A DNA stretch of 64,000 nucleotides from Elusimicrobia bacterium HGW-Elusimicrobia-1 (lineage in GTDB: Bacteria; Elusimicrobiota; Endomicrobiia; PHAN01), in the NCBI GenBank assembly GCA_002841695.1, contig PHAN01000003.1, positions 164,849 through 228,848 of the forward strand, given 5' to 3'. The notes under the pieces are model-generated. The model saw nothing but the letters and a program-made list of their open reading frames with translations. It did no database searches and was not told the origin of the DNA. The translations under genes were made by a program, and so were the position numbers. How positions within the stretch are numbered: the first letter of the stretch is position 1; the number at the start of each line of letters is the position of its first letter. Positions 1-64,000 of this stretch are shown piece after piece.

Positions 1-558
1 AGCGGCACGACGCTGATAGAGTGCAAACTTTTGGGTCGCCGCGCAATCGGTATTGACATAAATCCCAAAATGGTGCGGCTTGCGAGGGAAAATCTTGACT
101 TCAAAAGCTCCGCTCGACAGGCGCCGGTATCGGTCAGATTAGGCGATGCGCGCCATTTGAGCGGAATCCCCGACGGTAGCATTGATTTTATAGCCACCCA
201 TCCGCCGTACGTAGACATTATCAAATATAGTGACGGGAAAATAAAATCCGACCTCTCTAATATTCACAAACTTAAAGATTTTTGTGACGAGATAAAGAAA
301 GTTGCCGACGAGTGCCGTCGCGTGCTCAAACCGGGCAAGCGTTGCGCCATTCTTGTAGGCGATACGAGAAGGCATGGCTATTATCAACCGCTCGCTTTCG
401 GCGTGATGAAAGCGTTTCTCGACTCAGGATTCAAACTCAAGGAAGACATAATCAAACGCCAATGGAACTGCAAGGCCACGCCTCTTTGGGCAACTTTGTC
501 GAAAAAATATAATTTCCATTTGATTATGCACGAGCATTTGTTTGTGTTTGATAAATAA
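1..558 (+). CDS. DNA methyltransferase (N6-adenine/N4-cytosine class), 5'-truncated at window edge
   Basis: Frame 1 is open from nt 1; the ORF track's M at nt 31 is an in-frame TTG codon (tt-ttg-ggt). It starts with 'SGTTLIECKLLGRRAIGIDINPKMVRLAREN', the SAM-binding motif I region of amino-MTases, and later has 'FIATHPPYVDII', a (D/N/S/H)PPY catalytic motif IV. GSGTT preceding HPPY is not the usual beta-class order. Confidence 0.7.
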   Translation, partial: SGTTLIECKLLGRRAIGIDINPKMVRLARENLDFKSSARQAPVSVRLGDARHLSGIPDGSIDFIATHPPYVDIIKYSDGKIKSDLSNIHKLKDFCDEIKKVADECRRVLKPGKRCAILVGDTRRHGYYQPLAFGVMKAFLDSGFKLKEDIIKRQWNCKATPLWATLSKKYNFHLIMHEHLFVFDK

Positions 559-582
559 TTCCTAAATTTTACGGGAGAACAT

Positions 583-1455
583 ATGGCCATAAAAAAACTG
601 GTTGCTGGTTTACCTACATTTGACGGATTAATGCGTCCGGTAGTTAAAGCTCTTATTTCTTTAGGTGGTTCAGGTACCATTGAGGAGATTGATGGAAAGG
701 TTGCCGAACTTGAAAAGATAGATGAAGAGATATTGAAGGTACCTCACACTAAAGATGGTGCGACGACTGAAGTTGAATATAGGTTAGCTTGGGCAAGAAC
801 ATATCTAAAAAAATGTGGCATACTTAATAATTCCGAACGTGGAGTGTGGGCGCTTGCGAGACCTGATATAGATCCGGAAAGTATTAAACCTAACGAAATA
901 GTTAGAATATGCAGAGAGAATTATTTAAAAAAGGTCAGTGAAATAAAGGGTAAAGAAAGTTCTGATGTGGATGTTGTCTCAGAAGATGAATCGCAAAAAT
1001 GGAAGCAAGAGCTCCTTGATGTTTTGTTGGCAATTTCACCTGCATCATTTGAAAGATTGGCGCAAAGAATGCTTAGGGAAAGCGGGTTCATTCAAGTGGA
1101 AGTTACAGGTCGTACCGGTGACGGTGGTATAGATGGCAAGGGAATAATTCGTATAAGCGGACTATTGAGTTTCCATGTTATATTTCAATGTAAGCGTTAC
1201 AAGGGGGTTGTCAGCCCGAGCCAAATAAGGGATTTCCGAGGGGCTATGACGGGGCGGGCGGATAAAGGGTTATTTATTACAACAGGTTCATTTACACGTG
1301 AAGCTATCAAAGAGGCGACCCGTGATGGCGCGCCGCCGATCGATTTGATTGATGGTGAAAAACTTTGCGACAAGCTGAGGGAACTAAAATTAGGCATTAA
1401 CACAAAACTTATGGAAGAGGTTATTATTAACGGGGAATGGTTTAAAAGTTTGTAG
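583..1455 (+). CDS. mrr: Mrr-like restriction endonuclease (Mrr_N winged helix + Mrr_cat PD-(D/E)xK)
   Basis: C-terminal 'TGDGGIDGKGIIRISGLLSFHVIFQCKRYKGVVSPSQIRDFRGAM...GLFITTGSFTREA' matches the Mrr catalytic domain pattern (GxDGGIDG ... QCKRY). It lies 25 nt downstream of the MTase. Confidence 0.7.
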   Translation: MAIKKLVAGLPTFDGLMRPVVKALISLGGSGTIEEIDGKVAELEKIDEEILKVPHTKDGATTEVEYRLAWARTYLKKCGILNNSERGVWALARPDIDPESIKPNEIVRICRENYLKKVSEIKGKESSDVDVVSEDESQKWKQELLDVLLAISPASFERLAQRMLRESGFIQVEVTGRTGDGGIDGKGIIRISGLLSFHVIFQCKRYKGVVSPSQIRDFRGAMTGRADKGLFITTGSFTREAIKEATRDGAPPIDLIDGEKLCDKLRELKLGINTKLMEEVIINGEWFKSL

Positions 1456-1528
1456 GTGATCTCACGCGGTTTGCCACACCCGAAATATTGCTACGTTTCA
1501 TAAGATGTTTATCAAAGGAGTCCCCCAA

Positions 1529-1846
1529 ATGACCACCCAACCCGTCGCGCCCCGTCTTGCCGACCTCGTAGAATATCAGTCAAACGCCGTCGTCAGTAAA
1601 ACGTTAATCGAAAAGAAAACCGGCACGGTAACGCTTTTCGCCTTCGACAAAGGTCAGGGCTTGAGCGAACACACAGCGCCCTTCGATGCAATGGTCTGCG
1701 TGCTCGACGGAGCCGTCGAAATAACCATCTCCGGCAAACCCATCACCGTCAAGCAGGGCGAAATGATAATCATGCCCGCCAACGAATCGCACGCGCTAAA
1801 AGGCGTCGAACGATTTAAGATGATGTTGACGATGATAAGGTCGTAA
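1529..1846 (+). CDS. cupin-domain protein
   Basis: Small beta-barrel cupin_2-like sequence (GxxxH ... 'GEMIIMPANESHAL'). RBS 'aaaggag' lies 8 nt before the ATG at 1529; the track's alternative start is 1505. Confidence 0.5.
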   Translation: MTTQPVAPRLADLVEYQSNAVVSKTLIEKKTGTVTLFAFDKGQGLSEHTAPFDAMVCVLDGAVEITISGKPITVKQGEMIIMPANESHALKGVERFKMMLTMIRS

Positions 1847-1851
1847 AAATG

Positions 1852-1857
1852 TATACT
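1852..1857 (+). promoter_or_regulatory. extended -10 promoter element TGTATACT (copy 1 of recurring 'AAAATGTATACT' motif)
   Basis: TGnTATACT lies 37 nt upstream of the ATG at 1894. The same motif recurs at 4651-4663, 7912-7924 and, as TGTATAAT, at 42010-42018. Confidence 0.45.
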
Positions 1858-1893
1858 GCTGGAGTATCGCTGATACCATAAAAGAGGGACAGC

Positions 1894-3435
1894 ATGAGAG
1901 CGTTAAAGCTTTCAACGATAAACAGCTGTAAGCCCGGGCAATTGCGTTGCCGCGGGCTTTTTTATTTTGCGTCCGCGGCGTTTTTATCATCGATAATGAT
2001 TTTGTTTTTCTCCGATATACTTCTTGCAAAAACCTTCATCAGGGAACACTATTACCGCGCCGGGAAAAACGACACCGAAATCACTTCCCGGGCGATAGCG
2101 CTGCATCAGGTAAAGGCGCGGCTGCTCGAAGAAATCGGGACTTACATGGAAAGCACGTTTGAGAGCACGGAGCAGGAGGGCGGCGGTCTCGGCGGACAAT
2201 TCACGAAATATCAGATAGTAAGCATCACAGCGGGAATCACGGAGACAAAGATACTGGAAGAGCGGTGGGACGGTAAAATATATTATATAAAGGCCGAGAT
2301 AGACGTGGATATTGATGATACACGCCGTAAAATTCGGGAGATATCGCAGGATAGGGAACGGATGCGGGAAATAGAGGCGATAAACAGAAAAGCCGATGAG
2401 GCGCTAAGGCAGATAGAGATGCTGACAAAGTCAAAAAAAAGCATTCCGATAGAATACACCGGCAGCCATATTATGAAAGTGGATGGCCGCAAAGTAGTTA
2501 TCGGACTGGGCTTGCTCAACGGTGTCAGAAAAAGCCAACAATTCAAAATTATAAAATCCGACAGCAAGGTTAATCCGCGCACAGGTGTAATAGTACACAA
2601 AGAAACAGCCGTTATCGGGGCGCTTAAAGTTATAAATACCGACGAGTGGACTTCTGATTGCGTGGTGATTTCCGGCGCCGGACGTATAAAACCGGGTGAT
2701 TTGATCAGTCCTCGCGCAGAAAAGGGTATTATGGAAATTGAGGGCGCGCTGTCCAGAGCCGAACCGCTGGACGAATTTAAATTCCGCTTCAACTGGAAGT
2801 TTCCGTATTTATTCAGGATGGATTTGGGTTATCTCAGGCCGTATTTTATGGAAAGTTTCGGCGAGGCAGCATATTTGAATTTTTCTTTTGACTGGCCATG
2901 GTTTGAAATCGGCCCCGGTTTTGCGGGATTCTTTCGGTACGGTGTTCCGCTTTTCGGCGGAGCGTCGATTGTTATGAGGGTGGGCCCGTATGAAGGCCCG
3001 ATAAATATTATTTTGCGGCATAACGGTGGAAAATTTATAGGCGCCGATCCAAATCAAAGGATAAACGGATTGATAGAGACAAATTGGCGGATTTCCGGCC
3101 GTGTTTTGCTTTATGGCAGAATGCATCAATATAAAGGGTCGTGGCAGGCCGGTGAATTTTATCACGATGACAAAGGTTATCAATATAATACAAGAACTTA
3201 CGGTGGGGCGGAAATAGGTTCGGGGGATTTAAGCTTTTTTGTCCAATATGGAGATGTTTTTGAGTATTGCGCGCTCGGAAAAGACCCCCGAGTTGAGCGG
3301 AGAGGAGAATACGGTGGCGCCGGAATCAAGTTGAATATGACTCCGTTGAGATACACTTTTTCCGCCGAGGGGATAAGGGCGCTGGGCGACGACAGAAGTT
3401 TGATTTTGCGTCTGGGCATAGGTTATGAGTTTTAG
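1894..3435 (+). CDS. secreted coiled-coil / outer-membrane beta-barrel protein, paralog 1
   Basis: N-terminal signal peptide (RCRGLFYFASAAFLSSIMILFFSDILLA), a charged coiled-coil segment, then a Gly/Tyr-rich alternating-hydrophobic C-terminus ending '...LRLGIGYEF', an OMP C-terminal strand signature. The first ~170 aa are near-identical to ORF 4704..5777. Confidence 0.6.
   Translation: MRALKLSTINSCKPGQLRCRGLFYFASAAFLSSIMILFFSDILLAKTFIREHYYRAGKNDTEITSRAIALHQVKARLLEEIGTYMESTFESTEQEGGGLGGQFTKYQIVSITAGITETKILEERWDGKIYYIKAEIDVDIDDTRRKIREISQDRERMREIEAINRKADEALRQIEMLTKSKKSIPIEYTGSHIMKVDGRKVVIGLGLLNGVRKSQQFKIIKSDSKVNPRTGVIVHKETAVIGALKVINTDEWTSDCVVISGAGRIKPGDLISPRAEKGIMEIEGALSRAEPLDEFKFRFNWKFPYLFRMDLGYLRPYFMESFGEAAYLNFSFDWPWFEIGPGFAGFFRYGVPLFGGASIVMRVGPYEGPINIILRHNGGKFIGADPNQRINGLIETNWRISGRVLLYGRMHQYKGSWQAGEFYHDDKGYQYNTRTYGGAEIGSGDLSFFVQYGDVFEYCALGKDPRVERRGEYGGAGIKLNMTPLRYTFSAEGIRALGDDRSLILRLGIGYEF
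1930..1968 (+). terminator. intrinsic-terminator-like hairpin + T-tract embedded in codons 13-25 of paralog 1
   Basis: AAGCCCGGGCAA-TTGCG-TTGCCGCGGGCTT followed by TTTTTTATTTT. The stem is conserved, with compensatory changes, in copies at 4740-4778, 8002-8040 and 14690-14727. Confidence 0.4.
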
Positions 3436-3588
3436 GCGCCGCCGGTCCGACGCTCATTCGGGTCATTGATATTGCGTCGGGCGATAGACTCGCCGGCGCT
3501 TAAGCGGGGATAATATTTCCCCCTTGACATTCACCATAAAATATGGTATATGTAACATAAATTATGGTGAATCGTCCGGAGGCGAAAT

Positions 3589-3918
3589 ATGCTTGAATCC
3601 ATCCTCGGCAACAAGACGGTCGAAAAAATACTCCTTTATCTTGAGCGCTATGGGCAGGGTTATCCGCAAAGCATCGCGCAACTGTTCGGCGTCAGCTTAA
3701 ACGGCATTCAACAGCAGTTAAAACGCCTGGAAAACGGCGGCGTCATTTCGAGTAATCGTTACGGGAAACTGCGTCTGTACACATTTAATCCACGGTACTA
3801 CTTTTTGCCGGAGTTGCGCGCTATACTCAAAAAAGCCCTCGATGCTTTGCCCGAAGCGGAGATAAAAAAATACTACATGCTTCGCACCCGCCCGCGCAGG
3901 AGCGGTAAACCTTTGTGA
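3589..3918 (+). CDS. winged-helix DNA-binding protein (putative regulator/antitoxin)
   Basis: 'KTVEKILLYLERYGQGYPQSIAQLFGVSLNGIQQQLKRLENGGVI' is a wHTH (ArsR/MarR-like) pattern. Its stop overlaps the start of the next gene (GTGA). Confidence 0.5.
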   Translation: MLESILGNKTVEKILLYLERYGQGYPQSIAQLFGVSLNGIQQQLKRLENGGVISSNRYGKLRLYTFNPRYYFLPELRAILKKALDALPEAEIKKYYMLRTRPRRSGKPL

Positions 3919-4466
3919 AAAAATCCATCGGGAAAGAAAACATCAAAGAACTCGCCGCACATGTATGCGGGGGGTTGAATAAAGAAGGAATCGACGCCGT
4001 TCTCGTCGGCGGCGCGTGTGTGTCGATTTATACGCAAAACGAGTATGAATCGTCCGATCTGGATTTTGTCGCCGAAGCCGAGTTGAAGAAAATGGACGCG
4101 GCCCTTGCCGGCATGGGATTTTCAAGGCCAAAGGGGGAGAGGCATTACAAGCGTCCCGGCGGATATTACTTTATCGAGTTTGTCGCTGCGCCGGTGGCCG
4201 TTGGCCGTGAAATAGTCAAAAGTTTAAAAAAACTCAAGACGAGATTCGGCGTCATAAAAATGTTGTCTCCGACGGACAGCGTGAAAGACCGCCTCGCCGC
4301 GTTTTTTCATTGGAATGATCATCAATCACTCGAACAGGCGATTATGATAACCAAAAAGAACCGAGTCGACCTTAAAGAAATCGGCGCGTGGGCGAAAAGA
4401 GAAGGCAAAAGCGGCGAGCTTAAAATCTTTTTTGATAAGTCGAAACGAGCCAAGGCAAGGGCTTGA
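3915..4466 (+). CDS. nucleotidyltransferase-fold protein
   Basis: 'LVGGACVSIYTQNEYESSDLDFV' fits the minimal NTase signature hG[GS]x9-13Dh[DE]h. GTG start is translationally coupled to the upstream wHTH gene. Confidence 0.45.
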   Translation: MKKSIGKENIKELAAHVCGGLNKEGIDAVLVGGACVSIYTQNEYESSDLDFVAEAELKKMDAALAGMGFSRPKGERHYKRPGGYYFIEFVAAPVAVGREIVKSLKKLKTRFGVIKMLSPTDSVKDRLAAFFHWNDHQSLEQAIMITKKNRVDLKEIGAWAKREGKSGELKIFFDKSKRAKARA

Positions 4467-4528
4467 CCGGACGACATATTAGAATCGGTGGATTTTTCGA
4501 TAAACCGCAATCATTTCCCGGGTTTCAA

Positions 4529-4597
4529 GTGGTTTTCGTATGAATTTTGTATGGATTACTCGTGGTTTTCGTGTGGTCTTCGTGTGGTATTTTATAG
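4529..4597. repeat. phased 11-bp repeats (GTGGTTTTCGT-like) upstream of paralog-2 promoter
   Basis: gtggttttcgt at 4529, then gtggttttcgt, gtggtcttcgt and gtggtatttta in perfect 11-bp register at 4562-4594. Confidence 0.6.
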
Positions 4598-4634
4598 TTG
4601 ATTCCGGGCGGATTAAGCCGTGTTTAGCATTGAT

Positions 4635-4663
4635 TTGAATCCACCCGTCCGAAAATGTATACT
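4635..4663 (+). promoter_or_regulatory. sigma70-type promoter TTGAAT-17-TGn-TATACT for paralog 2
   Basis: -35 ttgaat at 4635-4640, a 17-nt spacer ending in TG, and -10 tatact at 4658-4663. The ATG at 4704 follows an RBS-like 'agaggggt'. Confidence 0.55.
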
Positions 4664-4703
4664 CTGAAAAGATGAAACAGAAACAGTAACACAGAGGGGT
4701 AAA

Positions 4704-5777
4704 ATGAGAGCATCAAAGCTTTCAACGGCAAATAATCGGCAGCCCGGGCGTTTACTGCGCCGCGGGCTTTTTTATTTTGCGCCCGCGGCGTTTTTATCGT
4801 CGATGATGATTCTGTTTTTCTCCCAAGCGCTTCTTGCAAAAACATTTATAAGGGAACACTATTATCGCGCCGGCAAGCAGGATACCCAATTGACCGCCCG
4901 GGCAATTGCATTGCATCAGGTTAAGTCGCGTCTGATCGAGGAGGTCGGCACTTATATAGAAAGCGCATTTGAAAGCACGGAACGAGAAAGCAAAGCCGGG
5001 AGCGAACAATTCACGAAGCATCAGATAGTAAGCATAACCGCGGGAATCACGGAAACAAAGATACTGGAAGAGAAATGGGACGGTAAGACCTATTACATAA
5101 AAGCAGAAATTGAAGTCGACGTCGACGACACGAAGCGGCGGATAACGGAGATATCCGGCGACAGAAGCAAGATGAGAGAGATAGAAGAGATAAACCGAAA
5201 GGCCGACGATGCTTTGCGGGAAATAGAAGCGCTCAAAAAATCAAGCGGCTTACCGAAACGCGGCGGCGGTGCGTTTTATGTCGGATTGGATCTGCCCGGT
5301 ACATTCAAGGAAAACTACAGTATCGGCACATACAGCGGTGAACGACCCGTCGATTCCGGAGCCGGGGTTGCAATCGGATGGGAATACGAGGGACGCGGCG
5401 TTCCCTTGGGACTTGGTTTCGGAGCTTTTTACCAGTTGCCGAGGACGCTGACTTTTAGCGGCTCGGCTACTATCGGTTTTTCGCCGCTATATCTCCTGGG
5501 GCATTATTATGTAAACGACTTCACTTATATCATAGGTCGATTGGGATACAGTATGTATTACAGTAAAAATTTCACCACATACGCGAGCTACGCGGGCGGG
5601 TTGTATTATGCCTTCGGGCTGGGAATAAAAACGCAGGGATTCACTCTTTCCGGGGTTTACAGCGTCAATAAAAGCGAGGGCTCGGGGTTTAGCGATGTGT
5701 GGCTTTTGCCCCGCGGACCCATTTCAGGGACATTAACATACTCTCAGATTTCCATTCTCTTTAAATTATATATCTGA
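4704..5777 (+). CDS. secreted coiled-coil / outer-membrane beta-barrel protein, paralog 2
   Basis: The N-terminal ~170 aa are highly similar to paralog 1 ('MRASKLST...RRGLFYFAPAAFLSSMMILFF...KTFIREHYYRAGK...'). The C-terminus is a different Gly/Tyr-rich beta-strand region. Confidence 0.6.
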   Translation: MRASKLSTANNRQPGRLLRRGLFYFAPAAFLSSMMILFFSQALLAKTFIREHYYRAGKQDTQLTARAIALHQVKSRLIEEVGTYIESAFESTERESKAGSEQFTKHQIVSITAGITETKILEEKWDGKTYYIKAEIEVDVDDTKRRITEISGDRSKMREIEEINRKADDALREIEALKKSSGLPKRGGGAFYVGLDLPGTFKENYSIGTYSGERPVDSGAGVAIGWEYEGRGVPLGLGFGAFYQLPRTLTFSGSATIGFSPLYLLGHYYVNDFTYIIGRLGYSMYYSKNFTTYASYAGGLYYAFGLGIKTQGFTLSGVYSVNKSEGSGFSDVWLLPRGPISGTLTYSQISILFKLYI

Positions 5778-5877
5778 AATCAACACACCCCGACGGAAAC
5801 GACCCGCGTTATTGCCGCACGACACTTGTTGACGATATAAAACACTCGCCGTCCTTGAGTAGGCACAAAGAACAAAG

Positions 5878-6585
5878 ATGATATCATTCATCGTCCCCGC
5901 CCACAATGAAGAGCGATTGCTTCCCGCCACGCTTCAAGCGATTGGCGAAGCGGCCAAGTCCGTTGGCGAACCGTACGAAGTCATCGTAGTTGACGACGCT
6001 TCGACGGACGCCACGTCCGATGTCGCCCGCAAGTGCGGCGCGAAGGTCGTCCGCATAGAGCGACGTCAAATCGCCTCGGCCCGCAACGCGGGAGCGCGCG
6101 AATCATCGGGCGAACGGCTCTTTTTCGTCGACGCCGACACCCTCATAACCTCCGATGTCCTTGGCGCCGCCATGCGCGCGATGGATTCCGGCGCCGTCGG
6201 CGGCGGCGCGACGGCCCGAATGGACGGCCGCCTGCCTCTTTACGCCCGCGCGATGCTTTCCGCGAGCATGCCGCTTTTCAGGATGCTGCGACTTGCTCCG
6301 GGATGTTTCGTGTTTTGCACCCGCAGGGCCTTCGAGGCGTCCGGCGGCTTCGACGAGCGCTACTACGCCGCCGAAGACATCGTCGTCAGTAACGCCCTCA
6401 AGCGCCAAGGCCGTTTCGTGATTTTGCGCGAGCATGTCGTCACGTCCGGAAGAAAAGCCCGCGCCAACAACTTATTCGACCTGTCGCGCCTGCTCGTCCG
6501 TCTGCTTCGTTATGGTCTCAAGTCCCGCAAGGCGCTCGGCTTCTGGTACGAAAAAAGGACGGATGATACGGAATTGCGCGGGTGA
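5878..6585 (+). CDS. family 2 glycosyltransferase
   Basis: 'ISFIVPAHNEERLL...VIVVDDASTDAT' is the GT2 N-terminal signature, with a DxD-like 'FVDADT'. Confidence 0.7.
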   Translation: MISFIVPAHNEERLLPATLQAIGEAAKSVGEPYEVIVVDDASTDATSDVARKCGAKVVRIERRQIASARNAGARESSGERLFFVDADTLITSDVLGAAMRAMDSGAVGGGATARMDGRLPLYARAMLSASMPLFRMLRLAPGCFVFCTRRAFEASGGFDERYYAAEDIVVSNALKRQGRFVILREHVVTSGRKARANNLFDLSRLLVRLLRYGLKSRKALGFWYEKRTDDTELRG

Positions 6586-6786
6586 ATCTTGGATGCCGCC
6601 TGCGCCGAAAGATGCCGTGCTCTGAATCAGTGTGATGGTTGAGCCCCGCGCCGACGATATGCTATACTGGCCGCAAAGCGTTACTAAGGAAAAATCGCTC
6701 CGAGCCCCGAATCGTTTGGCGATGTACAAATCTAATAGAACCGCGCGGCAGAGCGTGACGTCCGTTGCGGCAAGGAGGATACGCAA

Positions 6787-7245
6787 ATGAAAGTTCCGGA
6801 ATACATCACAAAGGAAGAAGTCCGTCGCGTCTGTCGGGAACTGGGCATCCGGGACTGGTCTATTCTGAAGGAACCCGTCATTCCTGCGAAGGAAGCGGAA
6901 GCGGTTCTTCGCGCACTCGATGTTCCTTCGATGAATGTCGATCTTTCCGTCTTCAAATCGGGTCTTGAAGTCGAGTTGGAGCATGGCACTCGCTATCCCG
7001 AGGCCAATGTCACGAACAACCACCCCATCATCACGGGCCGAATCGTCGTTGCTCATCTGAAAGAGTCGATGGACTACTACCTCAGACTTGCCGTTGCGGA
7101 GGCGGAGGGCGATTTGCTTTCCGCGATTCTTTCCGGAGACGGCAAACGCGCGGCACGAAAGCTCCGTGCCCTCGCCGAAGCTCGCGCCGAAGTAGCCCGC
7201 GCTGAGCAAACGCAGTTGGAAAATATAACCAAACCGGAGAATTAA
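6787..7245 (+). CDS. hypothetical protein
   Basis: Strong RBS 'aaggagg' 6 nt upstream. Preferred over the 306-aa antisense ORF 6472..7392. Confidence 0.45.
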   Translation: MKVPEYITKEEVRRVCRELGIRDWSILKEPVIPAKEAEAVLRALDVPSMNVDLSVFKSGLEVELEHGTRYPEANVTNNHPIITGRIVVAHLKESMDYYLRLAVAEAEGDLLSAILSGDGKRAARKLRALAEARAEVARAEQTQLENITKPEN

Positions 7246-7255
7246 GGAGAGACCG

Positions 7256-7657
7256 ATGAAAACAAGAATGGGTTTGTGGATTGACCACAGAAAAGCCGTC
7301 ATCGTGGCCGTTACGGACAAAGGGGAAGACACAATACTGATATTGTCGAAAGTGGAAAAGCATCTCCAGCGTTCCGGCGATTCGTCCCGCAAAGGTTATG
7401 CATCGCGGCAGGCGCCCGCGTCCGATAGTCGCCAGAGAATGTTTACAGGGCATATCAACGTTTACTACGATGCTATAATTGCGTGTCTTCGCGCCGCGGA
7501 ATCCATTCTGATATTTGGTCCCGGCGAGGCAAAAGGCGAACTGAAAAAACGTCTTATAAAAAGTAAACTGGGCGGACGCATCGCAGGGGTTGAAGCAGTC
7601 GGCAATATGACGGATAACCAGATTGTGGCTAAGGTTCGCCGGCGCTTCGCTAAGTAG
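7256..7657 (+). CDS. hypothetical protein
   Basis: RBS 'aaggagag' 7 nt upstream; sits 11 nt after the previous gene. Confidence 0.45.
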   Translation: MKTRMGLWIDHRKAVIVAVTDKGEDTILILSKVEKHLQRSGDSSRKGYASRQAPASDSRQRMFTGHINVYYDAIIACLRAAESILIFGPGEAKGELKKRLIKSKLGGRIAGVEAVGNMTDNQIVAKVRRRFAK

Positions 7658-7770
7658 CGTTTGGCAATGTGGGTCGAGGCGGAATCATCCCGGGAAGTCG
7701 GATTGGTGAGAAGATAGGCCGCTAAAAATCGCGAAGTTTTTATGTAAACGATAAATACCCCGAATTTCGC

Positions 7771-7870
7771 GTGGTTTTTTAGTGGTTTTCGAGTGGTTGC
7801 CCCAGTGGTTTTCGTGTGGTTTTTGTGTGGCGTTCGGGTGGTGATTTATAGTGGATTTGGGGTGGTTTTG
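7771..7870. repeat. array of ~9 phased GTGG(T)TTT-N repeats (period 11-13 bp) upstream of the copy-3 promoter
   Basis: gtggtttttta / gtggttttcga / gtggttgcccca / gtggttttcgt / gtggtttttgt / gtggcgttcgg / gtggtgatttata / gtggatttgggg / tggttttg. Confidence 0.6.
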
Positions 7871-7895
7871 AAGCTAAAAAATAGCTAAGAATGGC

Positions 7896-7924
7896 TTGAA
7901 TTACGGTCACTGAAAATGTATACT
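7896..7924 (+). promoter_or_regulatory. sigma70-type promoter TTGAAT-17-TGn-TATACT (copy 3)
   Basis: ttgaat at 7896-7901, 17-nt spacer, tatact at 7919-7924. Same architecture as 4635-4663. Confidence 0.55.
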
Positions 7925-7965
7925 CTGAAAAGATAAAGCAATAAAATATCACAGCGGGGTCCGAT

Positions 7966-8043
7966 GAGAGCATCAAAGCTTTCAACGGGGGGAATTGTAA
8001 TCGCCCGGGCGTCTATTGGCGCCTCGGGCTTTTTTATTTTATG
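7966..8043 (+). pseudogene. truncated third copy of the paralog leader (26 codons), ends ATGA-overlapping the HNH gene
   Basis: 'MRASKLSTGGIVIARASIGASGFFIL*' aligns to paralogs 1 and 2 through the hairpin/T-tract (8002-8040). Similarity stops exactly after 'ttttttatttt' at 8040, where 'atgattaaaccc' begins. Confidence 0.55.
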
Positions 8044-8736
8044 ATTAAACCCGGCGATGTAATTTCTTATCAAACTATGTGTCAGGAAGAAAAATTTAGT
8101 TTACAAAAAGGTATGAATTATCACCTCGCACCTGGCTATAGTGTCATTTTGATGAGCACACAAACTGGTGCGCCATATTCAGATCGCGTCGAGGGTAATG
8201 GTAAAACGCTTATTTATGAGGGGCATGACATCCCTAAAACCAAAGGGGTCGATGATCCGAAAAAATATGATCAGCCTATGAAAAATCCAAGCGGGTCATT
8301 GACGCAAAATGGAATGTTTTTTAAGGCGGCTGGCGAGTATAAAAAGAACGCCAAAAGTCCAGAACTCGTTAAGGTTTATGAAAAAATCAGGCCTGGTATT
8401 TGGGCATACAATGGATTGTTTGAGCTTCAAGATGCTTGGATGGAAAGTGATGGCCGCCGTGACGTGTTTAAGTTTAAATTGGCAATCACGGACGAATCAC
8501 TAAGTGAAAAGAATGCTGAGCAGTCAGATATTGATCATACTCGTATAATTCCGTCGGAAGTCAAGCGTATAGTTTGGGCACGTGATAAGGGTAAGTGTGT
8601 CGAGTGTGGTGCGGTCGATAATCTTCATTTTGACCATATTATTCCTTACAGTAAAGGTGGCTCTTCGCGCGACGCAGAAAATATCCAACTTCTTTGCGCG
8701 AGACATAATTTGGCAAAGAGGGATAGGATTGGATAA
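8041..8736 (+). CDS. SRA-like domain + HNH endonuclease (putative modification-dependent type IV restriction nuclease)
   Basis: C-terminal HNH ('CVECGAVDNLHFDHIIPYSKGG...NIQLLCARHN'). The N-terminus 'GDVISYQTM...HLAPGYSVILMS...LIYEGHD...DQ...N' resembles the SRA/YDG base-flipping pattern (G.H..GI...A.SIVLSG...YTGSGG). Confidence 0.55.
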   Translation: MIKPGDVISYQTMCQEEKFSLQKGMNYHLAPGYSVILMSTQTGAPYSDRVEGNGKTLIYEGHDIPKTKGVDDPKKYDQPMKNPSGSLTQNGMFFKAAGEYKKNAKSPELVKVYEKIRPGIWAYNGLFELQDAWMESDGRRDVFKFKLAITDESLSEKNAEQSDIDHTRIIPSEVKRIVWARDKGKCVECGAVDNLHFDHIIPYSKGGSSRDAENIQLLCARHNLAKRDRIG

Positions 8737-8752
8737 TATCAGAGGGCTTGCT

Positions 8753-9151
8753 ATGAATATTTCCGAGTTTATTAGGTTCGACAATCTTGTTTTGTTGCCA
8801 GCTTTGCTGGCTGTATTGAAGAAGTTTTATGACGCGGCTTTGAGGTATCAGACGTATCATTTCAAGGAATATTTTCTGGTCCCCACGCGTTTCGAGCGGT
8901 GGCTTATGCATGTTGGATTGCTCGGCATGTGTTTTTGTATCTGTTTTTCGTTTACTGCAAAGAGTATTCTTGTGTTGCGTGAGTATATGTGGTTTATCCA
9001 ATTTATTTGCGTTTGTGCGCTTAATGTTGCTGTTATAAGTTGTTCTGTGATGCCTCCGCTTAGGGCTGGCAAAAGTGAATTTAAAATAATTTACAGTCGC
9101 AATATTCTGAGGGGTAAATATTATAATAAAAATGGGGGACTGTTTTTCTGA
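8753..9151 (+). CDS. hypothetical small hydrophobic protein (AT-rich)
   Basis: Hydrophobic segments (LLPALLAVL, GLLGMCFCICFSF). The track ORF starts at 8582 inside the HNH gene; the ATG at 8753 follows 'agaggg'. A competing antisense ORF exists. Confidence 0.3.
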   Translation: MNISEFIRFDNLVLLPALLAVLKKFYDAALRYQTYHFKEYFLVPTRFERWLMHVGLLGMCFCICFSFTAKSILVLREYMWFIQFICVCALNVAVISCSVMPPLRAGKSEFKIIYSRNILRGKYYNKNGGLFF

Positions 9152-9247
9152 GAGAGTGGGGGGGGAGACGCTAAACCACAACCCACGGCTCGGTTTTGTA
9201 ACTGTGGTGTTGTCGCTTGAATCGGGGCTGTTGAATGTGGAGGCAAT

Positions 9248-9784
9248 ATGTCAAAAAAGCAAATCGTAAAATCATCCCGCCCACCGGTTTTCGCCGCAAT
9301 AGATTTTGAAACTGCCGACTATTGGCACGACAGCGCGTGCTCTGTGGCTGTAGTGCGGGTGGAAGACAATAAGATTGTCGAGCGCGTCCATCACTACATC
9401 CGCCCCCCGCGCCAGGAATTTGTTTTTACGCACGTGCACGGTATCACGTGGGAAGATGTGGTCGATGCTCCCAAATTCTCTCAGATATGGCCCGACTTGC
9501 ACAAAGTAATTTCAGGCGTTGAGTTTCTTGCGGCGCACAACGCCCCTTTTGATCGTGCGGTGCTCGATAAATGTTGTAGTAAGGCGAATTTTAAACTGCC
9601 CGATGTTCCGTTTCAATGCACTATGCGTCTTGCCAGAGAGATTTGGGGGCTAAGGCCGACTAAATTATCCGATGTCTGCGCGCATTTAGACATACCGTTG
9701 CAACATCATAACGCTAAATCTGATGCCGAGGCGTGCGCAAAGATTGTGATCGCAGCCATGAAAGCAGGCGCGTCTTTGTCTTAG
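9248..9784 (+). CDS. DEDDh 3'-5' exonuclease (DnaQ/epsilon-like)
   Basis: Exo I 'AIDFETAD', Exo II 'HNAPFDRAVL' and Exo III 'HNAKSDAEACAKI' motifs. RBS 'ggagg' upstream. Confidence 0.7.
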   Translation: MSKKQIVKSSRPPVFAAIDFETADYWHDSACSVAVVRVEDNKIVERVHHYIRPPRQEFVFTHVHGITWEDVVDAPKFSQIWPDLHKVISGVEFLAAHNAPFDRAVLDKCCSKANFKLPDVPFQCTMRLAREIWGLRPTKLSDVCAHLDIPLQHHNAKSDAEACAKIVIAAMKAGASLS

Positions 9785-9832
9785 TAGATTTTTTGGGGGG
9801 CGGGTATTTTTGAAGGGAACAATCCTAAAAAC

Positions 9833-10288
9833 TCAACCTATCAGCCACGCCTCGCCGGTGGGTTTGCGGGGCTGGCGCTTGAAACCTTTCGTAGATTTTA
9901 CGGAGAGTTTTACTTTTGATTCGGCTTTCTGAGAAAATCCTTCGGTGTGAGATGATACCATCGCCTCGAACGCGTTTATCACGGCGAGGCGTTTTTTATC
10001 GTTCAGACGTTCAAGTCGTCGCCACATGGCCAGCCATCGCGTCAGACCCGGTTTGGGCGGATTCGGTAAATATCCTTCTTCATCGCCGGCAAATACTCCG
10101 AAGTCCGCGTTCAACGCCCGTGCCATTTTTGCTACCGTCACAATCGACGGCTTTTTGACGCCGCGCTCGACGTCGCTTATAAACTTCGCCGAAACGCCCG
10201 ACGCTTCGGATAGTTTTTCTTGAGTGATTCCGGCCTCTTCTCTCCGTGCTCTGAGCGTTTGCGCCACGTTTTTGTAGATTTTTTCCAT
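9833..10288 (-). CDS. XRE-family HTH transcriptional regulator
   Basis: 'LRARREEAGITQEKLSEASGVSAKFISDVERGVKKPSIVTVAKMARAL' is a classic Cro/C1 HTH. Confidence 0.7.
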   Translation of the reverse strand: MEKIYKNVAQTLRARREEAGITQEKLSEASGVSAKFISDVERGVKKPSIVTVAKMARALNADFGVFAGDEEGYLPNPPKPGLTRWLAMWRRLERLNDKKRLAVINAFEAMVSSHTEGFSQKAESKVKLSVKSTKGFKRQPRKPTGEAWLIG

Positions 10289-10464
10289 AAGTCAAATCCC
10301 GCCTTTGCGCTCGCCTTGCGGTTCACGCTTTAGGGCGATTATTTTACAATATCCCCGCCGCGTCACACTACCACCTAAAAGGCGTATTAAATATCGCCTT
10401 ATGGCTTGACTTTGCCCTCTTGATTTTCTATAATCTACGTAAATCCAGCAAGGGAGGGAAAGTC

Positions 10465-10884
10465 ATGAAAAAAGTTTTTACCCCATTGGTTTTGTTGATA
10501 CTTGTAGGTTTTATCGGATGCGCCACTGCCCCCGTCTGGCGGCCGCTTTTCCCGCCCGAATATAAAGTAAGCAAGGATTTTGACAAGGTTTGGCCCAAAA
10601 TAGTCGCCGCTATTTCGGAAGATTTCGATATTGCAATACTGGAAAAAGAATCTGGATACCTACAAACTAACTGGAAGGAAAAACGAGGTTTTCTCGGAGC
10701 CAAGGAAACAAGAACAAGGGTTTCCGTCAGGACTCAGAAGAAAACTGCCCCGCTTGAGATTGATGTCCGTGCCGAGAAACAGGGTTGGGAATCGTGGACG
10801 GAACAATGGATAGATAAGGGCAATGACGTTGACCTCGAAGAAAAAGTGCGTAATGCTGTTGCGCGGAAATTGATGGGCGACTGA
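10465..10884 (+). CDS. lipoprotein, unknown function
   Basis: 'MKKVFTPLVLLILVGFIGC' has a signal peptide and lipobox Cys. RBS 'gggaggg'. The track ORF starts earlier, at 10420. Confidence 0.5.
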   Translation: MKKVFTPLVLLILVGFIGCATAPVWRPLFPPEYKVSKDFDKVWPKIVAAISEDFDIAILEKESGYLQTNWKEKRGFLGAKETRTRVSVRTQKKTAPLEIDVRAEKQGWESWTEQWIDKGNDVDLEEKVRNAVARKLMGD

Positions 10885-10897
10885 TTTTAGGGGATTT

Positions 10898-13624
10898 ATG
10901 AAGAATGTAAAACATTTTCTTGTCGCCGTGGCGGTAGGGCTCACTATTTTTGCACCTCTTCGCGCCCAGCAAAAAGCCCCGCCACAAAACCTCGAAACAA
11001 AACCCATCGAATACGTTCCTGACGAGATACTTGTTATCTATAAACCCAACGCTTCGGAAAATCAAATATCTTCAATGCTTTCATCTAAGGGGTCGCTTGC
11101 CACCGGGGAGTTTTTTGCCACTCACGAGAAGAAGCGTAAAGTCAGAAGGATTAAAATAAAAAAAGGCAAGACGATTGCCGAGAGCGTCGCGGATTTCAGG
11201 AAAAATCCTCTCGTAGAACATGCTCAGCCGAACTACATTTATTATTTGAACGCAGTCCCAAACGACACTTCGTTTAATCAGCTTTGGGGGCTTAAGAACA
11301 CGGGGCAAACGGTCGACGGAACAGCCGGTACGGCGGATGCCGATATAGACGCCGATTATGCCTGGGATATAACGACGGGCACGACCGCCGTGGTGGTTGC
11401 GGTGATTGATTCGGGTATAGCGGCGGCCAATCCCGACTTGTCAGCGAACATTTGGGCCGGGAGTGGTTATGATTTTTTCGATGACGATTCGGATGCCACT
11501 GACTACAACACTCACGGAACGCATGTCGCGGGAACCATAGGCGCTGTGGGCAATAACTCAAGCGGAATAACCGGCGTTAACTGGCGCACAAAGATAATGC
11601 CCATAAAAGTTTTTGGCGTTTCGGGGAGCGGCTCCAAGAGTGATACGCTGATTAAGGGCATCAATCATGCTGTTTCCGGCGGGGCAAAAATAATAAATGC
11701 AAGTTTAAGCGGGTATGGCGGCTACGACGGAGATTTGACATATCAGGCAATACAGGCGGCGAAAAATGCCGGAGTTTTATTTGTCGCGGCAGCCGGAAAT
11801 GACGCCGACAACAACGATACCAAACCGAAATATCCGGCTTCTTACAACTTATCAAATATAATTTCTGTGGCCGCGACCGACCAGAACGATAATCTGGCGT
11901 CTTTTTCAAACTATGGGGCAACCAAAGTCCACCTTGCTGCGCCCGGCGTAAACATATACAGCACAGTGGCCATTTATGACGAGGGTTCATCAACTGTATA
12001 TAGCACGGGTTTTGACGGGGATTATACCGGAGATTGGTACACTAAAGGCACAAACAATACTTGGAGTATAAACAGTGAGCAGAGGGTTTCGTTACCTAAC
12101 AGTTTACAAGACAGCCTTGGCGGAAATTACACCGATAATCTGGTGTCTACACAGACCTTTGCTTACTGCAATACGCCCATCACTTACACCAAGGACAGTA
12201 AATACTTTTTGAACTTCAAAGTTAGATATGACCTTGAGAATAATTATGACTTTCTTGACATAATTGTTTCTGTTGATAAAACCAACTGGTTGCCGCTTTA
12301 TCTGTTCACGGGAAACAGTAATGACAGAAGAACGGGATCATCAGGCGGTGTTTTTTCACAGGCATCTATAGATATAACATCTTTGGTTGAAGTATATGGA
12401 GTGCGTTATTTCGGTTTCGGCATTTCATCCGACTCCTCATATAATTACGACGGGGTTTATATAGATGATGTTAGTGTTGTCCGTAAGCCACTAAGCATAA
12501 ACTCTTATTCTCTTGCTTACAAAGACGGCACCTCGATGGCCGCGCCGCATGTGGCCGGAGCGGCGGCACTTGTGTTGGCATCCAATCCAAACTTAAGTGT
12601 CGAACAATTGCGCGCAGTGTTACTCGGTGGCGTCGAACAGAAAGCGTCTTTGAGCGGTAAGGTTTCGACGGGAGGGCGTCTGAATGTATTTAAGGTGATG
12701 TCTATACCCGTTGCTCCGTCGGGAGTGGCGGGCGCGGCGCTTTCTACATCCTCAATACGATGGACTTGGAACGATAACTCCGTCAATGAGAAAAAATTCA
12801 TAGTCAAAAATGCGGCGGGGGGAACCTTGGTAGAGGTTTCGTCTAATATTGTGCAGTGGGTTCAGGGAGGACTGTCCCCGAATACGTCTGCCAGTGTGTC
12901 TATAGCGGCATACAACGACGCGATATCCGACTACAGCGAGTCATTCTGGTATCAGTGGTCATCATTGCTTTCCGGTCAGGTCTACACCCTCGCCAACCCG
13001 CCTGTGCAACCAGCCGTTTCCTCCGCTTCCAAAGCGGGCGGTATTGCGCTTTCATGGGGCGCCAACGGGAATCCCTCGCAGACCCGCTGGCCGATACAAA
13101 GAGCAAAAAACGACGGCGATTTTTCAACTATCGTCGACTCCGACGATGCACTTACGGATATAACCTATACCGACCATGCTATAACAGGCGGCTCTACTTA
13201 TTATTATCGCATAGCCGCGCTGAACGGTGATACCGTTGCGTCATCTTTTGCCTTGACAGTTTCCACGTATATCTCCACGCAAGATCCTACGAACCCGTCG
13301 GAGGAACCGACACTTGCTCGCGGCGAGGCCGGGGTGCAGTATGTGAGCGCAGGCGTCGATAGGGGATATTTTAATCCGTCTGCCGGTGAAAAAGTAAATA
13401 TTTATTTCGTGCCTGCTGTCGACGGCGTCGTTAAGATAAGCATTACGCCTCTCGACGGAAGCGCGGCCTATACCGAGGAAAAAAATGTTTCTGCGGGCCG
13501 CTCCGCTTTCTTTGAGTGGCGCGGGACGTTTCACGGAGGAAGAACGGCGACAAGCGGAATATATCCTGCCTTTATTGAAGGCGCGGGAATCAGGAAAATA
13601 AAAAAGATATGCGTGATTCGATAA
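10898..13624 (+). CDS. subtilisin-like S8 serine peptidase with Fn3/Ig-like repeats and a T9SS-type (Por_Secre_tail/FlgD-Ig-like) C-terminal domain
   Basis: Catalytic triad motifs 'VAVIDSGI', 'HGTHVAGTIGA' and 'GTSMAAPHVAGAAALV'. N-terminal signal peptide. C-terminal 'GEKVNIYFVPAVDGVVKISITPLDGS...SGIYPAFIEGAGIRKIKKICVIR' resembles a type-A T9SS sorting domain. Confidence 0.75.
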   Translation: MKNVKHFLVAVAVGLTIFAPLRAQQKAPPQNLETKPIEYVPDEILVIYKPNASENQISSMLSSKGSLATGEFFATHEKKRKVRRIKIKKGKTIAESVADFRKNPLVEHAQPNYIYYLNAVPNDTSFNQLWGLKNTGQTVDGTAGTADADIDADYAWDITTGTTAVVVAVIDSGIAAANPDLSANIWAGSGYDFFDDDSDATDYNTHGTHVAGTIGAVGNNSSGITGVNWRTKIMPIKVFGVSGSGSKSDTLIKGINHAVSGGAKIINASLSGYGGYDGDLTYQAIQAAKNAGVLFVAAAGNDADNNDTKPKYPASYNLSNIISVAATDQNDNLASFSNYGATKVHLAAPGVNIYSTVAIYDEGSSTVYSTGFDGDYTGDWYTKGTNNTWSINSEQRVSLPNSLQDSLGGNYTDNLVSTQTFAYCNTPITYTKDSKYFLNFKVRYDLENNYDFLDIIVSVDKTNWLPLYLFTGNSNDRRTGSSGGVFSQASIDITSLVEVYGVRYFGFGISSDSSYNYDGVYIDDVSVVRKPLSINSYSLAYKDGTSMAAPHVAGAAALVLASNPNLSVEQLRAVLLGGVEQKASLSGKVSTGGRLNVFKVMSIPVAPSGVAGAALSTSSIRWTWNDNSVNEKKFIVKNAAGGTLVEVSSNIVQWVQGGLSPNTSASVSIAAYNDAISDYSESFWYQWSSLLSGQVYTLANPPVQPAVSSASKAGGIALSWGANGNPSQTRWPIQRAKNDGDFSTIVDSDDALTDITYTDHAITGGSTYYYRIAALNGDTVASSFALTVSTYISTQDPTNPSEEPTLARGEAGVQYVSAGVDRGYFNPSAGEKVNIYFVPAVDGVVKISITPLDGSAAYTEEKNVSAGRSAFFEWRGTFHGGRTATSGIYPAFIEGAGIRKIKKICVIR

Positions 13625-14544
13625 ATAATTTAAGAGTATTCACAAACAGATGGGCCATGTCGGCGGCAGTTGTATCCGCGCTTTTTTTTGCCGCCGGAAT
13701 TTGCCGGGCCGAAATACTACTTACAAAACCGCCGTCGGCCCGCCTTGCCGCAAGCGAGGTCTTCGCAGCCACCGACGGACTTCCGTCGTCTCTGCTCGTT
13801 AACCCGGCGATGATAGCCGTTTCAGATTACTCGCTCGAAACCTCGGTATCAAGAGGTTTTATGGGCGACGACGCATATTATTACGCGGGTGCGGTTAAAA
13901 ACTTTCAAAGAAAAGTCGACCAAAAGAACTTTGGCGATATCCGCGCGGGCATTTTCGTCGGTCACTATGATGGCGGTCCGCTTGAGTTTTATGACAGTTT
14001 GGGTCGTGCCCGTACGGTGAAAGCGCAAAGCGATTATATGGCCGCCATCGGCGTTAGCGCCGTGCGCGGCGAGGGCTCTATCGGAGCGGGCGTCAAGATT
14101 TATTCTTCTCGTCTCGCCGACTATGCCGCTGCCTCCGCGATTGCTTTTGATATAGGCACTATTTCCCGCGACCCGAAGAGTGATTTTTTTGTGGGGTTTG
14201 CCGTGAAAAATATCGGCTCGTCGATGAAATACATCACCGAGGAAGAAAAACTTCCTCTGACTGCGGCCTGTATCATCGGCGCGGCCGGGAAAAATTATAC
14301 TGCCGGCGTTAACATCCCATATAACGTGCGCGACGCGATACTTTCGCCAGAGGCGGGTGTTGAGGCGATTATCGACGGGACTTTTTTTCTTCGCGGCGGA
14401 TACAAAAGCAGTGCCGTCGAGACTTTCGCCGTAGGTTTTGGGCTTAATCTTGCCGCGCGTTCGCTCAGACTCGACTACACTATGGGCATAAACAAGATTT
14501 TTGAAAATACACACAGCATCTCGATTTCTTATTCGCCACGTTGA
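13609..14544 (+). CDS. outer-membrane beta-barrel protein, PorP/SprF-like (NPA motif)
   Basis: Signal peptide 'MSAAVVSALFFAAGICRA', then 'SSLLVNPAMIAVSD' resembling the PorP/SprF N-terminal 'NPAxAG' motif, followed by alternating beta-strand sequence. An alternative start lies at 13657. Confidence 0.4.
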   Translation: MRDSINNLRVFTNRWAMSAAVVSALFFAAGICRAEILLTKPPSARLAASEVFAATDGLPSSLLVNPAMIAVSDYSLETSVSRGFMGDDAYYYAGAVKNFQRKVDQKNFGDIRAGIFVGHYDGGPLEFYDSLGRARTVKAQSDYMAAIGVSAVRGEGSIGAGVKIYSSRLADYAAASAIAFDIGTISRDPKSDFFVGFAVKNIGSSMKYITEEEKLPLTAACIIGAAGKNYTAGVNIPYNVRDAILSPEAGVEAIIDGTFFLRGGYKSSAVETFAVGFGLNLAARSLRLDYTMGINKIFENTHSISISYSPR

Positions 14545-14579
14545 CAAAACGTGCAAGATTGTGTTTTGCATGGCACCGC

Positions 14580-14608
14580 TTGACACGCCCCGACCAGATT
14601 TGTAGAAT
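14580..14608 (+). promoter_or_regulatory. sigma70 promoter TTGACA-17-TGn-TAGAAT
   Basis: ttgaca at 14580-14585, 17-nt spacer, tgtagaat at 14601-14608. It drives a ~110-nt unit ending at the 14690-14727 terminator. Confidence 0.5.
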
Positions 14609-14689
14609 TATCTCGTATGAAGTAAATGGTCATGCGGGGGTTGGATGAAAGTTTGTATGCTTTCGGGGAAAAACGGTTCAAAAAAATGA

Positions 14690-14727
14690 CAGCCCGTGCG
14701 GCTTTCTGCCGCCGCGGGCTTTTTTGG
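14690..14727 (+). terminator. rho-independent terminator (4th copy of the leader hairpin family)
   Basis: AGCCCGTGCGGC-TTTCT-GCCGCCGCGGGCT followed by TTTTTT. Sequence-similar to the hairpins at 4740-4778 and 8002-8040. Confidence 0.6.
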
Positions 14728-14827
14728 TTTACGGTTGAACCATGATTGGTTGGAGTATTGCACGGAAAGTAGCAGTTCGTCTTTGCTGCTTACGCGGATA
14801 GTATAGTATTTGTGTGGTGGTAATGGA

Positions 14828-15289
14828 ATGATAACAGCAGAATCAAAATTACGCGTTGCTGTAAAAACCCTTCAGAGTGCTAGAAAAAAACTCCACGCCG
14901 ATTTCCCAGAATGGAATTTCACTCTCGACGGCAAGCTTATTGGTGACATTGGCGAAGCATACGCAAAAGCACATTTTAGCCTTGTAAAAATAGATAGTAA
15001 TAGTAAAGCTCACGACTTTAAGGCGCCCGACGGACGTCTTGTACAGGTCAAAATTACCCAAAAAAAGACATTGGGACTGGGGATCTCTGCTCCTACCTTC
15101 GACTATTTTATAGCTCTTTGCTTGAGTGAAAATGGAGATTTCCAAGTCGTTTACAATGGCAAAGGTTCTAGAGTGTATAAGCGTAAAGGGCACCCCCCGA
15201 AAAAATCCATTTCTGTAATAAAACTGAAAGAATTAAATAAGCAGGTGGATAAATCGGAAACAATTCCCAGTAAGCAGAACACCAAATAA
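14828..15289 (+). CDS. small PD-(D/E)xK-like nuclease-fold protein (cargo gene A)
   Basis: 'GDIGEAYAKAHF' is a helix with a conserved Glu; 'AHDFKAPDGRLVQVKI' gives D...QVK, a PD-(D/E/Q)xK-like arrangement. Alternative start at 14810. Confidence 0.3.
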   Translation: MITAESKLRVAVKTLQSARKKLHADFPEWNFTLDGKLIGDIGEAYAKAHFSLVKIDSNSKAHDFKAPDGRLVQVKITQKKTLGLGISAPTFDYFIALCLSENGDFQVVYNGKGSRVYKRKGHPPKKSISVIKLKELNKQVDKSETIPSKQNTK

Positions 15290-15426
15290 GTAAATGTACC
15301 GGATACTCGTTCCTCGTGACGATGGTTATTGTATCAAGTGTCTATGAAAATAACTCTAAAGGTTATCGGAGATATGCTTGTATCTTTAATTTAGTTTGTG
15401 GCCGCGAACGATAACTATGTATTCAC

Positions 15427-16404
15427 ATGATGGCAATAATAACCATGCCGACTGATGAAGAGCTGGAGCAAGCAAATAGATTTCGCACCTATCTGAACTA
15501 TCTCAGTGCAATTTCTGATTTTCTCGGAGATGTTTACGCTCACCCGGAAAGTATTATCAGTCCGATAGTACAGACATCAGTATTCCAATCAATCCAAGGC
15601 GGGCGTAGCATAGACACCGGAAGAATGGCTGAGCTATTACGCAACGCGTGGTTCACAGAGATTCAAATGAGAATTTCTGCTCAGTATGATGAATTCGTTT
15701 CTTACTCCAACCATTGGATACCCGTTCAAGCTTATTACGCAAGCTATTTGGCCCTCCGCGCCTATTTCAATGCAAGCGGACAAACTGTTGGACGAGAGCA
15801 TGGTTCAAATCTTAAGGCGATTGCCGAGGAAATTAGTCGCCGACCGCTTTTATACCCTCAACCTTGGCGTGTGGTTTGTGCCGGTAATCCTGAAACTTCA
15901 GATTGTCAACTGCGCCATCTCCCGAATGATGTCACCGTCTCTCCAATTTCAAGTCTCATGTCAAGTTGGCGAGTTTCATTTTGGGATTCTTATGCTAAGT
16001 TTTTAAGAACTACACGCCTGCGCCATTTGCAAAAGCAATGCGATGATTGGAAGGAATCTAACAATCGCAAGCGTGTCTGCTCGAATGTCAAACGACGATT
16101 CATAGATAATTTATCTCCGACAACACTGTTCCATTGCCTTTATCGTTTACGTTTGCGCTCAAACTATTCCGATGCTGACTCGTTCCTTCTGTCTGTTGCC
16201 GGTTCTGCCGATGGTATATCTTTTCATGCCGCCTTGCGGAAAATTTGTTGGGGCACGCTCTTGATATTGGAAACTCTCACTGCCCGATATATCGGTAAGC
16301 TTGAATTTGAAAATATTGTCAATAGTTTCAGACGCTATGAACGTAGTGCGGTCTCTGATGAATTAATTGGCCTTCGATGGGAGAAGGTTCGTTCTCTGTG
16401 GTGA
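15427..16404 (+). CDS. hypothetical protein (cargo gene B), no recognisable motif
   Basis: 325-aa ORF in the AT-rich island with no identifiable domain. Confidence 0.4.
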   Translation: MMAIITMPTDEELEQANRFRTYLNYLSAISDFLGDVYAHPESIISPIVQTSVFQSIQGGRSIDTGRMAELLRNAWFTEIQMRISAQYDEFVSYSNHWIPVQAYYASYLALRAYFNASGQTVGREHGSNLKAIAEEISRRPLLYPQPWRVVCAGNPETSDCQLRHLPNDVTVSPISSLMSSWRVSFWDSYAKFLRTTRLRHLQKQCDDWKESNNRKRVCSNVKRRFIDNLSPTTLFHCLYRLRLRSNYSDADSFLLSVAGSADGISFHAALRKICWGTLLILETLTARYIGKLEFENIVNSFRRYERSAVSDELIGLRWEKVRSLW

Positions 16405-16502
16405 GATTTGCGCGTGCCGAGACCATTTAGAACTAAAGTTGTAATGATCAGGGTAAAGGTTATTGGGAACGCGATAGTAAACAAAGGAGGGTGATTACTA
16501 TT

Positions 16503-17291
16503 ATGATAGAATTATTGAAGCGTTGCGCTATGAATTATTCGACACTGTCTTGCTGCCATCCGCAACCCCATACGTGCGATTGTCCCTCCTGTTTCCACGA
16601 CGGTTTTCGTGGGGGAAAAGATATATATAATTGTCCCAAAAAGGTTAATTACTACGTCATAAATTATGGCCCATCCTTTGTCAGTGAAATCTATCATTAT
16701 TTAAGCAATTCTCAAATTCTTGAAAATAATTTCATGAACAAGAAAATAAAAATATTGTCATTAGGATGTGGTTTCGCCCCAGATTTTTTGGCTGCCACTA
16801 AGTATATTTCAGACAATGACTTATCAATGAGCATTGATTATCATGGAATAGATATGAACGATAGTTGGAAATCCGCAAGATATGAGCTCACAGGTGCCCG
16901 ATTTTCGACTGACGATGTAAGCGTGAATATCGATCTTTCGGGCTATGATATTGTGATAATAGGCAAATTGTTTTCAACGCTTATGAAAAATTCCCTTGGG
17001 GGCAAATTTCTTGACACGTTTAGATGGGCGGTATCAAGTCAACTTAAGAAAAGTGCTTTTGTTATTTTTAATGACATCAATAGTCGGAATAAGGGGCGGG
17101 ATGTATTTCATAACAGAGTGTGTGACCTTTTTACTAGCGTTCGTCAATATTATTGCGATGATCCTCCATACAAAGGCGCGAGTTGGATACCAATCCCAGA
17201 GAATCATATTGTTTGTAGTATTCCTATTGGTTTTGAGCACAGCCCGCTGAGAGAAATAAGACAAAGCGTATTTTTTGAGTATAAAAAATAA
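16503..17291 (+). CDS. Zn-ribbon + class-I SAM-methyltransferase-like protein (cargo gene C)
   Basis: N-terminal Cys cluster 'CCHPQPHTCDCPSCFH...CPKK'. 'KILSLGCGFAPDF' is Rossmann motif I (hh(D/E)hGxGxG); 'YHGIDMN' and 'DIVIIG' fit motifs II and IV. RBS 'aaaggagg'. The track start is GTG at 16491. Confidence 0.4.
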   Translation: MIELLKRCAMNYSTLSCCHPQPHTCDCPSCFHDGFRGGKDIYNCPKKVNYYVINYGPSFVSEIYHYLSNSQILENNFMNKKIKILSLGCGFAPDFLAATKYISDNDLSMSIDYHGIDMNDSWKSARYELTGARFSTDDVSVNIDLSGYDIVIIGKLFSTLMKNSLGGKFLDTFRWAVSSQLKKSAFVIFNDINSRNKGRDVFHNRVCDLFTSVRQYYCDDPPYKGASWIPIPENHIVCSIPIGFEHSPLREIRQSVFFEYKK

Positions 17292-17294
17292 CTT

Positions 17295-18230
17295 ATGATA
17301 ATAAGTGCCAGTCGGCGCACAGATATTCCCGCCTTTTATTCTGAATGGCTGTTTAATCGGTTTAGAGAGAGCTATTTGTTGGTGAGAAATCCCATGAATA
17401 TTCATCAGATAAGCCGTATTAATTTATCGCCACAGTTGATTGATTGTATCGTATTCTGGACAAAAAACCCAGCAGGAATGCTTAATAGATTGAACGAATT
17501 AAGGGGTTACGATTACTATTTTCAGTTTACGATTACCGGGTATGGTAAGAGTTTGGAGCCTAATGTGGCGGCACTCAATCAGAGGTTGGATATTTTTAAG
17601 ACTTTATCTGATAAAATAGGCAAAAAACGAGTAATTTGGCGTTATGACCCGATAATATTTTCAAACGATTTTGACGTTCAATATCACGTAAAAATGTTCA
17701 AGTATATCGCACAAGAGTTGGAAGGTAAAACCCAAAGGTGTGTTATTAGTTTCGTGGATTTTTATAAAAAAATACTGAAAAATATGTCATCAGTTGGACC
17801 GGCTAATTTCGATAATGCTTACTTGTTTGAAGTTGCAAATGCCCTGTCGAACGTTTCTTCGAGACATAATATAGAATTGACAAGTTGTGCTGAAGAAGTC
17901 GATCTTGCCAAATACGGGATATCCCATGGTAAGTGCATTGATGATAAACTGATCGAGGAAATCTTTAATATTCGATTAGATATTGCCAAAGATAAAACGC
18001 AAAGAGAAGAGTGCGGTTGTGTTGCCAGTATTGACATCGGTGCTTATAACACATGCCCCAACGGGTGTTTGTATTGTTACGCTAATTATGATATGAATAA
18101 GGTTCGGCATAACTATTCTTTGCATGACCCCGAGTCCCCACTCTTGTTTGGAGATATTGGGGCTAACGATAAAATAACAGAAAGAAAATTAAAAAGTTGT
18201 AAGGTGTATCAAAGGGGTTTGTTTTCTTAA
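17295..18230 (+). CDS. DUF1848-like protein with C-terminal Cys cluster (cargo gene D)
   Basis: The N-terminus 'MIISASRRTDIPAFYSEW' matches, as I recall it, the characteristic start of the DUF1848 family. The C-terminus 'CGCVASIDIGAYNTCPNGCLYCYAN' is a Cys-rich putative metal/Fe-S site. Starts 4 nt after gene C. Confidence 0.45.
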   Translation: MIISASRRTDIPAFYSEWLFNRFRESYLLVRNPMNIHQISRINLSPQLIDCIVFWTKNPAGMLNRLNELRGYDYYFQFTITGYGKSLEPNVAALNQRLDIFKTLSDKIGKKRVIWRYDPIIFSNDFDVQYHVKMFKYIAQELEGKTQRCVISFVDFYKKILKNMSSVGPANFDNAYLFEVANALSNVSSRHNIELTSCAEEVDLAKYGISHGKCIDDKLIEEIFNIRLDIAKDKTQREECGCVASIDIGAYNTCPNGCLYCYANYDMNKVRHNYSLHDPESPLLFGDIGANDKITERKLKSCKVYQRGLFS

Positions 18231-18297
18231 ATTTTTTTTTGACATCCCGCCGGAAAGTTCAATTTAAAGCCCCCCAAAAACGTCTCTTAAAAAACCC

Positions 18298-18326
18298 TTG
18301 ACTTCCGGTAGATTTTTTATTACAAT
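18298..18326 (+). promoter_or_regulatory. sigma70 promoter TTGACT-17-TACAAT followed by a palindromic operator-like site
   Basis: ttgact at 18298-18303, 17-nt spacer, tacaat at 18321-18326. Inverted repeat atacatgta-caaca-catgtatat at 18327-18350. Confidence 0.45.
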
Positions 18327-18382
18327 ATACATGTACAACACATGTATATGTAATTAATTAAACCCCATTGGGGGATTCTACC

Positions 18383-19324
18383 ATGAATGCGCAAAGATTA
18401 AAAAAGCGTTTACCTAGTTCAGATGAAACTCAACCGTCACAGAAGATTTGCCGGATCGTAGCCACGCCGGAAGCCGAAAAAGACCTTCGTCAAAATGTGG
18501 ATAGACGGATAGATGAACTGGTTAAACGTCGTAGTGCCCAAGCCGTTGATATCGATAAGGCGGCCGGAGAGCAAAAAACTATAAGCCCTAAAGATGAGGC
18601 CACTGTGGTCAAGAAAATCAAACAACTGAATGATAAGTATTTTGCCGCAAATATTATTGAACACACTGTATGTAAAGAGCGCCGTCTCGCCCTTGGTCAG
18701 GTAAAGAAGATAGCGGGGCTTACTCGACGTCAAATAATATACTGGCAGTCAGTAGATGCGATGTTTTTTGGGCAGGAGGGCGCTTATGACCCTCGGAGAT
18801 TTTCCATTGGCGATGTTATCAAGTTGATGATTATAAAAGAGATTAAGCAAAACACGGGCATACCGCCGAAAAGATTAAACAGGTTTGTCTCGTGGATTCA
18901 AAGATATAACATCGTCGACGCCCGTCTTCACGATTTTTCCGTCGGGCGGGATATTTTTCTTTATTCGGATTTAAAGTCAATCTGGTATTCCGGTCACGGC
19001 GTGGACGGTCGGGTCCCGCAGAAATGGGGAGATAAACCGATTGTCCTTATGCCGCTCAATGATATTTTCAAAAAAGTATTGCTTAATCCTGCGGTTTTCT
19101 CCGATAAGTTTCGAGTCGAGAAACAGGGCGAGCAGTTTGTTTATTTTATAAACGGCAAGAAGTTCGATTTTGCGTCGTATAAGAATCATCCGAACCCGGG
19201 CGGACTCAAATTAACACTTCAAAAATCCGACTTGCCTATAGTTTTCAACTATCGAGTAAAGAAATACGCACTTCATAGCACTGATGGCGGAGGCCTTGTA
19301 CTGAAAAACGCTGAGTCAAAATAG
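18383..19324 (+). CDS. hypothetical protein with MerR/excisionase-like HTH segment (cargo gene E)
   Basis: 'LGQVKKIAGLTRRQIIYWQSV' resembles a MerR-superfamily HTH. RBS 'ggggga' 7 nt upstream of the ATG. The track start is TTG at 18368. Confidence 0.4.
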   Translation: MNAQRLKKRLPSSDETQPSQKICRIVATPEAEKDLRQNVDRRIDELVKRRSAQAVDIDKAAGEQKTISPKDEATVVKKIKQLNDKYFAANIIEHTVCKERRLALGQVKKIAGLTRRQIIYWQSVDAMFFGQEGAYDPRRFSIGDVIKLMIIKEIKQNTGIPPKRLNRFVSWIQRYNIVDARLHDFSVGRDIFLYSDLKSIWYSGHGVDGRVPQKWGDKPIVLMPLNDIFKKVLLNPAVFSDKFRVEKQGEQFVYFINGKKFDFASYKNHPNPGGLKLTLQKSDLPIVFNYRVKKYALHSTDGGGLVLKNAESK

Positions 19325-19399
19325 AAGTCGAATAAAAATATTTCCAAACACTTTCTCTGTTCGTAATAACTAAACGGGAATCAGTCCCGTGGGTGTGAG

Positions 19400-19454
19400 C
19401 CGACAGAGCAGGGTATGCTTGAGGAAAAGCACGCACCCGCTCTGTCGGTTTTTA
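19400..19454 (+). terminator. rho-independent terminator
   Basis: CCGACAGAGC ... GCTCTGTCGG stem followed by TTTTTATTTT. Confidence 0.55.
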
Positions 19455-19491
19455 TTTTACGACGTGGCGGGGCGTAACTAAGGAGAGAAAT

Positions 19492-19674
19492 ATGGCAAAG
19501 ATAGTAAAGCGTTTTGTCTGGAAGTATATAACAGTAGAGGTTATGCGACGCGGGAACGGCTGGCCCGTGGTCAGAAAAATCAGGGTTCCCACGATTGCAC
19601 GCGTCGCTTGGTACTGGAAGGTCGGCAAGCCGCCGCGATATTACCCTTACCACAGCCGCCGTCGTCGTCGGTAA
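19492..19674 (+). CDS. small basic hypothetical protein
   Basis: Strong RBS 'taaggagag' 6 nt upstream; 60 aa, Arg/Lys-rich. Confidence 0.35.
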   Translation: MAKIVKRFVWKYITVEVMRRGNGWPVVRKIRVPTIARVAWYWKVGKPPRYYPYHSRRRRR

Positions 19675-19718
19675 AATCGGCGGAGGATTTTGTATCCGCC
19701 TCAACAAAGGAGAAGTTT

Positions 19719-19901
19719 ATGGAAAGAAAACTACTAAAAGTCGCCGAGGCCGCGGAATATCTTGGCACGACGGAAGGCACGCTTTACGTCTGGGTTTGCA
19801 GGAAACGCATCCCTCATATAAAAATGGGCCGCAAGTTGATGTTTGACGTCTCGGATTTGGAGAAATGGATAGCATCGCAGAAAATCCCCGCGGAATCGTG
19901 A
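19719..19901 (+). CDS. AlpA/Xis-family excisionase-type HTH protein
   Basis: 'KVAEAAEYLGTTEGTLYVWVCRKRIPHIKMGRKLMFDVSDLEKWI' matches the phage excisionase/AlpA HTH_17 pattern. RBS 'aaaggag'. The track ORF starts at 19608. Confidence 0.6.
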   Translation: MERKLLKVAEAAEYLGTTEGTLYVWVCRKRIPHIKMGRKLMFDVSDLEKWIASQKIPAES

Positions 19902-19946
19902 TGATGAGTCGGGGAATTGTGATTTCTAAGGGGGAATTTAGTATCA

Positions 19947-21197
19947 TTGAGGGGGTATATTATGAGATTATTCAAAAAATGTTCTCATTGCCGGAGCCAG
20001 TTCGCGGCGACGAAGATAACCGCTGCCGCCGAAGCGGCCAAATGCCCCAAGTGCGGGGCGTCTCTTCGCGGTGCCCAGTGGTATATCGACTACTACGTGG
20101 GCTACGAGCGTAAGAGAGAGGCCGTCGGCACACAAAAGCGTTTCGCCGAGGAAGTCATAGCCAAGCGCCGCATCGAGATAAAAGAGGGGAAGTTCTTTGA
20201 CAGAAAAAAAGAGAGCGTGCACAGATTAAAAGAAATCCTCGACGACTTTCTGGCGTATTCCAAAACCAACAAGAAATCCTATGAGCGCGACATCGGACTC
20301 GTCAAGCAGCTTCTGACTTACTTCGACGGCTCCAAGCGCCTTGAGGCGGTAACGCCGATCCTCATCGAACAATACAAAGGCAAACGCCTCAACGCCGACG
20401 GAAGAAAGCCCGCGACGGTAAACCGCGAACTCGCCTGCCTCAAGTGCGCTTTCAACTGGGCGATAAAAAACGCCAAGGCGTCGGCGAACCCCGTGCGAAG
20501 CGTCAAACTCTTGAAAGAAAACAATATGCGCTTGCGCTATCTCTCGCAAGAAGAAATCGGACGGCTTCTTAACGCCTGTCCGACGACGATAAGGCGCATC
20601 GTGACCGCCGCGCTTCACACCGGAATGCGCCTGGGGGAAATACTTCCTCTCAAATGGGAAGACATTGATTTCGCTCAGAATATCATCATCCTCAAAAATA
20701 CCAAAAGCGGCCGGATGAGAGAAATCCCGATAAACGGGGTTTTGCGCAAAACGCTCAATGAGTGCCGCAAAAACACGGATGAAGTCCACGTCTTCTGCAA
20801 CGAATCGGGCGTGCCTTATCGCAGTATCAATAGCATGTTCCAGCGCATAATCAAGAAAGCGGGCATTGCCGATTTCCGGTTCCACGATTTGCGCCATACG
20901 GCGGCATCATACATGGTCATGTTGGGCATACAACTTGCCACCGTAAGGGAGATTTTGGGCCATCAGAGCATCAATATGACGCTCAGGTATGCCCACCTGT
21001 CTCAGGAGCACAAACTCACGGCAATGGAGATGTTGGGGACGCGACTCGACACCCTTTCGACACCCCGACCCCCCGATGGCCAAAACACCCGAAAAGAGGG
21101 TGATGAGAAAAGTATTGATATTTCAGCATTTTTGAGTAATCTGGAGAGGTCGCCTAGTGGTTTAGGGCGGCGGTTTGCTAAACCGCTGTCCCGCTAA
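19947..21197 (+). CDS. int: tyrosine recombinase (phage-type integrase), C-terminal tail reads into tRNA-Ser
   Basis: Catalytic-domain motifs 'RLGEILPLKWEDIDF', 'HDLRHTAASYMVMLG' and 'LGHQSINMTLRYAHL'. N-terminal zinc ribbon (CSHCRS...CPKCG). The last ~18 codons (stop at 21195-21197) are tRNA sequence. Confidence 0.8.
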   Translation: MRGYIMRLFKKCSHCRSQFAATKITAAAEAAKCPKCGASLRGAQWYIDYYVGYERKREAVGTQKRFAEEVIAKRRIEIKEGKFFDRKKESVHRLKEILDDFLAYSKTNKKSYERDIGLVKQLLTYFDGSKRLEAVTPILIEQYKGKRLNADGRKPATVNRELACLKCAFNWAIKNAKASANPVRSVKLLKENNMRLRYLSQEEIGRLLNACPTTIRRIVTAALHTGMRLGEILPLKWEDIDFAQNIIILKNTKSGRMREIPINGVLRKTLNECRKNTDEVHVFCNESGVPYRSINSMFQRIIKKAGIADFRFHDLRHTAASYMVMLGIQLATVREILGHQSINMTLRYAHLSQEHKLTAMEMLGTRLDTLSTPRPPDGQNTRKEGDEKSIDISAFLSNLERSPSGLGRRFAKPLSR

Positions 21198-21231
21198 AGC
21201 GGGACCGGGGGTTCGAATCCCCCCCTCTCCG
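21143..21231 (+). tRNA. tRNA-Ser (anticodon GCU), long variable arm
   Basis: Acceptor GGAGAGG/CCTCTCC. Anticodon loop TT-GCT-AA in stem GCGGCGG/ACCGCT. Long variable arm GTCCCGCTAAAGCGGGAC. T-arm GGGGGTTCGAATCCCCC. Discriminator G. Confidence 0.8.
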
Positions 21232-21486
21232 ATACCTTTTGAACAGACAGAAAGCTTTTTGGTAAGTCGAGTAAGGGCAGTTTGGGCTCTTTCGGAGACA
21301 AAATATACACCACGCCGTCATTTAAGCAAGACGCTCCGCATCTTTACCTGAAAGCCGCGGACGTCTTCGGCAACGTCGCAATCAGCGGCAAAAATTGACG
21401 GATTTCGCCGCATCTCTCTATAAAATCCAAATCCAATCGGCGTTCGATGCCCCCGTCGGCGCCTTGATAATTTCAAAGGGGGCACA

Positions 21487-22518
21487 ATGAATCCGAAAAA
21501 AATTCTCATCATAAAACCCAGCGGCATAGGCGACATCGTTCACGCCGCGCCCGTGGCCAAAGCGCTTAAAATCCTCTATCCTGCGTCGGAAATACACTGG
21601 GTGGTCTTTACGAAGTTCGCAGGTATAATGCGCTGCGTCGAGGGTGTCGACGCTCTTGTAAAATGGGATCGCAAGGGCGGGATTAAGGAATATTTCAGGG
21701 TTCTCGGTGAGATACGCCGACGTCGCTACGACATAGTCATCGACCTGCAGGGGCTTTTGCGGTCGGCTTTTTTAAACCGCTTTTCCAATGCGGCAAATAA
21801 ATTTTCCACGCCGCTTTTGCGCGAATTGGCGTGGCTCGTGGAACGTCCCGTCGAGAAATACGATCCGCGCCTGCACGCCGTCGAGCGGAATTACAGGGTG
21901 GCGGAATTTATCGCGCGAATCGAAGGCAAACAAATTCCCGCTCCGTCGGAACTCGTTCCATGGTTGAAAGTTCCCGACAGGGAGGATGGTATAGCCGCCG
22001 TCGCGCTTTCCAAGGCGTCGTTACCGGCGGCGTTTGCCGTGGCCAGCCGCGGCCGGCACAAAATCTGGCCGGCGGAAAAATTCGCAGAACTTATAAACCG
22101 CATGAGCGATCCGGCGGAGAATGTCGCTGCCGTCACGCCTGTTCTGGTAGGCAGCGCAGGCGAGCGCGACATCGCCGCGGCGGTTGTATCCAAACTTAAA
22201 CGTAAGGCCGTCAACCTGGTCGGCGAGATATCGCTCCCGGAGCTGGCGGGCGTTTTGAAAAAGTGCCGTATCGTCGTAGGAAATGATTCCGGGGTGATTC
22301 ATATAGCCGCGGCATTGGGCGTCCCCACGCTGGGTGTATTCGGAGCCACGAATCCCGTATGGTACAGGCCGTATAACGATAAGTCCGCTTATGTTTATAA
22401 AAAATGCCCGTGTTCACCCTGCGACATAAAGACCTCCTGCCGCGATTTCAAGTGCATGAAAGATATAACAGTCGAAGATGTTTTGAAAAAAGCGATGGAT
22501 ATTTTGGGGAAACGTTAA
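21487..22518 (+). CDS. GT9 ADP-heptose:LPS heptosyltransferase
   Basis: '[19 protein letters not shown]' is the GT9 N-terminal motif; C-terminal '[16 protein letters not shown]'. Confidence 0.7.
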
Positions 22519-22552
22519 AAATATCATAAAGCCGACCGGGAGATTATATTGT

Positions 22553-22765
22553 ATGGAAAAACAACTGGGTAAATTGATAAGCAAGTTGTCCGAAGTCAAC
22601 ATCACGCTTTGGCATGAGGAAGATAAGGCCCGCGTCGACGATGACCATCAAATCGCCGCGGCCAAAAGAAACATCGACAAATTGAACCAGCAGAGAAATG
22701 ACCTGATTGAACAAATTGATGAGTGCGTATTAAGCATATACAGGGAGGGAAAAAGCAATGGCTGA
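22553..22765 (+). CDS. small DUF4254-like protein (paralog a)
   Basis: 70 aa, paralogous to the next ORF ([17 protein letters not shown]...[11 protein letters not shown] vs [18 protein letters not shown]...[11 protein letters not shown]). I recall this family as associated with GT9 heptosyltransferase genes. Confidence 0.4.
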
Positions 22766-23030
22766 AACTGTGGGGAGTTTGGTCGACAAAATAACTATCG
22801 CCGACTTAAAAATATTTCATATGGGCGAACAAACTAAACGCAACGATGCCGGCGCCGAGCATATTATAAAATGCAAACAGCGGATAGATATTATGGTTTT
22901 GCAAAGGGATGACTTGATTAATGAGTTGAATCAACTTGTGAAAGATATTTTTTCCGGGGAATATAAGCCGAAAATGTATCGGCAATTCAAGATGTATAAC
23001 GACCCGAAATACGGGATAAAAACAAAATAA
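22758..23030 (+). CDS. small DUF4254-like protein (paralog b)
   Basis: See previous entry; the two ORFs overlap by 8 nt. Confidence 0.4.
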
Positions 23031-23088
23031 AACCAAATCACGTTTTGACATAAGCATAGTTTTACTGCGGCGGCATAAGAGCTTTTTT

Positions 23089-24099
23089 ATGAAGATAGCG
23101 GTTTTCCTTCCGAATTATATCGGCGATATTTTGATGACCACTCCCGCGATAAGATATTTGAAATTAAACTATCCCTCCGCCGAGATAACAGCGGTAGTGA
23201 AAGAGTGTTATAAGGAACTTGTGGACGAAAATCCGAATGTAGGCGGGATAATAGCGAAATCGTCCAAATATAAACTTTTAAAAGATATTATCGCCCTGAA
23301 ACCCGATGCTGTCGTATTATTCAGAACGACATTTTCCAATTCGCTTGCGGCTTTTGCCTCAGGAGCCGGATACTCCGTCGGCGTCAAAGAAGATCTTTCG
23401 AATTTATTTCTCAAAAGCGCCGTCTCCGTCGATAAAAAAAGACCATACAGGGCGGAATGCCTGGCGCTGACAAAGAAACTTTTGAACGACTATTTGAAAA
23501 TATCGGCCCCGGCCGAAGTCGATTTGACGAAAATAGATTTTACCGGATGGAATAAAGATGAAATCAGAAATACCGTAAAGAGAAAACTTGAGATGTTGGG
23601 CGTCGATACTTCGAAAAAACTTATCACTATCAGCCCCGTGGCCACGAGAAAGACAAAAATGCTGAGTGCGGCCGGATACATAAAACTTTTTGGGTTGCTG
23701 AAACTGAAATATGCGGACTGCCAAATAGTTCTTGCGGGTTCCGTGAAGGACAGGGATTACTGCCTGAATCTGGCTTGTGACGCGGGGGTAAAGTTTATCA
23801 CCGGAGATTTTAATCTCAAGGAACTGGCGGCGATGATTTCAATGAGCGAACTTTTTATATCGCCCGATACGGGCGCTTCGTATATAGCGCAGGCCGTGGG
23901 CGCGAAGACGTTTATTTATTTTACATCCACCGATCCGGAAAAGTACGGGCCGTTTTGCGAAAAAACAAAGATTGTGTACAAGCCGGTTTCCTGCTCGCCG
24001 TGCTACAAAGACGAATGTTTTCAAATAAATAAGTATCTGTGTGTCGAAAGTATAAAACCGGAAGAAATAGTTGACAAGATATCCGGATTGGAATCGTGA
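23089..24099 (+). CDS. GT9 heptosyltransferase
   Basis: 'KIAVFLPNYIGDILMTTPAI' N-terminal motif and 'SPDTGASYIAQAVG' C-terminal motif. Confidence 0.65.
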   Translation: MKIAVFLPNYIGDILMTTPAIRYLKLNYPSAEITAVVKECYKELVDENPNVGGIIAKSSKYKLLKDIIALKPDAVVLFRTTFSNSLAAFASGAGYSVGVKEDLSNLFLKSAVSVDKKRPYRAECLALTKKLLNDYLKISAPAEVDLTKIDFTGWNKDEIRNTVKRKLEMLGVDTSKKLITISPVATRKTKMLSAAGYIKLFGLLKLKYADCQIVLAGSVKDRDYCLNLACDAGVKFITGDFNLKELAAMISMSELFISPDTGASYIAQAVGAKTFIYFTSTDPEKYGPFCEKTKIVYKPVSCSPCYKDECFQINKYLCVESIKPEEIVDKISGLES

Positions 24100-25157
24100 T
24101 GGCGAATAACGGAACATTTAATAATATTCTCGTTCGCGGCGTGGATACCGTGGGGACATTTGTCCTGGCGACACCTTTTTACAGGGCGTTGCGAAGGAAT
24201 TACCCTTCGTCAAAAATAGTTTTATGCATAAAACCGCTGGTCAGAGAACTTGCCGCGAATTGCCCGTATATGGACGAGGTTATCATATATGATAAAAAGA
24301 AATACGGCGGTGAGTTCGGTTTCATAAGAGAGCTGAGGTCGAGGCAATTCGACGCCGCTTTCGTTTTGTCGGGCAGTTTCCATTCGGCGCTGATTTGTTA
24401 TCTGGCGGGAATCAAAAACACGATAGGTTACCCGCACGACAGGCGCGGATTTTTGCTTACCCATAAAATACCCGACAACAATAAACACTGCGTCGAGTAT
24501 CTTTTGAATATAATTGAACAACTTGGCGGGGCAGTCGAAAGCAGGGAGCCGGAATTATGGTTTTCCGACGATGATTTTTCAAAAGGGTCGCAAATATTGA
24601 AAGCGGCGGGATTAAACCGCGATGATAAAATTATCGGCATCGGTTTCGGCGCTGCCGGAGAGAGCGCCCGACGGTGGCCCACCGAAAATTGGACAGGGCT
24701 AATCAGAAATATTATTGAAGACAAAAGAGTGAAAGTTGTCTTGTTCGGCACAAAAAAAGATTTAGAGGAATCTGCTGTGATTGAAAGAGGCGTGGCCGAC
24801 GGAAGATTGATAAATCTTATAAACAGAACCAATACGGTCAAATTAGCCGAGTTCGCGGCTTGCGTTAAAGGATGCGCGGCGTACGTTTCCGTCGATACCG
24901 GCGGAATCCACGTCGCGGCCGCGCTGGGAGTTCCGGTTGTCGGCCTCTATGTGCCCGGCTCCGACGACAGGTGGGGCGCCAGGACTTTGAAAGGCGGTCC
25001 CGCACCGTCGCTGATATCAAAAAAAACGCCCTGCGCCCCGTGCGACCAGTCGAAGATGCGCCGTTGCCGCGATAACATTTGCATGCGCGCGATAACCGCG
25101 GAAGATGTCGGGCGCGCGCTGATCGGCGTGCCCCCCGCCCCGCCCTCCGTGCGATAA
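24096..25157 (+). CDS. GT9 heptosyltransferase
   Basis: 'ILVRGVDTVGTFVLATPF' and 'SVDTGGIHVAAALGVP'. Start overlaps the previous stop. Confidence 0.65.
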   Translation: MMANNGTFNNILVRGVDTVGTFVLATPFYRALRRNYPSSKIVLCIKPLVRELAANCPYMDEVIIYDKKKYGGEFGFIRELRSRQFDAAFVLSGSFHSALICYLAGIKNTIGYPHDRRGFLLTHKIPDNNKHCVEYLLNIIEQLGGAVESREPELWFSDDDFSKGSQILKAAGLNRDDKIIGIGFGAAGESARRWPTENWTGLIRNIIEDKRVKVVLFGTKKDLEESAVIERGVADGRLINLINRTNTVKLAEFAACVKGCAAYVSVDTGGIHVAAALGVPVVGLYVPGSDDRWGARTLKGGPAPSLISKKTPCAPCDQSKMRRCRDNICMRAITAEDVGRALIGVPPAPPSVR

Positions 25158-27202
25158 TGAAAACGAAAATATTGTCAAAAATCTCCTCTCTGCGCATCGC
25201 TCGCCGCGCGGCCGCTTTTTATGTTTTTTTTTGTGCGGCCAATCTGATCATTTTCGGAGCTTTCCGCGCGGTTTTCTACGTTAAATACTCAGAGATTTAC
25301 GGCGATGCATCCGCGGCGAAGATAATCGGGGCTTTTCTGGCGGGACTTCGCTTCGATGCTTCCACCATATCCGTATTCTCCTCGGTATTTTTTCTGTGGC
25401 TGTTTATTTCGGAAATAAGACGCAACGATGGGCGGATGTCCCGTGTCCCCGTCGCGGCTTTGATCGTCGTGTTCTCATTTCTGTGGATAGTGCTGGCGGC
25501 CGACTTGTTTTACTTCCGGTATTCCGGACGCAGGATGTCTTTTGAAATATGGCTGGCAGTTCAGGAAATCGCGCAGGTATCGGAGACGATATTGTCTCGT
25601 TACGCGCTTGTGGCGGTTTTCATGGCGGTTTTTGTAAAGGGACAGATTTTCCTGTTTTATAAGGTCATTCATTTCATAGAAAAAAAATTACCCGCCGGCA
25701 ATATATCTCCGCTCGGAGGATTTTCGTCGGTTCTGGTTTTTTTAGTCGTTGCCGTCGTCGCGGGCCGCGGTGGTTTTCAGACGAGGCCCATAGAGCCGAA
25801 GACCGCCTTTGCCATGCTTGAAGACGTGCCGCTCGGCTACTTATCCCTCAACGGAGCATACACCGTTTCTCACGCCGCGTTGCACAATTTGCGAATTTCC
25901 TCGGAAGATGCGGATATTATTCCCGCCGACGTCCAAAGAGTCACGGGGCTTGTAGGTTCTCCGCGCGAAAGTTTTTCTTCGTGGAAATATCCGTTGAAGC
26001 GTTTTCGTCGGTCCGGCAAGATTTTGCCGGCTGGGAAAAAGAAGAACATTGTAATTTTCATAATGGAAGGCCTCTCGGCCGCTCATACCGGCGCGCTCGG
26101 CGGAATCGCGGGCGCCACGCCTTTCATGGATTCCCTGGCCGAAGACGGATTGCTGCACAAGAATTTTTATTCCACAGGAACCAGGACGATGCAAATACTG
26201 CCCGCCGTGTTGTGCTCGCTGCCTCCATTTTACGATTTCGCCCACAATTCCATAACTCTTGAACAGAATCGTGTCAGAAGCGTAGCTCATGTGCTCGGCG
26301 AGCACGGCTATTCTTCGATATTCGTGCACGGCGCCCGCAGGGACGTTTACAACAGGGATGCGCTGTTGACCGCTGCGGGTTTCAACGAGCATGTGGCGAT
26401 GGATGATTTTAAGCGCAACGAAGTCCGCTTTTCAAAAGCTTGGGGCGTGCACGATGAGTATGTTTTTTTAAGAGCACACGAAGAGTTTCAAAAAATGCCG
26501 AGACCTTTCCTTGGCGTGGTTTTTTCTCTTTCCGCCCATCCGCCATATGACTTGCCGCCGGGCGAAAGGCCTTTCCGCGGACATTCCTTGAGAGACGACT
26601 TTCTTAACGCCGTGCGTTACTCCGACGATTCGCTTAAACAATTTTTCTCCGCCGCCGTGTCGTCGGACTATTATAAGGACACCATTTTCATAATCCTCGG
26701 CGACCATACCAGCGCGATGGGCCTTTCCGGTCCGCGCGACGTCTTCCGTATTCCTTTTGTGATGGTCTTTCCCGGCGGAAAACCCGACCGCGCGGTCATG
26801 CGCTCCCCCGCCTCGCAAACGGATATACTGCCCACCATAATGGATCTTGCCGGAGTGTCGTCGGAGCACGCTTCCTTCGGTCGCTCGCTGTTTGACGAGA
26901 ATAAAAAGGGTTTTGCTTTTATGTACGCAAATGAGATAATTTACTGGGCTTACGGAGATTTTATTCTCGGCCACGACGGCAAAAGAAAGATATCGCTCCA
27001 TTACAGAGGCCGCAAAGTTCCGTTTTCGCTTGCTCGACGCGTGATGTCCGGCGGAGAAAATATGCTCGATAAAATGGAAAACGATATTAAGTCATTTATG
27101 AGAGTGGGCCGAGGCGTCGTGCTCGGCAACCGGATTTGGCCTCCCCACGTGGAAGAAGAGTATAGTTCCTCCGGCACAATGACTCGGGGTGGAAATCCGT
27201 GA
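25157..27202 (+). CDS. membrane-anchored sulfatase / LTA-synthase-family (phosphoglycerol or phosphoethanolamine) transferase
   Basis: N-terminal TM helices, then an alkaline-phosphatase-superfamily domain ('NIVIFIMEGLSA', 'SLSAHPPYD', 'FIILGDHTS'). Start taken at 25157 (TAATG overlap with the upstream gene); the track ORF begins at 25079. Confidence 0.65.
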   Translation: MKTKILSKISSLRIARRAAAFYVFFCAANLIIFGAFRAVFYVKYSEIYGDASAAKIIGAFLAGLRFDASTISVFSSVFFLWLFISEIRRNDGRMSRVPVAALIVVFSFLWIVLAADLFYFRYSGRRMSFEIWLAVQEIAQVSETILSRYALVAVFMAVFVKGQIFLFYKVIHFIEKKLPAGNISPLGGFSSVLVFLVVAVVAGRGGFQTRPIEPKTAFAMLEDVPLGYLSLNGAYTVSHAALHNLRISSEDADIIPADVQRVTGLVGSPRESFSSWKYPLKRFRRSGKILPAGKKKNIVIFIMEGLSAAHTGALGGIAGATPFMDSLAEDGLLHKNFYSTGTRTMQILPAVLCSLPPFYDFAHNSITLEQNRVRSVAHVLGEHGYSSIFVHGARRDVYNRDALLTAAGFNEHVAMDDFKRNEVRFSKAWGVHDEYVFLRAHEEFQKMPRPFLGVVFSLSAHPPYDLPPGERPFRGHSLRDDFLNAVRYSDDSLKQFFSAAVSSDYYKDTIFIILGDHTSAMGLSGPRDVFRIPFVMVFPGGKPDRAVMRSPASQTDILPTIMDLAGVSSEHASFGRSLFDENKKGFAFMYANEIIYWAYGDFILGHDGKRKISLHYRGRKVPFSLARRVMSGGENMLDKMENDIKSFMRVGRGVVLGNRIWPPHVEEEYSSSGTMTRGGNP

Positions 27203-28389
27203 AGAAAACAATACTTAAAATCTCGGCGGGTACGGTCGCCGCGGGACTCTGCGTATATGCAGTTTTCGCCTCTATGGGAATATCCGGCATTCAGGCCGGT
27301 TCGGCATTGGTGTTTTTGGGATTGACGGCGTTCGTGTTCGCCGGCGGCGTCGGGAATATGATTCACTTTGACGACGACGCGGGTTTTCTGGCGCGCGCCG
27401 TCGTGTTTTTTCTTGCATGGAGTTTTGTCGCGTCCGCCGCCGGCGGAGCGGCCTTGGCCGGATTAAGAAATTTGGCTCCGTTAGTCGGCGCGTTTTCGAT
27501 TTTTTGCGGTCTCGCCGCTTCGTCCCCGCGGGCGCGCGCCGCTTATCTTTCGGTCGCGCTGATGTTTTTCGCCGTTCAATCCGTTTACGGGATAGCCCAG
27601 TATTTTACCGGCATAGACATAACCCGCGGAGGATTTTCGGAGCCGTACTTGCGCGTGCGCGGGACACTGGGATATTTCAACTCGCTGGGCGGCGTTCTGG
27701 GAATGATGCTGCCGGTGGCGGCCGGTTTTGCGGTTTTTCCGTCGGACAAAAAAAAGAAGTTGCCGTATGCCGTCGCCGCTGTGTTGATGGCCGGAGCTCT
27801 TCTGGCGACTTTTACGCGCGGAGCGTGGATCGGCGCCGCGGCGGGTGTGGCCGTAGTATTCTTTTTGCGTTACGGCCGCCGCGCGTTCTTCATATTCGCT
27901 TTATTGCCCGCGATGCTGTTTCTTGCTCCGGTGCGTTCCCGTCTGGCCGATATTAAAAGCCGGCCCGAAACCGAAAGGGTTTATATGTGGAGAAAGTCGG
28001 CGGCCATGATAAAGACATCTCCCGTGTTAGGTTTCGGCGCCGGAGGTTTTGAGCGCGCCGCCGCCCGTGACGCGGCCGCCGGAATTATTCAAAAACACTT
28101 TCATCCGCATAATATTTTCATGGCTGCCGCTCTCGACGGGGGAATACCGCTTGCGCTTGCCCTCGCCGCCTTTCTTTTTGTTATGTTCCGTCGTGCCGCC
28201 AAAACTTTTGTGCTTGCCCGCGCAAGTTCTTCGGGCGGCGCGTCCGTTATGCCTGCGGCTCTTGCCGCCGGAGTTCTGGGCAGTTTGACGGACTTTGCGG
28301 CGCACGGTATGGTGGATAATCTATTCTCCGGCGAAACGCTTTATCTGCTGTGGTTTCTTGCCGGATGTTTATTTTTCTATGAAAAATAA
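27199..28389 (+). CDS. O-antigen ligase / polymerase-like (Wzy_C) membrane protein
   Basis: Multi-TM protein with 'FTRGAWIGAAAG' and a periplasmic loop typical of the WaaL/Wzy_C family. Confidence 0.55.
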   Translation: MKKTILKISAGTVAAGLCVYAVFASMGISGIQAGSALVFLGLTAFVFAGGVGNMIHFDDDAGFLARAVVFFLAWSFVASAAGGAALAGLRNLAPLVGAFSIFCGLAASSPRARAAYLSVALMFFAVQSVYGIAQYFTGIDITRGGFSEPYLRVRGTLGYFNSLGGVLGMMLPVAAGFAVFPSDKKKKLPYAVAAVLMAGALLATFTRGAWIGAAAGVAVVFFLRYGRRAFFIFALLPAMLFLAPVRSRLADIKSRPETERVYMWRKSAAMIKTSPVLGFGAGGFERAAARDAAAGIIQKHFHPHNIFMAAALDGGIPLALALAAFLFVMFRRAAKTFVLARASSSGGASVMPAALAAGVLGSLTDFAAHGMVDNLFSGETLYLLWFLAGCLFFYEK

Positions 28390-29488
28390 ATCCGTCGTAT
28401 TTTTCGACGCGACACCCGCATGGTCCGGCGGAGCCAACAGAATATTGTTTCTGGCCAAGTCGCTTTCGTCCGCGGGTTTTTTTCCTCACATTGTATGTTT
28501 GCGCGGCGGACGGCTCGGCGAACTGGCCGGGCGGGCCGGCATCGACGTTTTTAAGATAAATCCTGTTTTCGACACGGATCCCGTCGCATTGTGCAGGATA
28601 TTTTTTTATCTGCGTCGGATAAATGCCGCAGTCGCGGATATAAACTCTCCGGGATTTTACTGGATTGGCCTTGCCGCCGCCAAACTCGCGGGAGTAAAAA
28701 CCGTTTTGACGCGGAATGTCCCTTACAGAAAACAAGGGCTTAAGAGGATCGTCAATAAATATCTGCTTTACGGCCGGTATGACCGCATAATATCTTTGTC
28801 CGCGGCGGTAAAGAAAGACCTTGAAAGCGATTACGGATTGTCCAATGTCCGGCTGATTTACGACGGTATTTTCAGCGCCGTTTCGCCGCCGTCGCCGGAA
28901 GAATCCGCGGCGGCAAAAAAAACTTTCGGTTTCGCGCCGGACGACATAGTTTTCGGTCTTGTCGGCCGTCTGGAAAAAAACAAGGGACAGCATGTGGCCG
29001 TGGAGGCATTCGCCGCCGTGGCCGACGCGTGTCCTCGCGCAAAGCTTCTGGTGGCGGGCGCCGGTGACGCCGGCTACGCGGAATATCTCTCGTCGCTCGC
29101 GCGAAAACTTAATCTTGCGGGGCGTGTATTGCTGGCCGGTTACGTCGAAGACGTGTCCGCGGTTTACAAGGCCTCCGACATTCTTGTGCATCCTTCTTTT
29201 TACGACAATATACCAATAAGCATTCTTGAGTCGCTTTCGGCGGGACGTCCCGTCATTGCCTCTCGGGTGGGCGGAATCCCCGAAGTCATCGTCGATAACG
29301 AAAACGGAATGCTTTTCGACGCCGGCTCGGCCGGACAACTCGCCGGGAAGATGTTGAAGATGGCCGCCGCGGACTATGCTGCTATCGGACGCGCCGCGTC
29401 GCCGGCCGTGGCCGAAAAATTTTCCGTCGTCGAAATGAAATCGAGATATATAGAGTTGATGGATGAACTCACCGGAGGATCCTCATGA
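28379..29488 (+). CDS. GT4 glycosyltransferase
   Basis: 'GRLEKNKGQHVAVEAF' and the E-x7-E region 'ESLSAGRPVIASRVGGIPEVI'. Start at internal Met (MKNKSVVFF), overlapping the previous gene by 11 nt. Confidence 0.7.
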   Translation: MKNKSVVFFDATPAWSGGANRILFLAKSLSSAGFFPHIVCLRGGRLGELAGRAGIDVFKINPVFDTDPVALCRIFFYLRRINAAVADINSPGFYWIGLAAAKLAGVKTVLTRNVPYRKQGLKRIVNKYLLYGRYDRIISLSAAVKKDLESDYGLSNVRLIYDGIFSAVSPPSPEESAAAKKTFGFAPDDIVFGLVGRLEKNKGQHVAVEAFAAVADACPRAKLLVAGAGDAGYAEYLSSLARKLNLAGRVLLAGYVEDVSAVYKASDILVHPSFYDNIPISILESLSAGRPVIASRVGGIPEVIVDNENGMLFDAGSAGQLAGKMLKMAAADYAAIGRAASPAVAEKFSVVEMKSRYIELMDELTGGSS

Positions 29489-30213
29489 TTTACGTTGCTC
29501 TGCCGGCTTACAACGAAGAAAAAAATATTCCGCCTCTTCTTTCGGCGGTTTCCGAAACGCTCAAAGGCGCCGATTACAAAGTCGTAATTGTCGACGACGG
29601 TTCGACCGACGGCACTCTGTCGGCCGCTCGTCTGGCATCCGGCGTTATGCCCGTGGAAGTAATACCGCACGAAAAAAATATGGGCCTGGGCGCGGCGATA
29701 AAAACTTTGTTCGCGTATATCGCCAAAAACGTAAAGTCCGGCGACGTCGTCGTTACGATGGACGCCGACAATACCCATCCGGCCGCGCTCATCCCCTCGA
29801 TGGCATCCCGTGTCGCGGAAGGCGCCGATATAGTGATTGCGTCGCGTTTCTGCGCCGGCGCGAAAACTCGCGGCGTGCCGTTTTACAGAAATCTTCTGAG
29901 CCGCGTCGCCGCTCTGATATTCAAAATCGCTTTTCGCATCAGGGGCGTAAACGATTATACAAGCGGATACAGGGTCATATCGGGCGCCATACTGCGCCGC
30001 TATTTCGACAGCCCCGAGGCCGCGCCGCTCGTAACAGAGGCGGGTTTTACCGCCGGCACCGAGATATTGATAAAACTATCGCGGCAACCCGGCGCGCGCA
30101 TCGTCGAAGCGCCCCTTGATTTAAGATACGATTTGAAAGGCGGGGCTTCCAAAATGAAGGTGGTTTCGACGATGATAAAATATCTGAAACTTCTGAGGAT
30201 GGCTTTCAAATGA
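29485..30213 (+). CDS. GT2 polyprenol-phosphate glycosyltransferase (DPM1/ArnC-like)
   Basis: 'MIYVALPAYNEEKNI...KVVIVDDGSTDGT...VVTMDADNTH'. Confidence 0.65.
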   Translation: MIYVALPAYNEEKNIPPLLSAVSETLKGADYKVVIVDDGSTDGTLSAARLASGVMPVEVIPHEKNMGLGAAIKTLFAYIAKNVKSGDVVVTMDADNTHPAALIPSMASRVAEGADIVIASRFCAGAKTRGVPFYRNLLSRVAALIFKIAFRIRGVNDYTSGYRVISGAILRRYFDSPEAAPLVTEAGFTAGTEILIKLSRQPGARIVEAPLDLRYDLKGGASKMKVVSTMIKYLKLLRMAFK

Positions 30214-31001
30214 AAATATGGCCCTGGGCGTTTGCGATTGTATTTGTTTTGACCGTCGCGGTAGTCGCTCTGCGCGCGTATTATTCGCGCAGAACTTTTA
30301 TACTCTGTTACCACAAAATCGCGCCGTTCCGTCGGGGAGGGCTCAAAAGCTTATTCGTGCGCCCGCGATATTTTGCCGCGCAGATGGGCTATTTGAAACT
30401 GAGAGGATATAGAACCGTGTCCCTGCCCGAACTCGCCGGCATAATATCTTCCGGTCAAAAATTGCCGCCAAAAATTTTCGCCATTACTTTCGACGACGGC
30501 TACCGCGATAACTACACTTCGGCCTATCCGACGCTTAAAAAAAACGGATTCAGGGCTACGGTTTTTCTTATGGCTTCGGCGGTGGGACAAAATTACGCCT
30601 ACCCGGGGGAACCCGCCGAAGAACATCTGTCTCCGGAAGAAATCAGGTTAATGTCGGACATAATCGATTTCGGCGCGCATACTCTAAGCCATCCCCGCCT
30701 CGCCGACGTTTCCGACGCCCAAGTCGCCGTCGAAGTATCCGGATCGAAAAAGGCGCTCAAGGATAAAGCGGGCGTGGACGCCGTCACTTTCTGCTATCCC
30801 TTCGGTTCCTGCGACGAGCGTTCGGTCGCTCTGGCGCGCTCGGATTACGTCGCGGCCTGCACAACCCGTCCGGGGCTTGTGTCCGCCGGAGCCGACCCTC
30901 ATCTTCTCCCCCGTGTCGAGTTCAAAGATTTGTTTACTATGAGTTTTCGTGATTTTTTCAGGGCATTTGAGTTTTATCTGAAAATAGCCCTCGGAGCGTG
31001 A
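30210..31001 (+). CDS. polysaccharide deacetylase (NodB-homology; ArnD-like)
   Basis: 'FAITFDDGYRDNYTSAYPTLKKNGFRATVF...HTLSHPRL' matches NodB motifs. Confidence 0.65.
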   Translation: MKIWPWAFAIVFVLTVAVVALRAYYSRRTFILCYHKIAPFRRGGLKSLFVRPRYFAAQMGYLKLRGYRTVSLPELAGIISSGQKLPPKIFAITFDDGYRDNYTSAYPTLKKNGFRATVFLMASAVGQNYAYPGEPAEEHLSPEEIRLMSDIIDFGAHTLSHPRLADVSDAQVAVEVSGSKKALKDKAGVDAVTFCYPFGSCDERSVALARSDYVAACTTRPGLVSAGADPHLLPRVEFKDLFTMSFRDFFRAFEFYLKIALGA

Positions 31002-32431
31002 CGAGCGTGTTGACATCGACCAAAGCGCGTTTGCTTTTTATCCTGGCCGTTTGCGGCATAATGTATTTTAACCGTCTCGGCGCGGCCACGCTTATTTTTG
31101 ACGACGCGTTCTACGCTCAAAAGGCCAAAGAAATGCTGCGGGCCGATAACTGGCTCGTGCCCGTCTACGCGGGGAAGGCCGATTTTCAGGACGGCAAACC
31201 CATTTTTCACTACTGGGCGCAGATGGCGGGCGCGGGAATATTCGGTTCCGGGAATCTCGGCGCCCGTTCGGCCCAGGCCTTATTCGGTTTTGTCGGAGTT
31301 ATTTTTTTATTTTTCTTCGCGCGAAGATTTTACAGCGAGCCGGTCGCTTTTATGGCCTCGCTGATTCTGGCTTTCACTCAGCAGTATCTGCATCACGCCA
31401 GGAGCGCCCAGCCCGATGTGCTTTTCACTTTATTCTTCACCGCCGCCGTCGCGGCGTATTATGCGGCGGTGTCCGGACGGGGTAAAATTTATTACTATTT
31501 GACCGGCATAGCGGCGGGTTGCGCCGTTATGACCAGAAACGTTCCGGGTCTGCTGGTTTTCGGCGTCATCGGCGCTCACGCAGTCCTTACGGGCGGTTTG
31601 TCGTCGCGGATGAGGGATAAACATTTTATCTTGGGCGCAATGTCAAGCATTGTCGTAATACTGCCGTGGTTTGTTTTTATGACTTTAAGATTCGGCGGGG
31701 AGTTCACGGAAAACTACATCGGACGAGTGGCGGCCATAGGCGTGGGCGGAACGGGTATTTATACGCCGTGGCACACGATAATAGTCAGGATAATCGAGAA
31801 CTATTGGCCGTGGCTGCCTTTTCTTGCGATGGGAATATACAAGGAAATACGTCTGGTTTTGTCGCCGTTGTCGTCGAAAGAAGAAAAAAGCGGGTCGCTG
31901 TTACTGCTTATGTGGATAGCCGTTCCATTTGCGGTTTTTCAGGCCGCATCCGTCAGAGGTTCTCAATACATAATGCCGATTTACGTTCCCTTTGCCGTAG
32001 TGACAGCGCGGGTTTTCGACGGATTTCGCAATAATGAAAGATGGATGAAGGGGCTTGTCGCCGTGTCGGCGCTTGCGGCGGTTTTATATCTGTTTTTGCC
32101 GCTGGCTCCGAACACTTTGGACGTGGGACATTACGGGGAGTTAAAAGGATTGTTCGGCCATGTGCGGGAAGTTTCGCCCGCGCCGGTGGCGGTTCCCGTC
32201 GAAGATTACTGGTATTTTTCCAACGGTTTGAGATTTTACGCCGACGCCGAAGTCTCGGCCGCGTCGGCGGGCGGCATCGGGTCGGATATTCTTTCGTCGA
32301 GAGGCAAGTATTACCTTATGAGGTCGCGGGACTTCGCCGTGTTGACACAGAACGCGCGCCGTTCGTCGAAAATTATCGCGCGCACGGACAATTTCATCTT
32401 TTTGAAATCCGCAGGAAAAAACGGCCGTTGA
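30998..32431 (+). CDS. GT39/GT83 (ArnT/PMT-like) membrane glycosyltransferase
   Basis: 'LIFDDAFYAQKAKEMLRADNWLVPVY...KPIFHYW' is the N-terminal ArnT/PMT signature; multi-TM. Confidence 0.65.
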   Translation: MTSVLTSTKARLLFILAVCGIMYFNRLGAATLIFDDAFYAQKAKEMLRADNWLVPVYAGKADFQDGKPIFHYWAQMAGAGIFGSGNLGARSAQALFGFVGVIFLFFFARRFYSEPVAFMASLILAFTQQYLHHARSAQPDVLFTLFFTAAVAAYYAAVSGRGKIYYYLTGIAAGCAVMTRNVPGLLVFGVIGAHAVLTGGLSSRMRDKHFILGAMSSIVVILPWFVFMTLRFGGEFTENYIGRVAAIGVGGTGIYTPWHTIIVRIIENYWPWLPFLAMGIYKEIRLVLSPLSSKEEKSGSLLLLMWIAVPFAVFQAASVRGSQYIMPIYVPFAVVTARVFDGFRNNERWMKGLVAVSALAAVLYLFLPLAPNTLDVGHYGELKGLFGHVREVSPAPVAVPVEDYWYFSNGLRFYADAEVSAASAGGIGSDILSSRGKYYLMRSRDFAVLTQNARRSSKIIARTDNFIFLKSAGKNGR

Positions 32432-32509
32432 TGTTATCTTACCGCACGGGCGCGGTTCATAAAAAGCGCCGGCCGGGCCGATGGTTTTTGACGGTTTTAA
32501 GTTTTATGG

Positions 32510-33997
32510 TTACCGCGACGGAATTTTGACGGCGGGCGCCTTCGCGCTTTTGCGGTTGGACGCGAACACAAACCTTCCCTGTTCGCACAATACATAAAGT
32601 TTTTTTCTTGTCGCGGGGGCAAGATTTTCCGCGTCTTCTTTTTTCATGAGAAAATATTTTTTCAGGGGAGACGATACATGCGCCGCGATATCTTCGGGCT
32701 CGTCGACGGAATGCGTAACTCCCCTGTCGGCGTACCAGGGCAAAAGCGATATCATATCCCAATAGTAAAGTTTGTGGATAATAACTTTTTCGTCGCGGCC
32801 GGTATTTTTTGCTATGCAGGGCGCCAGAGCTTTTAGGTCGGGATTTCTGGATTTACTCAGGCGCACCGGCGCAAAAAATACTATGGCCGCGATTATTACC
32901 GCCGTCGCCGCGCCAGCCGAAACGATTTGCGGGCGGTATTTTCTCGTCCATACATTGAATATATACCCGTTGAGAACGCACCACGCCGGCCAAATCATCA
33001 AAAGATAATAATCCTCGCGGTATCCCGCCGCCGAAAATCCGGCGAATGTCACGCCCGCCCAGAAAAGTAAAATATAAAGCTTGCCGGCTTTTTCGCGGAT
33101 AATCCGGACCGCGCCGAAGAATCCCGTTATTGCCCACGGGAAGAATCTCGATAAAAACATTCCCGAATAGAAAATCACGCCCCTGATTTTGTCGACGATA
33201 CCCGCCTGTCCTCTGTCCCCGCCGCTTATTTTCCATAAGACCTGCTCTACGACATAAAACCGCCAGAACGCGTCGCCCTTAAAAATAATCTGCGGCACAA
33301 TCCATGCCGCCGCAACTGCCGCCGCGCTCAACGGCCCGATCCAGAATTTCGGTTGCCGCAGAAGTTTTGGCTCGAAAAACAGTATGCAGGGAATTATCGA
33401 TGCGTATATCGCGCCTGCCGGAACGCCTTTGGAAAGAAAGGCCAGCCCTGCCGCCGCGCCGCTTATCGCGTGCAATAAACCGGATTCTTTGCGCCGCGCG
33501 GCGACGAAGGACAAAAAAGAAACCGTAGTAAAAAAAACGAAGATACTTTCCAGTTCGCATTTGCGCGAATGTTTGAAGAAAAAAGGAGTGAGTATGAGCG
33601 TGAGCGCGGCCAGAAAACCGGTGTATTCATCGTCGATGGCGTTGCCCAGAAGATAAACCGCAAGTATAAGAAGCAATCCGAAGAAAGCCGAAACCGTCCT
33701 TGCCGTGAAATCGTCGGCGCCGGCTATCTTAAAGACCGCGCTTTGCAGCCAGAAAAAAAGAGGCGGATGATGATAAAAATCGACGAACTCTTCGGAATGC
33801 GGCCAGTGCGGGGTCAGGTAGTCGCCGGTGCGGGCCATCTCGCGCGAAATGGACGCGTAGGTGCATGAACCTATCGGCTGAAGGTCGGTATCTCCGAGTT
33901 TGGCGAACATACCGGCGAAACCCAGTATGAACACCGCCAAAAACATAGTGCGACGGTTATCGGGGAATATTTTTTTAAGTGCGGACATAGCGGGCAT
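32510..33997 (-). CDS. GT39/GT83 (ArnT/PMT-like) membrane glycosyltransferase
   Basis: 'YASISREMARTGDYLTPHW...HHPPLFFW'; multi-TM. Confidence 0.65.
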   Translation of the reverse strand: MPAMSALKKIFPDNRRTMFLAVFILGFAGMFAKLGDTDLQPIGSCTYASISREMARTGDYLTPHWPHSEEFVDFYHHPPLFFWLQSAVFKIAGADDFTARTVSAFFGLLLILAVYLLGNAIDDEYTGFLAALTLILTPFFFKHSRKCELESIFVFFTTVSFLSFVAARRKESGLLHAISGAAAGLAFLSKGVPAGAIYASIIPCILFFEPKLLRQPKFWIGPLSAAAVAAAWIVPQIIFKGDAFWRFYVVEQVLWKISGGDRGQAGIVDKIRGVIFYSGMFLSRFFPWAITGFFGAVRIIREKAGKLYILLFWAGVTFAGFSAAGYREDYYLLMIWPAWCVLNGYIFNVWTRKYRPQIVSAGAATAVIIAAIVFFAPVRLSKSRNPDLKALAPCIAKNTGRDEKVIIHKLYYWDMISLLPWYADRGVTHSVDEPEDIAAHVSSPLKKYFLMKKEDAENLAPATRKKLYVLCEQGRFVFASNRKSAKAPAVKIPSR

Positions 33998-34039
33998 AAA
34001 TAAAAATCGCCGCGTTTTTCGGCGGCCTCTTTTGCGGAT

Positions 34040-34987
34040 TCAGCGGGTTCGTATTGAGTCGAGAGTTTCCGACAGTGTCCTGCGCGGTTTCCATCCGGTT
34101 TGTTTCCGCAGGGCGATAGATGAACCGCGAATATCTTTTACGTCGTTGGATCTGAACCTGGACTTCTCGCAGACTATTTTTATTTTCGGCGCGCTGTTTC
34201 CGCAGAGGATTTTTATTATCCGCTTCAAAGACACGGATTTTCCGGAGGATACGTTGTAAAATCCGGCCTTGCCCTTCAGCGCCAAAAGACACAGCGCATC
34301 CGCCACGTCTCTTACGTCGACAAAATCGCGTTTTACGCCGATGTCGCCGACTTTAAGTTCGCAGTCGCGCGTCTTGCCGGATTTTATTCTCGATATTTGC
34401 GCGGCGAAGGAACCCACGGAAAGCGATTCCGACATCGCGGGTCCGAGCACATTGAACATTCTGGCGACTATGACTTTAAGGCCGCGCGCGGAGTAAAAAT
34501 CAGCCGCCTCGCTTTGCCATGATTTTACCAGGCCGTACGGGCTGACGGGCGACAAAATCGAATTTTCGCGCACCGGTAATTGTGATTTTTTGGCCGCGCC
34601 GTACTCTGCCGCCGAGCCGACTAAAATTACCGTCGGCGACGGCTTAACGCACAAGGACGCTTCCATGAGCGAGACGGCCGACGCCAGATTGGCTCTTATC
34701 AGCACGTCCCACGGCAGAATGGTCGCTGCGCCCGTGCCGGCAAGATTCACGATTACGTCCGGTTTTACGCGGGCGACAAGCGCTTTCGCCGCTTGTAAAT
34801 CGGCCGCGTCGCATTTTATAAAACCGATATTTTTTCCGCCTTCCGTTTTTGGGAGGCGCGCAGCGGCGTTTTTAACGTCGGAAGCCGCAATCGTTGCGCG
34901 GGGAAAACGTTTCGCGGCGGCGGCTATGAAATATCCGCCCATATAACCGCCCGCGCCCGTTACAAGAATTTTCTTTATTTCACGCAT
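34040..34987 (-). CDS. NAD-dependent epimerase/dehydratase family protein
   Basis: 'ILVTGAGGYMGGY' Rossmann motif; SDR-extended family. Confidence 0.6.
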   Translation of the reverse strand: MREIKKILVTGAGGYMGGYFIAAAAKRFPRATIAASDVKNAAARLPKTEGGKNIGFIKCDAADLQAAKALVARVKPDVIVNLAGTGAATILPWDVLIRANLASAVSLMEASLCVKPSPTVILVGSAAEYGAAKKSQLPVRENSILSPVSPYGLVKSWQSEAADFYSARGLKVIVARMFNVLGPAMSESLSVGSFAAQISRIKSGKTRDCELKVGDIGVKRDFVDVRDVADALCLLALKGKAGFYNVSSGKSVSLKRIIKILCGNSAPKIKIVCEKSRFRSNDVKDIRGSSIALRKQTGWKPRRTLSETLDSIRTR

Positions 34988-34994
34988 TTTTTAA

Positions 34995-35112
34995 GAGTTG
35001 TCATTGCGAACCGCCCGCAGGGTGGTGAAGCAATCTCAATTTTCGATAAAAACATGCGCGAGATTGCTTCGTCACCCCCGCCTGCGGCGGGGCTTCCTCG
35101 CAATGACATGTT
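34995..35112. repeat. MITE-like inverted-repeat element, copy a
   Basis: Termini gtcattgcga ... cttcctcgcaatgac. Internal inverted repeat gaagcaatctc / gagattgcttc. Confidence 0.55.
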
Positions 35113-35135
35113 TTATATCGCGCATAATACGACAA

Positions 35136-35834
35136 TTATAATTTGAGTTTTCCGGCCCTGGCGAGTTCCGCGGCTTTCTGATAATCTTCGTGACGGCCTA
35201 TGTCCAGCCAGAAGCCGTCGTGCGGGACGCATAAAACTTTCATCCCGTTTTTTTTGAGACGCAGCAGCAAGTCGGGCATCCCTATCGACTCGCCCTTCCG
35301 TATCAGAGAAACCGCACCGCGTTTCAGCGCGTATATTCCGGTGCTCACGTAAAATAACCGCGATGGTTTCTCCGAGTACGACGCCAGCCGCCACTTATCG
35401 TCGGGCTCCACTATGCCGTATTCGATTACGGCTTTTCTTTTGGTAACGCACACCGACGCGTCCGCGCCGGATTTTTTATGCCGCGCCAGAAACTTGCCGT
35501 AATCGACGTCCGATAGAATATCGCCGTTGGTAACAAGAAAGTTGTCGTCGAGGCCGCCCGCAAGTTTCAAGGCGCCCGCGGTGTTGAGGGGTTTAATCTC
35601 GTGCACGTAGCGGATTTTTACGCCCAGCTTTTTACCGTCGCCGAAGTATGCCCGCAAGAGTCCCGCGAGGTAACCCGTGGAAATAACCATTTCGCGGAAG
35701 CCGCATTTTTTAAGGCGCCTTATTATTATCTCAAGCACCGGCACGTCGCCGACGGGCATAAGCGGTTTTGGAATTATCGTCGTGTAAGGTCTTAGCCGCG
35801 AGCCCTTTCCGCCCGCAAGTATTATCGCTTGCAT
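35136..35834 (-). CDS. sugar-1-phosphate nucleotidyltransferase
   Basis: 'MQAIILAGGKGSRLRPYTTIIPKPLMPV' is the NTP-transferase signature. Confidence 0.7.
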   Translation of the reverse strand: MQAIILAGGKGSRLRPYTTIIPKPLMPVGDVPVLEIIIRRLKKCGFREMVISTGYLAGLLRAYFGDGKKLGVKIRYVHEIKPLNTAGALKLAGGLDDNFLVTNGDILSDVDYGKFLARHKKSGADASVCVTKRKAVIEYGIVEPDDKWRLASYSEKPSRLFYVSTGIYALKRGAVSLIRKGESIGMPDLLLRLKKNGMKVLCVPHDGFWLDIGRHEDYQKAAELARAGKLKL

Positions 35835-36824
35835 TTATAAGTTGTAAACCTCCGGTTTGTACGACCTTATGTTCGCGCGGACGTAGTCAATGGTTTCGCG
35901 CAAGCCATCTTCAAGCGTGTACGACGGTTTCCACCCTGTCGCGCGGCGGGCTTTTGAAGCGTCGGAGATAAGCACCAAAACTTCGCTTTTCGACGGGCGC
36001 ACCCGGATTTTGTCCGTTATTATTTTGAGCTTTAATCCGGCTATCGACGAGATAATCTTTATGAGCTCGCCCACGCTCACGCCCCTGCCCGTGCCGAGGT
36101 TCAGTGTTTCTCCGTCGGCGGCGCGTTCGGCGGCTTTTATAAATCCCTCGACCGTATCTTTAACGTAGGTAAAGTCCCTGACCGGCCCGACGGAGCCGAC
36201 TTTGACCTCGCCTCCGTGTGTCAGCATCTGCGATATTATCGTCGGAATAACGGCCCTGGCCGACTGCCCCGGGCCGAAGGTGTTAAACGGTCTGACAGTA
36301 ACGACCGGAAGGCCGAATGAACGATGGTAACTCTCCGCTATTTTATCCGCCGCTATTTTCGAGGCCGAATAGGGCGACTGTCCCACAAGGGGATGTTTCT
36401 CGTCGATAGGAGTGTATTGCGCCGTGCCGTAAACTTCGCTTGTGGAAGTGTGGATGACTTTATGCGTCTTGTTTGCCCTGGCCGCCTCCATTACGTTGAG
36501 GGTTCCCTTGATGTTTGTCTCGACGTAGTGTTCCGGAGCGACATAGGAAAACGGTATCGCAATGGCCGCCGCCAGATGAAACACGGCGTCGGAATCCTCC
36601 GTTATTTTTTTTACGAAGAACGGATCGCGTATATCTCCCGATATAACTTTTACTTCTTTGATAATTTCGCGGGGCAATTCTTCGAGGCGGCCCCAGTTGT
36701 TGCGCGAATTGTAGTGGACCAGAGCCGACACCTTCGACCCTTTTTCTACGAGAGCGCGTACCAGGTGGCTTCCTATGAAGCCGCCCGCTCCGGTGACAAG
36801 AACTCGGGATTTTTTCAGTAGCAT
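35835..36824 (-). CDS. NAD-dependent sugar epimerase/dehydratase (4,6-dehydratase-like)
   Basis: 'VLVTGAGGFIGSHL' and 'YSASKIAADKIAESY' (YxxxK). Confidence 0.65.
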   Translation of the reverse strand: MLLKKSRVLVTGAGGFIGSHLVRALVEKGSKVSALVHYNSRNNWGRLEELPREIIKEVKVISGDIRDPFFVKKITEDSDAVFHLAAAIAIPFSYVAPEHYVETNIKGTLNVMEAARANKTHKVIHTSTSEVYGTAQYTPIDEKHPLVGQSPYSASKIAADKIAESYHRSFGLPVVTVRPFNTFGPGQSARAVIPTIISQMLTHGGEVKVGSVGPVRDFTYVKDTVEGFIKAAERAADGETLNLGTGRGVSVGELIKIISSIAGLKLKIITDKIRVRPSKSEVLVLISDASKARRATGWKPSYTLEDGLRETIDYVRANIRSYKPEVYNL

Positions 36825-36904
36825 ATCGTAAACCGTGTTTCCTTTTGAATTTTAAGAATGAATCCGCACGTAGTATATAAAAAATTGTCACATCTTCCCA
36901 AAAT

Positions 36905-38371
36905 ATGTATAATACCGGAATTATGGACGGCAAAACCGTAATTTTTATCGCGGTTGTGACCATCGTGCGGGCCGTTTTGTCGGCTTCGCTGGAACTCCAT
37001 CCCGACGAAGCGTACTACTGGCTCTGGTCCAGGCATCTTGCCGCGTGCTATTTAGACCATCCTCCGTTCGTCGCGTTTTTAATAAGAATGACGACGATAT
37101 TTTCGGATGCGGAATTTTGGGTGAGATTTTCCGGGCTCCTCGGCGGTGTCGGGGTAAGTTTACTGGCTTATCTGCTCTCGCTTGATATTTTCGGCTCCAA
37201 ACGGGCGGCGTTCTGGAGCGTGGCGATATTAAATGTTATGCCTCTTACGGGCGCCGGTTTCGTGATAACGCCCGACATCCCGTCATTCTTTTTCTGGGCG
37301 CTGTCCGTGTGGATTTTCTGGAAAATCGTTCGTGCCCCCGATTATTCCGGCACACGCCTGTGGACGGCGCTGGGCGTCGCTTTCGGACTTTCGATGTTGT
37401 CTAAATATACTTCCGTATTGTTCGCCCCGTGCGCTCTGCTCTTTTTGACAGTGTCCGGCGCGCACCGACGGCATCTTAAAACTTTTAAGCCATATCTGTC
37501 GCTGCTGATAGCCGCCGCGATTTTTATGCCGGTGGTTTACTGGAATTATATGCGCGGATGGGCGTCGTTCGCGTTCCAGTGGGCGCACGGAACCTACGGG
37601 GCGGGGAAGTGGTTCAACATCGCGGAGTATCTGGGGGGACAGGCGCTCAACGGCGGAATTTTTATTTTTATTTTAATGCTCGCCGCTTTTTGGGGGGCGA
37701 TACGAAGCGGCGATTGGCGTTTGCGCTTTCTTTCGTCGATGAGTATTCCGGTATTTATTTTTTTCGGATGGGCGTCTTTTAAAAAAACAGGGGAGTTAAA
37801 CTGGACTGCCCCCGCGTTTTTTGCCGCTGCGGTTCTGGCTTCCGGCTGGGCGTTCGCCCCGCTTGGCGTTCCGGGTGAATCCGCTCCCGCCTTCAGACGG
37901 ATTTTCGCGCGTTTCTCCGTGGTTTTCAGCGGGGCGCTCGTAGCCGCGCTGTGGACGCACGCGCTGCTCGGCGCGCTGCCTATGTACCGCGTCGACGAAA
38001 AATGGGCGCTTATGGATCCGGTCAATCGTTTTCGCGGATGGCGGGATTTTACCGCCGAAATTGAAAGCGCGGCGAAGGGCGACCCGGTAATAGCCATAGA
38101 TTACCAGTCCGCTTCGGAACTTTTGTATTACTCGCGTATGCGTCTGGACGTGCGCGCCGGAACGAATAATTTTCCGTACTGGCGCCAAGATAATGCCGCC
38201 GTGGCCGGACGCTGCGTGGCCTACGATTATTACACGGATGTTTATTCCGGCCCCGTCAATCCGTCGAATTACGGAGCCGTGAAACAAAAACGAATTTTTG
38301 AGGCCAAATATCGCGGTCGTACAATAAGGACATACACCGTATACGACTGCCGCGGCTTTAAGGGGTTTTAA
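36905..38371 (+). CDS. GT39/GT83 (ArnT/PMT-like) membrane glycosyltransferase
   Basis: 'LHPDEAYYWLWSRHLAACYLDHPPFVAFLI'; multi-TM. Confidence 0.65.
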   Translation: MYNTGIMDGKTVIFIAVVTIVRAVLSASLELHPDEAYYWLWSRHLAACYLDHPPFVAFLIRMTTIFSDAEFWVRFSGLLGGVGVSLLAYLLSLDIFGSKRAAFWSVAILNVMPLTGAGFVITPDIPSFFFWALSVWIFWKIVRAPDYSGTRLWTALGVAFGLSMLSKYTSVLFAPCALLFLTVSGAHRRHLKTFKPYLSLLIAAAIFMPVVYWNYMRGWASFAFQWAHGTYGAGKWFNIAEYLGGQALNGGIFIFILMLAAFWGAIRSGDWRLRFLSSMSIPVFIFFGWASFKKTGELNWTAPAFFAAAVLASGWAFAPLGVPGESAPAFRRIFARFSVVFSGALVAALWTHALLGALPMYRVDEKWALMDPVNRFRGWRDFTAEIESAAKGDPVIAIDYQSASELLYYSRMRLDVRAGTNNFPYWRQDNAAVAGRCVAYDYYTDVYSGPVNPSNYGAVKQKRIFEAKYRGRTIRTYTVYDCRGFKGF

Positions 38372-38375
38372 TCAT

Positions 38376-39074
38376 ATGAAGTGTCTGGCGATAATACCCA
38401 CGTACAATGAAAAAGAGAACATCGCGACGCTTATAGAGCGCATTCTGTCCCTCGGCAAGGGATTCGATATACTCGTTATAGACGACGGTTCGCCCGACGG
38501 CACTGGCGATATCGCATCCAAGATAAGCGAGTCGAACCGGTCGGTTACGCTGATGCGCCGCGCCGGCAAGTCGGGTCTGGCCAGCGCGTACATAAAAGGA
38601 TTCGGCTACGCGCTTGAAAAAAATTACGATGTCATATTCACCATGGACGCGGATTTTTCTCACAATCCCGATTATATGCCCGGTATGCTGGAGCGTATTA
38701 CGTCGTCGGATTACGTCATCGGTTCGCGCTATGTCGCGGGCGGAGGGACGAGCGGCTGGCCTCTTTCAAGACGGATAATAAGCCGTCTCGGGAATTTTTA
38801 CGCGCGCGCCGTCACCGGCATAGGCATCCGCGATTGCACGTCCGGATTCGCCTGTATCAAGACCGGCGTCCTGCGCTCCGTCGGAATATCCGCGATCAAA
38901 ACGGAAGGATACGGCTTTTTGATAGAGTTGAAATATCTTGCGGCCCGCGCGGGCTTCGCGGTTTCGGAATACCCCATAGTGTTCACCGACCGTGTGGCGG
39001 GGAAATCCAAAATATCCAAAAGCATAATTTTTGAGGCGATGGCGCTCGTCTGGAAACTCCGCTTTTCGCGATGA
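38376..39074 (+). CDS. GT2 polyprenol-phosphate glycosyltransferase (ArnC/DPM1-like)
   Basis: 'MKCLAIIPTYNEKENI...ILVIDDGSPDGT...FTMDADFSH'. Confidence 0.7.
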   Translation: MKCLAIIPTYNEKENIATLIERILSLGKGFDILVIDDGSPDGTGDIASKISESNRSVTLMRRAGKSGLASAYIKGFGYALEKNYDVIFTMDADFSHNPDYMPGMLERITSSDYVIGSRYVAGGGTSGWPLSRRIISRLGNFYARAVTGIGIRDCTSGFACIKTGVLRSVGISAIKTEGYGFLIELKYLAARAGFAVSEYPIVFTDRVAGKSKISKSIIFEAMALVWKLRFSR

Positions 39075-39114
39075 TGTCCGCGCTGTCTTCCTGCGATAGC
39101 TCCGCGACGGTATT

Positions 39115-40146
39115 GTGTCGTTTATGCGTGAAAATCTGAGTTTACTGCTCGCCCCTCTGACCTTTCCGTATTACCTCGGATATCTGGCCCATCGACGTCT
39201 GACCGCGCCCCGCAAATTCGATTGTCCCGTCGTCAGCGTAGGCAATATTACGTGGGGCGGGTCCGGCAAGACGCCGACAGTGATAAAACTGGCGGAAGAT
39301 TTTCTGGCGGCCGGACGGAAAGTCGCCGTTCTGTCGCGGGGATACGCGGGGAAGTCGTCTTCCGGCTCGTCGCCGCTGTGCGTTTCCGACGGCAATTCGA
39401 TAAAAGCGTCGCCCGAAGAGGCCGGCGACGAACCTTATCTTATGGCCGAAAAAATCGGCAAAGCCGTGATACTTGCGGGAAAAAATCGCGCCGCCTCGGC
39501 AGCCGCCGCGATAAAAGATTACGGCGCGGATGTCCTGATTCTCGACGACGGCTTTCAGCGCTGGGATATGGCCAGAGACCTCGACATTGTGTGCGTCGAC
39601 GCCCGCAATCCCTTCGGCAACGGTTTGTTGATTCCGGCGGGAATTTTGCGCGAGCCGCTGTCGGCGCTCGGCCGCGCGGGGCTGGTGGCGCTGACGAATA
39701 TCGATCAAATTTCCGCCGAGGAAGCGGATACTCTCAAAAAAATAATATCGCAACGCACTTCGGCCCCGGTAGTAACCGCAAGACACGCTCCGTCCGGCAC
39801 AAAGAACGTGTTTACCGGCGAGATGCGGGATATCGCCGCAGCCCGCGAGGTCGTGGGATTTTCGGGCATAGGCAATAATCAGGGCTTCAAAAAAACTCTT
39901 GCGGCGATGGCCGGCGGTTTGAAGCGTTTTTATCCTTTTGCCGACCACAGATGGTATTGCGAAAAAGATATTTTCAAAATGCTCGGGGAAAATCCGTCCG
40001 CGATTTTCGTTACGACCTTGAAGGATGCCGTCAGATTCGCCACTTTCCGGTCGCTGCCTCGGGAAAAGTTTTTCTACGCGGACGTAAATTTTGAAATTGT
40101 CGAGGGAGAAAACGCGTGGCGCGAAAAATTAAAGCCGTTATTTTAG
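39115..40146 (+). CDS. lpxK: tetraacyldisaccharide 4'-kinase
   Basis: 'VVSVGNITWGGSGKTPTVIKLAEDFLAAGRKVAVLSRGY' is the LpxK P-loop region. Confidence 0.75.
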   Translation: MSFMRENLSLLLAPLTFPYYLGYLAHRRLTAPRKFDCPVVSVGNITWGGSGKTPTVIKLAEDFLAAGRKVAVLSRGYAGKSSSGSSPLCVSDGNSIKASPEEAGDEPYLMAEKIGKAVILAGKNRAASAAAAIKDYGADVLILDDGFQRWDMARDLDIVCVDARNPFGNGLLIPAGILREPLSALGRAGLVALTNIDQISAEEADTLKKIISQRTSAPVVTARHAPSGTKNVFTGEMRDIAAAREVVGFSGIGNNQGFKKTLAAMAGGLKRFYPFADHRWYCEKDIFKMLGENPSAIFVTTLKDAVRFATFRSLPREKFFYADVNFEIVEGENAWREKLKPLF

Positions 40147-40697
40147 ACAGAGACGGCACTGTCATCGCAGAGAAAAATTATCTCAATCGCGTCCGCGACG
40201 TAAGTTTGCTGCGCGGCGCCGCAGCGGCGCTGGCGGAACTTCGGCGCGCGGGTTACCTTTTGATAGTGGCCACGAACCAGTCGGGCGTGGCCCGCGGGTA
40301 TCTCGACGAGAAAAAACTTAATGCCATCAACCGTAAAGTTATCCGCCTGCTTGCCGACCGCGGCGTGGACATCGACGCCGTTTATTACTGCCCCCATCCC
40401 GTCGACGGCGGCTGCGCCTGCCGCAAACCCGCCACCGGGATGATAGACGCGGCCATAAAAAAATTTCGATTCGACCCGAAACTGTCTTTTTGCGTCGGAG
40501 ATAAAATTACGGATATCGAATTCGGACACAATGCCGGAATGAAATCCGTAATGGTGCTTACCGGCCACGGCGCCGAGGAACTTGCCGAGGCAAAACGTTC
40601 CCGCCTCACCCGCGCCCGTCGCAAAAGCCGTCCGGATTTTGCCGCCCGCGATTTAGCGGAAGCGGCAGAGTGGATAATCGCTCAAACGACACTATGA
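40116..40697 (+). CDS. gmhB: D,D-heptose 1,7-bisphosphate phosphatase (HAD-IIIA)
   Basis: 'AVILDRDGTV', 'ATNQSGVARGY' and the Zn-binding 'CPHPVDGGCACRKP'. Confidence 0.7.
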   Translation: MARKIKAVILDRDGTVIAEKNYLNRVRDVSLLRGAAAALAELRRAGYLLIVATNQSGVARGYLDEKKLNAINRKVIRLLADRGVDIDAVYYCPHPVDGGCACRKPATGMIDAAIKKFRFDPKLSFCVGDKITDIEFGHNAGMKSVMVLTGHGAEELAEAKRSRLTRARRKSRPDFAARDLAEAAEWIIAQTTL

Positions 40698-41920
40698 TGC
40701 CATCCTGCCCCTGCCCGTTTCTGCAATCCCTTTTTGCCGAGTGCCCCGGGTTTTTTGTTTCAAAAGCCCGCAACCTCGCAAAATGTATCTTTTGTAAGTA
40801 CGTGTTGCGCGTCTCCATAAGTCCCCCTGTGTCCCCCTTTATTAAAGGGGGACACAGGGGGATTTTTTGTCACCCCGTCACTTTTTCACTGTTTTTTTCT
40901 TTTTCTATTTTCTATTTTCTATTTAGCACTCACGCTCTTTTCGCCGCATCTCCGCCGTCGTCGCACAAGATAATATGGGGCGACACTCTTGCCGCGATAT
41001 CCGCCCGCCATTACGGCTCGGCGCGGTTCTATCCGGCCATAGCCGCCGCCAATAAAATATCCAACCCTCATTTGATAATCGTCGGAGGTATTTTGATACT
41101 TCCGGACATTTCCGAGTTGGAAGCGGTCGCTGCCGCCGCCTCGCCCCCTGACATTACCCCGCCGATACCAATTGTTCAAGTCGCTCCGTGTACGCCAGAT
41201 GCCGTCGTTGTTTCGTCGGAGACGCCGAGCGCTTTTATCTGGCGCAAAGTCGACAATTCGGCTTTTGCCGTCGGCGAACATTTGACTTTTGAAATCAAGT
41301 GGCAGTTTATCACGGCGGGAATTGCCGTTATGAATGTAGACCGGATTGTTCCTGCGCCATCCGCTCCCGAACGGCTGTCTTACAAAATAGTCACCGAAGC
41401 CCGCTCCACGCCCTTTATCGACGGATTCTTTAAAGTCCGCGACACCAACATATCCTATATCGACGTGGAAAGTATTTGTTCGCACTCTATAGAATCCGAT
41501 ATCTCCGAGGGCAATTTCCGCAAAAAAGAACAAATAATATTCGATCAGGCAAATAACGCTTTTGCCCTCTCCGACGGCAGAACCGGCCCGACCGGACCAT
41601 GGGTGCAGGACGTTTTGAGCGCCCTTTACTATGTCCGGCTGCTTCCTCTTGAGCCCGGCGCGCAGTTTTCTTTTCCCGCCCATTCCGGAGATACGACATA
41701 TCCATTGTCCGTCAGAGTACTGGGCAGAGAGAAGGTTCGCGTTCCGGCCGGCGAGTTTGACTGTTTTAAGCTTGAACCGGCGTTGAGGGGAGACGGCGTG
41801 TTTAAGGCGAAAGGCCGGCTTTGGGTGTGGGTTACAGCCGACGCAAGACGAATGCCCGTCCTTATGAAGTCGCAGGTTTTCATCGGCTCTGTCGACGCGG
41901 TGCTTAGGGAATACAGATAA
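40670..41920 (+). CDS. LysM-domain secreted protein with DUF3108-like C-terminal region; start uncertain
   Basis: LysM: 'HKIIWGDTLAAISARHYGSARFYPAIAAANKISNPHLIIVGGILILP'. A hydrophobic signal-like segment precedes it. No ATG/GTG/TTG lies in frame between the hairpin and the LysM domain; the only canonical starts are at 40670 or GTG/TTG at 40794/40797. Confidence 0.5.
   Translation: MDNRSNDTMMPSCPCPFLQSLFAECPGFFVSKARNLAKCIFCKYVLRVSISPPVSPFIKGGHRGIFCHPVTFSLFFSFSIFYFLFSTHALFAASPPSSHKIIWGDTLAAISARHYGSARFYPAIAAANKISNPHLIIVGGILILPDISELEAVAAAASPPDITPPIPIVQVAPCTPDAVVVSSETPSAFIWRKVDNSAFAVGEHLTFEIKWQFITAGIAVMNVDRIVPAPSAPERLSYKIVTEARSTPFIDGFFKVRDTNISYIDVESICSHSIESDISEGNFRKKEQIIFDQANNAFALSDGRTGPTGPWVQDVLSALYYVRLLPLEPGAQFSFPAHSGDTTYPLSVRVLGREKVRVPAGEFDCFKLEPALRGDGVFKAKGRLWVWVTADARRMPVLMKSQVFIGSVDAVLREYR
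40823..40868 (+). terminator. perfect 18-bp palindrome hairpin + T-tract (terminator-like)
   Basis: ccccctgtgtcccccttt-att-aaagggggacacaggggg, followed by attttttg. Confidence 0.5.
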
Positions 41921-41922
41921 AG

Positions 41923-41991
41923 CAGTGGATAGTGGTTAGTGGCGAGTAAAAGCAAAAAGTTTTTCTAACCACTAACCACTAACCACTTTTT
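41923..41991 (+). terminator. hairpin built from CCACTAACCACT repeats + T-tract
   Basis: agtggttagtgg ... ccactaaccactaaccact followed by ttttt. Confidence 0.45.
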
Positions 41992-42018
41992 GTTACAGTT
42001 CCGTCAAAAATGTATAAT
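41990..42018 (+). promoter_or_regulatory. sigma70 promoter TTGTTA-17-TGn-TATAAT
   Basis: ttgtta at 41990-41995, 17-nt spacer, tgtataat at 42011-42018. Confidence 0.5.
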
Positions 42019-42067
42019 TTCCGAGTTACATGCTCCGGGAAAGTGAAAATAATTGAATAAAAAACAC

Positions 42068-42096
42068 TTGACAAAATTATATGCTTATAGTATGAT
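42068..42096 (+). promoter_or_regulatory. sigma70 promoter TTGACA-17-TATGAT upstream of mazEF
   Basis: ttgaca at 42068-42073, 17-nt spacer, tatgat at 42091-42096. Confidence 0.5.
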
Positions 42097-42137
42097 AATA
42101 GTAGTATTAAAATTATAAATTACAGCGGAGGCGCATT

Positions 42138-42383
42138 ATGAATACTGCTAAACTAACCGTTACTATTCCTTGTGATAAATATGAGAGGATAGAAAAAGAG
42201 AAAAAGCAAAAGGGTCTTAATAGAAGCGCTTTTGTTAATCTGATGATATCCTTTTTTTTCCAGGAAGAAGATGAGGCGGAGAAGGTTAAGAGATATATAT
42301 CCGGCTATAAGAAAAAACCCGAGGACATAAAGAAAATAGCCGCCTTTGAAAATATCCAGTCAAAATCATTGGGGGAATTTTAG
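42138..42383 (+). CDS. mazE: ribbon-helix-helix antitoxin (MazE/CopG-like)
   Basis: 'KLTVTIPCDKYERIEKEKKQKGLNRSAFVNLMI' has the RHH beta-strand and helices. RBS 'ggagg'. Confidence 0.6.
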   Translation: MNTAKLTVTIPCDKYERIEKEKKQKGLNRSAFVNLMISFFFQEEDEAEKVKRYISGYKKKPEDIKKIAAFENIQSKSLGEF

Positions 42384-42384
42384 C

Positions 42385-42696
42385 ATGCGTAAATGCGAAG
42401 TGTGGTGGGCAAATCTGCCCGCCCCTATCGGCAGGCGGCCGGTTGTGTTGCTCTCAAGAGATGCGGCATATGGTGTCCGCAGCGCTGTTACTGTGGCTGA
42501 AATTACTTCTACAATACGAAACATACCGGTAGAAGTGCCATTGGATATATCCGATGGACTGCCAAAAAAGTGCGTTGCGAATTTAGACACGATAATAACC
42601 ATACCAAAAGCGCACCTTGACACTTTAATAACCACTCTCGGTCAGGAGAAAATAAAACAAATTAATGAAGCGATAAAGTTTGCTCTGAGTCTATGA
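42385..42696 (+). CDS. mazF: MazF/PemK-family mRNA interferase toxin
   Basis: 'CEVWWANLPAPIGRRPVVLLS...AVTVAEITSTIRNIPVEVPL...KCVANLDTIITIPK' is the MazF fold. Start 2 nt after mazE. Confidence 0.7.
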   Translation: MRKCEVWWANLPAPIGRRPVVLLSRDAAYGVRSAVTVAEITSTIRNIPVEVPLDISDGLPKKCVANLDTIITIPKAHLDTLITTLGQEKIKQINEAIKFALSL

Positions 42697-42799
42697 GGCG
42701 AAATCTATAAAGTTACAGGCATTTATCTGGCGCTGACATAATCTACGACTTTGAAATGGCCCGCGCCGTTTAGTCGTTGAGATAAGGAGATTTCATTGT

Positions 42800-43159
42800 A
42801 TGAGACATGTAATTTTAGCGATTTTTCTTTGTTTTTTTGCGACAGGATGCGCGACGATTAAATCGCTTATGACCGTTTACCCTGAGTGGTCACCATACGA
42901 AGGGTTTAACCCGGTCACGGATAGGGATCTCGGTAGTGAGTTTTTCGACTTAACCGGCCGGGCCGACGCTATGGAAAAAATCAATAGAAAAGAGTTTGTA
43001 AAAATGGGGCAAGTTACATATAAGACGACATGGAATGAGAAAGTGTTTGAAGCTTTGAAATCGGAAGGAAAAAGAATGGGCGGAGACGCCATTACGAAAC
43101 TCAAAAAAGACCATATTTTGGGCGAGTGGGTTGGGGCCGAGATAATAAAATATAAGTAA
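42800..43159 (+). CDS. lipoprotein, unknown function
   Basis: 'MRHVILAIFLCFFATGC' has a signal peptide and lipobox. Confidence 0.45.
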   Translation: MRHVILAIFLCFFATGCATIKSLMTVYPEWSPYEGFNPVTDRDLGSEFFDLTGRADAMEKINRKEFVKMGQVTYKTTWNEKVFEALKSEGKRMGGDAITKLKKDHILGEWVGAEIIKYK

Positions 43160-43189
43160 ATACTTTTATAGAACGAGAGGCGACATTTT

Positions 43190-43543
43190 ATGGCGAAAAT
43201 ACTCTTCATCAACTCTCTTGTTTTTCTTTTTTGTGTTAATTCGGTTTTTGCGCAGCAAATCGTACTTGACCTTACTGCCGTCGCGGACCGCAATATACAG
43301 GCAGCGCTATATAAAGTCCATAAAGTTTTTACCGAGAATAAATGGGTTGAAAACATTCGGATACTTAATCAGAATTACAGTGAATCTAAAAGATTTTACG
43401 ATACTATGACCGAGTTATCAAAGCACAAAGGCGGACTTTTGGGATATTACCAAGACCGTGCGATTGACCGGTTTGACAGGGCTGGCAAATCAGCGTATTG
43501 GCGTTTAAGGATGCCCGACGGCAATGAAAAGACAGGTTTTTAA
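43190..43543 (+). CDS. secreted hypothetical protein
   Basis: Signal peptide 'MAKILFINSLVFLFCVNSVFAQQ'. Confidence 0.4.
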   Translation: MAKILFINSLVFLFCVNSVFAQQIVLDLTAVADRNIQAALYKVHKVFTENKWVENIRILNQNYSESKRFYDTMTELSKHKGGLLGYYQDRAIDRFDRAGKSAYWRLRMPDGNEKTGF

Positions 43544-44471
43544 GAAACCGGATTTATCGAAAGTCAAAAGAATCGCTTTGGACGCTCGTCCGGGCAAAGT
43601 GGCGACGGAGTTTTTCGCAAAGCCCGCGTCTTCCCGTATGTCCGACATCATTCCCGATATACTCGCCGGCAAAAACATAAAATGTCTTGCGGAGGCGATC
43701 CGCGCCGCCCGACGGAAAAATAAGCCCGTAGTTTTGGCGTACGGCGCCCACCTGATAAAATGCGGCCTCTCCCCGCTCGTCATATCCCTCATCGAAAAAA
43801 GATGGATCACCGCCTGCGCGACCAACGGCGCGGGTATAATTCACGATTTTGAAATAGCGCGCTCCGGACGCACTTCCGAGGAAGTGGCCGACACGATAAA
43901 AGACGGTTCTTTCGGGATGGTCAAGGACACCGGCATTTTCCTTAACGCCGCGGCTTCTATGGCTGCCGCCGAGGGCTACGGCCTCGGAGAGACCTTCGGC
44001 CGCGCTGTTCTGGGCTCGAATTTCTGGCATAAAAAATTAAGCATAGCCGCCGCGTGCGCCCGCAAACAAATGCCATTTACGGTTCATGCGGCCATCGGCA
44101 CGGACATAATTTATCAGCATCCCGAATGCGACGGCGCGGCGTGGGGCGCGTCGAGCTACACTGATTTTCTTAAAATGATATCGGTAGTTTCATCTCTGGG
44201 CGACGGCGGAGTTTTTATGAATTTCGGCAGCGCCGTGATTATTCCGGAGGTTTTTCTTAAAGCGCTCAGTGTCGCCAGAAATCTGGCCGGCGGAGCGGGC
44301 AAGATAGACAACTTCACTACGGCGAATTTCGATATGTACAGGATGTATCGTCCGTTTCAGAATATCGTTTCGCGTCCCGTGGCGGCGTCTGAATCGGGCG
44401 CGGGTTACGACTTCAGCGGACATCACGAAATAATGCTGCCGCTGCTGTATCATTTACTGACGACAAAATGA
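43524..44471 (+). CDS. deoxyhypusine-synthase-like (DHS family) protein
   Basis: 'LIEKRWITACATNGAGIIHDFEIA' aligns to the DHS 'VDVLVTTAGGVEEDLIK' region; 'HAAIGTDIIYQHP' aligns to 'SLGDMIFFHSY'. The assignment is by motif only. Confidence 0.4.
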   Translation: MKRQVFKKPDLSKVKRIALDARPGKVATEFFAKPASSRMSDIIPDILAGKNIKCLAEAIRAARRKNKPVVLAYGAHLIKCGLSPLVISLIEKRWITACATNGAGIIHDFEIARSGRTSEEVADTIKDGSFGMVKDTGIFLNAAASMAAAEGYGLGETFGRAVLGSNFWHKKLSIAAACARKQMPFTVHAAIGTDIIYQHPECDGAAWGASSYTDFLKMISVVSSLGDGGVFMNFGSAVIIPEVFLKALSVARNLAGGAGKIDNFTTANFDMYRMYRPFQNIVSRPVAASESGAGYDFSGHHEIMLPLLYHLLTTK

Positions 44472-45298
44472 AAACAGTTAATGTCGGGAAAATTAAAATC
44501 GGCGGAGAAAATCCGCTGGTTCTTTTTGCGGGGCCCTGCGTTCTTGAAAAAGAATCCGAAGCCCTGGCGATAGCCGAACGGCTCGTCGACATAACCTCAC
44601 GTCTTCAAATCCCGTTCGTTTTCAAAGCGTCTTACGACAAGGGTAACCGTTCTAACGTAGATTACTACCGCGGCCCCGGCATTGAAAAAGGCCTGAGGAT
44701 GCTCGATAACATCCGCAAGGCGACCGGCGCGCCCGTCATTTCCGACATTCATTGCCGCGCCGAAATTCCCGCCGCCGCCGAAGTCCTCGACATAATCCAG
44801 ATACCGGCTTATCTTTGCCAGCAGACAGATTTGGTTGTGGCGGCGGCGAAAGCGCTCAAGCCGCTGAACATCAAAAAAGGACAGTTTCTGGCGCCGTGGG
44901 ATATGGGCAAGGTGGCGGCAAAGGCCGCTTCCGCGGGCAACGAAAATATAATGCTTACCGAGAGGGGGAATTTTTTCGGATACAATAATCTCGTCTGCGA
45001 TATGCGCTCCATCCCGATAATGCGCGAAACCGGACATCCCGTTCTGGCCGACATAACTCATATGGTGCGCCTGCCCGGCCCGCCGTCGAAAGACGCTTCC
45101 GGCGGACAGCCGCAGTTTATCGCGCCTCTCTCATACGCGGCCGTCGCGGCCGGCGCCGACGGTCTTTTCCTTGAAGTCCATCCGGAGCCCAAAAACGCGC
45201 TCTGCGACGCCGCCAGTATGCTGCGTCTCGATTTATTGGAAAAAGTTCTTGAGACCGCAAAAAAAATCAGCGAAGCCGTCCGCGCTAAAGGAAAATAA
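44468..45298 (+). CDS. kdsA: 3-deoxy-8-phosphooctulonate synthase
   Basis: 'VNVGKIKIGGENPLVLFAGPCVLE...' is typical of KDO8P synthase (DAHP-synthase-I fold). Confidence 0.8.
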   Translation: MKTVNVGKIKIGGENPLVLFAGPCVLEKESEALAIAERLVDITSRLQIPFVFKASYDKGNRSNVDYYRGPGIEKGLRMLDNIRKATGAPVISDIHCRAEIPAAAEVLDIIQIPAYLCQQTDLVVAAAKALKPLNIKKGQFLAPWDMGKVAAKAASAGNENIMLTERGNFFGYNNLVCDMRSIPIMRETGHPVLADITHMVRLPGPPSKDASGGQPQFIAPLSYAAVAAGADGLFLEVHPEPKNALCDAASMLRLDLLEKVLETAKKISEAVRAKGK

Positions 45299-45302
45299 AG
45301 AT

Positions 45303-45989
45303 ATGAAAATTTTCATCGATACCGCCGATCCCGCCGCCATAAAAAAATTCGCGGACATGGGCATTTTGGCCGGCGTTACGACAAACCCGACTCTTCTGGT
45401 AAAACAAATGTCGTCTTCTTCCGGCGCGCCGGCTGCGTCGGAAAGCGCTTTCGCCAGACAGAAGGCCATACTCAAAGAAATCTGCGACGTCGCCGTCTGC
45501 GATGTCCTTGCCGAGCCGGTCAGCGTCGACGCCGAAAATATAATCTCCGAGGCCGCATTCCTCTGTTCAATTTCAAAAAGAATCGTGGCCAAAATACCGC
45601 TTACCGCCGAGGGACTAAAGGCGGCCGCCGTTCTTAAAAAAAGAAATATCCGCGTGGCTTTTACGCTTGTTTTTTCCGCGGAACAGGCAATACTTGCCGC
45701 CGCCGCCGGAGCCGATTATATTTGTCCGTTTGTGGGCCGGCTCGACGACGCCGGACAAAAAGGCGTCGAAGTCATAGGCGATATGGCGTCGATTTACGCG
45801 GCCTCCGGAGTCAAAACGCGGATAGTCGCCGCCTCTATAAGAGGACTGGAGCACGTGACGGCATGCGCCCGTCGCGGGGCTTACGCGGCCACCGTGCCGC
45901 CCGGGATAATCGACGAAATGATAAAGCACGAACTCACCGCCAAAGGCGTGGAAAAATTCACACAGGACTGGTCTAAAGCAGCGCGATGA
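45303..45989 (+). CDS. transaldolase / fructose-6-phosphate aldolase family (TalC/MipB-like)
   Basis: 'MKIFIDTADPAAIKKFADMGILAGVTTNPTLL'. Confidence 0.7.
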   Translation: MKIFIDTADPAAIKKFADMGILAGVTTNPTLLVKQMSSSSGAPAASESAFARQKAILKEICDVAVCDVLAEPVSVDAENIISEAAFLCSISKRIVAKIPLTAEGLKAAAVLKKRNIRVAFTLVFSAEQAILAAAAGADYICPFVGRLDDAGQKGVEVIGDMASIYAASGVKTRIVAASIRGLEHVTACARRGAYAATVPPGIIDEMIKHELTAKGVEKFTQDWSKAAR

Positions 45990-46972
45990 TCGACAAAAAA
46001 ATACTCGCCGAAGCGCGAAGAGTTCTTCTTACCGAAGCCGCCGCCGTCAAAGAACAGACGAGGCATTTGGGCCCGGGGTTTCTTGAAGCCGTAAAGATAA
46101 TCGTGGCCTGCGCGGAAGCGGGCGGCAAGCTTATGGTCACCGGTGTGGGGAAGTCGGGGCTGATAGCAAGAAAAATCTCGGCCACATTCTCGTCGGTGGG
46201 CGTTCCGTCGGTTTTTGCCAACATCACCGAACTCGTTCACGGCGATTTGGGAATGATATCTTCCCGCGACACAGTTCTGGCGCTTTCCTACTCCGGCGAC
46301 TCCGACGAACTCAAAAAAGTCCTGCCTCACGTCCGCGAAATCGGTTCGGGTATTATAGCGATGACCGGCCGCCGCGGATCGTATCTGGGTAAACTCTCCG
46401 ACTGTATTCTTACCGTTGCGGTGGCCAAAGAGGCCTGCCCTTACAATATGGTTCCCACGTCCTCTACGACCTCGATGCTGGCCGTGGGCGACGCTCTTGC
46501 TCTGGCTACCGCAAAAGTAATGGGTTTCAAAAAAGACGATTTCGCAAGATTCCATCCGGGCGGAAACCTCGGCAAGCGTTTGAACTTGAAAGTCGCGGAT
46601 CTTATGCGGAAAGGCCGGAGCAATCCCGTAATAAGAGACACGGCCTCCGTTCCAGCCGCCCTGGCCGCCATGACCGCCTCAAAACTCGGCGCGGTCAGCG
46701 TGGTTGATTCCCGCGGACGTCTCATAGGATATTTTACCGACGGAGACCTGCGCCGCCGCCTGCAAAAAAAGAACGGGGCTTCTGCGCTTTCCGCGCGCAT
46801 ATCCGCGGTGATGACCGCGTCCCCCAAAACGGCCATGCCGGCCCAGAGCGCCTGCGACGCGGCCTCAATGATGAAAAAATACAACTGCGACAATCTGCCC
46901 GTCGTGGATTCTTCCGGCCGCCCCATAGGAATTATCGACGAAAGGGACCTTGTGACATCGGGGCTTATATGA
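45986..46972 (+). CDS. kdsD: arabinose-5-phosphate isomerase (SIS + CBS)
   Basis: 'GKLMVTGVGKSGLIARKISATFSSVGVPS' SIS domain; C-terminal CBS pair. Confidence 0.75.
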   Translation: MIDKKILAEARRVLLTEAAAVKEQTRHLGPGFLEAVKIIVACAEAGGKLMVTGVGKSGLIARKISATFSSVGVPSVFANITELVHGDLGMISSRDTVLALSYSGDSDELKKVLPHVREIGSGIIAMTGRRGSYLGKLSDCILTVAVAKEACPYNMVPTSSTTSMLAVGDALALATAKVMGFKKDDFARFHPGGNLGKRLNLKVADLMRKGRSNPVIRDTASVPAALAAMTASKLGAVSVVDSRGRLIGYFTDGDLRRRLQKKNGASALSARISAVMTASPKTAMPAQSACDAASMMKKYNCDNLPVVDSSGRPIGIIDERDLVTSGLI

Positions 46973-47940
46973 AAAAACTTATCCGGCGCGTTCGTGATAT
47001 GCGCGGCAAAAAAATAATCGTCGTCGGGGATGTAATGGCCGACGCTTTCATTTACGGCAAAGTCACCCGCATATCGCCGGAGGCGCCCGTTCCGGTGGTT
47101 GAGGTCACCGGCGAAAAATATATGCCCGGCGGCGCGGCCAACGTTGCGTCGAACATTGTCGCGGTCGGGGGACGGGCCGTTATACTGGGCTCCGTCGGAG
47201 CCGATACCGCCGGAAGACGGTTGTCCGTCACTCTTAAAGAGCGCGGCATAGACGTAAGCCGCATGATTTCCGACGATTCCAGGCCGACAATAATGAAGAC
47301 CCGCGTAATAGCCCACCATCAGCAGGTAGTGCGTTTCGACAGGGAAATAAAAGGCGATCCGTCGCCCGCGGTGCTTTCCCGTCTGATAGATGGTTTTAAG
47401 TCCGTCGCATCCGCCGCCGACGCGGTGATAATTTCCGACTACGGCAAAGGCGTGATAAACCGCAGAATGCTCGACACCGTAATACCGTATTGCCTGTCCC
47501 GCAAAATTCCCATAACCGTAGACCCCAAAGTGGAACATTTTCTTGATTACAAAAAAGTAACCTGCCTCACGCCCAACCTTTACGAAGCCGCCGACGGTAT
47601 GAAAGCCAAACTGCCATCTTCGGAATCGGCGGTGCGGGCGCTCGGTTCCTCCATAATGAAAGCGCTCCGCTGCCGCACGCTCATAATAACCCGGGGCGAA
47701 AAAGGCATGACGCTTTTCGACGAGGGCGGAAAAATCACCGATATGCCGACCCGCGCCAAAGAAATTTTCGACGTGACAGGCGCCGGCGATACCGTAATAT
47801 CGGTGTTTACGCTTGCGTTGGCCGCCGGATCCTGTTTTAGCGATGCCGCGGAACTTGCCAATTATGCCGCGGGCATAGTGGTGGGCAAACTCGGCACCGC
47901 CACGGTTTCCGCCGACGAACTGACGGAGGCGCTTTCGTGA
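46969..47940 (+). CDS. hldA: D-glycero-beta-D-manno-heptose-7-phosphate kinase (RfaE domain I, standalone)
   Basis: PfkB-family kinase: 'KIIVVGDVMADAFIYGKVTRISPEAPVPVV' and 'DVTGAGDTV'. No adenylyltransferase domain is attached. Confidence 0.7.
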   Translation: MKKLIRRVRDMRGKKIIVVGDVMADAFIYGKVTRISPEAPVPVVEVTGEKYMPGGAANVASNIVAVGGRAVILGSVGADTAGRRLSVTLKERGIDVSRMISDDSRPTIMKTRVIAHHQQVVRFDREIKGDPSPAVLSRLIDGFKSVASAADAVIISDYGKGVINRRMLDTVIPYCLSRKIPITVDPKVEHFLDYKKVTCLTPNLYEAADGMKAKLPSSESAVRALGSSIMKALRCRTLIITRGEKGMTLFDEGGKITDMPTRAKEIFDVTGAGDTVISVFTLALAAGSCFSDAAELANYAAGIVVGKLGTATVSADELTEALS

Positions 47941-47989
47941 CGAGGCGCCCGCCGACGGCTGTTATTTGTCGGGCGGCGGCGGACGACCT

Positions 47990-50315
<2,326 letters not shown>

Positions 50316-50335
50316 ACCTAAGACTTTGCGGATAT

Positions 50336-50441
50336 TTCGATTGTCATTGCGAGCCGCACATAGGGTGGCGCGGCAATCCCGCTTTTGTGAGTAGGGACAG
50401 GTCGCGACCTGTCCCTACAAAATCCTCGCAATGACAAATGG
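50336..50441. repeat. MITE-like inverted-repeat element, copy b
   Basis: gtcattgcgagccgc ... ccctacaaaatcctcgcaatgac. Internal perfect palindrome gggacaggtcgcgacctgtccc. Confidence 0.55.
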
Positions 50442-50485
50442 AGCAATTACGACTTTAACGTAAAAGGTTTAACGGAGACAAAATC

Positions 50486-50731
50486 ATGAAATGCCCGAAA
50501 TGCGGAACGGAAAACAAGGACAATGCCCGTTTCTGTAAACGATGCAAGACCAGATTCGACGCGGCTCCGGTCAAAGCGGAAGTAATCTGGCGGCCCGACT
50601 GGAAGTGGCATTTGAAAACCCTGTCGATAATATACGCGATTCTGATAGTGCTTTTTTTCGCCGCGAATTATCTGCTGAAACCCTATATGAGGCAAATACC
50701 GGAGGACTCCACCCCGTGGCTCAAAAAATAG
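50486..50731 (+). CDS. zinc-ribbon small membrane protein
   Basis: 'MKCPKCGTENKDNARFCKRCK' zinc ribbon plus one TM helix. RBS 'aacggagac'. Confidence 0.5.
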   Translation: MKCPKCGTENKDNARFCKRCKTRFDAAPVKAEVIWRPDWKWHLKTLSIIYAILIVLFFAANYLLKPYMRQIPEDSTPWLKK

Positions 50732-51528
50732 ATTGGGGCCTTAAATTCTACCGCGACGTCCTGAAACTCGATTCTCTGCATTTCGGATATTGGGAGGCGA
50801 CGGACGAACTCACGCTGGAAAACATGCGCCGCGCGCAGGATCGCTACACGGAACATCTTCAGGAGATGATCCCCGACGGCGTCAAAAAAATTCTTGATTC
50901 CGGATGCGGCACCGGCGTCGTGGCGCGACGTCTGAAGGATTCCGGATACGACGTCACCAGCATTACGCCCGACGAATACCAGGCGACCCTTTTTGCCCGA
51001 CGGAATCCGGATATTGATTTCCGGTGGACGCGCCTGGAGGACTTCCGCGCCGACGCGCCGTACGACCTGGCGCTGTTTTCCGAGAGTTTTCAGTACGTGG
51101 GCATCGACGCCGCCCTCGACAAATGCCTGGAAATTCTGAAAGACGGCGGTTACATAATAATCTCCGATTACTTCCGCAAGACGCGCGAACCATACTACCG
51201 CACCTGCCACGTGGAAAGCGATTTTTTGGAAGCCGTCGCGCGGCGTTCTCTTACGATTCTTGAAACCCGCGACATAACGGATAAAGCCGCGCCCACACTT
51301 TCGCTGGGAGCCCGGATATATTCCGAGTATGCCCTGCCGACACTTGAAATAATCACCGGCTACGCGGCCGAAAAACATCCTCTTCTGAGCCGGCTTCTCG
51401 CCGCGTTGTTCTACTTTCCGCTTAAAAAAGTCCGCGGTTATCTCTACGAAAGAATGACCGACAAAGTAGACGCCGCCAAATTCCGCCGGCTTATGACTTA
51501 CAAGGTCTTTGTGCTGAAAAAAATTTGA
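50716..51528 (+). CDS. class-I SAM-dependent methyltransferase
   Basis: Motif I 'KILDSGCGTGVVARRL'; motif II 'YDVTSITP'; post-I 'DLALFSESFQYV'. GTG start at 50716 is chosen; the track ORF extends upstream to 50542 in another frame relative to the Zn-ribbon gene. Confidence 0.55.
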   Translation: MAQKIDWGLKFYRDVLKLDSLHFGYWEATDELTLENMRRAQDRYTEHLQEMIPDGVKKILDSGCGTGVVARRLKDSGYDVTSITPDEYQATLFARRNPDIDFRWTRLEDFRADAPYDLALFSESFQYVGIDAALDKCLEILKDGGYIIISDYFRKTREPYYRTCHVESDFLEAVARRSLTILETRDITDKAAPTLSLGARIYSEYALPTLEIITGYAAEKHPLLSRLLAALFYFPLKKVRGYLYERMTDKVDAAKFRRLMTYKVFVLKKI

Positions 51529-51544
51529 CGAAACCCGTCGATAC

Positions 51545-52081
51545 ATGAAAAAAATATCCCGCTTGATATCCGATAAACTCAAAAAAATCAAAGTCGTAAT
51601 CACCGATGTCGACGGAGTTATGACCGCGGGCGAGATAATAATTCTGGCCGGCGGCGATCTTAAAATCTGGAATGTCCGCGACCGCCTGGCGCTCGCATTC
51701 CTGAAAAACGCCGGGTCGCCCGTTTCAATGGCCTTCGTCACCGGACGTTCCTCCGAAGACGTTCGCCTTCGCGCCGCCGAATTCGGAGCGTCCGTTTACG
51801 AACAGTGTTCCGACAAAAAAAAGGCGTTTGACTCCATAGTGGCCGCCGCGGGCGTCCGTCCCGACGAAGCCGTCTGCATAGGCGACGACATAATAGACCT
51901 GCCGATGCTGGCCGCCGCCGGTCTCTCCGTATGCCCGTCCGACGCCGCTCCGGAAGTCAAAAAAATCTGCGATATAAAACTTCGGGCCGCCGGCGGCAGG
52001 GGGGCTTTCAGAGAATTCGCGGAAATGCTGCTTAAATCCCGCGGACTCTGGGAGCGCGCCATAGAACCTTACAAACCGTGA
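51545..52081 (+). CDS. kdsC: KDO 8-phosphate phosphatase (HAD)
   Basis: 'VITDVDGVMTAG ... CIGDDIIDLPML'. Confidence 0.75.
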   Translation: MKKISRLISDKLKKIKVVITDVDGVMTAGEIIILAGGDLKIWNVRDRLALAFLKNAGSPVSMAFVTGRSSEDVRLRAAEFGASVYEQCSDKKKAFDSIVAAAGVRPDEAVCIGDDIIDLPMLAAAGLSVCPSDAAPEVKKICDIKLRAAGGRGAFREFAEMLLKSRGLWERAIEPYKP

Positions 52082-53001
52082 CCCCGCCAAAAAGAAAACT
52101 ATCGAAGCGGCTGTCCGACCTTTTTTTGTATTTTTCCGTAGTCATTTTAAGACGGATGTTTTTGCTGCTGCCTCTGGCCGCAGCCGTGCGGCTGGGCGCG
52201 TTTCTGGGACGGCTGGGTTTTTATTTCGACAGGACCGGCTCGGCCGTCGCGCTTGATAACCTGGCCGCCTCGTATCCGGAACTCTCGCCGTCGGGGGTGC
52301 GCAAACTTTGTCTGGCCGCCTACGCCAATCAGGGGAAGAACTTTGCCGAGTTCGTGAGTTTTCCCAAATACGACGGCTCAAGAATCCGCGAGTTGGTGTC
52401 TTTCGAGGGCGAGGAAATTCTGGCCGAAGCCCGCAAACGCGGCCGCGGCACTATGATAATAACCGCGCATTTCGGCAACTGGGAGCTTTTGGGCGCGGCG
52501 CTGGCCGACCGCGGCTATCCGTTGACGGTGATGGCCAAAAGATTTTACATCCCCGAGATTAACGACATAGTGGTACGCAACCGCGCCGGAGCGGGAATAA
52601 ACCTGATAATGCGCGCGGCGGAGTATTCGGGTAGGGACATAATTAAAACGCTGCGCTCGAACCATCTGCTCGGAATGATAATAGACCAGGACACCGACGT
52701 TCCGGGCGTTTTCGTGAATTTTTTCGGGCGGGATGCATACACGCCCGCGGGCGCGGCGTCCATAGCTCTTAAAATGGATTGTTCCGTCGTCTATGTTTTT
52801 ATCGAGAGGGAATCGCTTCTCGGCCACAGGGTTTGCGTGGAAGGCCCCGTGGAACTTATGAGAACCGGCGACGAACAAAAGGACGCTTTGGAGAACACGC
52901 GGATATTCACCGCCAAAATCGAGGAATACGTCCGCCGACGTCCCGAACAATGGGTTTGGTATCACAAAAGATGGAAAACAAAAAGGAACGACAAAAATTG
53001 A
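52078..53001 (+). CDS. lpxL: lipid A biosynthesis (Kdo)2-lipid IVA acyltransferase
   Basis: 'ITAHFGNWELLGAAL' is the HX4D acyltransferase (LpxL/HtrB) region. Confidence 0.7.
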   Translation: MTPPKRKLSKRLSDLFLYFSVVILRRMFLLLPLAAAVRLGAFLGRLGFYFDRTGSAVALDNLAASYPELSPSGVRKLCLAAYANQGKNFAEFVSFPKYDGSRIRELVSFEGEEILAEARKRGRGTMIITAHFGNWELLGAALADRGYPLTVMAKRFYIPEINDIVVRNRAGAGINLIMRAAEYSGRDIIKTLRSNHLLGMIIDQDTDVPGVFVNFFGRDAYTPAGAASIALKMDCSVVYVFIERESLLGHRVCVEGPVELMRTGDEQKDALENTRIFTAKIEEYVRRRPEQWVWYHKRWKTKRNDKN

Positions 53002-53522
53002 CAATAGCATCCGCCCCGGCCTTTTTGGCGGTTTTACCCCTGATTTTTATGACAGCATCGGGGTGCGCCCGTCGGGAAGCGCCCGCGTCCGTACCGGGTA
53101 CTGCCGTAGCGACGGAATCCATAAACGATTTCCGTCTCAAACAGATGCGCGGCGGGAAGGTAGCGTGGGAACTTAAGGCCTCGTCGGCGAGTTTTCTGAC
53201 CGAAGACGAGGTAGCTCTGGAAAATCCTGTTTTAAGAATTCCGCAGGAAGGCGGCGCGTCGAGCGTTGTGCGGGCCGCGCGCGGAAGGGTCGTTATGAGC
53301 ACCTCGGAGATTCAAACCTTCGGAGACACGGAGTTGACCGGGCCGGACAAGATTGTCCGCGCGACCGACATCGTCTATATTCCTTCGGAGGATAAAATAT
53401 CCACGTCCAAGGGCGTCGTCATAATCACGCCCGACTCGGAAATACGCGGCGATTCCATGGTTTCGGATTCGCGGCTTGAAGTTATAACTTTGACAAACCA
53501 GCGCGTCAAATTAAAAAAATGA
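52971..53522 (+). CDS. lptC: LptC-like LPS export protein
   Basis: N-terminal membrane anchor plus OstA-like beta-jellyroll. Sits between lpxL and lptA. Start at the internal Met (MENKKERQ); the track ORF starts at 52779. Confidence 0.5.
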   Translation: MENKKERQKLTIASAPAFLAVLPLIFMTASGCARREAPASVPGTAVATESINDFRLKQMRGGKVAWELKASSASFLTEDEVALENPVLRIPQEGGASSVVRAARGRVVMSTSEIQTFGDTELTGPDKIVRATDIVYIPSEDKISTSKGVVIITPDSEIRGDSMVSDSRLEVITLTNQRVKLKK

Positions 53523-54169
53523 AGAGTATATTCGCGGCAATGGCGGCGGCGTTTTTTATTGTTTCCGTCATTTCCGCCGACGAGGTTCGCGTTACCGGCA
53601 AAACAATGAATATGATGCCTTCGCGCGACACTATGGTTTTCACCGGCGACGCTCTCGTCGAACATTCCAGTTTTACACTCAAGGCCGACCGCATCGTAAC
53701 CCGCGACGCTCACAATGAAATAGAAGCCGCGGGCAATGTGAGCGTGGCGCTCAAGGCATCCTCCGACGCGCTTCGCGGCGACGAGGGGGCGTATTCTTCT
53801 AAAACAGGCATAGGTTTATTGAGGGGAAATCCGGCGTATTTGAAGTCAATTTCGGCCGAAGGCAAAAAATCGGAGCTTACGGCGCCGCTTCTGGAGTGGA
53901 GCACGCACACCGTCACCGCCAAAGGAGAATCCGTCCTTAAGCGCGACGATATGGAGCTCAAATCGGAGTTTATGAACTACGACCGCTCCGGCGGGATTTT
54001 TACGGCTTCTGTGGTCAGACGGCTGTTTATAAACGAAGATGGACACACGTTGATATTCAGCGCCCAAAAAATGATTTATTCCGACGATACGGGGGTGGCC
54101 CGTCTTGAGGGCAAAGTCAAAGGACGCATACTGGCGGCAAAACAAACGAAAGCGGGCGGTCCAAAATGA
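53519..54169 (+). CDS. lptA: LptA (OstA-like N-terminal domain) periplasmic LPS transport protein
   Basis: Signal peptide plus 'VRVTGKTMNMMPSRDTMVFTGDALVEHSSFTLKADRIV', the OstA_N pattern. Confidence 0.65.
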   Translation: MKSIFAAMAAAFFIVSVISADEVRVTGKTMNMMPSRDTMVFTGDALVEHSSFTLKADRIVTRDAHNEIEAAGNVSVALKASSDALRGDEGAYSSKTGIGLLRGNPAYLKSISAEGKKSELTAPLLEWSTHTVTAKGESVLKRDDMELKSEFMNYDRSGGIFTASVVRRLFINEDGHTLIFSAQKMIYSDDTGVARLEGKVKGRILAAKQTKAGGPK

Positions 54170-54885
54170 GTTTAAAATCCGTCGGATTGAAGAAAATATA
54201 CGGCAAACGGGTTGTCGCCGGGGACATCAGCATAAATGTCGAACCGGGGGAGATTGTGGGACTGCTGGGGCCCAACGGCGCCGGCAAAACTACGACTTTT
54301 TATATGATAGTGGGAATGGTGCGGCCCACTTCCGGCGAGGTTTTTATCGACGGCCTGGCCGCTTCCGCCCTGCCCATTTATCTTCGCGCTCGCCACGGTG
54401 TGGGCTATCTGCCTCAGGAGCCGTCTATTTTCCGCAATCTTACCGTGGAAGAAAATCTCATGGCCATACTCGAAATGCTCGGCACCGATCCCGCCGGGCG
54501 CAAAAAAAAGATGGAGCGTTCGCTTGAAGAAATGGGACTCAGCCGTCTTGCCAAATCAAAAGCATGGCAGCTTTCGGGCGGAGAGAAACGTCGCTGCGAG
54601 GTTGCCCGCGCGCTTCTGAGCGACCCCAAATATCTTCTTCTCGACGAACCTTTCGTAGGCATCGACCCTAAAACTGTCGCCGATATCCAGGAGATAATAA
54701 AGAATATTAAGAGCCGCGGCCTCGGTGTGCTCATTACCGACCACAACGTCAGGGAGACGTTGAGCGTGACCGACCGCTCTTATATAATGTACGACGGCTC
54801 CATACTTATGGAAGGCGCCGCGGACGAACTTGCCAATTCGTCCAAAGTGCGGGAAGTTTATCTTGGCGAAAGATTTAAAATGTAG
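54166..54885 (+). CDS. lptB: LPS export ABC transporter ATP-binding protein
   Basis: Walker A 'GPNGAGKTT', signature 'LSGGEKRR' and Walker B 'LLLDEP'. Confidence 0.8.
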   Translation: MSLKSVGLKKIYGKRVVAGDISINVEPGEIVGLLGPNGAGKTTTFYMIVGMVRPTSGEVFIDGLAASALPIYLRARHGVGYLPQEPSIFRNLTVEENLMAILEMLGTDPAGRKKKMERSLEEMGLSRLAKSKAWQLSGGEKRRCEVARALLSDPKYLLLDEPFVGIDPKTVADIQEIIKNIKSRGLGVLITDHNVRETLSVTDRSYIMYDGSILMEGAADELANSSKVREVYLGERFKM

Positions 54886-54969
54886 GCGCCGGAATTTTCG
54901 TTTTGCCTCGGAATAATGTAAAATTCCGGTTGATTCTCCGGTCAGACGGACTAAAAGGCAGGGTAACTT

Positions 54970-55503
54970 ATGGAATTTAATATCATTGCCAGACGATTCG
55001 CTCTTACGCAGTCGATAGCCGATTACGCTCAAAAAAAGGTAACGGCCACGGTTTCCAAGATTCGTCCCGCGGCGACCAAGGTGCACGTGATATTGGCGGT
55101 GGAAAAGAAGTATCTTCACACCGTCGAGATAGTCGTGCAGTCGCCGCACGGGAAATTTTTATCCAAAAGTCATTCGGAGGATCTCTATGCAGCAATCGAC
55201 CTTGCCTGCGGGAAGCTCTCCAAGCAGCTTAAAAAATATAAAGAGAAGATGAAGGACCATCACCGTCGTCCCGCGATTCGCGATCTGGCGCCGGCGGCGG
55301 TCTCGGTTTTCGAGCGCGGCACTAACGAAATAGCCGAAACCAAGAGTTTTGACATAAGGGAACTCACTCCCGACGCCGCCGTGGAAAAAATGCTTGATTC
55401 CGAGTATAATTTTTACGTGTTCAAGAACTCCGAATCCGGGTCCGTCAGCATTGTCTACAAAAGAAGCGACGGCACTTTCGGAATGATAGAATTAAATATA
55501 TAA
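54970..55503 (+). CDS. hpf: ribosome hibernation promoting factor (long form)
   Basis: 'MEFNIIARRFALTQSIADYAQKKV...VHVILAVEKKYLHTVEIVV' plus the C-terminal dimerisation domain. Confidence 0.75.
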   Translation: MEFNIIARRFALTQSIADYAQKKVTATVSKIRPAATKVHVILAVEKKYLHTVEIVVQSPHGKFLSKSHSEDLYAAIDLACGKLSKQLKKYKEKMKDHHRRPAIRDLAPAAVSVFERGTNEIAETKSFDIRELTPDAAVEKMLDSEYNFYVFKNSESGSVSIVYKRSDGTFGMIELNI

Positions 55504-55574
55504 TATCCGTCCGCCGCTTTCCGCCGACGGGTCAGTGTGTTGATTTTGCCGCATAAAAGATTGGAGGAGCAAAG

Positions 55575-56033
55575 ATGAAGTTGCTTGACTTGCTTGATAA
55601 AGAGAACATAATGCTTGATTTGAAGTCGCGGGACAAGAAGTCCGCGATCAAAGAGATGATAAAGGTGTTGGCCGACTCCGGGAAAGTAAAGAATCCGGAT
55701 ACGGTTTTTCAGGCGGTCTACGATCGCGAAAAAATCGGTTCCACCGGCATAGGGCAGAACGTCGCCATCCCGCACGGCAAGACATCCGAGGTAAAGGGCA
55801 TCGTCGGCGCGCTGGGCATATCCAAGAAAGGCGTGGAATTCCAGTCGCTCGACGGCGAGGCCGTCAATATCATATTTCTTCTTCTGGGACCCGAAGACGT
55901 CAGCGGAGAGCATTTAAAAGCGCTGGCGCGCGTGGCCCGTCTCTTTAAGGACAAGTTTTTCAGAGAGGCGCTCAAACACGCCGAGTCCGTGGATAAAATC
56001 TCTGAAATAATCAAGAAAGAAGACGTCTACTGA
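55575..56033 (+). CDS. ptsN: PTS EIIA-Ntr-type regulatory protein
   Basis: 'GIGQNVAIPHGK' active-site His region of the EIIA(Fru/Ntr) family. Confidence 0.7.
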   Translation: MKLLDLLDKENIMLDLKSRDKKSAIKEMIKVLADSGKVKNPDTVFQAVYDREKIGSTGIGQNVAIPHGKTSEVKGIVGALGISKKGVEFQSLDGEAVNIIFLLLGPEDVSGEHLKALARVARLFKDKFFREALKHAESVDKISEIIKKEDVY

Positions 56034-56078
56034 AATCAGTCCGCCGACCCTTTTCTTTCAATCCCGCCTTTCTCAACC

Positions 56079-57014
56079 ATGAACGAAATCGAGGTCTTGA
56101 GTTTTTATAACGACAAAAGAGACGCCCTTAAGCTGGAGGTAATAGCCGGCGAAACGGGACTCGGCCGTAAAATAAGAACATCCGAGATCAACCGGCTGTC
56201 GCTGGCCATCTGCGGTTTTTTCGAGTACTATCCGCGCGAACGAATTCAGATACTGGGTCTGGGCGATCATCTGTATTTATCCAAACTCGACCGGACGCGC
56301 CGACGCGAGGTTCTCGAAAAAGCCCTTGAGGGCGACGTCATACCGGCCGTAATAATTTCGGGCAATTTTTCTCCGCACATAGAAGTCGTCGAGATATGCA
56401 ATAAGAACCGCCTTCCGCTTTTCGCAACGACGGCCGAACCCTCGCGCATCATAGGCGAGGTTGTTTTTTATTTGGAAGAATTCCTGTCGCCCAAGATCGC
56501 CCGCCACGGTTCGCTGGTCAGCGTTTACGGTTACGGAGTACTCATAGAGGGCGATTCCGGCGTAGGCAAGTCCGAGTGCGCCATGGGGCTCATCAGGCGC
56601 GGTCACCGGCTCGTCGCCGACGATATAGTGGAAATACGCCGCCATTCCGAAGGCGTGCCGGTGGGCAGAAGCGCCAAGTTTATACAGAATTACATGGAAG
56701 TAAGGGGTCTCGGCATAATAGACGTAATCAACGTTTTCGGCATAAGCGCGGTGCTTGAAAAAGCCGACATCGACCTTGTGATAAGATTCGAGGAGTGGGA
56801 CCCGGCCAAAACGTACGAGCGGCTGGGGCTCGACGAGCAGACGACGGAAATACTCAATATTGCCATCCCATATTTGGTTCTTCCCGTGAAGCCCGGCCGC
56901 GACCTGCCCATATTGGTCGAAGTCGCCGCGCTTAACCAGCACTTGAAGAACCGCGGAATAAACTCGGCCACTATTTTGCAGGAACGGCTCATTAAAACGC
57001 TTTCGTCCAAATAA
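56079..57014 (+). CDS. hprK: HPr kinase/phosphorylase
   Basis: 'GVLIEGDSGVGKSECAMGLIRRGHRLVADD' P-loop and capping motif. Confidence 0.8.
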   Translation: MNEIEVLSFYNDKRDALKLEVIAGETGLGRKIRTSEINRLSLAICGFFEYYPRERIQILGLGDHLYLSKLDRTRRREVLEKALEGDVIPAVIISGNFSPHIEVVEICNKNRLPLFATTAEPSRIIGEVVFYLEEFLSPKIARHGSLVSVYGYGVLIEGDSGVGKSECAMGLIRRGHRLVADDIVEIRRHSEGVPVGRSAKFIQNYMEVRGLGIIDVINVFGISAVLEKADIDLVIRFEEWDPAKTYERLGLDEQTTEILNIAIPYLVLPVKPGRDLPILVEVAALNQHLKNRGINSATILQERLIKTLSSK

Positions 57015-57042
57015 ATTTTTCGGGACGCCGGAGAACAACATA

Positions 57043-57136
57043 CTTTGTCATTGGGTAGGGGCGCCCCCCTGTGGTCGCCCTGATAATAGGGCAGACACGG
57101 GGGCCTGCTCCTACAAAAATTATGTCCTCGCAATGG
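57043..57136. repeat. MITE-like inverted-repeat element, copy c (more diverged)
   Basis: ttgtcattgggtagg ... ctacaaaaattatgtcctcgcaatgg; shares ctacaaaa..tcctcgcaatg with copy b. Confidence 0.45.
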
Positions 57137-57249
57137 TGTGTGGGATAGTAGTGTGAGCTTTGTAGTGTGAACTTTTAAGTTCGCTTTCGTCGGAGCCCCG
57201 ATAAATCGGGGCGCTACATTTGGCTAAAAATAGGTTTTTCAACAATCTC

Positions 57250-58098
57250 ATGATAAAAAAACTCAACATAATTACAGGTCTTTCCGGCGCGGGAAAAACC
57301 CTTGCTCTTAAAATACTCGAAGATATAGGTTTTTATTGCGTCGACAATCTTCCCGCCCAGATGGCCGAGAGTTTCGCCGCCTGGCTGGAAAAGCCCGGCT
57401 CCCCGAAAGAGGCCGCCATAGTAATGGATGTAAGAGGTATCGATGCCCGCAGCGGATTTGTCCCCGCCCGCTCGTCCGCCGTAAAACCGTATGTTATTTA
57501 TCTTGAATCCGATACGGCCACTCTTCTTGAAAGATACAGAGTAACCCGCCGCAGACATCCTTTGGGCGGCGACATTAAAACGGCCGTGGATCGCGAGCGC
57601 CAAATGCTTGCGGCAGTCAAAAAGCGCGCGGACGTAGTGGTGGACACCTCGAATCTGACCGCGCCGGAACTCAAGAATATTCTGGAAAAAAATCTGGGAG
57701 TGGCGCGTCGCGGCGGGCTGTCCGCCAGAATTATTTCGTTCGGTTACAAATTCGGCGTCCCGCCCGAGTGCGATTTGGTTTTCGACGTGCGGTTCATGAA
57801 AAATCCGAATTATGTCAAGAAGTTCAAGTATCTGACGGGCGCCGAATCTTCCGTCGCCAAATATGTTTTCGGCGACAAAGATTCACTGCGGTTCATGAAG
57901 ATATTGGAACGCATGATGTCGTTTCTTGTGCCGCGCTATGTGCGCGAGGGGAAAAACTACCTTGCGGTGGGCATCGGCTGTACGGGCGGTCATCATCGTT
58001 CGGTGGCCGTGGCCCGCAGGGTAGCCGATATTTTATCGCATCTTGGCTGTCAGGCGACGGTCTTTCACAGGGACTCCAAAAAACCGCTGCACGAATAA
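57250..58098 (+). CDS. rapZ: RNase adapter protein RapZ (YvcJ/YhbJ P-loop family)
   Basis: 'IITGLSGAGKTLALKILEDIGFYCVDNLP' and C-terminal 'GCTGGHHRSV'. The track start is 57220. Confidence 0.75.
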   Translation: MIKKLNIITGLSGAGKTLALKILEDIGFYCVDNLPAQMAESFAAWLEKPGSPKEAAIVMDVRGIDARSGFVPARSSAVKPYVIYLESDTATLLERYRVTRRRHPLGGDIKTAVDRERQMLAAVKKRADVVVDTSNLTAPELKNILEKNLGVARRGGLSARIISFGYKFGVPPECDLVFDVRFMKNPNYVKKFKYLTGAESSVAKYVFGDKDSLRFMKILERMMSFLVPRYVREGKNYLAVGIGCTGGHHRSVAVARRVADILSHLGCQATVFHRDSKKPLHE

Positions 58099-58143
58099 GC
58101 GTACGAGCATTCGTCGCGGGGCGGAAACGCTTTAGTCAAAAGA

Positions 58144-59106
58144 ATGAAAAAAATAGTCGCTATCGGCGGTGGAACCGGACTCTCGACCCTGTTGAGGGGG
58201 CTTAAGGAATATCCCGTCAAACTTTCGGCGGTGGTTGCGGTAACTGACGAGGGGGGCAGTTCCGGACAACTCAGAAAGGAATTGGGCATAATTCCTCCAG
58301 GAGATATACGCAACTGCCTCGTGGCGTTGTCGAAGGAAGAATCGCTGATGTCGCGGCTTCTGCAGTACCGCTTTCGCGGGGGTGGAAGCTTGGGCGGGCA
58401 TTCTTTCGGCAATATTTTTCTTGCCGCTCTTTCCAATTTGAGCGGAGGTTTCGGCCGCGCCGTCGCCGAGGCGGGCAAAGTTCTTTTTATTAAGGGCGAC
58501 GTCATGCCCGTTACGCTTTCCGACGTGCGGCTGGAGGCCGAGCTTTTCGACGGTCGATGCATCCGCGGCGAAAGACGCATATCGGCGCTTGCCGCCGGAG
58601 AAAAAATAAAGAATATATATCTCGTCGGCAAAAACGTCCGGGTGCACCCTATGGCGGCGTCTGCCGTCCTGGCCGCCGATTACGTAATTTTGGGCCCCGG
58701 CTCGCTTTACACCTCGATAGTTACAAATCTTCTGGTGCCGGGGCTGGTCTCATGTCTTAAAAAATCGCGCGCCAAAAAGATTTATGTTTCAAACATAATG
58801 ACGCAGCCGGGCGAGACCGACGGTTATACCATGGCCGACCACGTAAACGTCGTGCGCGAGCACGCGGGCGTGGACTTTGATTACATACTCACGGACCGCT
58901 CAAAGTTGGATCCCAAAGTCCTGGCCAGATACAGCGTGCGCGGCGCGCATCCGGTAATAGACGATTTGGCAACCGGATATTCCGGCCGCGCCGAGACGGC
59001 AGTGGCGCGATTCGTGTCGGCGTCGCATTATGCAAGGCACGACCCCGCCAAACTGGCGCTCGCGCTAATGCGGATAATATCGCGCAAGCGGAGGTATCGA
59101 CGATGA
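58144..59106 (+). CDS. yvcK: YvcK/CofD-like gluconeogenesis factor (UPF0052)
   Basis: 'IVAIGGGTGLSTLLRGLK...VVAVTDEGGSSG'. Confidence 0.75.
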   Translation: MKKIVAIGGGTGLSTLLRGLKEYPVKLSAVVAVTDEGGSSGQLRKELGIIPPGDIRNCLVALSKEESLMSRLLQYRFRGGGSLGGHSFGNIFLAALSNLSGGFGRAVAEAGKVLFIKGDVMPVTLSDVRLEAELFDGRCIRGERRISALAAGEKIKNIYLVGKNVRVHPMAASAVLAADYVILGPGSLYTSIVTNLLVPGLVSCLKKSRAKKIYVSNIMTQPGETDGYTMADHVNVVREHAGVDFDYILTDRSKLDPKVLARYSVRGAHPVIDDLATGYSGRAETAVARFVSASHYARHDPAKLALALMRIISRKRRYRR

Positions 59107-59510
59107 TACCCGTAATTGTAATAAGTCACGGAAAAATTGCCGTCGAACTTGTCGGAATTGCCGGTATTCTGGCCGGCGAACAGCCCGGCGTCGACACTCT
59201 TGAAATTGCGGCTTCCTCGACGATCGAATCGGTCAAAGGCGAGGTTATACGGCTGCTGAGAGATTACGAAAAAGCCAAAGATTTCGGCGGGGCGCTGATT
59301 CTTACGGATATGCTGGGCGGCTCTTCGTGCAATGTTTGCGTGCCGCTGGCGTCCGGTCACAAAATCGCGATAGTGAGCGGAGTGAACCTCTATATGCTGC
59401 TATCCGCGCTCAAAAATCGCGGTTCTATGCCGTTGAACGAACTTAAAAATCGTGTAATCGCCGACGGCATCAAAAGCATAGCCGACGTTTGCGACATTTT
59501 CATCAAATAA
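59103..59510 (+). CDS. PTS mannose-family EIIA component
   Basis: 'MIPVIVISHGKIAVEL' is the EIIA-Man active-site His region. Confidence 0.65.
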   Translation: MIPVIVISHGKIAVELVGIAGILAGEQPGVDTLEIAASSTIESVKGEVIRLLRDYEKAKDFGGALILTDMLGGSSCNVCVPLASGHKIAIVSGVNLYMLLSALKNRGSMPLNELKNRVIADGIKSIADVCDIFIK

Positions 59511-59512
59511 TC

Positions 59513-60025
59513 ATGACTATCGCGCTTGCCCGTATAGACGACAGATTGATACACGCCCAGATCATAGAGGGATGGCTTAAGGCCGTTGCCGCCGATATGG
59601 TCGTGCTGGTCTCCGACGAGGTCGCCGTCGACGATATTCAAAAGACCATGTATTCGATGGCCGTGCCCTACGGCACGAAGATAGAGTGCTTTTCCGTGAG
59701 GGAAGCCATAGAAAAACTGCCCGCGCTGATAGATTCTTCCAAAGCCATTCTTTTGGTAATGCCGTCTCTGTCGGAAGCCATGAAACTTGTGGCGGCCGGC
59801 GTCAAGATACAATCTCTTAACGTCGGGGGCCTTCACGCCCGCGCAGGTAAAAAGTTTTATACGCCCACGCTGTCGCTGGACGACGAAGATATGGCCGCGG
59901 CGCGGCGTTTTGAAGAATCGGGGGTGGAACTCGAGACCCGTGTTCTGCCTATGCACGACCGCGTGCGACTTTTCGACGCTGTCGCGGGAATATCGTCCGC
60001 GGCGGACAAAAAAGAAAAAAGATAA
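59513..60025 (+). CDS. PTS mannose/sorbose-family EIIB component
   Basis: 'IALARIDDRLIHAQIIEGW' is the EIIB-sorbose His site. The track start is 59489. Confidence 0.65.
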   Translation: MTIALARIDDRLIHAQIIEGWLKAVAADMVVLVSDEVAVDDIQKTMYSMAVPYGTKIECFSVREAIEKLPALIDSSKAILLVMPSLSEAMKLVAAGVKIQSLNVGGLHARAGKKFYTPTLSLDDEDMAAARRFEESGVELETRVLPMHDRVRLFDAVAGISSAADKKEKR

Positions 60026-61647
60026 TGAAAAATCATTTCTGTCTGGTTCTTCACAGTCACATACCTTACGTCAGAAAGGCAGGGGTATGGCCTTTCGGCG
60101 AGGAGTGGCTGCTTGAGGGCATACTTGAGACATATATGCCGCTGCTTCAATTTTTCTTGAAAATGCGGACGCAGTATAAAGGCGCGGCTTTCACTTTGGG
60201 CATTACCCCCGTGCTTGCCGAACAACTGGACGACGACTATTTTAAGGCGCGATTCATAGAATACGCCGATGACAGAATCCGCCGCGCCCGCGAGGATGCC
60301 GCGAGATTTTCGCGTTCCCGTCAGAATCATCTCGAGGATTTAGCGCGGCTTTACGAGAGAACTTTCGCGGAACGTTTGGAAAGTTTCAAAAAAATCGACG
60401 GAGATATAATCGGAGAAATTGCTTCTTTAAGAAAATCCGGCGTCGTCGAGCTTATAACATCCGCCGCCACGCACGCTTACCTTCCGCTTTTGTCGCGCGA
60501 TTCTTCGGTGCGCGCCCAGATAAAAACGGGCATCGACAGCCACACGCGCAGATTCGGCGAGCGGCCTTCGGGTTTCTGGCTGCCCGAGTGCGCCTATCGT
60601 CCGGCGGCAATTGCGTCGCGGGACGACGGTAACTCAGGGAAAGCGTTGGATGAATTTTTGAAGGAAGAGGGCGTGGAATACTTTTTTGTCGACACGCACG
60701 CGGTCGAGGGCGGCGTTACATCCGTATATGCCGACAAGACCGGACAAGTAGTGAAGCCCTCCAACGGCTCCACGTCTCTTAGGGCATACAAGACGCGCGC
60801 TGGCGTAAAAGTGCTGGTAAGAAATCGCGAAGCCGGGCGACTGGTATGGTCGAGCGATATGGGCTATCCGGGCGACGGGGATTACAGGGAGTTTCATAAG
60901 AAGGATTCAATAAGCGGGCTGCAATATTGGCGGATTACATCGAAAAAAACCGACATGGGCGCCAAAGAAATTTATAATCCGGAGGCCGCAACCCGCCGCT
61001 CAAAAGTTCACGCGGCGCATTTCAAAAAAGTTATCTGCGATATTTTCCGCAAGCATTCCGCGGATTCTTCCGATATGGGCGTTGTGGCTCCTTACGATTC
61101 CGAGCTTTACGGACACTGGTGGCACGAAGGCATTGACTGGCTCGATGCGGTTGCCGGAGAAATGGCTTCGACCGAGGTCGGTATGTCGTCCGTATCGTCC
61201 TATCTGTCCGGAGTCAAATCCTATCCCGAGGTTGATATCCCCGAGACATCATGGGGCGACGGCGGAGGACATTATGTGTGGCTGAACCGCGAAACTGAGT
61301 GGATGTGGCGCATGATACACGAGTGCGAACTCAGAATGGAGGGATTGCTGGATGCGCGGCGGCAGCGTTCCTCCGGCGGCATTTACGTCAGGGCTCTTGC
61401 CCAGGCGGCCAGAGAAAAACTTTTGCTTGAGTCGTCCGACTGGGAATTTTTAGTGACTACAAGGCAGGCCAGAGAGTACGGCGAAAAGCGATTTCTGTCG
61501 CACTATAACCGTTTTTCGGCGCTCGCCTCCCTGCTGGAAAAAGACAAAATTAACGATGAGGACGCCCGCACGCTTTCGGCGTCCTTCGACGCCGACGCCA
61601 TCTTCCCGGCCATAGACCCCGAAGTATTCGCGGCAAGGCGGAGGTAA
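60025..61647 (+). CDS. GH57-family glucan-branching-type enzyme
   Basis: 'FCLVLHSHIPYVRKAGVWPFGEEWL' GH57 N-terminal motif; C-terminal alpha-helical (DUF1957-like) region. Confidence 0.7.
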   Translation: MKNHFCLVLHSHIPYVRKAGVWPFGEEWLLEGILETYMPLLQFFLKMRTQYKGAAFTLGITPVLAEQLDDDYFKARFIEYADDRIRRAREDAARFSRSRQNHLEDLARLYERTFAERLESFKKIDGDIIGEIASLRKSGVVELITSAATHAYLPLLSRDSSVRAQIKTGIDSHTRRFGERPSGFWLPECAYRPAAIASRDDGNSGKALDEFLKEEGVEYFFVDTHAVEGGVTSVYADKTGQVVKPSNGSTSLRAYKTRAGVKVLVRNREAGRLVWSSDMGYPGDGDYREFHKKDSISGLQYWRITSKKTDMGAKEIYNPEAATRRSKVHAAHFKKVICDIFRKHSADSSDMGVVAPYDSELYGHWWHEGIDWLDAVAGEMASTEVGMSSVSSYLSGVKSYPEVDIPETSWGDGGGHYVWLNRETEWMWRMIHECELRMEGLLDARRQRSSGGIYVRALAQAAREKLLLESSDWEFLVTTRQAREYGEKRFLSHYNRFSALASLLEKDKINDEDARTLSASFDADAIFPAIDPEVFAARRR

Positions 61648-61653
61648 AAAAAT

Positions 61654-63807
61654 ATGTCACGCACAACGTTTCTCCTGGGCATACACAATCATCAGCCCGT
61701 GGGAAATTTTTCCGAAGTGTTCGAAGCCGGATACCGCCTTTCATACGGACCTTTCATGGAGATGATGAAGAAGTTTCCCAAAATGAAATGGTCGCTGCAT
61801 TTAAGCGGGATACTTTGGGATTTTATGCGCGATAAGCATCCGGAGTATATCGCCGCGGCAAAAAAAATGTGCGACGACGGACGTCTGGAAATTCTTTCCG
61901 GCGGTTATTACGAGCCCATCCTTGCGGTCATTCCCGACCGGGATAAGGCGGCGCAGCTTAAAAAACTCGGCGGATTCATAAAAAATAATTTCGGCCAGTC
62001 GCCCAGAGGCATTTGGCTTACGGAAAGAATCTGGGAGCCCGCCCTGCCCAAATTTCTTGCTTCCGAAGGAATAGAATATACCCTTACGGATGATTATCAT
62101 TTTACGTCCGCCGGAATGCAGGAGGACTCGCTGCGCGGTTATTATGTAACCGAAGACGAGGGATTCAAACTGAACATATTTCCGATATCGCAAAAACTCC
62201 GGTATTATGTGCCTTTTGAAAACGTAAGCAAGTCGATGTACCTTTTTTCCGCGGCGCGGCCTTTTGATTCGGCATTGAGTATGGGCGACGACGGCGAGAA
62301 GTTCGGCATGTGGCCCAAAACCCACGATCACGTCTACGGGAAAGGCGGCGACTTGGAATCCGGATGGCTTTTCAGGTTTTTGTCGGCGATAGAAAAAAAC
62401 TCGTCATGGCTGGGCACCGACACTTATTCGGGTTTTATGGACTCTCATCGCCCGACGGGCCGTGTCTATCTTCCGTCGGCGTCGTATTTTGAAATGTCGG
62501 AATGGACGCTTCCTCCCGCCGCGCAGCTTGAGCTTGAAAATATTATCCGCGCCGCCGGCTCGGATTCGCGGCTTGCCGCCGCCCGCAAGTTTTTGCGCGG
62601 CGGATTTTGGCGCAATTTCCTGACCAAATATCCTGAGTCGAACAATATGCACAAGAAAATGCTTCGCGTTAGCGAGCGTATCGCCGCCGCTTCCGCGTTG
62701 ACGGATACCCGCGTCCGCGCGCGCGGAGCCGCCGTCGCGGCTAAAAAATCGGCCGCAGTTCGGAAGGCGGCGCTCTCTAATGCCGCGGATCATCTTTACG
62801 CGGCGCAGTGCAACTGCGCTTACTGGCACGGCGTATTCGGCGGGCTTTATCTGCCGCATCTGCGCAAAGCCGTTTACGAGGAACTTGTGCTCGCCGAGAA
62901 AGCCATCGCGTCCGGCGGAATGCGTATCGGCGCCGCCGACATCGACAAGGACGGCCGCGACGAAATAGCAGCGGAGTCGCCGTCGCAAAATCTGTATTTC
63001 AGCCCCGCCCGAGGCGGAACGCTTTATGAGTGGGACGTTTTCAATCCGGCGGCGAATATGCTCAATGTCCTGACCCGTCGCTATGAGTCCTACCACGAAA
63101 GAATCAAAGATGCCGTGGCGGCGGAGGGCGCGTCTCACGACGGCGACGGAGCATCGAGCATACACGGCGTCGTCAAAATGAAGGAAAAAAATCTCGAACG
63201 CTATCTCAATTACGATTGGTACGACAGAGCGTCGCTTATGGACCATTTCCTGTCGCCGCGCGTCTCGTTCGAGGATTTCAGACGCTGCCGCTTCACCGAT
63301 AGCGGCGATTTTACGCTGGAACCCTACACGGCCGAAATTGCCGACGGCCGCATAACCTTCAAAAGGACCGGCTCGGTGCGCACGTCCGCCGGCATTCGTA
63401 AAGTGCTCGTGGAAAAAACGCTGAAACCATCGGGAACGTCCGCCGAATTTACGGCGCATTATAAAATTACCAATCTATCCGCCGAGCCCGCGGATATTAC
63501 GTTCGCCTCGGAATTCAATCTGGCGTTTTTTGCCGATTTTCCGGCCAAAGAAATTACGGCAGTCGATTCTCTGAGTATCCCCGATAAAGTTACGGGACTT
63601 ACATTTACCGCCGGCATCAGCGCGGGAACGGACATCTGGCTTTTCCCGGTTGAAACCGTTTCTCTTTCCGAGGATGGTTTCGAGCGCACGCTGCAGGGCG
63701 GCTGCGCGCTTTTCATAAGACGCTCGCACGGACTGAAACACGGCGAATCTATGTCATTTGACGGTAAATTCGCGTTCGTGCCGACGGCCTCGGAGCCGCC
63801 GCGATGA
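61654..63807 (+). CDS. GH57-family alpha-amylase / 4-alpha-glucanotransferase-type enzyme
   Basis: 'FLLGIHNHQPVGNF...SLHLSGILWDF' and 'GYYEPIL' GH57 motifs. Confidence 0.7.
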   Translation: MSRTTFLLGIHNHQPVGNFSEVFEAGYRLSYGPFMEMMKKFPKMKWSLHLSGILWDFMRDKHPEYIAAAKKMCDDGRLEILSGGYYEPILAVIPDRDKAAQLKKLGGFIKNNFGQSPRGIWLTERIWEPALPKFLASEGIEYTLTDDYHFTSAGMQEDSLRGYYVTEDEGFKLNIFPISQKLRYYVPFENVSKSMYLFSAARPFDSALSMGDDGEKFGMWPKTHDHVYGKGGDLESGWLFRFLSAIEKNSSWLGTDTYSGFMDSHRPTGRVYLPSASYFEMSEWTLPPAAQLELENIIRAAGSDSRLAAARKFLRGGFWRNFLTKYPESNNMHKKMLRVSERIAAASALTDTRVRARGAAVAAKKSAAVRKAALSNAADHLYAAQCNCAYWHGVFGGLYLPHLRKAVYEELVLAEKAIASGGMRIGAADIDKDGRDEIAAESPSQNLYFSPARGGTLYEWDVFNPAANMLNVLTRRYESYHERIKDAVAAEGASHDGDGASSIHGVVKMKEKNLERYLNYDWYDRASLMDHFLSPRVSFEDFRRCRFTDSGDFTLEPYTAEIADGRITFKRTGSVRTSAGIRKVLVEKTLKPSGTSAEFTAHYKITNLSAEPADITFASEFNLAFFADFPAKEITAVDSLSIPDKVTGLTFTAGISAGTDIWLFPVETVSLSEDGFERTLQGGCALFIRRSHGLKHGESMSFDGKFAFVPTASEPPR

Positions 63808-64000
63808 ACGAGATAGTGTTTGCCCTCGTCGGAGCTTTTCTTGCCATGGACGCGGTTGTCTTCGGACAGTTCGGTTTTTCAAGGCCCATAGTTTGCGGGC
63901 CCGTGGCGGGATTTCTGGTGGGCGACCCTGTTATGGGTCTTAGAGTCGGCGTGATTCTTGAGCTTATCTGGATCAATACGATTCCCATAGGAACGACTCT
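63804..64000 (+). CDS. PTS mannose-family IIC-like membrane protein, 3'-truncated at window edge
   Basis: ATGA overlap with the upstream stop. Hydrophobic 'MNEIVFALVGAFLAMDAVVFGQFGF...', consistent with a ManY-type N-terminus. Confidence 0.4.
   Translation, partial: MNEIVFALVGAFLAMDAVVFGQFGFSRPIVCGPVAGFLVGDPVMGLRVGVILELIWINTIPIGTT

Follow-up and report, generated by a model that had tools for sequence, protein, structure and literature searches.

Which of the five co-directional genes in an AT-rich islet of Elusimicrobia bacterium HGW-Elusimicrobia-1 act together, and on what substrate? We analysed the islet within a window of 64,000 nucleotides (contig PHAN01000003.1, positions 164,849 to 228,848). 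A preliminary description had seen here AT-rich cargo beside an excisionase/integrase/tRNA junction, and the five open reading frames, P1 to P5, lie on the plus strand where it had placed them (Table 1). The base composition agrees with this description: the segment at 16-18 kb is the lowest 2-kb bin in GC content (0.385, against a window mean of 0.509), and GC3 is 0.36-0.45 in P1 to P5 as compared with 0.65 in the integrase gene and 0.61 in the next host gene. A tyrosine integrase and an excisionase adjoin tRNA-Ser, the arrangement of a tRNA-targeting element; the integrase ORF extends 56 nt inside the tRNA-Ser gene, and the cargo is on the 5' side of this gene. No att direct repeat (attL/attR) bounds the islet: for the segment 21091-21300 with the tRNA gene, neither an exact repeat of at least 10 nt nor a significant local alignment was found in the window. 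On the left, the supposed host-like secretion locus proved to be a secreted S8 subtilase and an unannotated 311-aa protein, with no defined secretion system.

Table 1. Features of the islet and of the adjoining integration genes, in window coordinates.
Feature	Position	Strand	Evidence or remark
P1: DUF6998 protein, possibly PD-(D/E)xK-like	14828..15289	+	Pfam DUF6998 5.2e-33; phrog_35225 1.2e-24
P2: 325-aa protein, unnamed family	15427..16404	+	Independent cargo
P3: SAM-methyltransferase-fold protein, N-terminal helical Cys cluster	16503..17291	+	
P4: DUF1848 protein, predicted non-canonical radical-SAM-type enzyme	17295..18230	+	
Promoter-like site and palindromic candidate operator upstream of P5	18298..18350	+	
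P5: HTH protein, weak MerR/TnrA-like motif at residues ~104-170	18383..19324	+	
Terminator-like element after P5: long hairpin, then T run	19400..19453	+	CCGACAGAGC...GCTCTGTCGG TTTTT, read from sequence
Excisionase-type HTH_17 gene	19719..19901	+	Pfam HTH_17 1.1e-15; TIGR01764 excise 4e-12; ATG with AAGGAG RBS, read from sequence
Tyrosine integrase	19947..21197	+	Pfam Phage_integrase 4e-33; phrog_1 integrase 3.7e-75
tRNA-Ser(GCT)	21142..21232	+	ARAGORN; Rfam tRNA 59.5 bits

The islet has one genuine multi-gene unit, the co-translated functional pair P3-P4, which is found again in many phyla. The two genes are separated by 3 nt, and all other intergenic gaps in the islet measure 98-152 nt, so the tight spacing once ascribed to four or five genes holds for this pair alone. 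Among 65 non-redundant P3-P4 pairs, the gap has a median of 2 nt, lies between -11 and +17 nt in 61 and is a 4-nt overlap in 19, which bears out the suggested co-translation. Co-occurrence in other genomes, a check proposed in the preliminary description, was found throughout: a DUF1848 gene is directly downstream of the P3 relative in 20 of the 20 loci with readable downstream sequence. The 17 genome loci with P3 relatives, where DUF1848 follows immediately wherever there is room, belong to hosts including Bacteriovoracaceae, Endomicrobiaceae, Spirochaetes, Shewanella, Bacillota, Cloacimonadota, Desulfobacteraceae, Chlorobiaceae and Helicobacter. The same arrangement is found in Aliarcobacter and other look-ups, and with the distant P3-like members P0405 and P0486. 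When neighbours were clustered, the P3 and P4 clusters alone recurred, and a Pfam census of 150 neighbours revealed no third partner (192 families, maximum count 4).

The association is asymmetric. A P3-like gene accompanies DUF1848 in 56 of 130 non-redundant loci and is missing from the other 74 (~57%), while a P3 relative without DUF1848 was never seen among loci with room. Thus, the dependence is that of P3 on P4 and runs in this direction only. P3 is an obligate upstream partner of DUF1848 and is fast-evolving: mean pairwise identity is 25% for P3 versus 53% for P4, and P4 proteins of different phyla share 53-63% identity. The mirror-tree correlation between the two proteins is weak (Pearson 0.30, Spearman 0.06).

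P4 matches Pfam DUF1848 (PF08902) at full length (1.6e-107; 359.7 bits, cut-off 30.5), with residues 2-263 aligned to profile positions 1-262. It has seven invariant cysteines. Three form the motif C254-PNG-C258-LY-C261 (CX3CXYC), invariant in 35 sequences, and the four others may be available for a second cluster. As in radical-SAM enzymes, the motif is of the CX3CX2C type and its third cysteine is preceded by an aromatic residue, but in P4 it is C-terminal (residues 254-261 of the 311). The canonical radical-SAM site follows the first strand. Radical_SAM and PA0069 rSAM models match P4 weakly and exactly on the CX3CX2C stretch: PF04055 covers only residues 251-274 (13.8 bits, with the cut-off at 29.5), and NCBIfam rSAM_PA0069 reaches 13.2 bits against 360. 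The predicted structure is a confident model showing an enzyme barrel and not a nuclease fold. Its top Foldseek matches in the PDB are generic TIM barrels (TM <=0.32), and no radical-SAM enzyme is among them. P4 is most likely a non-canonical radical-SAM enzyme with a partial TIM-barrel core and a C-terminal cluster motif. DUF1848 has a very wide distribution (at least 8000 clusters) and is also encoded on jumbo-phage-sized and giant-virus contigs; many members are labelled 'DNA repair photolyase' in JGI.

P3 is a free-standing protein of 262 aa, for which the alignment of homologues favours the start codon ATG 16503 over GTG 16491. It has a class I SAM-methyltransferase fold (Rossmann-like, with a glycine-rich motif I and an acidic motif II). 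Throughout the extended family, motif I (SxGCG) and the acidic motif II (YxGxD) are 98-100% conserved, and the N-terminal cysteines are 73-88% conserved. These cysteines had been described as a Zn ribbon; the region is predicted to be helical instead, and the cluster could ligate Zn or Fe-S. The three best structural neighbours of P3 are mt-SAF1/Rsm22, METTL17 and Bud23, all methyltransferase-fold proteins that bind small-subunit rRNA. A DNA methyltransferase of a restriction-modification (R-M) system was considered for P3 and rejected: it has no family match to N6_N4_Mtase, DNA_methylase or MethyltransfD12, its DPPY string is not conserved in homologues, and the structures closest to it are those of rRNA-binding and small-molecule methyltransferases, not of DNA methyltransferases.

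A comparable gene association is known from the UG25 systems among the UG/Abi reverse transcriptases (RTs), in which an RT with an N-terminal methyltransferase domain has a DUF1848 partner (Mestre et al. 2022, PMC9226505). UG25 is unvalidated, and its defence prediction is inconclusive according to the same authors (PMC9226505). Beyond UG25, we found nothing biochemical or phenotypic in the literature on DUF1848 or P3. The likeness would lie in a methyltransferase-type domain genetically coupled to a DUF1848 protein in both cases, and P4 matches the PADLOC model RTasDUF1848, which comes from the UG25 partner, with 2.7e-53. On the other hand, no RT was found among the neighbours of the pairs examined or in the window, where seven proteins were also without an RT domain, and P3 stands alone whereas the UG25 methyltransferase domain is part of the RT.

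Our proposal, held at slightly better than even confidence, is that P3-P4 is a mobile SAM-dependent module of two translationally coupled enzymes, serving nucleic-acid modification or repair, within an otherwise mosaic islet. Beyond the observed pairing and its conservation, the coupling, folds and motifs and the asymmetric dependence, we infer radical-SAM chemistry, a nucleic-acid substrate and a conflict-related role; that the pair modifies or repairs nucleic acid is probable. P4 would reductively cleave SAM, and the resulting 5'-deoxyadenosyl radical would attack a base or sugar of the nucleic acid, with DNA somewhat favoured as substrate and rRNA or tRNA also possible. P3 might methylate this substrate in a following step, or else target or modulate P4. 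The role may be that of an accessory, horizontally transferred modification or repair function; the pair often lies in variable regions together with defence genes. Defence-type neighbours of the pair include TIR-NACHT-TPR, BrxC/DUF6079, AriA, AbiLi, R-M methyltransferases and toxin-antitoxin (TA) pairs, noted as raw occurrences, and integrases are near the pair in 13 loci. A more specific version, which we put forward only tentatively, is that P3-P4 is related to the UG25 methyltransferase/DUF1848 association but lacks an RT and has so far gone unrecognised. In this self-contained, mobile system of two enzymes, a radical-SAM enzyme of circularly rearranged layout (C-terminal motif, auxiliary cluster) and a Cys-cluster methyltransferase would work together to add or take away a covalent nucleic-acid modification that serves in conflict between phage and host or among mobile elements. 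If this is true, DUF1848, with its thousands of members, including those of jumbo phages and giant viruses, would represent a new class of radical-SAM enzymes directed at nucleic acids.

Alternatively, the pair might modify rRNA or tRNA and not DNA, as a mobile analogue of Cfr/RlmN combined with an rRNA methyltransferase, and might for instance confer antibiotic or toxin resistance. An RNA target is favoured by the rRNA-binding structural neighbours of P3, and the strong conservation of P4 across phyla would fit a universally conserved substrate. P3 also weakly matches the Rmt 16S rRNA methyltransferase (E 0.04), one member of its family weakly matches Rsm22 (E 0.0045), and resistance-type neighbours (Arr-ms, MatE, GNAT) are found now and then. 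However, every one of these sequence matches is far under the family cut-offs; P3 itself has no match to Pfam Rsm22 (PF09243) and does not belong to the Rsm22/METTL17 family. Rsm22 and METTL17 have a methyltransferase fold, bind Fe-S and serve in the assembly of the small mitoribosomal subunit, while P3, the product of a bacterial accessory gene that is mobile and tied to DUF1848, is not a ribosome assembly factor. The Cys cluster of METTL17 (C333-C404) is C-terminal to the methyltransferase core (PMC11046306) and P3 has its own on the N-terminal side, so that the two are alike only in fold. UG25, moreover, pairs DUF1848 with an RT fusion, and no resistance phenotype is known. We regard this explanation as unlikely.

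It is less likely still that P4 is a stand-alone repair enzyme for a specific DNA lesion in the style of spore photoproduct lyase (SPL), with P3 as an optional accessory and the islet location reflecting incidental hitch-hiking with no conflict role. DNA-acting SPL-like radical-SAM enzymes do exist, namely SPL itself and phage M6 gp53 (PMC8989533). The 'DNA repair photolyase' label, the wide distribution of DUF1848 and its presence on jumbo-phage-sized and giant-virus contigs, as with repair genes, would suit such a role, as would NUDIX and Macro genes upstream in some loci and RecQ beside the pair in two. However, RecQ adjacency is seen in only 2 of 177 loci, and the lead of SPL over other radical-SAM matches is negligible. 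SPL-like enzymes carry their cluster motif after strand 1, unlike P4. P4 further differs in its four additional invariant cysteines, and SPL is absent from its Foldseek matches. By score (13 bits versus 360 for PA0069) and by its C-terminal motif, P4 falls outside the SPL/COG1533 SplB-PA0069 family and has no family-level sequence match to SPL. A sporadic distribution, mobile and defence neighbours and a fast-evolving obligate partner are also atypical of housekeeping repair.

A small-molecule or peptide substrate, with P3-P4 as a pair for tailoring or cofactor chemistry comparable to a natural-product radical-SAM enzyme with an O- or C-methyltransferase, is very improbable: no biosynthetic context, which the preliminary description had named as grounds against its own reading, recurs among the neighbours, precursor peptides, transporters and other tailoring genes are not shared, the pair's islands hold integrases, TA and defence genes, and such high conservation of P4 across phyla is unusual in secondary metabolism.

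Equally hard to credit is the reading with which the locus was first presented, a single R-M-like or anti-phage system of P1 to P5 in which P3 methylates host DNA and DUF1848, P1 or both attack unmodified DNA. Co-directional genes in AT-rich cargo beside xis/int, a methyltransferase-like P3, defence genes near the pair in other genomes and a partial match of P1 to the PADLOC methyl-directed restriction enzyme model mREase_II (1.9e-7) are what it has in its favour. The likeness to Type II R-M, a methyltransferase-fold gene adjoining another enzyme gene in AT-rich DNA that is mobile, goes no further, since P3 has no DNA-methyltransferase motifs or family matches and P4 has an enzyme barrel and no nuclease fold. 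The dependence is also inverted. By R-M or toxin-antidote logic, a protective methylase may be solitary and the effector may not; a toxic effector would not persist without its protecting methylase, so the frequent solitary DUF1848, the reverse of the self-protection expectation, speaks against an effector role for this radical-SAM-like protein. The single module of four or five genes is largely refuted by the co-occurrence data: P1 and P5 are in 0 of 171 DUF1848 loci, and P2 was found in no loci but those fetched with P2 homologues. The units also differ in GC3 and are set apart by the wider gaps. The islet is made up of cargo units that are mobile separately from one another (P1; P2; P3-P4; P5) beside the tRNA-Ser-adjacent xis/int, and the earlier statement that it holds no characterised defence system stands, PADLOC yielding just RTasDUF1848, C3a159 and the weak mREase_II match.

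P1 has a TTG start at 14810 and its first ATG at 14828. A PD-x5-QVK string is visible, and the protein is possibly PD-(D/E)xK-like; a comparison with PDB sequences gave no match. P2, without a match in Pfam, PADLOC, NCBIfam or PHROG and with a marginal one to a HEPN profile (E 0.058), is not the orphan it was taken for, as it has homologues of ~325 aa in 111 clusters. Their contexts are unrelated, some adjoining N6_N4 MTase and ResIII and others T4SS/antitoxin genes, and are without P1, P3 or P4. P5, with an alternative start at 18368, is probably a regulator of the element with no link to P3-P4. Its description as a MerR-like protein with its own promoter and palindrome stood in part: matches to Pfam MerR_1 (E 0.051, 14.1 versus 21.6 bits) and NCBIfam TnrA-like (8.8e-5, 22.6 versus 140 bits) are below the cut-offs, and PDB TnrA (E 0.008) indicates a weak HTH resemblance. 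The promoter-like site TTGACT-17-TACAAT (18298-18326; 10/12 matches) is present, and directly downstream the palindrome ATATACATGT-N5-ACATGTATAT can be read from the sequence.

We found that the islet of five forward-strand genes (P1–P5) is a mosaic, in which the methyltransferase-fold protein P3 and the DUF1848 protein P4 are the sole real unit. The preliminary description had taken all five genes for one modification-plus-effector system, a view that is contradicted by the pairing data, by the absence of P1 and P5 from DUF1848 loci (0/171) and by the unrelated settings of P2 homologues. The finding is real, yet narrower than and different from that proposal: a conserved, uncharacterised methyltransferase-fold/DUF1848 pair is carried as cargo beside unrelated genes. 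Co-directional genes of an AT-rich islet need not be one system.

Coordinates of the islet genes and of the adjoining excisionase, integrase and tRNA genes in the window
Feature	Coordinates	Strand	Description
P1	14810/14828-15289	+	DUF6998 ORF
P2	15427-16404	+	ORF without family match
P3	16503-17291	+	methyltransferase-fold ORF
P4	17295-18230	+	DUF1848 ORF
P5	18368/18383-19324	+	ORF with sub-threshold MerR/TnrA-type HTH
Basic 60-aa ORF	19492-19674		RRRRR at end; strong AAGGAG RBS; just 5' of excisionase gene
Excisionase-type HTH gene	19719-19901		downstream of P1–P5
Tyrosine integrase gene	19947-21197		downstream of P1–P5
tRNA-Ser(GCT)	21142-21232		

As a description, the picture of an AT-rich, co-directional islet beside excisionase, integrase and tRNA genes was right in substance, with regard to ORFs, GC, GC3, promoter-like site and palindrome. 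The GC content falls to 0.385 in the 16-18 kb bin, the minimum of the window (mean 0.509). GC3 is 0.36-0.45 in P1–P5, whereas the excisionase and integrase genes have host-like values of 0.59-0.65 (integrase, 0.65) and the heptosyltransferase gene past the tRNA has 0.61. The tight spacing ascribed to the whole islet is real for P3 and P4, which are 3 nt apart, but the remaining gaps are 98-152 nt. P5, described as a MerR-like HTH protein with promoter and operator, is indeed preceded by a promoter-like TTGACT-17-TACAAT and immediately thereafter by the palindrome ATATACATGT-N5-ACATGTATAT, but its MerR/TnrA-type HTH is matched only below threshold and its match to TnrA in the PDB is weak; a long hairpin and a T run lie 3' of the gene.

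A scan with the P3 alignment, covering one genome per species, returned 17 loci, from Bacteriovoracaceae, Endomicrobiaceae, Alkalispirochaeta, Shewanella, Bacillota, Ruminiclostridium, Sideroxydans, Cloacimonadota, Desulfobacteraceae, Riflebacteria, Elusimicrobium, Helicobacter, Ignavibacterium, Chlorobiaceae and Methylomirabilis. At all of these loci with downstream sequence, a DUF1848 gene lies directly 3' of the P3 relative, and P1, P2 and P5 are never present at the 17 loci. The same pairing is found for further homologues that were looked up, among them one in an Aliarcobacter butzleri chromosome and two distant members of the extended P3 family (P0405 and P0486). The co-occurrence of DUF1848 and methyltransferase-like genes as neighbours elsewhere, which had been put forward as a check, is thus borne out across very different lineages. 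Starting from DUF1848, a P3-like gene abuts upstream in 36 of 80 metagenome loci (iterated profile search) and is present in 17 of 68 IMG/VR loci, all among the closer P4 relatives. Of 65 non-redundant pairs (median gap 2 nt), 61 have their two genes -11 to +17 nt apart and 19 have a 4-nt overlap. No third conserved partner emerged from the clustering of all neighbouring ORFs, in which the P3 and P4 clusters alone recur, or from the Pfam and PADLOC censuses; the Pfam census of 150 neighbours gave 192 families with at most four occurrences each. At four loci, including a Bacillota MAG (L005, 7097-7918) and Ruminiclostridium hungatei (L007, 7043-7840), a second, ordinary class-I methyltransferase stands directly 5' of the pair in a three-gene arrangement; the L005 copy, the only one scanned, matches Methyltransf_11.

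The association is asymmetric. Of the non-redundant DUF1848 loci whose upstream side has room for a gene, 56 carry the pair and 74 do not, and about 43% of close DUF1848 members have a translationally coupled methyltransferase-fold partner. No P3 relative without DUF1848 was seen at loci with downstream sequence, and truncated P3-like remnants exist at some unpaired DUF1848 loci (for example, L052 and L083). P4 sequences share a mean pairwise identity of 53%, and P3 sequences 25%. The nearest P4 neighbour has the same pairing status in 69% of cases versus 51% by chance, a moderate clustering, and a mirror-tree comparison of P3 and P4 pairwise distances showed a weak correlation. From the pairing asymmetry and the difference in conservation, P4 emerges as an enzyme that is strongly constrained and self-sufficient, and P3 as a fast-evolving add-on that depends on it. 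Restriction-modification or toxin-antidote logic would demand the opposite, and the restriction-modification-like logic proposed earlier does not survive the unpaired DUF1848 genes and the P3 relatives that never stand alone.

We then investigated the two protein families. P4 matches DUF1848 (1.6e-107) and the PADLOC model RTasDUF1848 (2.7e-53). An alignment of 35 DUF1848 sequences has a mean column identity of 63% and seven invariant cysteines (C198, C214, C240, C242 and C254-x3-C258-x-Y-C261). C254, C258 and C261 make up the CX3C-x-aromatic-C motif that is canonical for radical-SAM enzymes, though its place at the C-terminus is non-canonical; the Pfam Radical_SAM and NCBIfam PA0069 rSAM models align exactly on this stretch, far below threshold. 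DUF1848 looks like a non-canonical radical-SAM enzyme. At 90% identity the family counts at least 8000 clusters; its members come from many bacterial phyla, gut metagenomes, prophage-type contigs and jumbo-phage and giant-virus contigs.

P3 has no Pfam match; its family counts about 130 clusters (~262 aa), in which C18, C27 and C44 are invariant and motifs I and II read SxGCG and YxGxD. The DPPY string of the window protein is not conserved. Across 59 non-redundant P3-like proteins linked to DUF1848, conservation is 98-100% for the SAM motifs and 73-88% for the N-terminal cysteines. A profile search of 1.84 billion representatives gave 723 P3-like clusters, most of 260-310 aa, and none of the best 150 reaches the length of a reverse-transcriptase fusion. 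Some members have unannotated N-terminal extensions of 80-190 aa; those of L123 (4569-5999), P0461, P0481, P0368 and P0388 measure ~170-190 aa, and one of these five has a sub-threshold match to RnlA_toxin (RNase LS; 26 bits against a cut-off of 27). The close P3 subfamily was not found in IMG/VR. METTL17/Rsm22 proteins bind a [4Fe-4S] cluster via four cysteines located C-terminal to the core (PMC11046306); because of this location, P3 resembles them in fold and theme, not as a family member.

In UG25 systems, a UG/Abi reverse transcriptase bears a methyltransferase domain at its N-terminus and has a DUF1848 protein as partner; defence prediction for these systems was inconclusive (PMC9226505). 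Literature searches on DUF1848, DUF6998, PF08902/IPR014998, C3a159 and radical-SAM defence pairs yielded this mention alone. A methyltransferase/DUF1848 association is common to UG25 and P3-P4, but no reverse transcriptase lies beside the pairs examined, and P3-P4 is most aptly called an RT-less, free-standing variant of that association. A methyltransferase-reverse transcriptase fusion beside DUF1848 was sought among the large adjacent ORFs and none was found. Near the pair or near DUF1848 there are toxin-antitoxin genes (RelB/YafQ, HigB and ParE), RloB with AAA_21 (AbiLi-type), PARIS AriA, BrxC/DUF6079, a TIR-NACHT-TPR protein, methyltransferases of Types II and III, transposases and, at 13 loci, tyrosine integrases, among others. 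Going by this plain list of neighbours, the setting resembles variable, defence-rich regions.

We propose that P3-P4 is a translationally coupled and probably physically associated two-enzyme SAM-dependent module, which may have a role in genetic conflict. P4 would hold a [4Fe-4S] cluster through its C-terminal motif and cleave SAM, giving a 5'-deoxyadenosyl radical whose target would be a nucleic acid. P3 would be a SAM-binding protein with one of two tasks: to methylate that nucleic acid as the consecutive step, or to target or modulate P4. Pairing, coupling, motifs and folds are demonstrated, and from there on the chemistry, the substrate and any part in genetic conflict are inferred. The structural neighbours of P3 favour a pair directed at rRNA or tRNA, a possible though unlikely alternative. 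It is more doubtful still that P4 is a plain repair enzyme with an accessory, and a pair that tailors small molecules is very improbable. The multi-gene restriction-modification-like system of the preliminary description has just as little to recommend it, given the reversed dependence of P3 on P4. DUF1848 is a very large, strongly conserved family of unknown function, and what is new here (an obligate and coupled partner, never alone, and a C-terminal radical-SAM motif) provides a testable handle on it. If the substrate of the two-enzyme module is DNA or RNA, it would represent a new enzyme class beside the few DNA-acting radical-SAM enzymes (spore photoproduct lyase and phage M6 gp53), and the DUF1848 component of UG25 systems would be explained.

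Several other DUF1848 arrangements were observed. Distant members without a P3-like partner (L126, L147, L159, L167 and L170-L172) lie on two giant-virus MAG contigs and on IMG/VR contigs as large as jumbo phages (256-545 kb), and a distinct subfamily of ~277 aa is common on 30-60-kb viral contigs. One contig with a P3-DUF1848 pair also has a second, shorter DUF1848 gene (269 aa) with a Macro-domain gene upstream (L021, 6584-7701). At other loci, the gene directly 5' of an unpaired DUF1848 gene codes for a NUDIX hydrolase (four loci) or, at L069, for a protein with an Arr-type rifampin ADP-ribosyltransferase domain. RecQ genes, whose proteins are only 40% identical to each other, converge on DUF1848 at L175 (5914-7734) and L176 (3835-5670); as a general feature, RecQ adjacency was rejected (2/177 loci).

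The remaining islet genes are unrelated cargo. P1 matches DUF6998 (5.2e-33) and a PHROG of unknown function, and aligns in part with PADLOC's model for a methyl-directed restriction enzyme (1.9e-7); no homologues were found in IMG/VR. P2 has no family match in four libraries, but it is not the 325-aa orphan once supposed, since its homologues form 111 clusters (~325 aa). They lie beside N6_N4 methylase and ResIII helicase genes, or beside T4SS and antitoxin genes. The P2 family profile has a marginal PDB match to a HEPN-domain structure (E 0.058), and P2 may belong to another defence-type context. PDB sequence searches with P1, P3, P4 and P5 and with the P2 and P3 profiles gave nothing significant. 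One P2 homologue (68% identical; L026, 3041-8488) is flanked by an unannotated 348-aa gene and by N6_N4 DNA methylase and ResIII helicase genes.

The islet is flanked on the left by genes for a secreted S8 subtilase and an unannotated 311-aa protein and on the right by LPS heptosyltransferase genes. The integrase ORF stays open until a stop 56 nt inside tRNA-Ser(GCT), overlapping it on the same strand, and the cargo occupies the 5' flank of the tRNA, where the 3' flank would be usual, with no partial tRNA repeat in the window. A search of the whole window for att sites, by exact 10-mers, by repeat finding and by locally aligning the tRNA region, was negative, and an element boundary marked by a direct repeat of that region is absent. 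An Rfam scan of 13.5-22.5 kb gave nothing above threshold except the tRNA. At 14580-14728, in the gap that separates P1 from the host gene, TTGACA-17-TAGAAT (11/12, the region's best promoter-like site) is followed by a 117-nt stretch with an unusually stable fold (-42.5 kcal/mol, z -3.4), which ends in a GC-rich hairpin and a T run and has no Rfam match; it could be a small RNA, or a leader together with the terminator of the upstream gene. Between two heptosyltransferase genes, DUF4254 is divided between two overlapping ORFs (22553-22765, profile positions 3-62; 22758-23030, positions 73-143), suggesting a frameshifted gene or a sequencing error.

Follow-up and report, generated by a model that had tools for sequence, protein, structure and literature searches.

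A probable 25.9-kb integrative genomic island in an Endomicrobiia chromosome whose integrase gene ends inside tRNA-Ser(GCU)

The junction between an integrase gene (int) and tRNA-Ser(GCU) described here is most probably (we estimate about 0.85) the attR at which an integrative genomic island of 25.9 kb joins an Endomicrobiia chromosome, formed when an attP in the tail of int recombined with the tRNA gene's 5' half. The window, that is the whole stretch of DNA analysed, is 64,000 nt long and contains the following features of the island and its right-hand junction.

1..19718, + strand: island cargo, window part, extending 4.7 kb left of the window to attL
19719..19901, + strand: xis, excisionase-type HTH protein of 60 aa, putative recombination directionality factor (Pfam HTH_17, PF12728, E=9e-16)
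19962..21197, + strand: int, tyrosine integrase, 411 aa in the integrated form (Pfam PF00589)
21047..21065, + strand: putative arm-type Int-binding sites, int side, CGACACCC-TTT-CGACACCC with an 11-nt period, inside the int ORF and encoding (L)DTLSTP
21139..21183, + strand: attR identity block (core), 45/45 against L170 4631-4675, L171 4631-4675 and L172 4137-4181 (BLAST E=4e-21)
21143..21231, + strand: tRNA-Ser(GCU), proposed recombinant gene, with positions 1-41 and all upstream from the island and the remainder from the host
21175..21181, + strand: anticodon loop TTGCTAA, the inferred overlap (strand-exchange) region, where identity blocks end
21184..21197, + strand: proposed host-derived end of int, comprising the last four sense codons (after a split Pro codon) and the stop, predicted to be exchanged on excision

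The integrase gene and its overlap with tRNA-Ser(GCU)

According to ARAGORN the window has one tRNA gene only, a tRNA-Ser(GCU) spanning 21142-21232 (+), with the acceptor stem GGAGAGG beginning at 21143 and the discriminator at 21231. The open reading frame list starts int at a TTG (19947..21197, +, 416 aa); we prefer the ATG at 19962, which yields 411 aa, on the basis of a GAGGGGG Shine-Dalgarno sequence and of the gene calls on identical metagenome contigs. The TAA stop codon (21195-21197) lies within the loop of the tRNA variable arm, and the two genes share 55 nt (21143-21197), corresponding to 17 sense codons and the stop, with the anticodon GCT (21177-21179) read in frame as an Ala codon. 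An earlier reading of the sequence alone (hereafter the sequence-only reading) had placed about 18 codons and the stop inside the tRNA, which agrees with this count; its estimate of about 55 aa after the catalytic Tyr of 'LRYAHL' was too short, the measured distance being 68 aa. The overlap is not a product of chance, since an Int 57% identical to this one, from a different organism, has the same 55-nt overlap with its own tRNA-Ser(GCU), and since tRNA 5' ends are translated in sense as C-termini in at least 36 of the 120 closest homologue clusters.

Int matches Pfam Phage_integrase (PF00589) over residues 193-349 (E=3.9e-33, 115 bits, cut-off 27.1) and has the full set of tyrosine recombinase catalytic residues: R223, K248, H308, R311, H334 and Y343 are invariant in a 20-sequence alignment, Y343 being the catalytic Tyr in 'LRYAHL'. 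It also matches the solved structures 5c6k, 1aih and 1z1b, HP1 and lambda Int being among the solved structures matched; the closest chain is 5c6k_A 'Integrase' (E=4e-23), aligned up to residue 357. From the N-terminus, the protein consists of a CxxC..CxxC zinc ribbon, a beta-hairpin and helix, a SAM-like core-binding domain and the catalytic domain. Judging from the structural model, the beta-hairpin and helix (residues 40-74) are probably an arm-binding domain.

Attachment sites and extent of the island

Apart from the tRNA gene itself, the window holds no second copy of the tRNA segment: a full-tRNA pattern in which as many as 3 mismatches were tolerated hit no place but its own, and the longest matches by blastn-short did not exceed 12 nt. 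The direct repeat, for which a search of the window and the rest of the genome had been proposed as a check, was reached by walking upstream via contigs carrying the Mrr gene. A 45-nt perfect direct repeat connects window positions 21139-21183 with positions 4631-4675 of contig L170, the two copies lying 25,926 bp apart, which puts attL at window coordinates -4787..-4743, 4.8 kb upstream of the first base, and the cargo on the 5' side of the tRNA, as had been claimed. The repeat consists of ATCT followed by tRNA positions 1-41, ends 2 nt beyond the anticodon loop, and was found in three independent metagenome contigs from different samples. Logan contigs L177 and L178 both start at 21154, that is with the final 30 nt (k-1) of the repeat, as expected for a graph branch at 21183/21184.

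When the left flank of attL is joined to the window from 21184 onward, the reconstructed attB is again called as an intact tRNA-Ser(GCU). A full tRNA gene and a 5' fragment of 41 nt (positions 1-41, displaced upstream of the intact gene in the 'reversed' configuration) thus lie 25.9 kb apart, both on the + strand, with int and xis between them; this agrees with the Islander definition of a tDNA island, namely a tRNA gene and a cognate end fragment in the same orientation, with an integrase inside and a span of 2-200 kb (PMC4383910). The predicted junctions are …GCGATTTGACATATCTGGAGAGGTCGCCTAGTGGTTTAGGGCGGCGGTTTGCTAAAC / CGCTGTCCCGCTAAAGCGGG… for attB and …TTTTTGAGTAATCTGGAGAGGTCGCCTAGTGGTTTAGGGCGGCGGTTTGCTAAAC / AAGGCGAAGAAAAAAAACCTCCGACGG… for attP, which gives …TTTGACAT ATCT(core)CGCTGTCCC… as the empty site and …GAGTAATCT(core)AAGGCGAAG… as the junction of the circle.

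We could bound five other elements of the family by their repeats. The repeat is of the tRNA 5' half in L103 and L117 and of the 3' half in L114, L116 and L126, and it ends at the anticodon loop in all five. The two copies in L103 differ at 2 positions, which shows that the tRNA half was replaced; at the loci of P0002 (L004-L006) no attL was found within 10 kb. Counting the present island, identity blocks stop 0-2 nt past the far edge of the anticodon loop in 6/6 bounded elements, whatever the tRNA or orientation (2 nt past TTGCTAA here, 0-1 nt past in the others), which corresponds to an anticodon-centred attP, class A among the Williams sublocations. The ends of the identity blocks, and analogy with characterised integrases (PMC8371274), suggest that strand exchange takes place in the anticodon loop.

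The tandem CGACACCC pair occurs at two places only in 73 kb: in the int tail and, on the same strand, some 107 nt inside attL (-4636/-4625). The two copies of the 19-nt tandem string are identical, their positions relative to the core being -92/-81 (int side) and +107/+118 (attL side); equivalent (T)GGACACC pairs are present in both arms of the five other bounded elements. Tandem pairs flanking the core, together with the predicted beta-hairpin and helix, would be lambda-like arm-binding features, the pairs as putative sites and the domain as their putative binder. The core (21139-21183) and the int-side pair (21047-21065) both lie within the ORF, upstream of the stop at 21195-21197, in accordance with the earlier suggestion of an attP core inside the int 3' end; int therefore extends across attP in the manner of Mx8 and SSV integrases.

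In the mechanism that we propose, the tyrosine integrase of the island would recombine an attP overlapping the int 3' end with the host tRNA-Ser(GCU) gene in its 5' half. Strand exchange in the anticodon loop would place the island 5' of the tRNA and supply the gene with positions 1-41 and everything upstream, and the host's own tRNA 5' half and native upstream region would remain as the 41-nt fragment at attL. With no stop between about residue 362 and the tRNA, int reads through the arm-type sites, the spacer and the attP core and ends at the first in-frame stop, the TAA of the host-derived variable arm. Excision would need Int and the adjacent HTH_17 excisionase. It would give the tRNA back its native promoter and lengthen Int from 411 to 429 aa: when int is connected with what lies to the right of attL, the predicted protein has 429 aa and ends in …RRFAKQGEEKKPPTENPPSDGKTPTET, the integrated form ending in …RRFAKPLSR. 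The role of Xis and the continuing ability of the island to move are our inferences.

Island content and mobility

The gene xis is located 61 nt upstream of int, is also called on identical contigs, and matches NCBIfam TIGR01764 'excise' with 47.2 bits (cut-off 28.8). Both this match and HTH_17 assign it to the excisionases or recombination directionality factors, its role in directionality being putative; the same xis-int order is present in L004 and L179. Cargo genes in the window encode a DNA methylase fragment, Mrr, a cupin, SRA-HNH, an RNase_T-like exonuclease, an XRE repressor, an S8 subtilase, DUF6998 (which resembles a methyl-directed restriction enzyme) and DUF1848, and those further upstream on L170 a Sll1717-type ATPase, a Dam-type methylase, DpnII and an N6_N4 methylase. 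The GC content of the cargo is mostly lower than that of the window's right-hand part (about 0.52-0.57), falling to 0.385 at 16-19 kb and reaching 0.55 at 5-8 kb. Searches of most island ORFs, including all larger ones, with Pfam, PHROGs, PADLOC and NCBIfam gave no phage structural, relaxase/T4SS or conjugation genes. The scanned ORFs encode only restriction/defence-type, regulatory and unknown proteins, and we do not classify the island as a prophage or ICE.

The same tRNA-Ser locus is occupied differently in close relatives. In two related strains, whose neighbouring heptosyltransferases (glycosyltransferase family 9, GT9) are 95% and 87% identical to that in the window, this tRNA has another int beside it; the cargo-free locus with an identical int, which would have spoken for a fixed gene, was not seen in this comparison. 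The arm sites of that other int differ as well, and in the sister strain L179 it matches the window int only in patches at the DNA level (66-69%) and is broken into at least 3 ORFs. In a third relative (L180) there is a displaced 3' piece of this tRNA, which begins exactly at the T of TTGCTAA. The presence of different elements of the family at one tRNA in close relatives indicates recent turnover.

These observations bear on the strongest alternative, namely that the island integrated as proposed and has since become an immobile remnant, in which the int-tRNA arrangement is stable and serves mainly to keep tRNA-Ser(GCU) expressed. Every contig recovered for the population carries the island: among about 10 contigs with the flanking genes there is no empty attB site, and exact-protein look-ups with the GT9 protein and with its 95%, 87%, 76% and 75% relatives returned only occupied or rearranged loci. 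A scan of metagenome contigs with the GT9 protein added three relatives only, 51-58% identical and with no tRNA. The 59-nt attP junction of the excised circle is absent from IMG/VR. Neither an attB nor an attP junction has been found, and no close relative of Int occurs on viral contigs, where the best matches are 30-44% identical and have the classical layout or no tRNA. The cluster of this Int at 90% contains one sequence only, so that a 429-aa form is not on record. The broken int of L179 shows that in-place decay of a same-family gene does happen at this site, and no conjugation or packaging genes were seen in the island. Against this, the left and right copies of the 45-nt repeat and of the 19-nt arm sites match perfectly, int is free of frameshifts and retains every catalytic residue, xis is intact, and the different elements at the same tRNA point to recent turnover. 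We consider an immobile remnant a serious possibility, albeit the less likely one.

With its defined attP, attB, Int and Xis, the island could become a tool for DNA integration in Elusimicrobiota and related uncultured lineages. It offers a clean, fully bounded case of 'reversed' tRNA integration in a phylum with almost no characterised mobile elements.

The C-terminal tail of the integrase

The fold of Int ends at about residue 362, and AlphaFold assigns pLDDT <50 to residues 363-411, a tail of 49 residues that is predicted to be disordered. The drop in confidence at residue 363 corresponds to nucleotide 21048, the first arm site. Such a tail might be functional, for example regulatory, with the swap between 411 and 429 aa altering the activity or directionality of Int, as has been reported of Mx8 IntP. 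The last residues of Int do change upon integration, the new 3' end of the Mx8 gene, whose attP is within int, has been reported to modify integrase specificity (PMC6070905), and a motif 'MDTIWTP' is widespread in the Int family. However, besides being predicted disordered, the tail is not conserved between the 57%-identical P0001 and P0002 outside DNA-constrained segments, and its length varies from 0 to more than 100 residues. Depending on the relative, the arm DNA is translated as MDTxMDT, DT.WTP or GH..GH, and in the classical clade it is located just beyond the stop; the tRNA-Ser 5' half is likewise translated in two frames, as ERSPSGLGRRFAKP and as RRGRLVV. The LDTLSTP of this Int departs from the motif exactly as its non-coding arm copy does. 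Because relatives read the same DNA in other frames, the tail is to be regarded as translated attP, and a function of its own appears rather improbable.

We conclude that these 49 residues arise as a by-product, from translation of attP DNA, and form no conserved protein domain. What looks like a conserved C-terminal motif (MDTIWTP and its variants) comes from two DNA arm sites translated in whichever frame the ORF has, which calls for caution in annotating integrase 'domains'. This int is also not 'suicidal' in the SSV sense, as residues 1-362 and 44/49 tail codons stay contiguous and only the last ~5 codons are exchanged.

Orientation of the island across the integrase clade

Among 80 homologues from GTDB species genomes, 60 have a tRNA gene within 300 nt of the int stop, 34 of them co-oriented with int and 26 convergent. 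In the co-oriented set the tRNA 5' end mostly lies about -160 to +75 nt from the stop, and the tRNA overlaps the stop in 11/34. The co-oriented homologues form one large clade in a neighbour-joining tree, which includes this Int and spans Elusimicrobiota, Omnitrophota, Planctomycetota and other mostly uncultured phyla. The reversed layout is therefore the rule for a large integrase clade and no oddity.

A classical island, in which the mobile DNA would be the LPS-core cluster 3' of the tRNA, or the tRNA would be element-borne with int abutting it by accident, is very nearly untenable: the genes 3' of the tRNA at 22-25 kb do have a lower GC content (0.46), and L004 has a restriction-modification system downstream of its tRNA, but what is displaced is a 5' half, found upstream, the window contains no 3' fragment downstream, the GT9/DUF4254/Wzy cluster on the downstream side keeps its synteny in relatives (75-95% identity), unlike the int side, and in the sister strain L179 a DNA identity of 92.8% starts at the tRNA 5' end, with only int patches (66-69%) aligning upstream.

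Expression of the recombinant tRNA

A scan of 20700-21500 detected no sigma-70-like tRNA promoter in the int tail, and nothing relevant was seen upstream of attL. Since the native tRNA promoter would have been left with the 41-nt fragment at attL, the recombinant tRNA is probably transcribed from within or through int. By eye, a shared (C/T)TGAT-N16/17-(A/T)A(T/A)TCT string can be seen at attL as well as at attR, where it immediately precedes the tRNA, too near +1 for a canonical promoter. Elements of this type would replace the promoter of an essential tRNA gene, raising a testable question on the co-expression of tRNA and int.

More speculatively, and in our view doubtfully, the attachment site might encode a switch of integrase expression, in which maturation of the tRNA from the int transcript makes the int mRNA non-stop when integrated. 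RNase P cleavage at the tRNA 5' end would then sever the int mRNA 52 nt (17 sense codons) before the stop, and Int from the integrated, non-stop message would be tmRNA-tagged and kept low. In the excised circle the tRNA would be incomplete, leaving an intact message for the 429-aa Int. Such a switch would be similar in logic to lambda sib retroregulation, except that the target tRNA itself is used.

Comparison with known systems

The layout of this island is rare but already known. According to papers that cite it, the work of Zhao and Williams in 2002 (J Bacteriol 184:859) reportedly described a tRNA island of 'reversed target orientation' with a displaced 5' tDNA fragment. The sequence-only reading regarded the layout as the reverse of the common one, which is borne out by Islander: 159 of its 3919 islands (~4%) have a 5' fragment versus 3760 with a 3' fragment (PMC4383910), and 5' recombination is called 'considerably less frequent' in reviews (PMC6563490). 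Our island shares with the 5'-fragment tDNA islands (Islander, Hudson et al. 2015) a recombinant tRNA next to int, a far 5' fragment in the same orientation and an anticodon-centred attP; it differs in that the layout is the norm for its integrase clade (34/60 tRNA-adjacent members sampled).

In Mx8, attP is within the coding sequence of IntP, and integration creates a new int 3' end and a different C-terminus (PMC6070905, PMC4383910). Mx8 IntP/attP (Tojo et al. 1996; Magrini et al. 1999) and the present int are thus alike in having attP inside int and a C-terminus that changes with integration. The likeness is one of layout. In the present island the last ~5 codons alone are exchanged, the tail is predicted to be disordered, and the target is a tRNA 5' half. 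In Mx8 a long C-terminal segment is replaced, and tRNA-Asp is targeted on its 3' side.

Two types of archaeal integrase provide further parallels. For pTN3-like integrases of Thermococcales, attB is the 5' half of a tRNA gene, as in this island, with the integrase promoter said to drive the recombinant tRNA (PMC8371274). SSV-type integrases have attP inside int and exchange strands at the anticodon loop (PMC8371274), and in this island, too, attP lies inside int and exchange probably takes place at the loop; unlike the 'suicidal' SSV int, which integration splits in two, this int stays whole. The hosts of pTN3 and SSV are archaea. This Int has putative lambda-like arm-type sites and a separate excisionase, and it scores 123 bits against NCBIfam XerA_Arch, far below the 220-bit cut-off.

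In architecture there is also a likeness to integrases of the lambda/P2/HP1 type, with which this system would share recombination at a symmetric stem-loop core, two-sided tandem arm-type sites (putative here), a predicted N-terminal beta-hairpin/helix domain and an Xis partner. It is distinguished from them by arm sites and a core that lie inside the int ORF, by the reversed orientation of its target and, in part of the clade, by an extra N-terminal zinc ribbon.

Int, attachment sites and bounds of the island

Features of the integrase locus (window coordinates unless stated)
19947 (TTG) or 19962 (ATG) to 21195-21197 (TAA), + strand: int, tyrosine integrase ORF, on the same strand as tRNA-Ser(GCU)
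21142-21232 (mature sequence 21143-21231), + strand: tRNA-Ser(GCU), the sole tRNA gene in the window
61 nt upstream of int: xis, excisionase-type protein of 60 aa (HTH_17 match; TIGR01764 score above cut-off)
21047-21065, + strand: candidate arm-type pair, int side, inside int, 81-92 nt ahead of the core
107-118 nt inside attL (the far att site), + strand: candidate arm-type pair, attL side, same tandem string

Int is a tyrosine integrase (Pfam PF00589 over residues 193-349, E=3.9e-33), in whose alignment with its relatives R223, K248, H308, R311, H334 and Y343 are invariant. The sequence-only reading had placed its stop codon in the tRNA variable arm, which makes the tRNA's 5' half coding sequence, and this was borne out: the overlap is 55 nt, TAA 21195-21197 lies in the variable-arm loop, and the anticodon GCT is an in-frame alanine codon of int. 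That description of the gene holds overall, with the start moved from 19947 to ATG 19962, the more probable one because GAGGGGG precedes it and the same start is called on identical metagenome contigs; the extension past the catalytic tyrosine, put at about 55 aa, counts 68 residues. A CxxC…CxxC zinc ribbon occupies the Int N-terminus (residues 1-38, window 19962-20075), ahead of the putative arm-binding domain; it is also found in a subset of Int relatives (P0002-P0007, P0010, P0027, P0036, P0092) and is missing from most of the clade.

The same reading had predicted cargo on the 5' side of the tRNA and proposed a direct-repeat search for the other att site. Elsewhere within the window there is no second copy of any part of tRNA-Ser(GCU) longer than 12 nt, and the left end of the island was reached by walking upstream through contigs encoding the Mrr protein (583-1455). 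There, a 45-nt perfect direct repeat, ATCTGGAGAGGTCGCCTAGTGGTTTAGGGCGGCGGTTTGCTAAAC, connects window 21139-21183 with positions 4631-4675 of the metagenome contig L170 (BLAST E=4e-21). Since the window starts at L170 position 9419, the left copy lies 4.8 kb beyond its left edge, and the two copies are spaced 25,926 bp apart. The repeat consists of 4 nt plus tRNA positions 1-41, with its right edge 2 nt past the anticodon loop TTGCTAA (21175-21181), and is identical in three contigs, each from a different sample. Two Logan contigs (k=31) begin at 21154, exactly 30 nt short of the repeat's right edge, which fits a branch in the assembly graph. When the left flank of attL is joined to what lies right of attR, the int-side site, an intact tRNA-Ser(GCU) is restored. 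As the displaced 5' half of the tRNA is at the far, upstream end, the island lies 5' of the tRNA, as predicted; it provides the 5' half of tRNA-Ser(GCU) and the upstream region, and the host's own 5' half is displaced.

The int tail as translated attachment site

The tandem pair CGACACCC-TTT-CGACACCC is found twice in 73 kb and nowhere else, both times on the same strand. In the excised circle these pairs would lie on both sides of the core, a likeness to lambda-like integrases, in which arm-type sites flank the core on both sides. The AlphaFold prediction of Int is confident to about residue 362, with pLDDT <50 for residues 363-411, and the alignment with 5c6k_A, the closest solved integrase, stops at residue 357. 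Residue 363 starts at nucleotide 21048, at the first candidate arm site, and the last 49 codons of int therefore comprise the arm sites, 73 nt of spacer, the core and a few host nucleotides to the first stop. An attP core inside the 3' end of int, as the earlier reading had suggested, agrees with the position of both the core (21139-21183) and the arm sites upstream of the int stop. Excision would change the Int end from ...FAKPLSR* (411 aa) to ...FAKQGEEKKPPTENPPSDGKTPTET* (429 aa).

Judged by sequence comparison, conservation in the Int tails is of DNA, not peptide. The equivalent pair in relatives, (T)GGACACC-N4/5-(T)GGACACC, is read as MDTxMDT, DT.WTP, or GH..GH / RHLYGHH depending on frame, and in a classical (convergent) Desulfobacterota clade it sits directly 3' of the int stop codon. 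The deviant LDTLSTP of the window's Int agrees with the deviant non-coding arm copy, and the 5' half of tRNA-Ser is translated in two frames among different integrases.

Since the tRNA's native upstream region has remained at attL, we infer that the recombinant tRNA-Ser(GCU) is transcribed from inside int or by read-through of it, as reviews say of archaeal pTN3-like elements (PMC8371274); a consensus scan of the int tail gave no sigma-70-type promoter. More speculatively, were the tRNA processed from the int transcript, RNase P would cut off the int stop codon. The strings upstream of the tRNA are similar at attR (TTGATA-N16-TAATCT, window 21113-21142) and native attL (CTGATT-N17-ATATCT, L170 4602-4634), and TTGATA also stands about 22 nt ahead of the tRNA in the relatives L179 and L182. 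A canonical -35/-10 promoter of this TTGATA/CTGATT type was rejected as too near +1.

Cargo

The island encodes a DpnII-type restriction-modification system (Dam-like and N6_N4 methylases), Mrr, an SRA-HNH nuclease, an RNase_T-like exonuclease, a DUF6998 protein resembling a methyl-directed restriction enzyme, and further a Sll1717-family ATPase, an XRE repressor, a 908-aa subtilase, DUF1848 and several proteins without an assigned family. Pfam, PHROGs, PADLOC and NCBIfam scans of most ORFs, including the larger ones, detected no phage structural or conjugation genes in the island, and the element looks like a defence-type island. Three cargo genes (ORFs 1894-3435, 4704-5777 and one near 7950), whose proteins have no family match, are paralogous, with 5' regions 70-88% identical (window 1877-2384, 4687-5236, 7947-8043); iteron-like GTGGTTTTCGTGTGG repeats precede two of the three (4551-4614, 7805-7868).

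Outside the island there are two more GC dips, 41000-44000 and 22000-25000 (0.44-0.46 versus about 0.53-0.57), the latter spanning heptosyltransferase/DUF4254 genes directly downstream of the tRNA in a cluster syntenic in relatives. A 46-nt repeat, TTGTCATTGCGA(A/G)CCGC…GGTGG…GCAATC…, 78% identical between 34998-35043 and 50341-50386 in host DNA, may be a dispersed intergenic repeat.

The same tRNA in related genomes

Relatives were compared at this tRNA locus, as the sequence-only reading had proposed. Going by the organisms from which the nearest heptosyltransferase (GT9) homologues come, the host belongs to Endomicrobiia. L179, a sister-strain contig whose GT9 protein is 95% identical, shares 92.8% DNA identity with the window from the tRNA 5' end onward, and upstream of the tRNA carries a different xis-int, of which only patches of int align with the window's (66-69% identity). 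In-frame stops break this int (L179 1-1554) into at least three ORFs, and its frame through the tRNA 5' end is a different one (…EWRGRLVV*); the tail of this second int type contains ACAGCCACA-AAA-ACAGCCACA, read ATATKTATA, another tandem arm-site pair with an 11-nt period. The same type is present in the other sister strain, L182 (1-101; GT9 87%). What L180 (1-520; Logan SRR29054604; GT9 75% identical) has of tRNA-Ser(GCU) is its 3' 58 nt alone: L180 449-506 is 100% identical to window 21175-21232 and begins exactly at the anticodon loop TTGCTAA, and the DNA ahead of it is unrelated and contains GACACC motifs. On this sequence evidence, the fragment resembles what a classical-orientation element of the same family would leave at its distal end in the same tRNA. 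The three relatives therefore mark tRNA-Ser(GCU) as a recombination hot spot with element turnover, and the window's int is apparently not a conserved, domesticated gene. Among the related genomes and contigs examined no unoccupied site was found; the circular attP junction is absent from IMG/VR, and the Int cluster is a single sequence.

Distribution of layouts in the integrase family

Identity to Int is 42-59% in the 120 closest homologue clusters, which all share its fold; their tails range in length from about 0 to over 100 residues. At least 36 of these tails translate a tRNA in sense, beginning at its positions 1-4, and two are antisense. P0002, a 57% identical homologue encoded in an Elusimicrobia MAG whose cargo is different, has a 55-nt overlap with its tRNA-Ser(GCU). 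In one assembly of its locus, L004, a 63-nt unit is repeated in tandem three and a half times directly downstream of the tRNA (11273-11493), an array that L005 lacks; the 12-mer GTTTTTGAAGAG is in every unit and also directly upstream of that tRNA.

A clade-specific motif, searched in a single genome for each GTDB species, picked out 80 loci, which belong to Elusimicrobiota, Omnitrophota, Planctomycetota, Desulfobacterota, Acidobacteriota and other phyla; 60 of them have a tRNA no more than 300 nt from the int stop. The tRNA is on the same strand in 34 of these 60 (11 overlapping); in the other 26 it is on the opposite strand, which is the classical layout. In same-strand loci its 5' end falls mostly about -160 to +75 nt from the int stop; the two outliers (+138, +274) may be truncated ints. 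In a neighbour-joining tree the co-oriented ints form one large clade that includes the window's Int; L117 and L140 are exceptions, one each way. Distant viral relatives (about 30% identical) have the classical convergent layout.

Five loci are fully bounded within 10-kb flanks. The repeat covers tRNA-Met positions 1-37 in L103 (35/37 identical; 6.9 kb), tRNA-Arg positions 1-42 in L117 (6.5 kb) and the 3' half of tRNA-Cys in L114, L116 and L126 (6.4-9.1 kb). In all five the identity block extends from the tRNA end next to int as far as the distal edge of the anticodon loop, and tandem arm sites are present in both arms. The two mismatches in L103 show directly that the int-side 5' half of the tRNA is the element's copy.

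Comparison with known systems

Crossover in the anticodon loop is standard, as are arm sites and a partner Xis. The locus has the defining features of a tDNA island, of the 5'-fragment configuration and of an anticodon-centred attP. A displaced 5' tDNA fragment, found in 159 of 3919 islands by Islander, is documented yet uncommon (PMC4383910), and 5' recombination has been described as 'considerably less frequent' (PMC6563490). The int ORF is known to extend across attP in Mx8 (PMC6070905, PMC4383910); attP lies inside the int ORF in SSV, and pTN3-like archaeal elements target the 5' half of a tRNA that is expressed from the int promoter (PMC8371274). The window's int is not a 'split integrase' in the SSV sense. 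The type of locus is thus already known, and its added interest is the clade-wide preference for the reversed layout together with the translated-attP tail.
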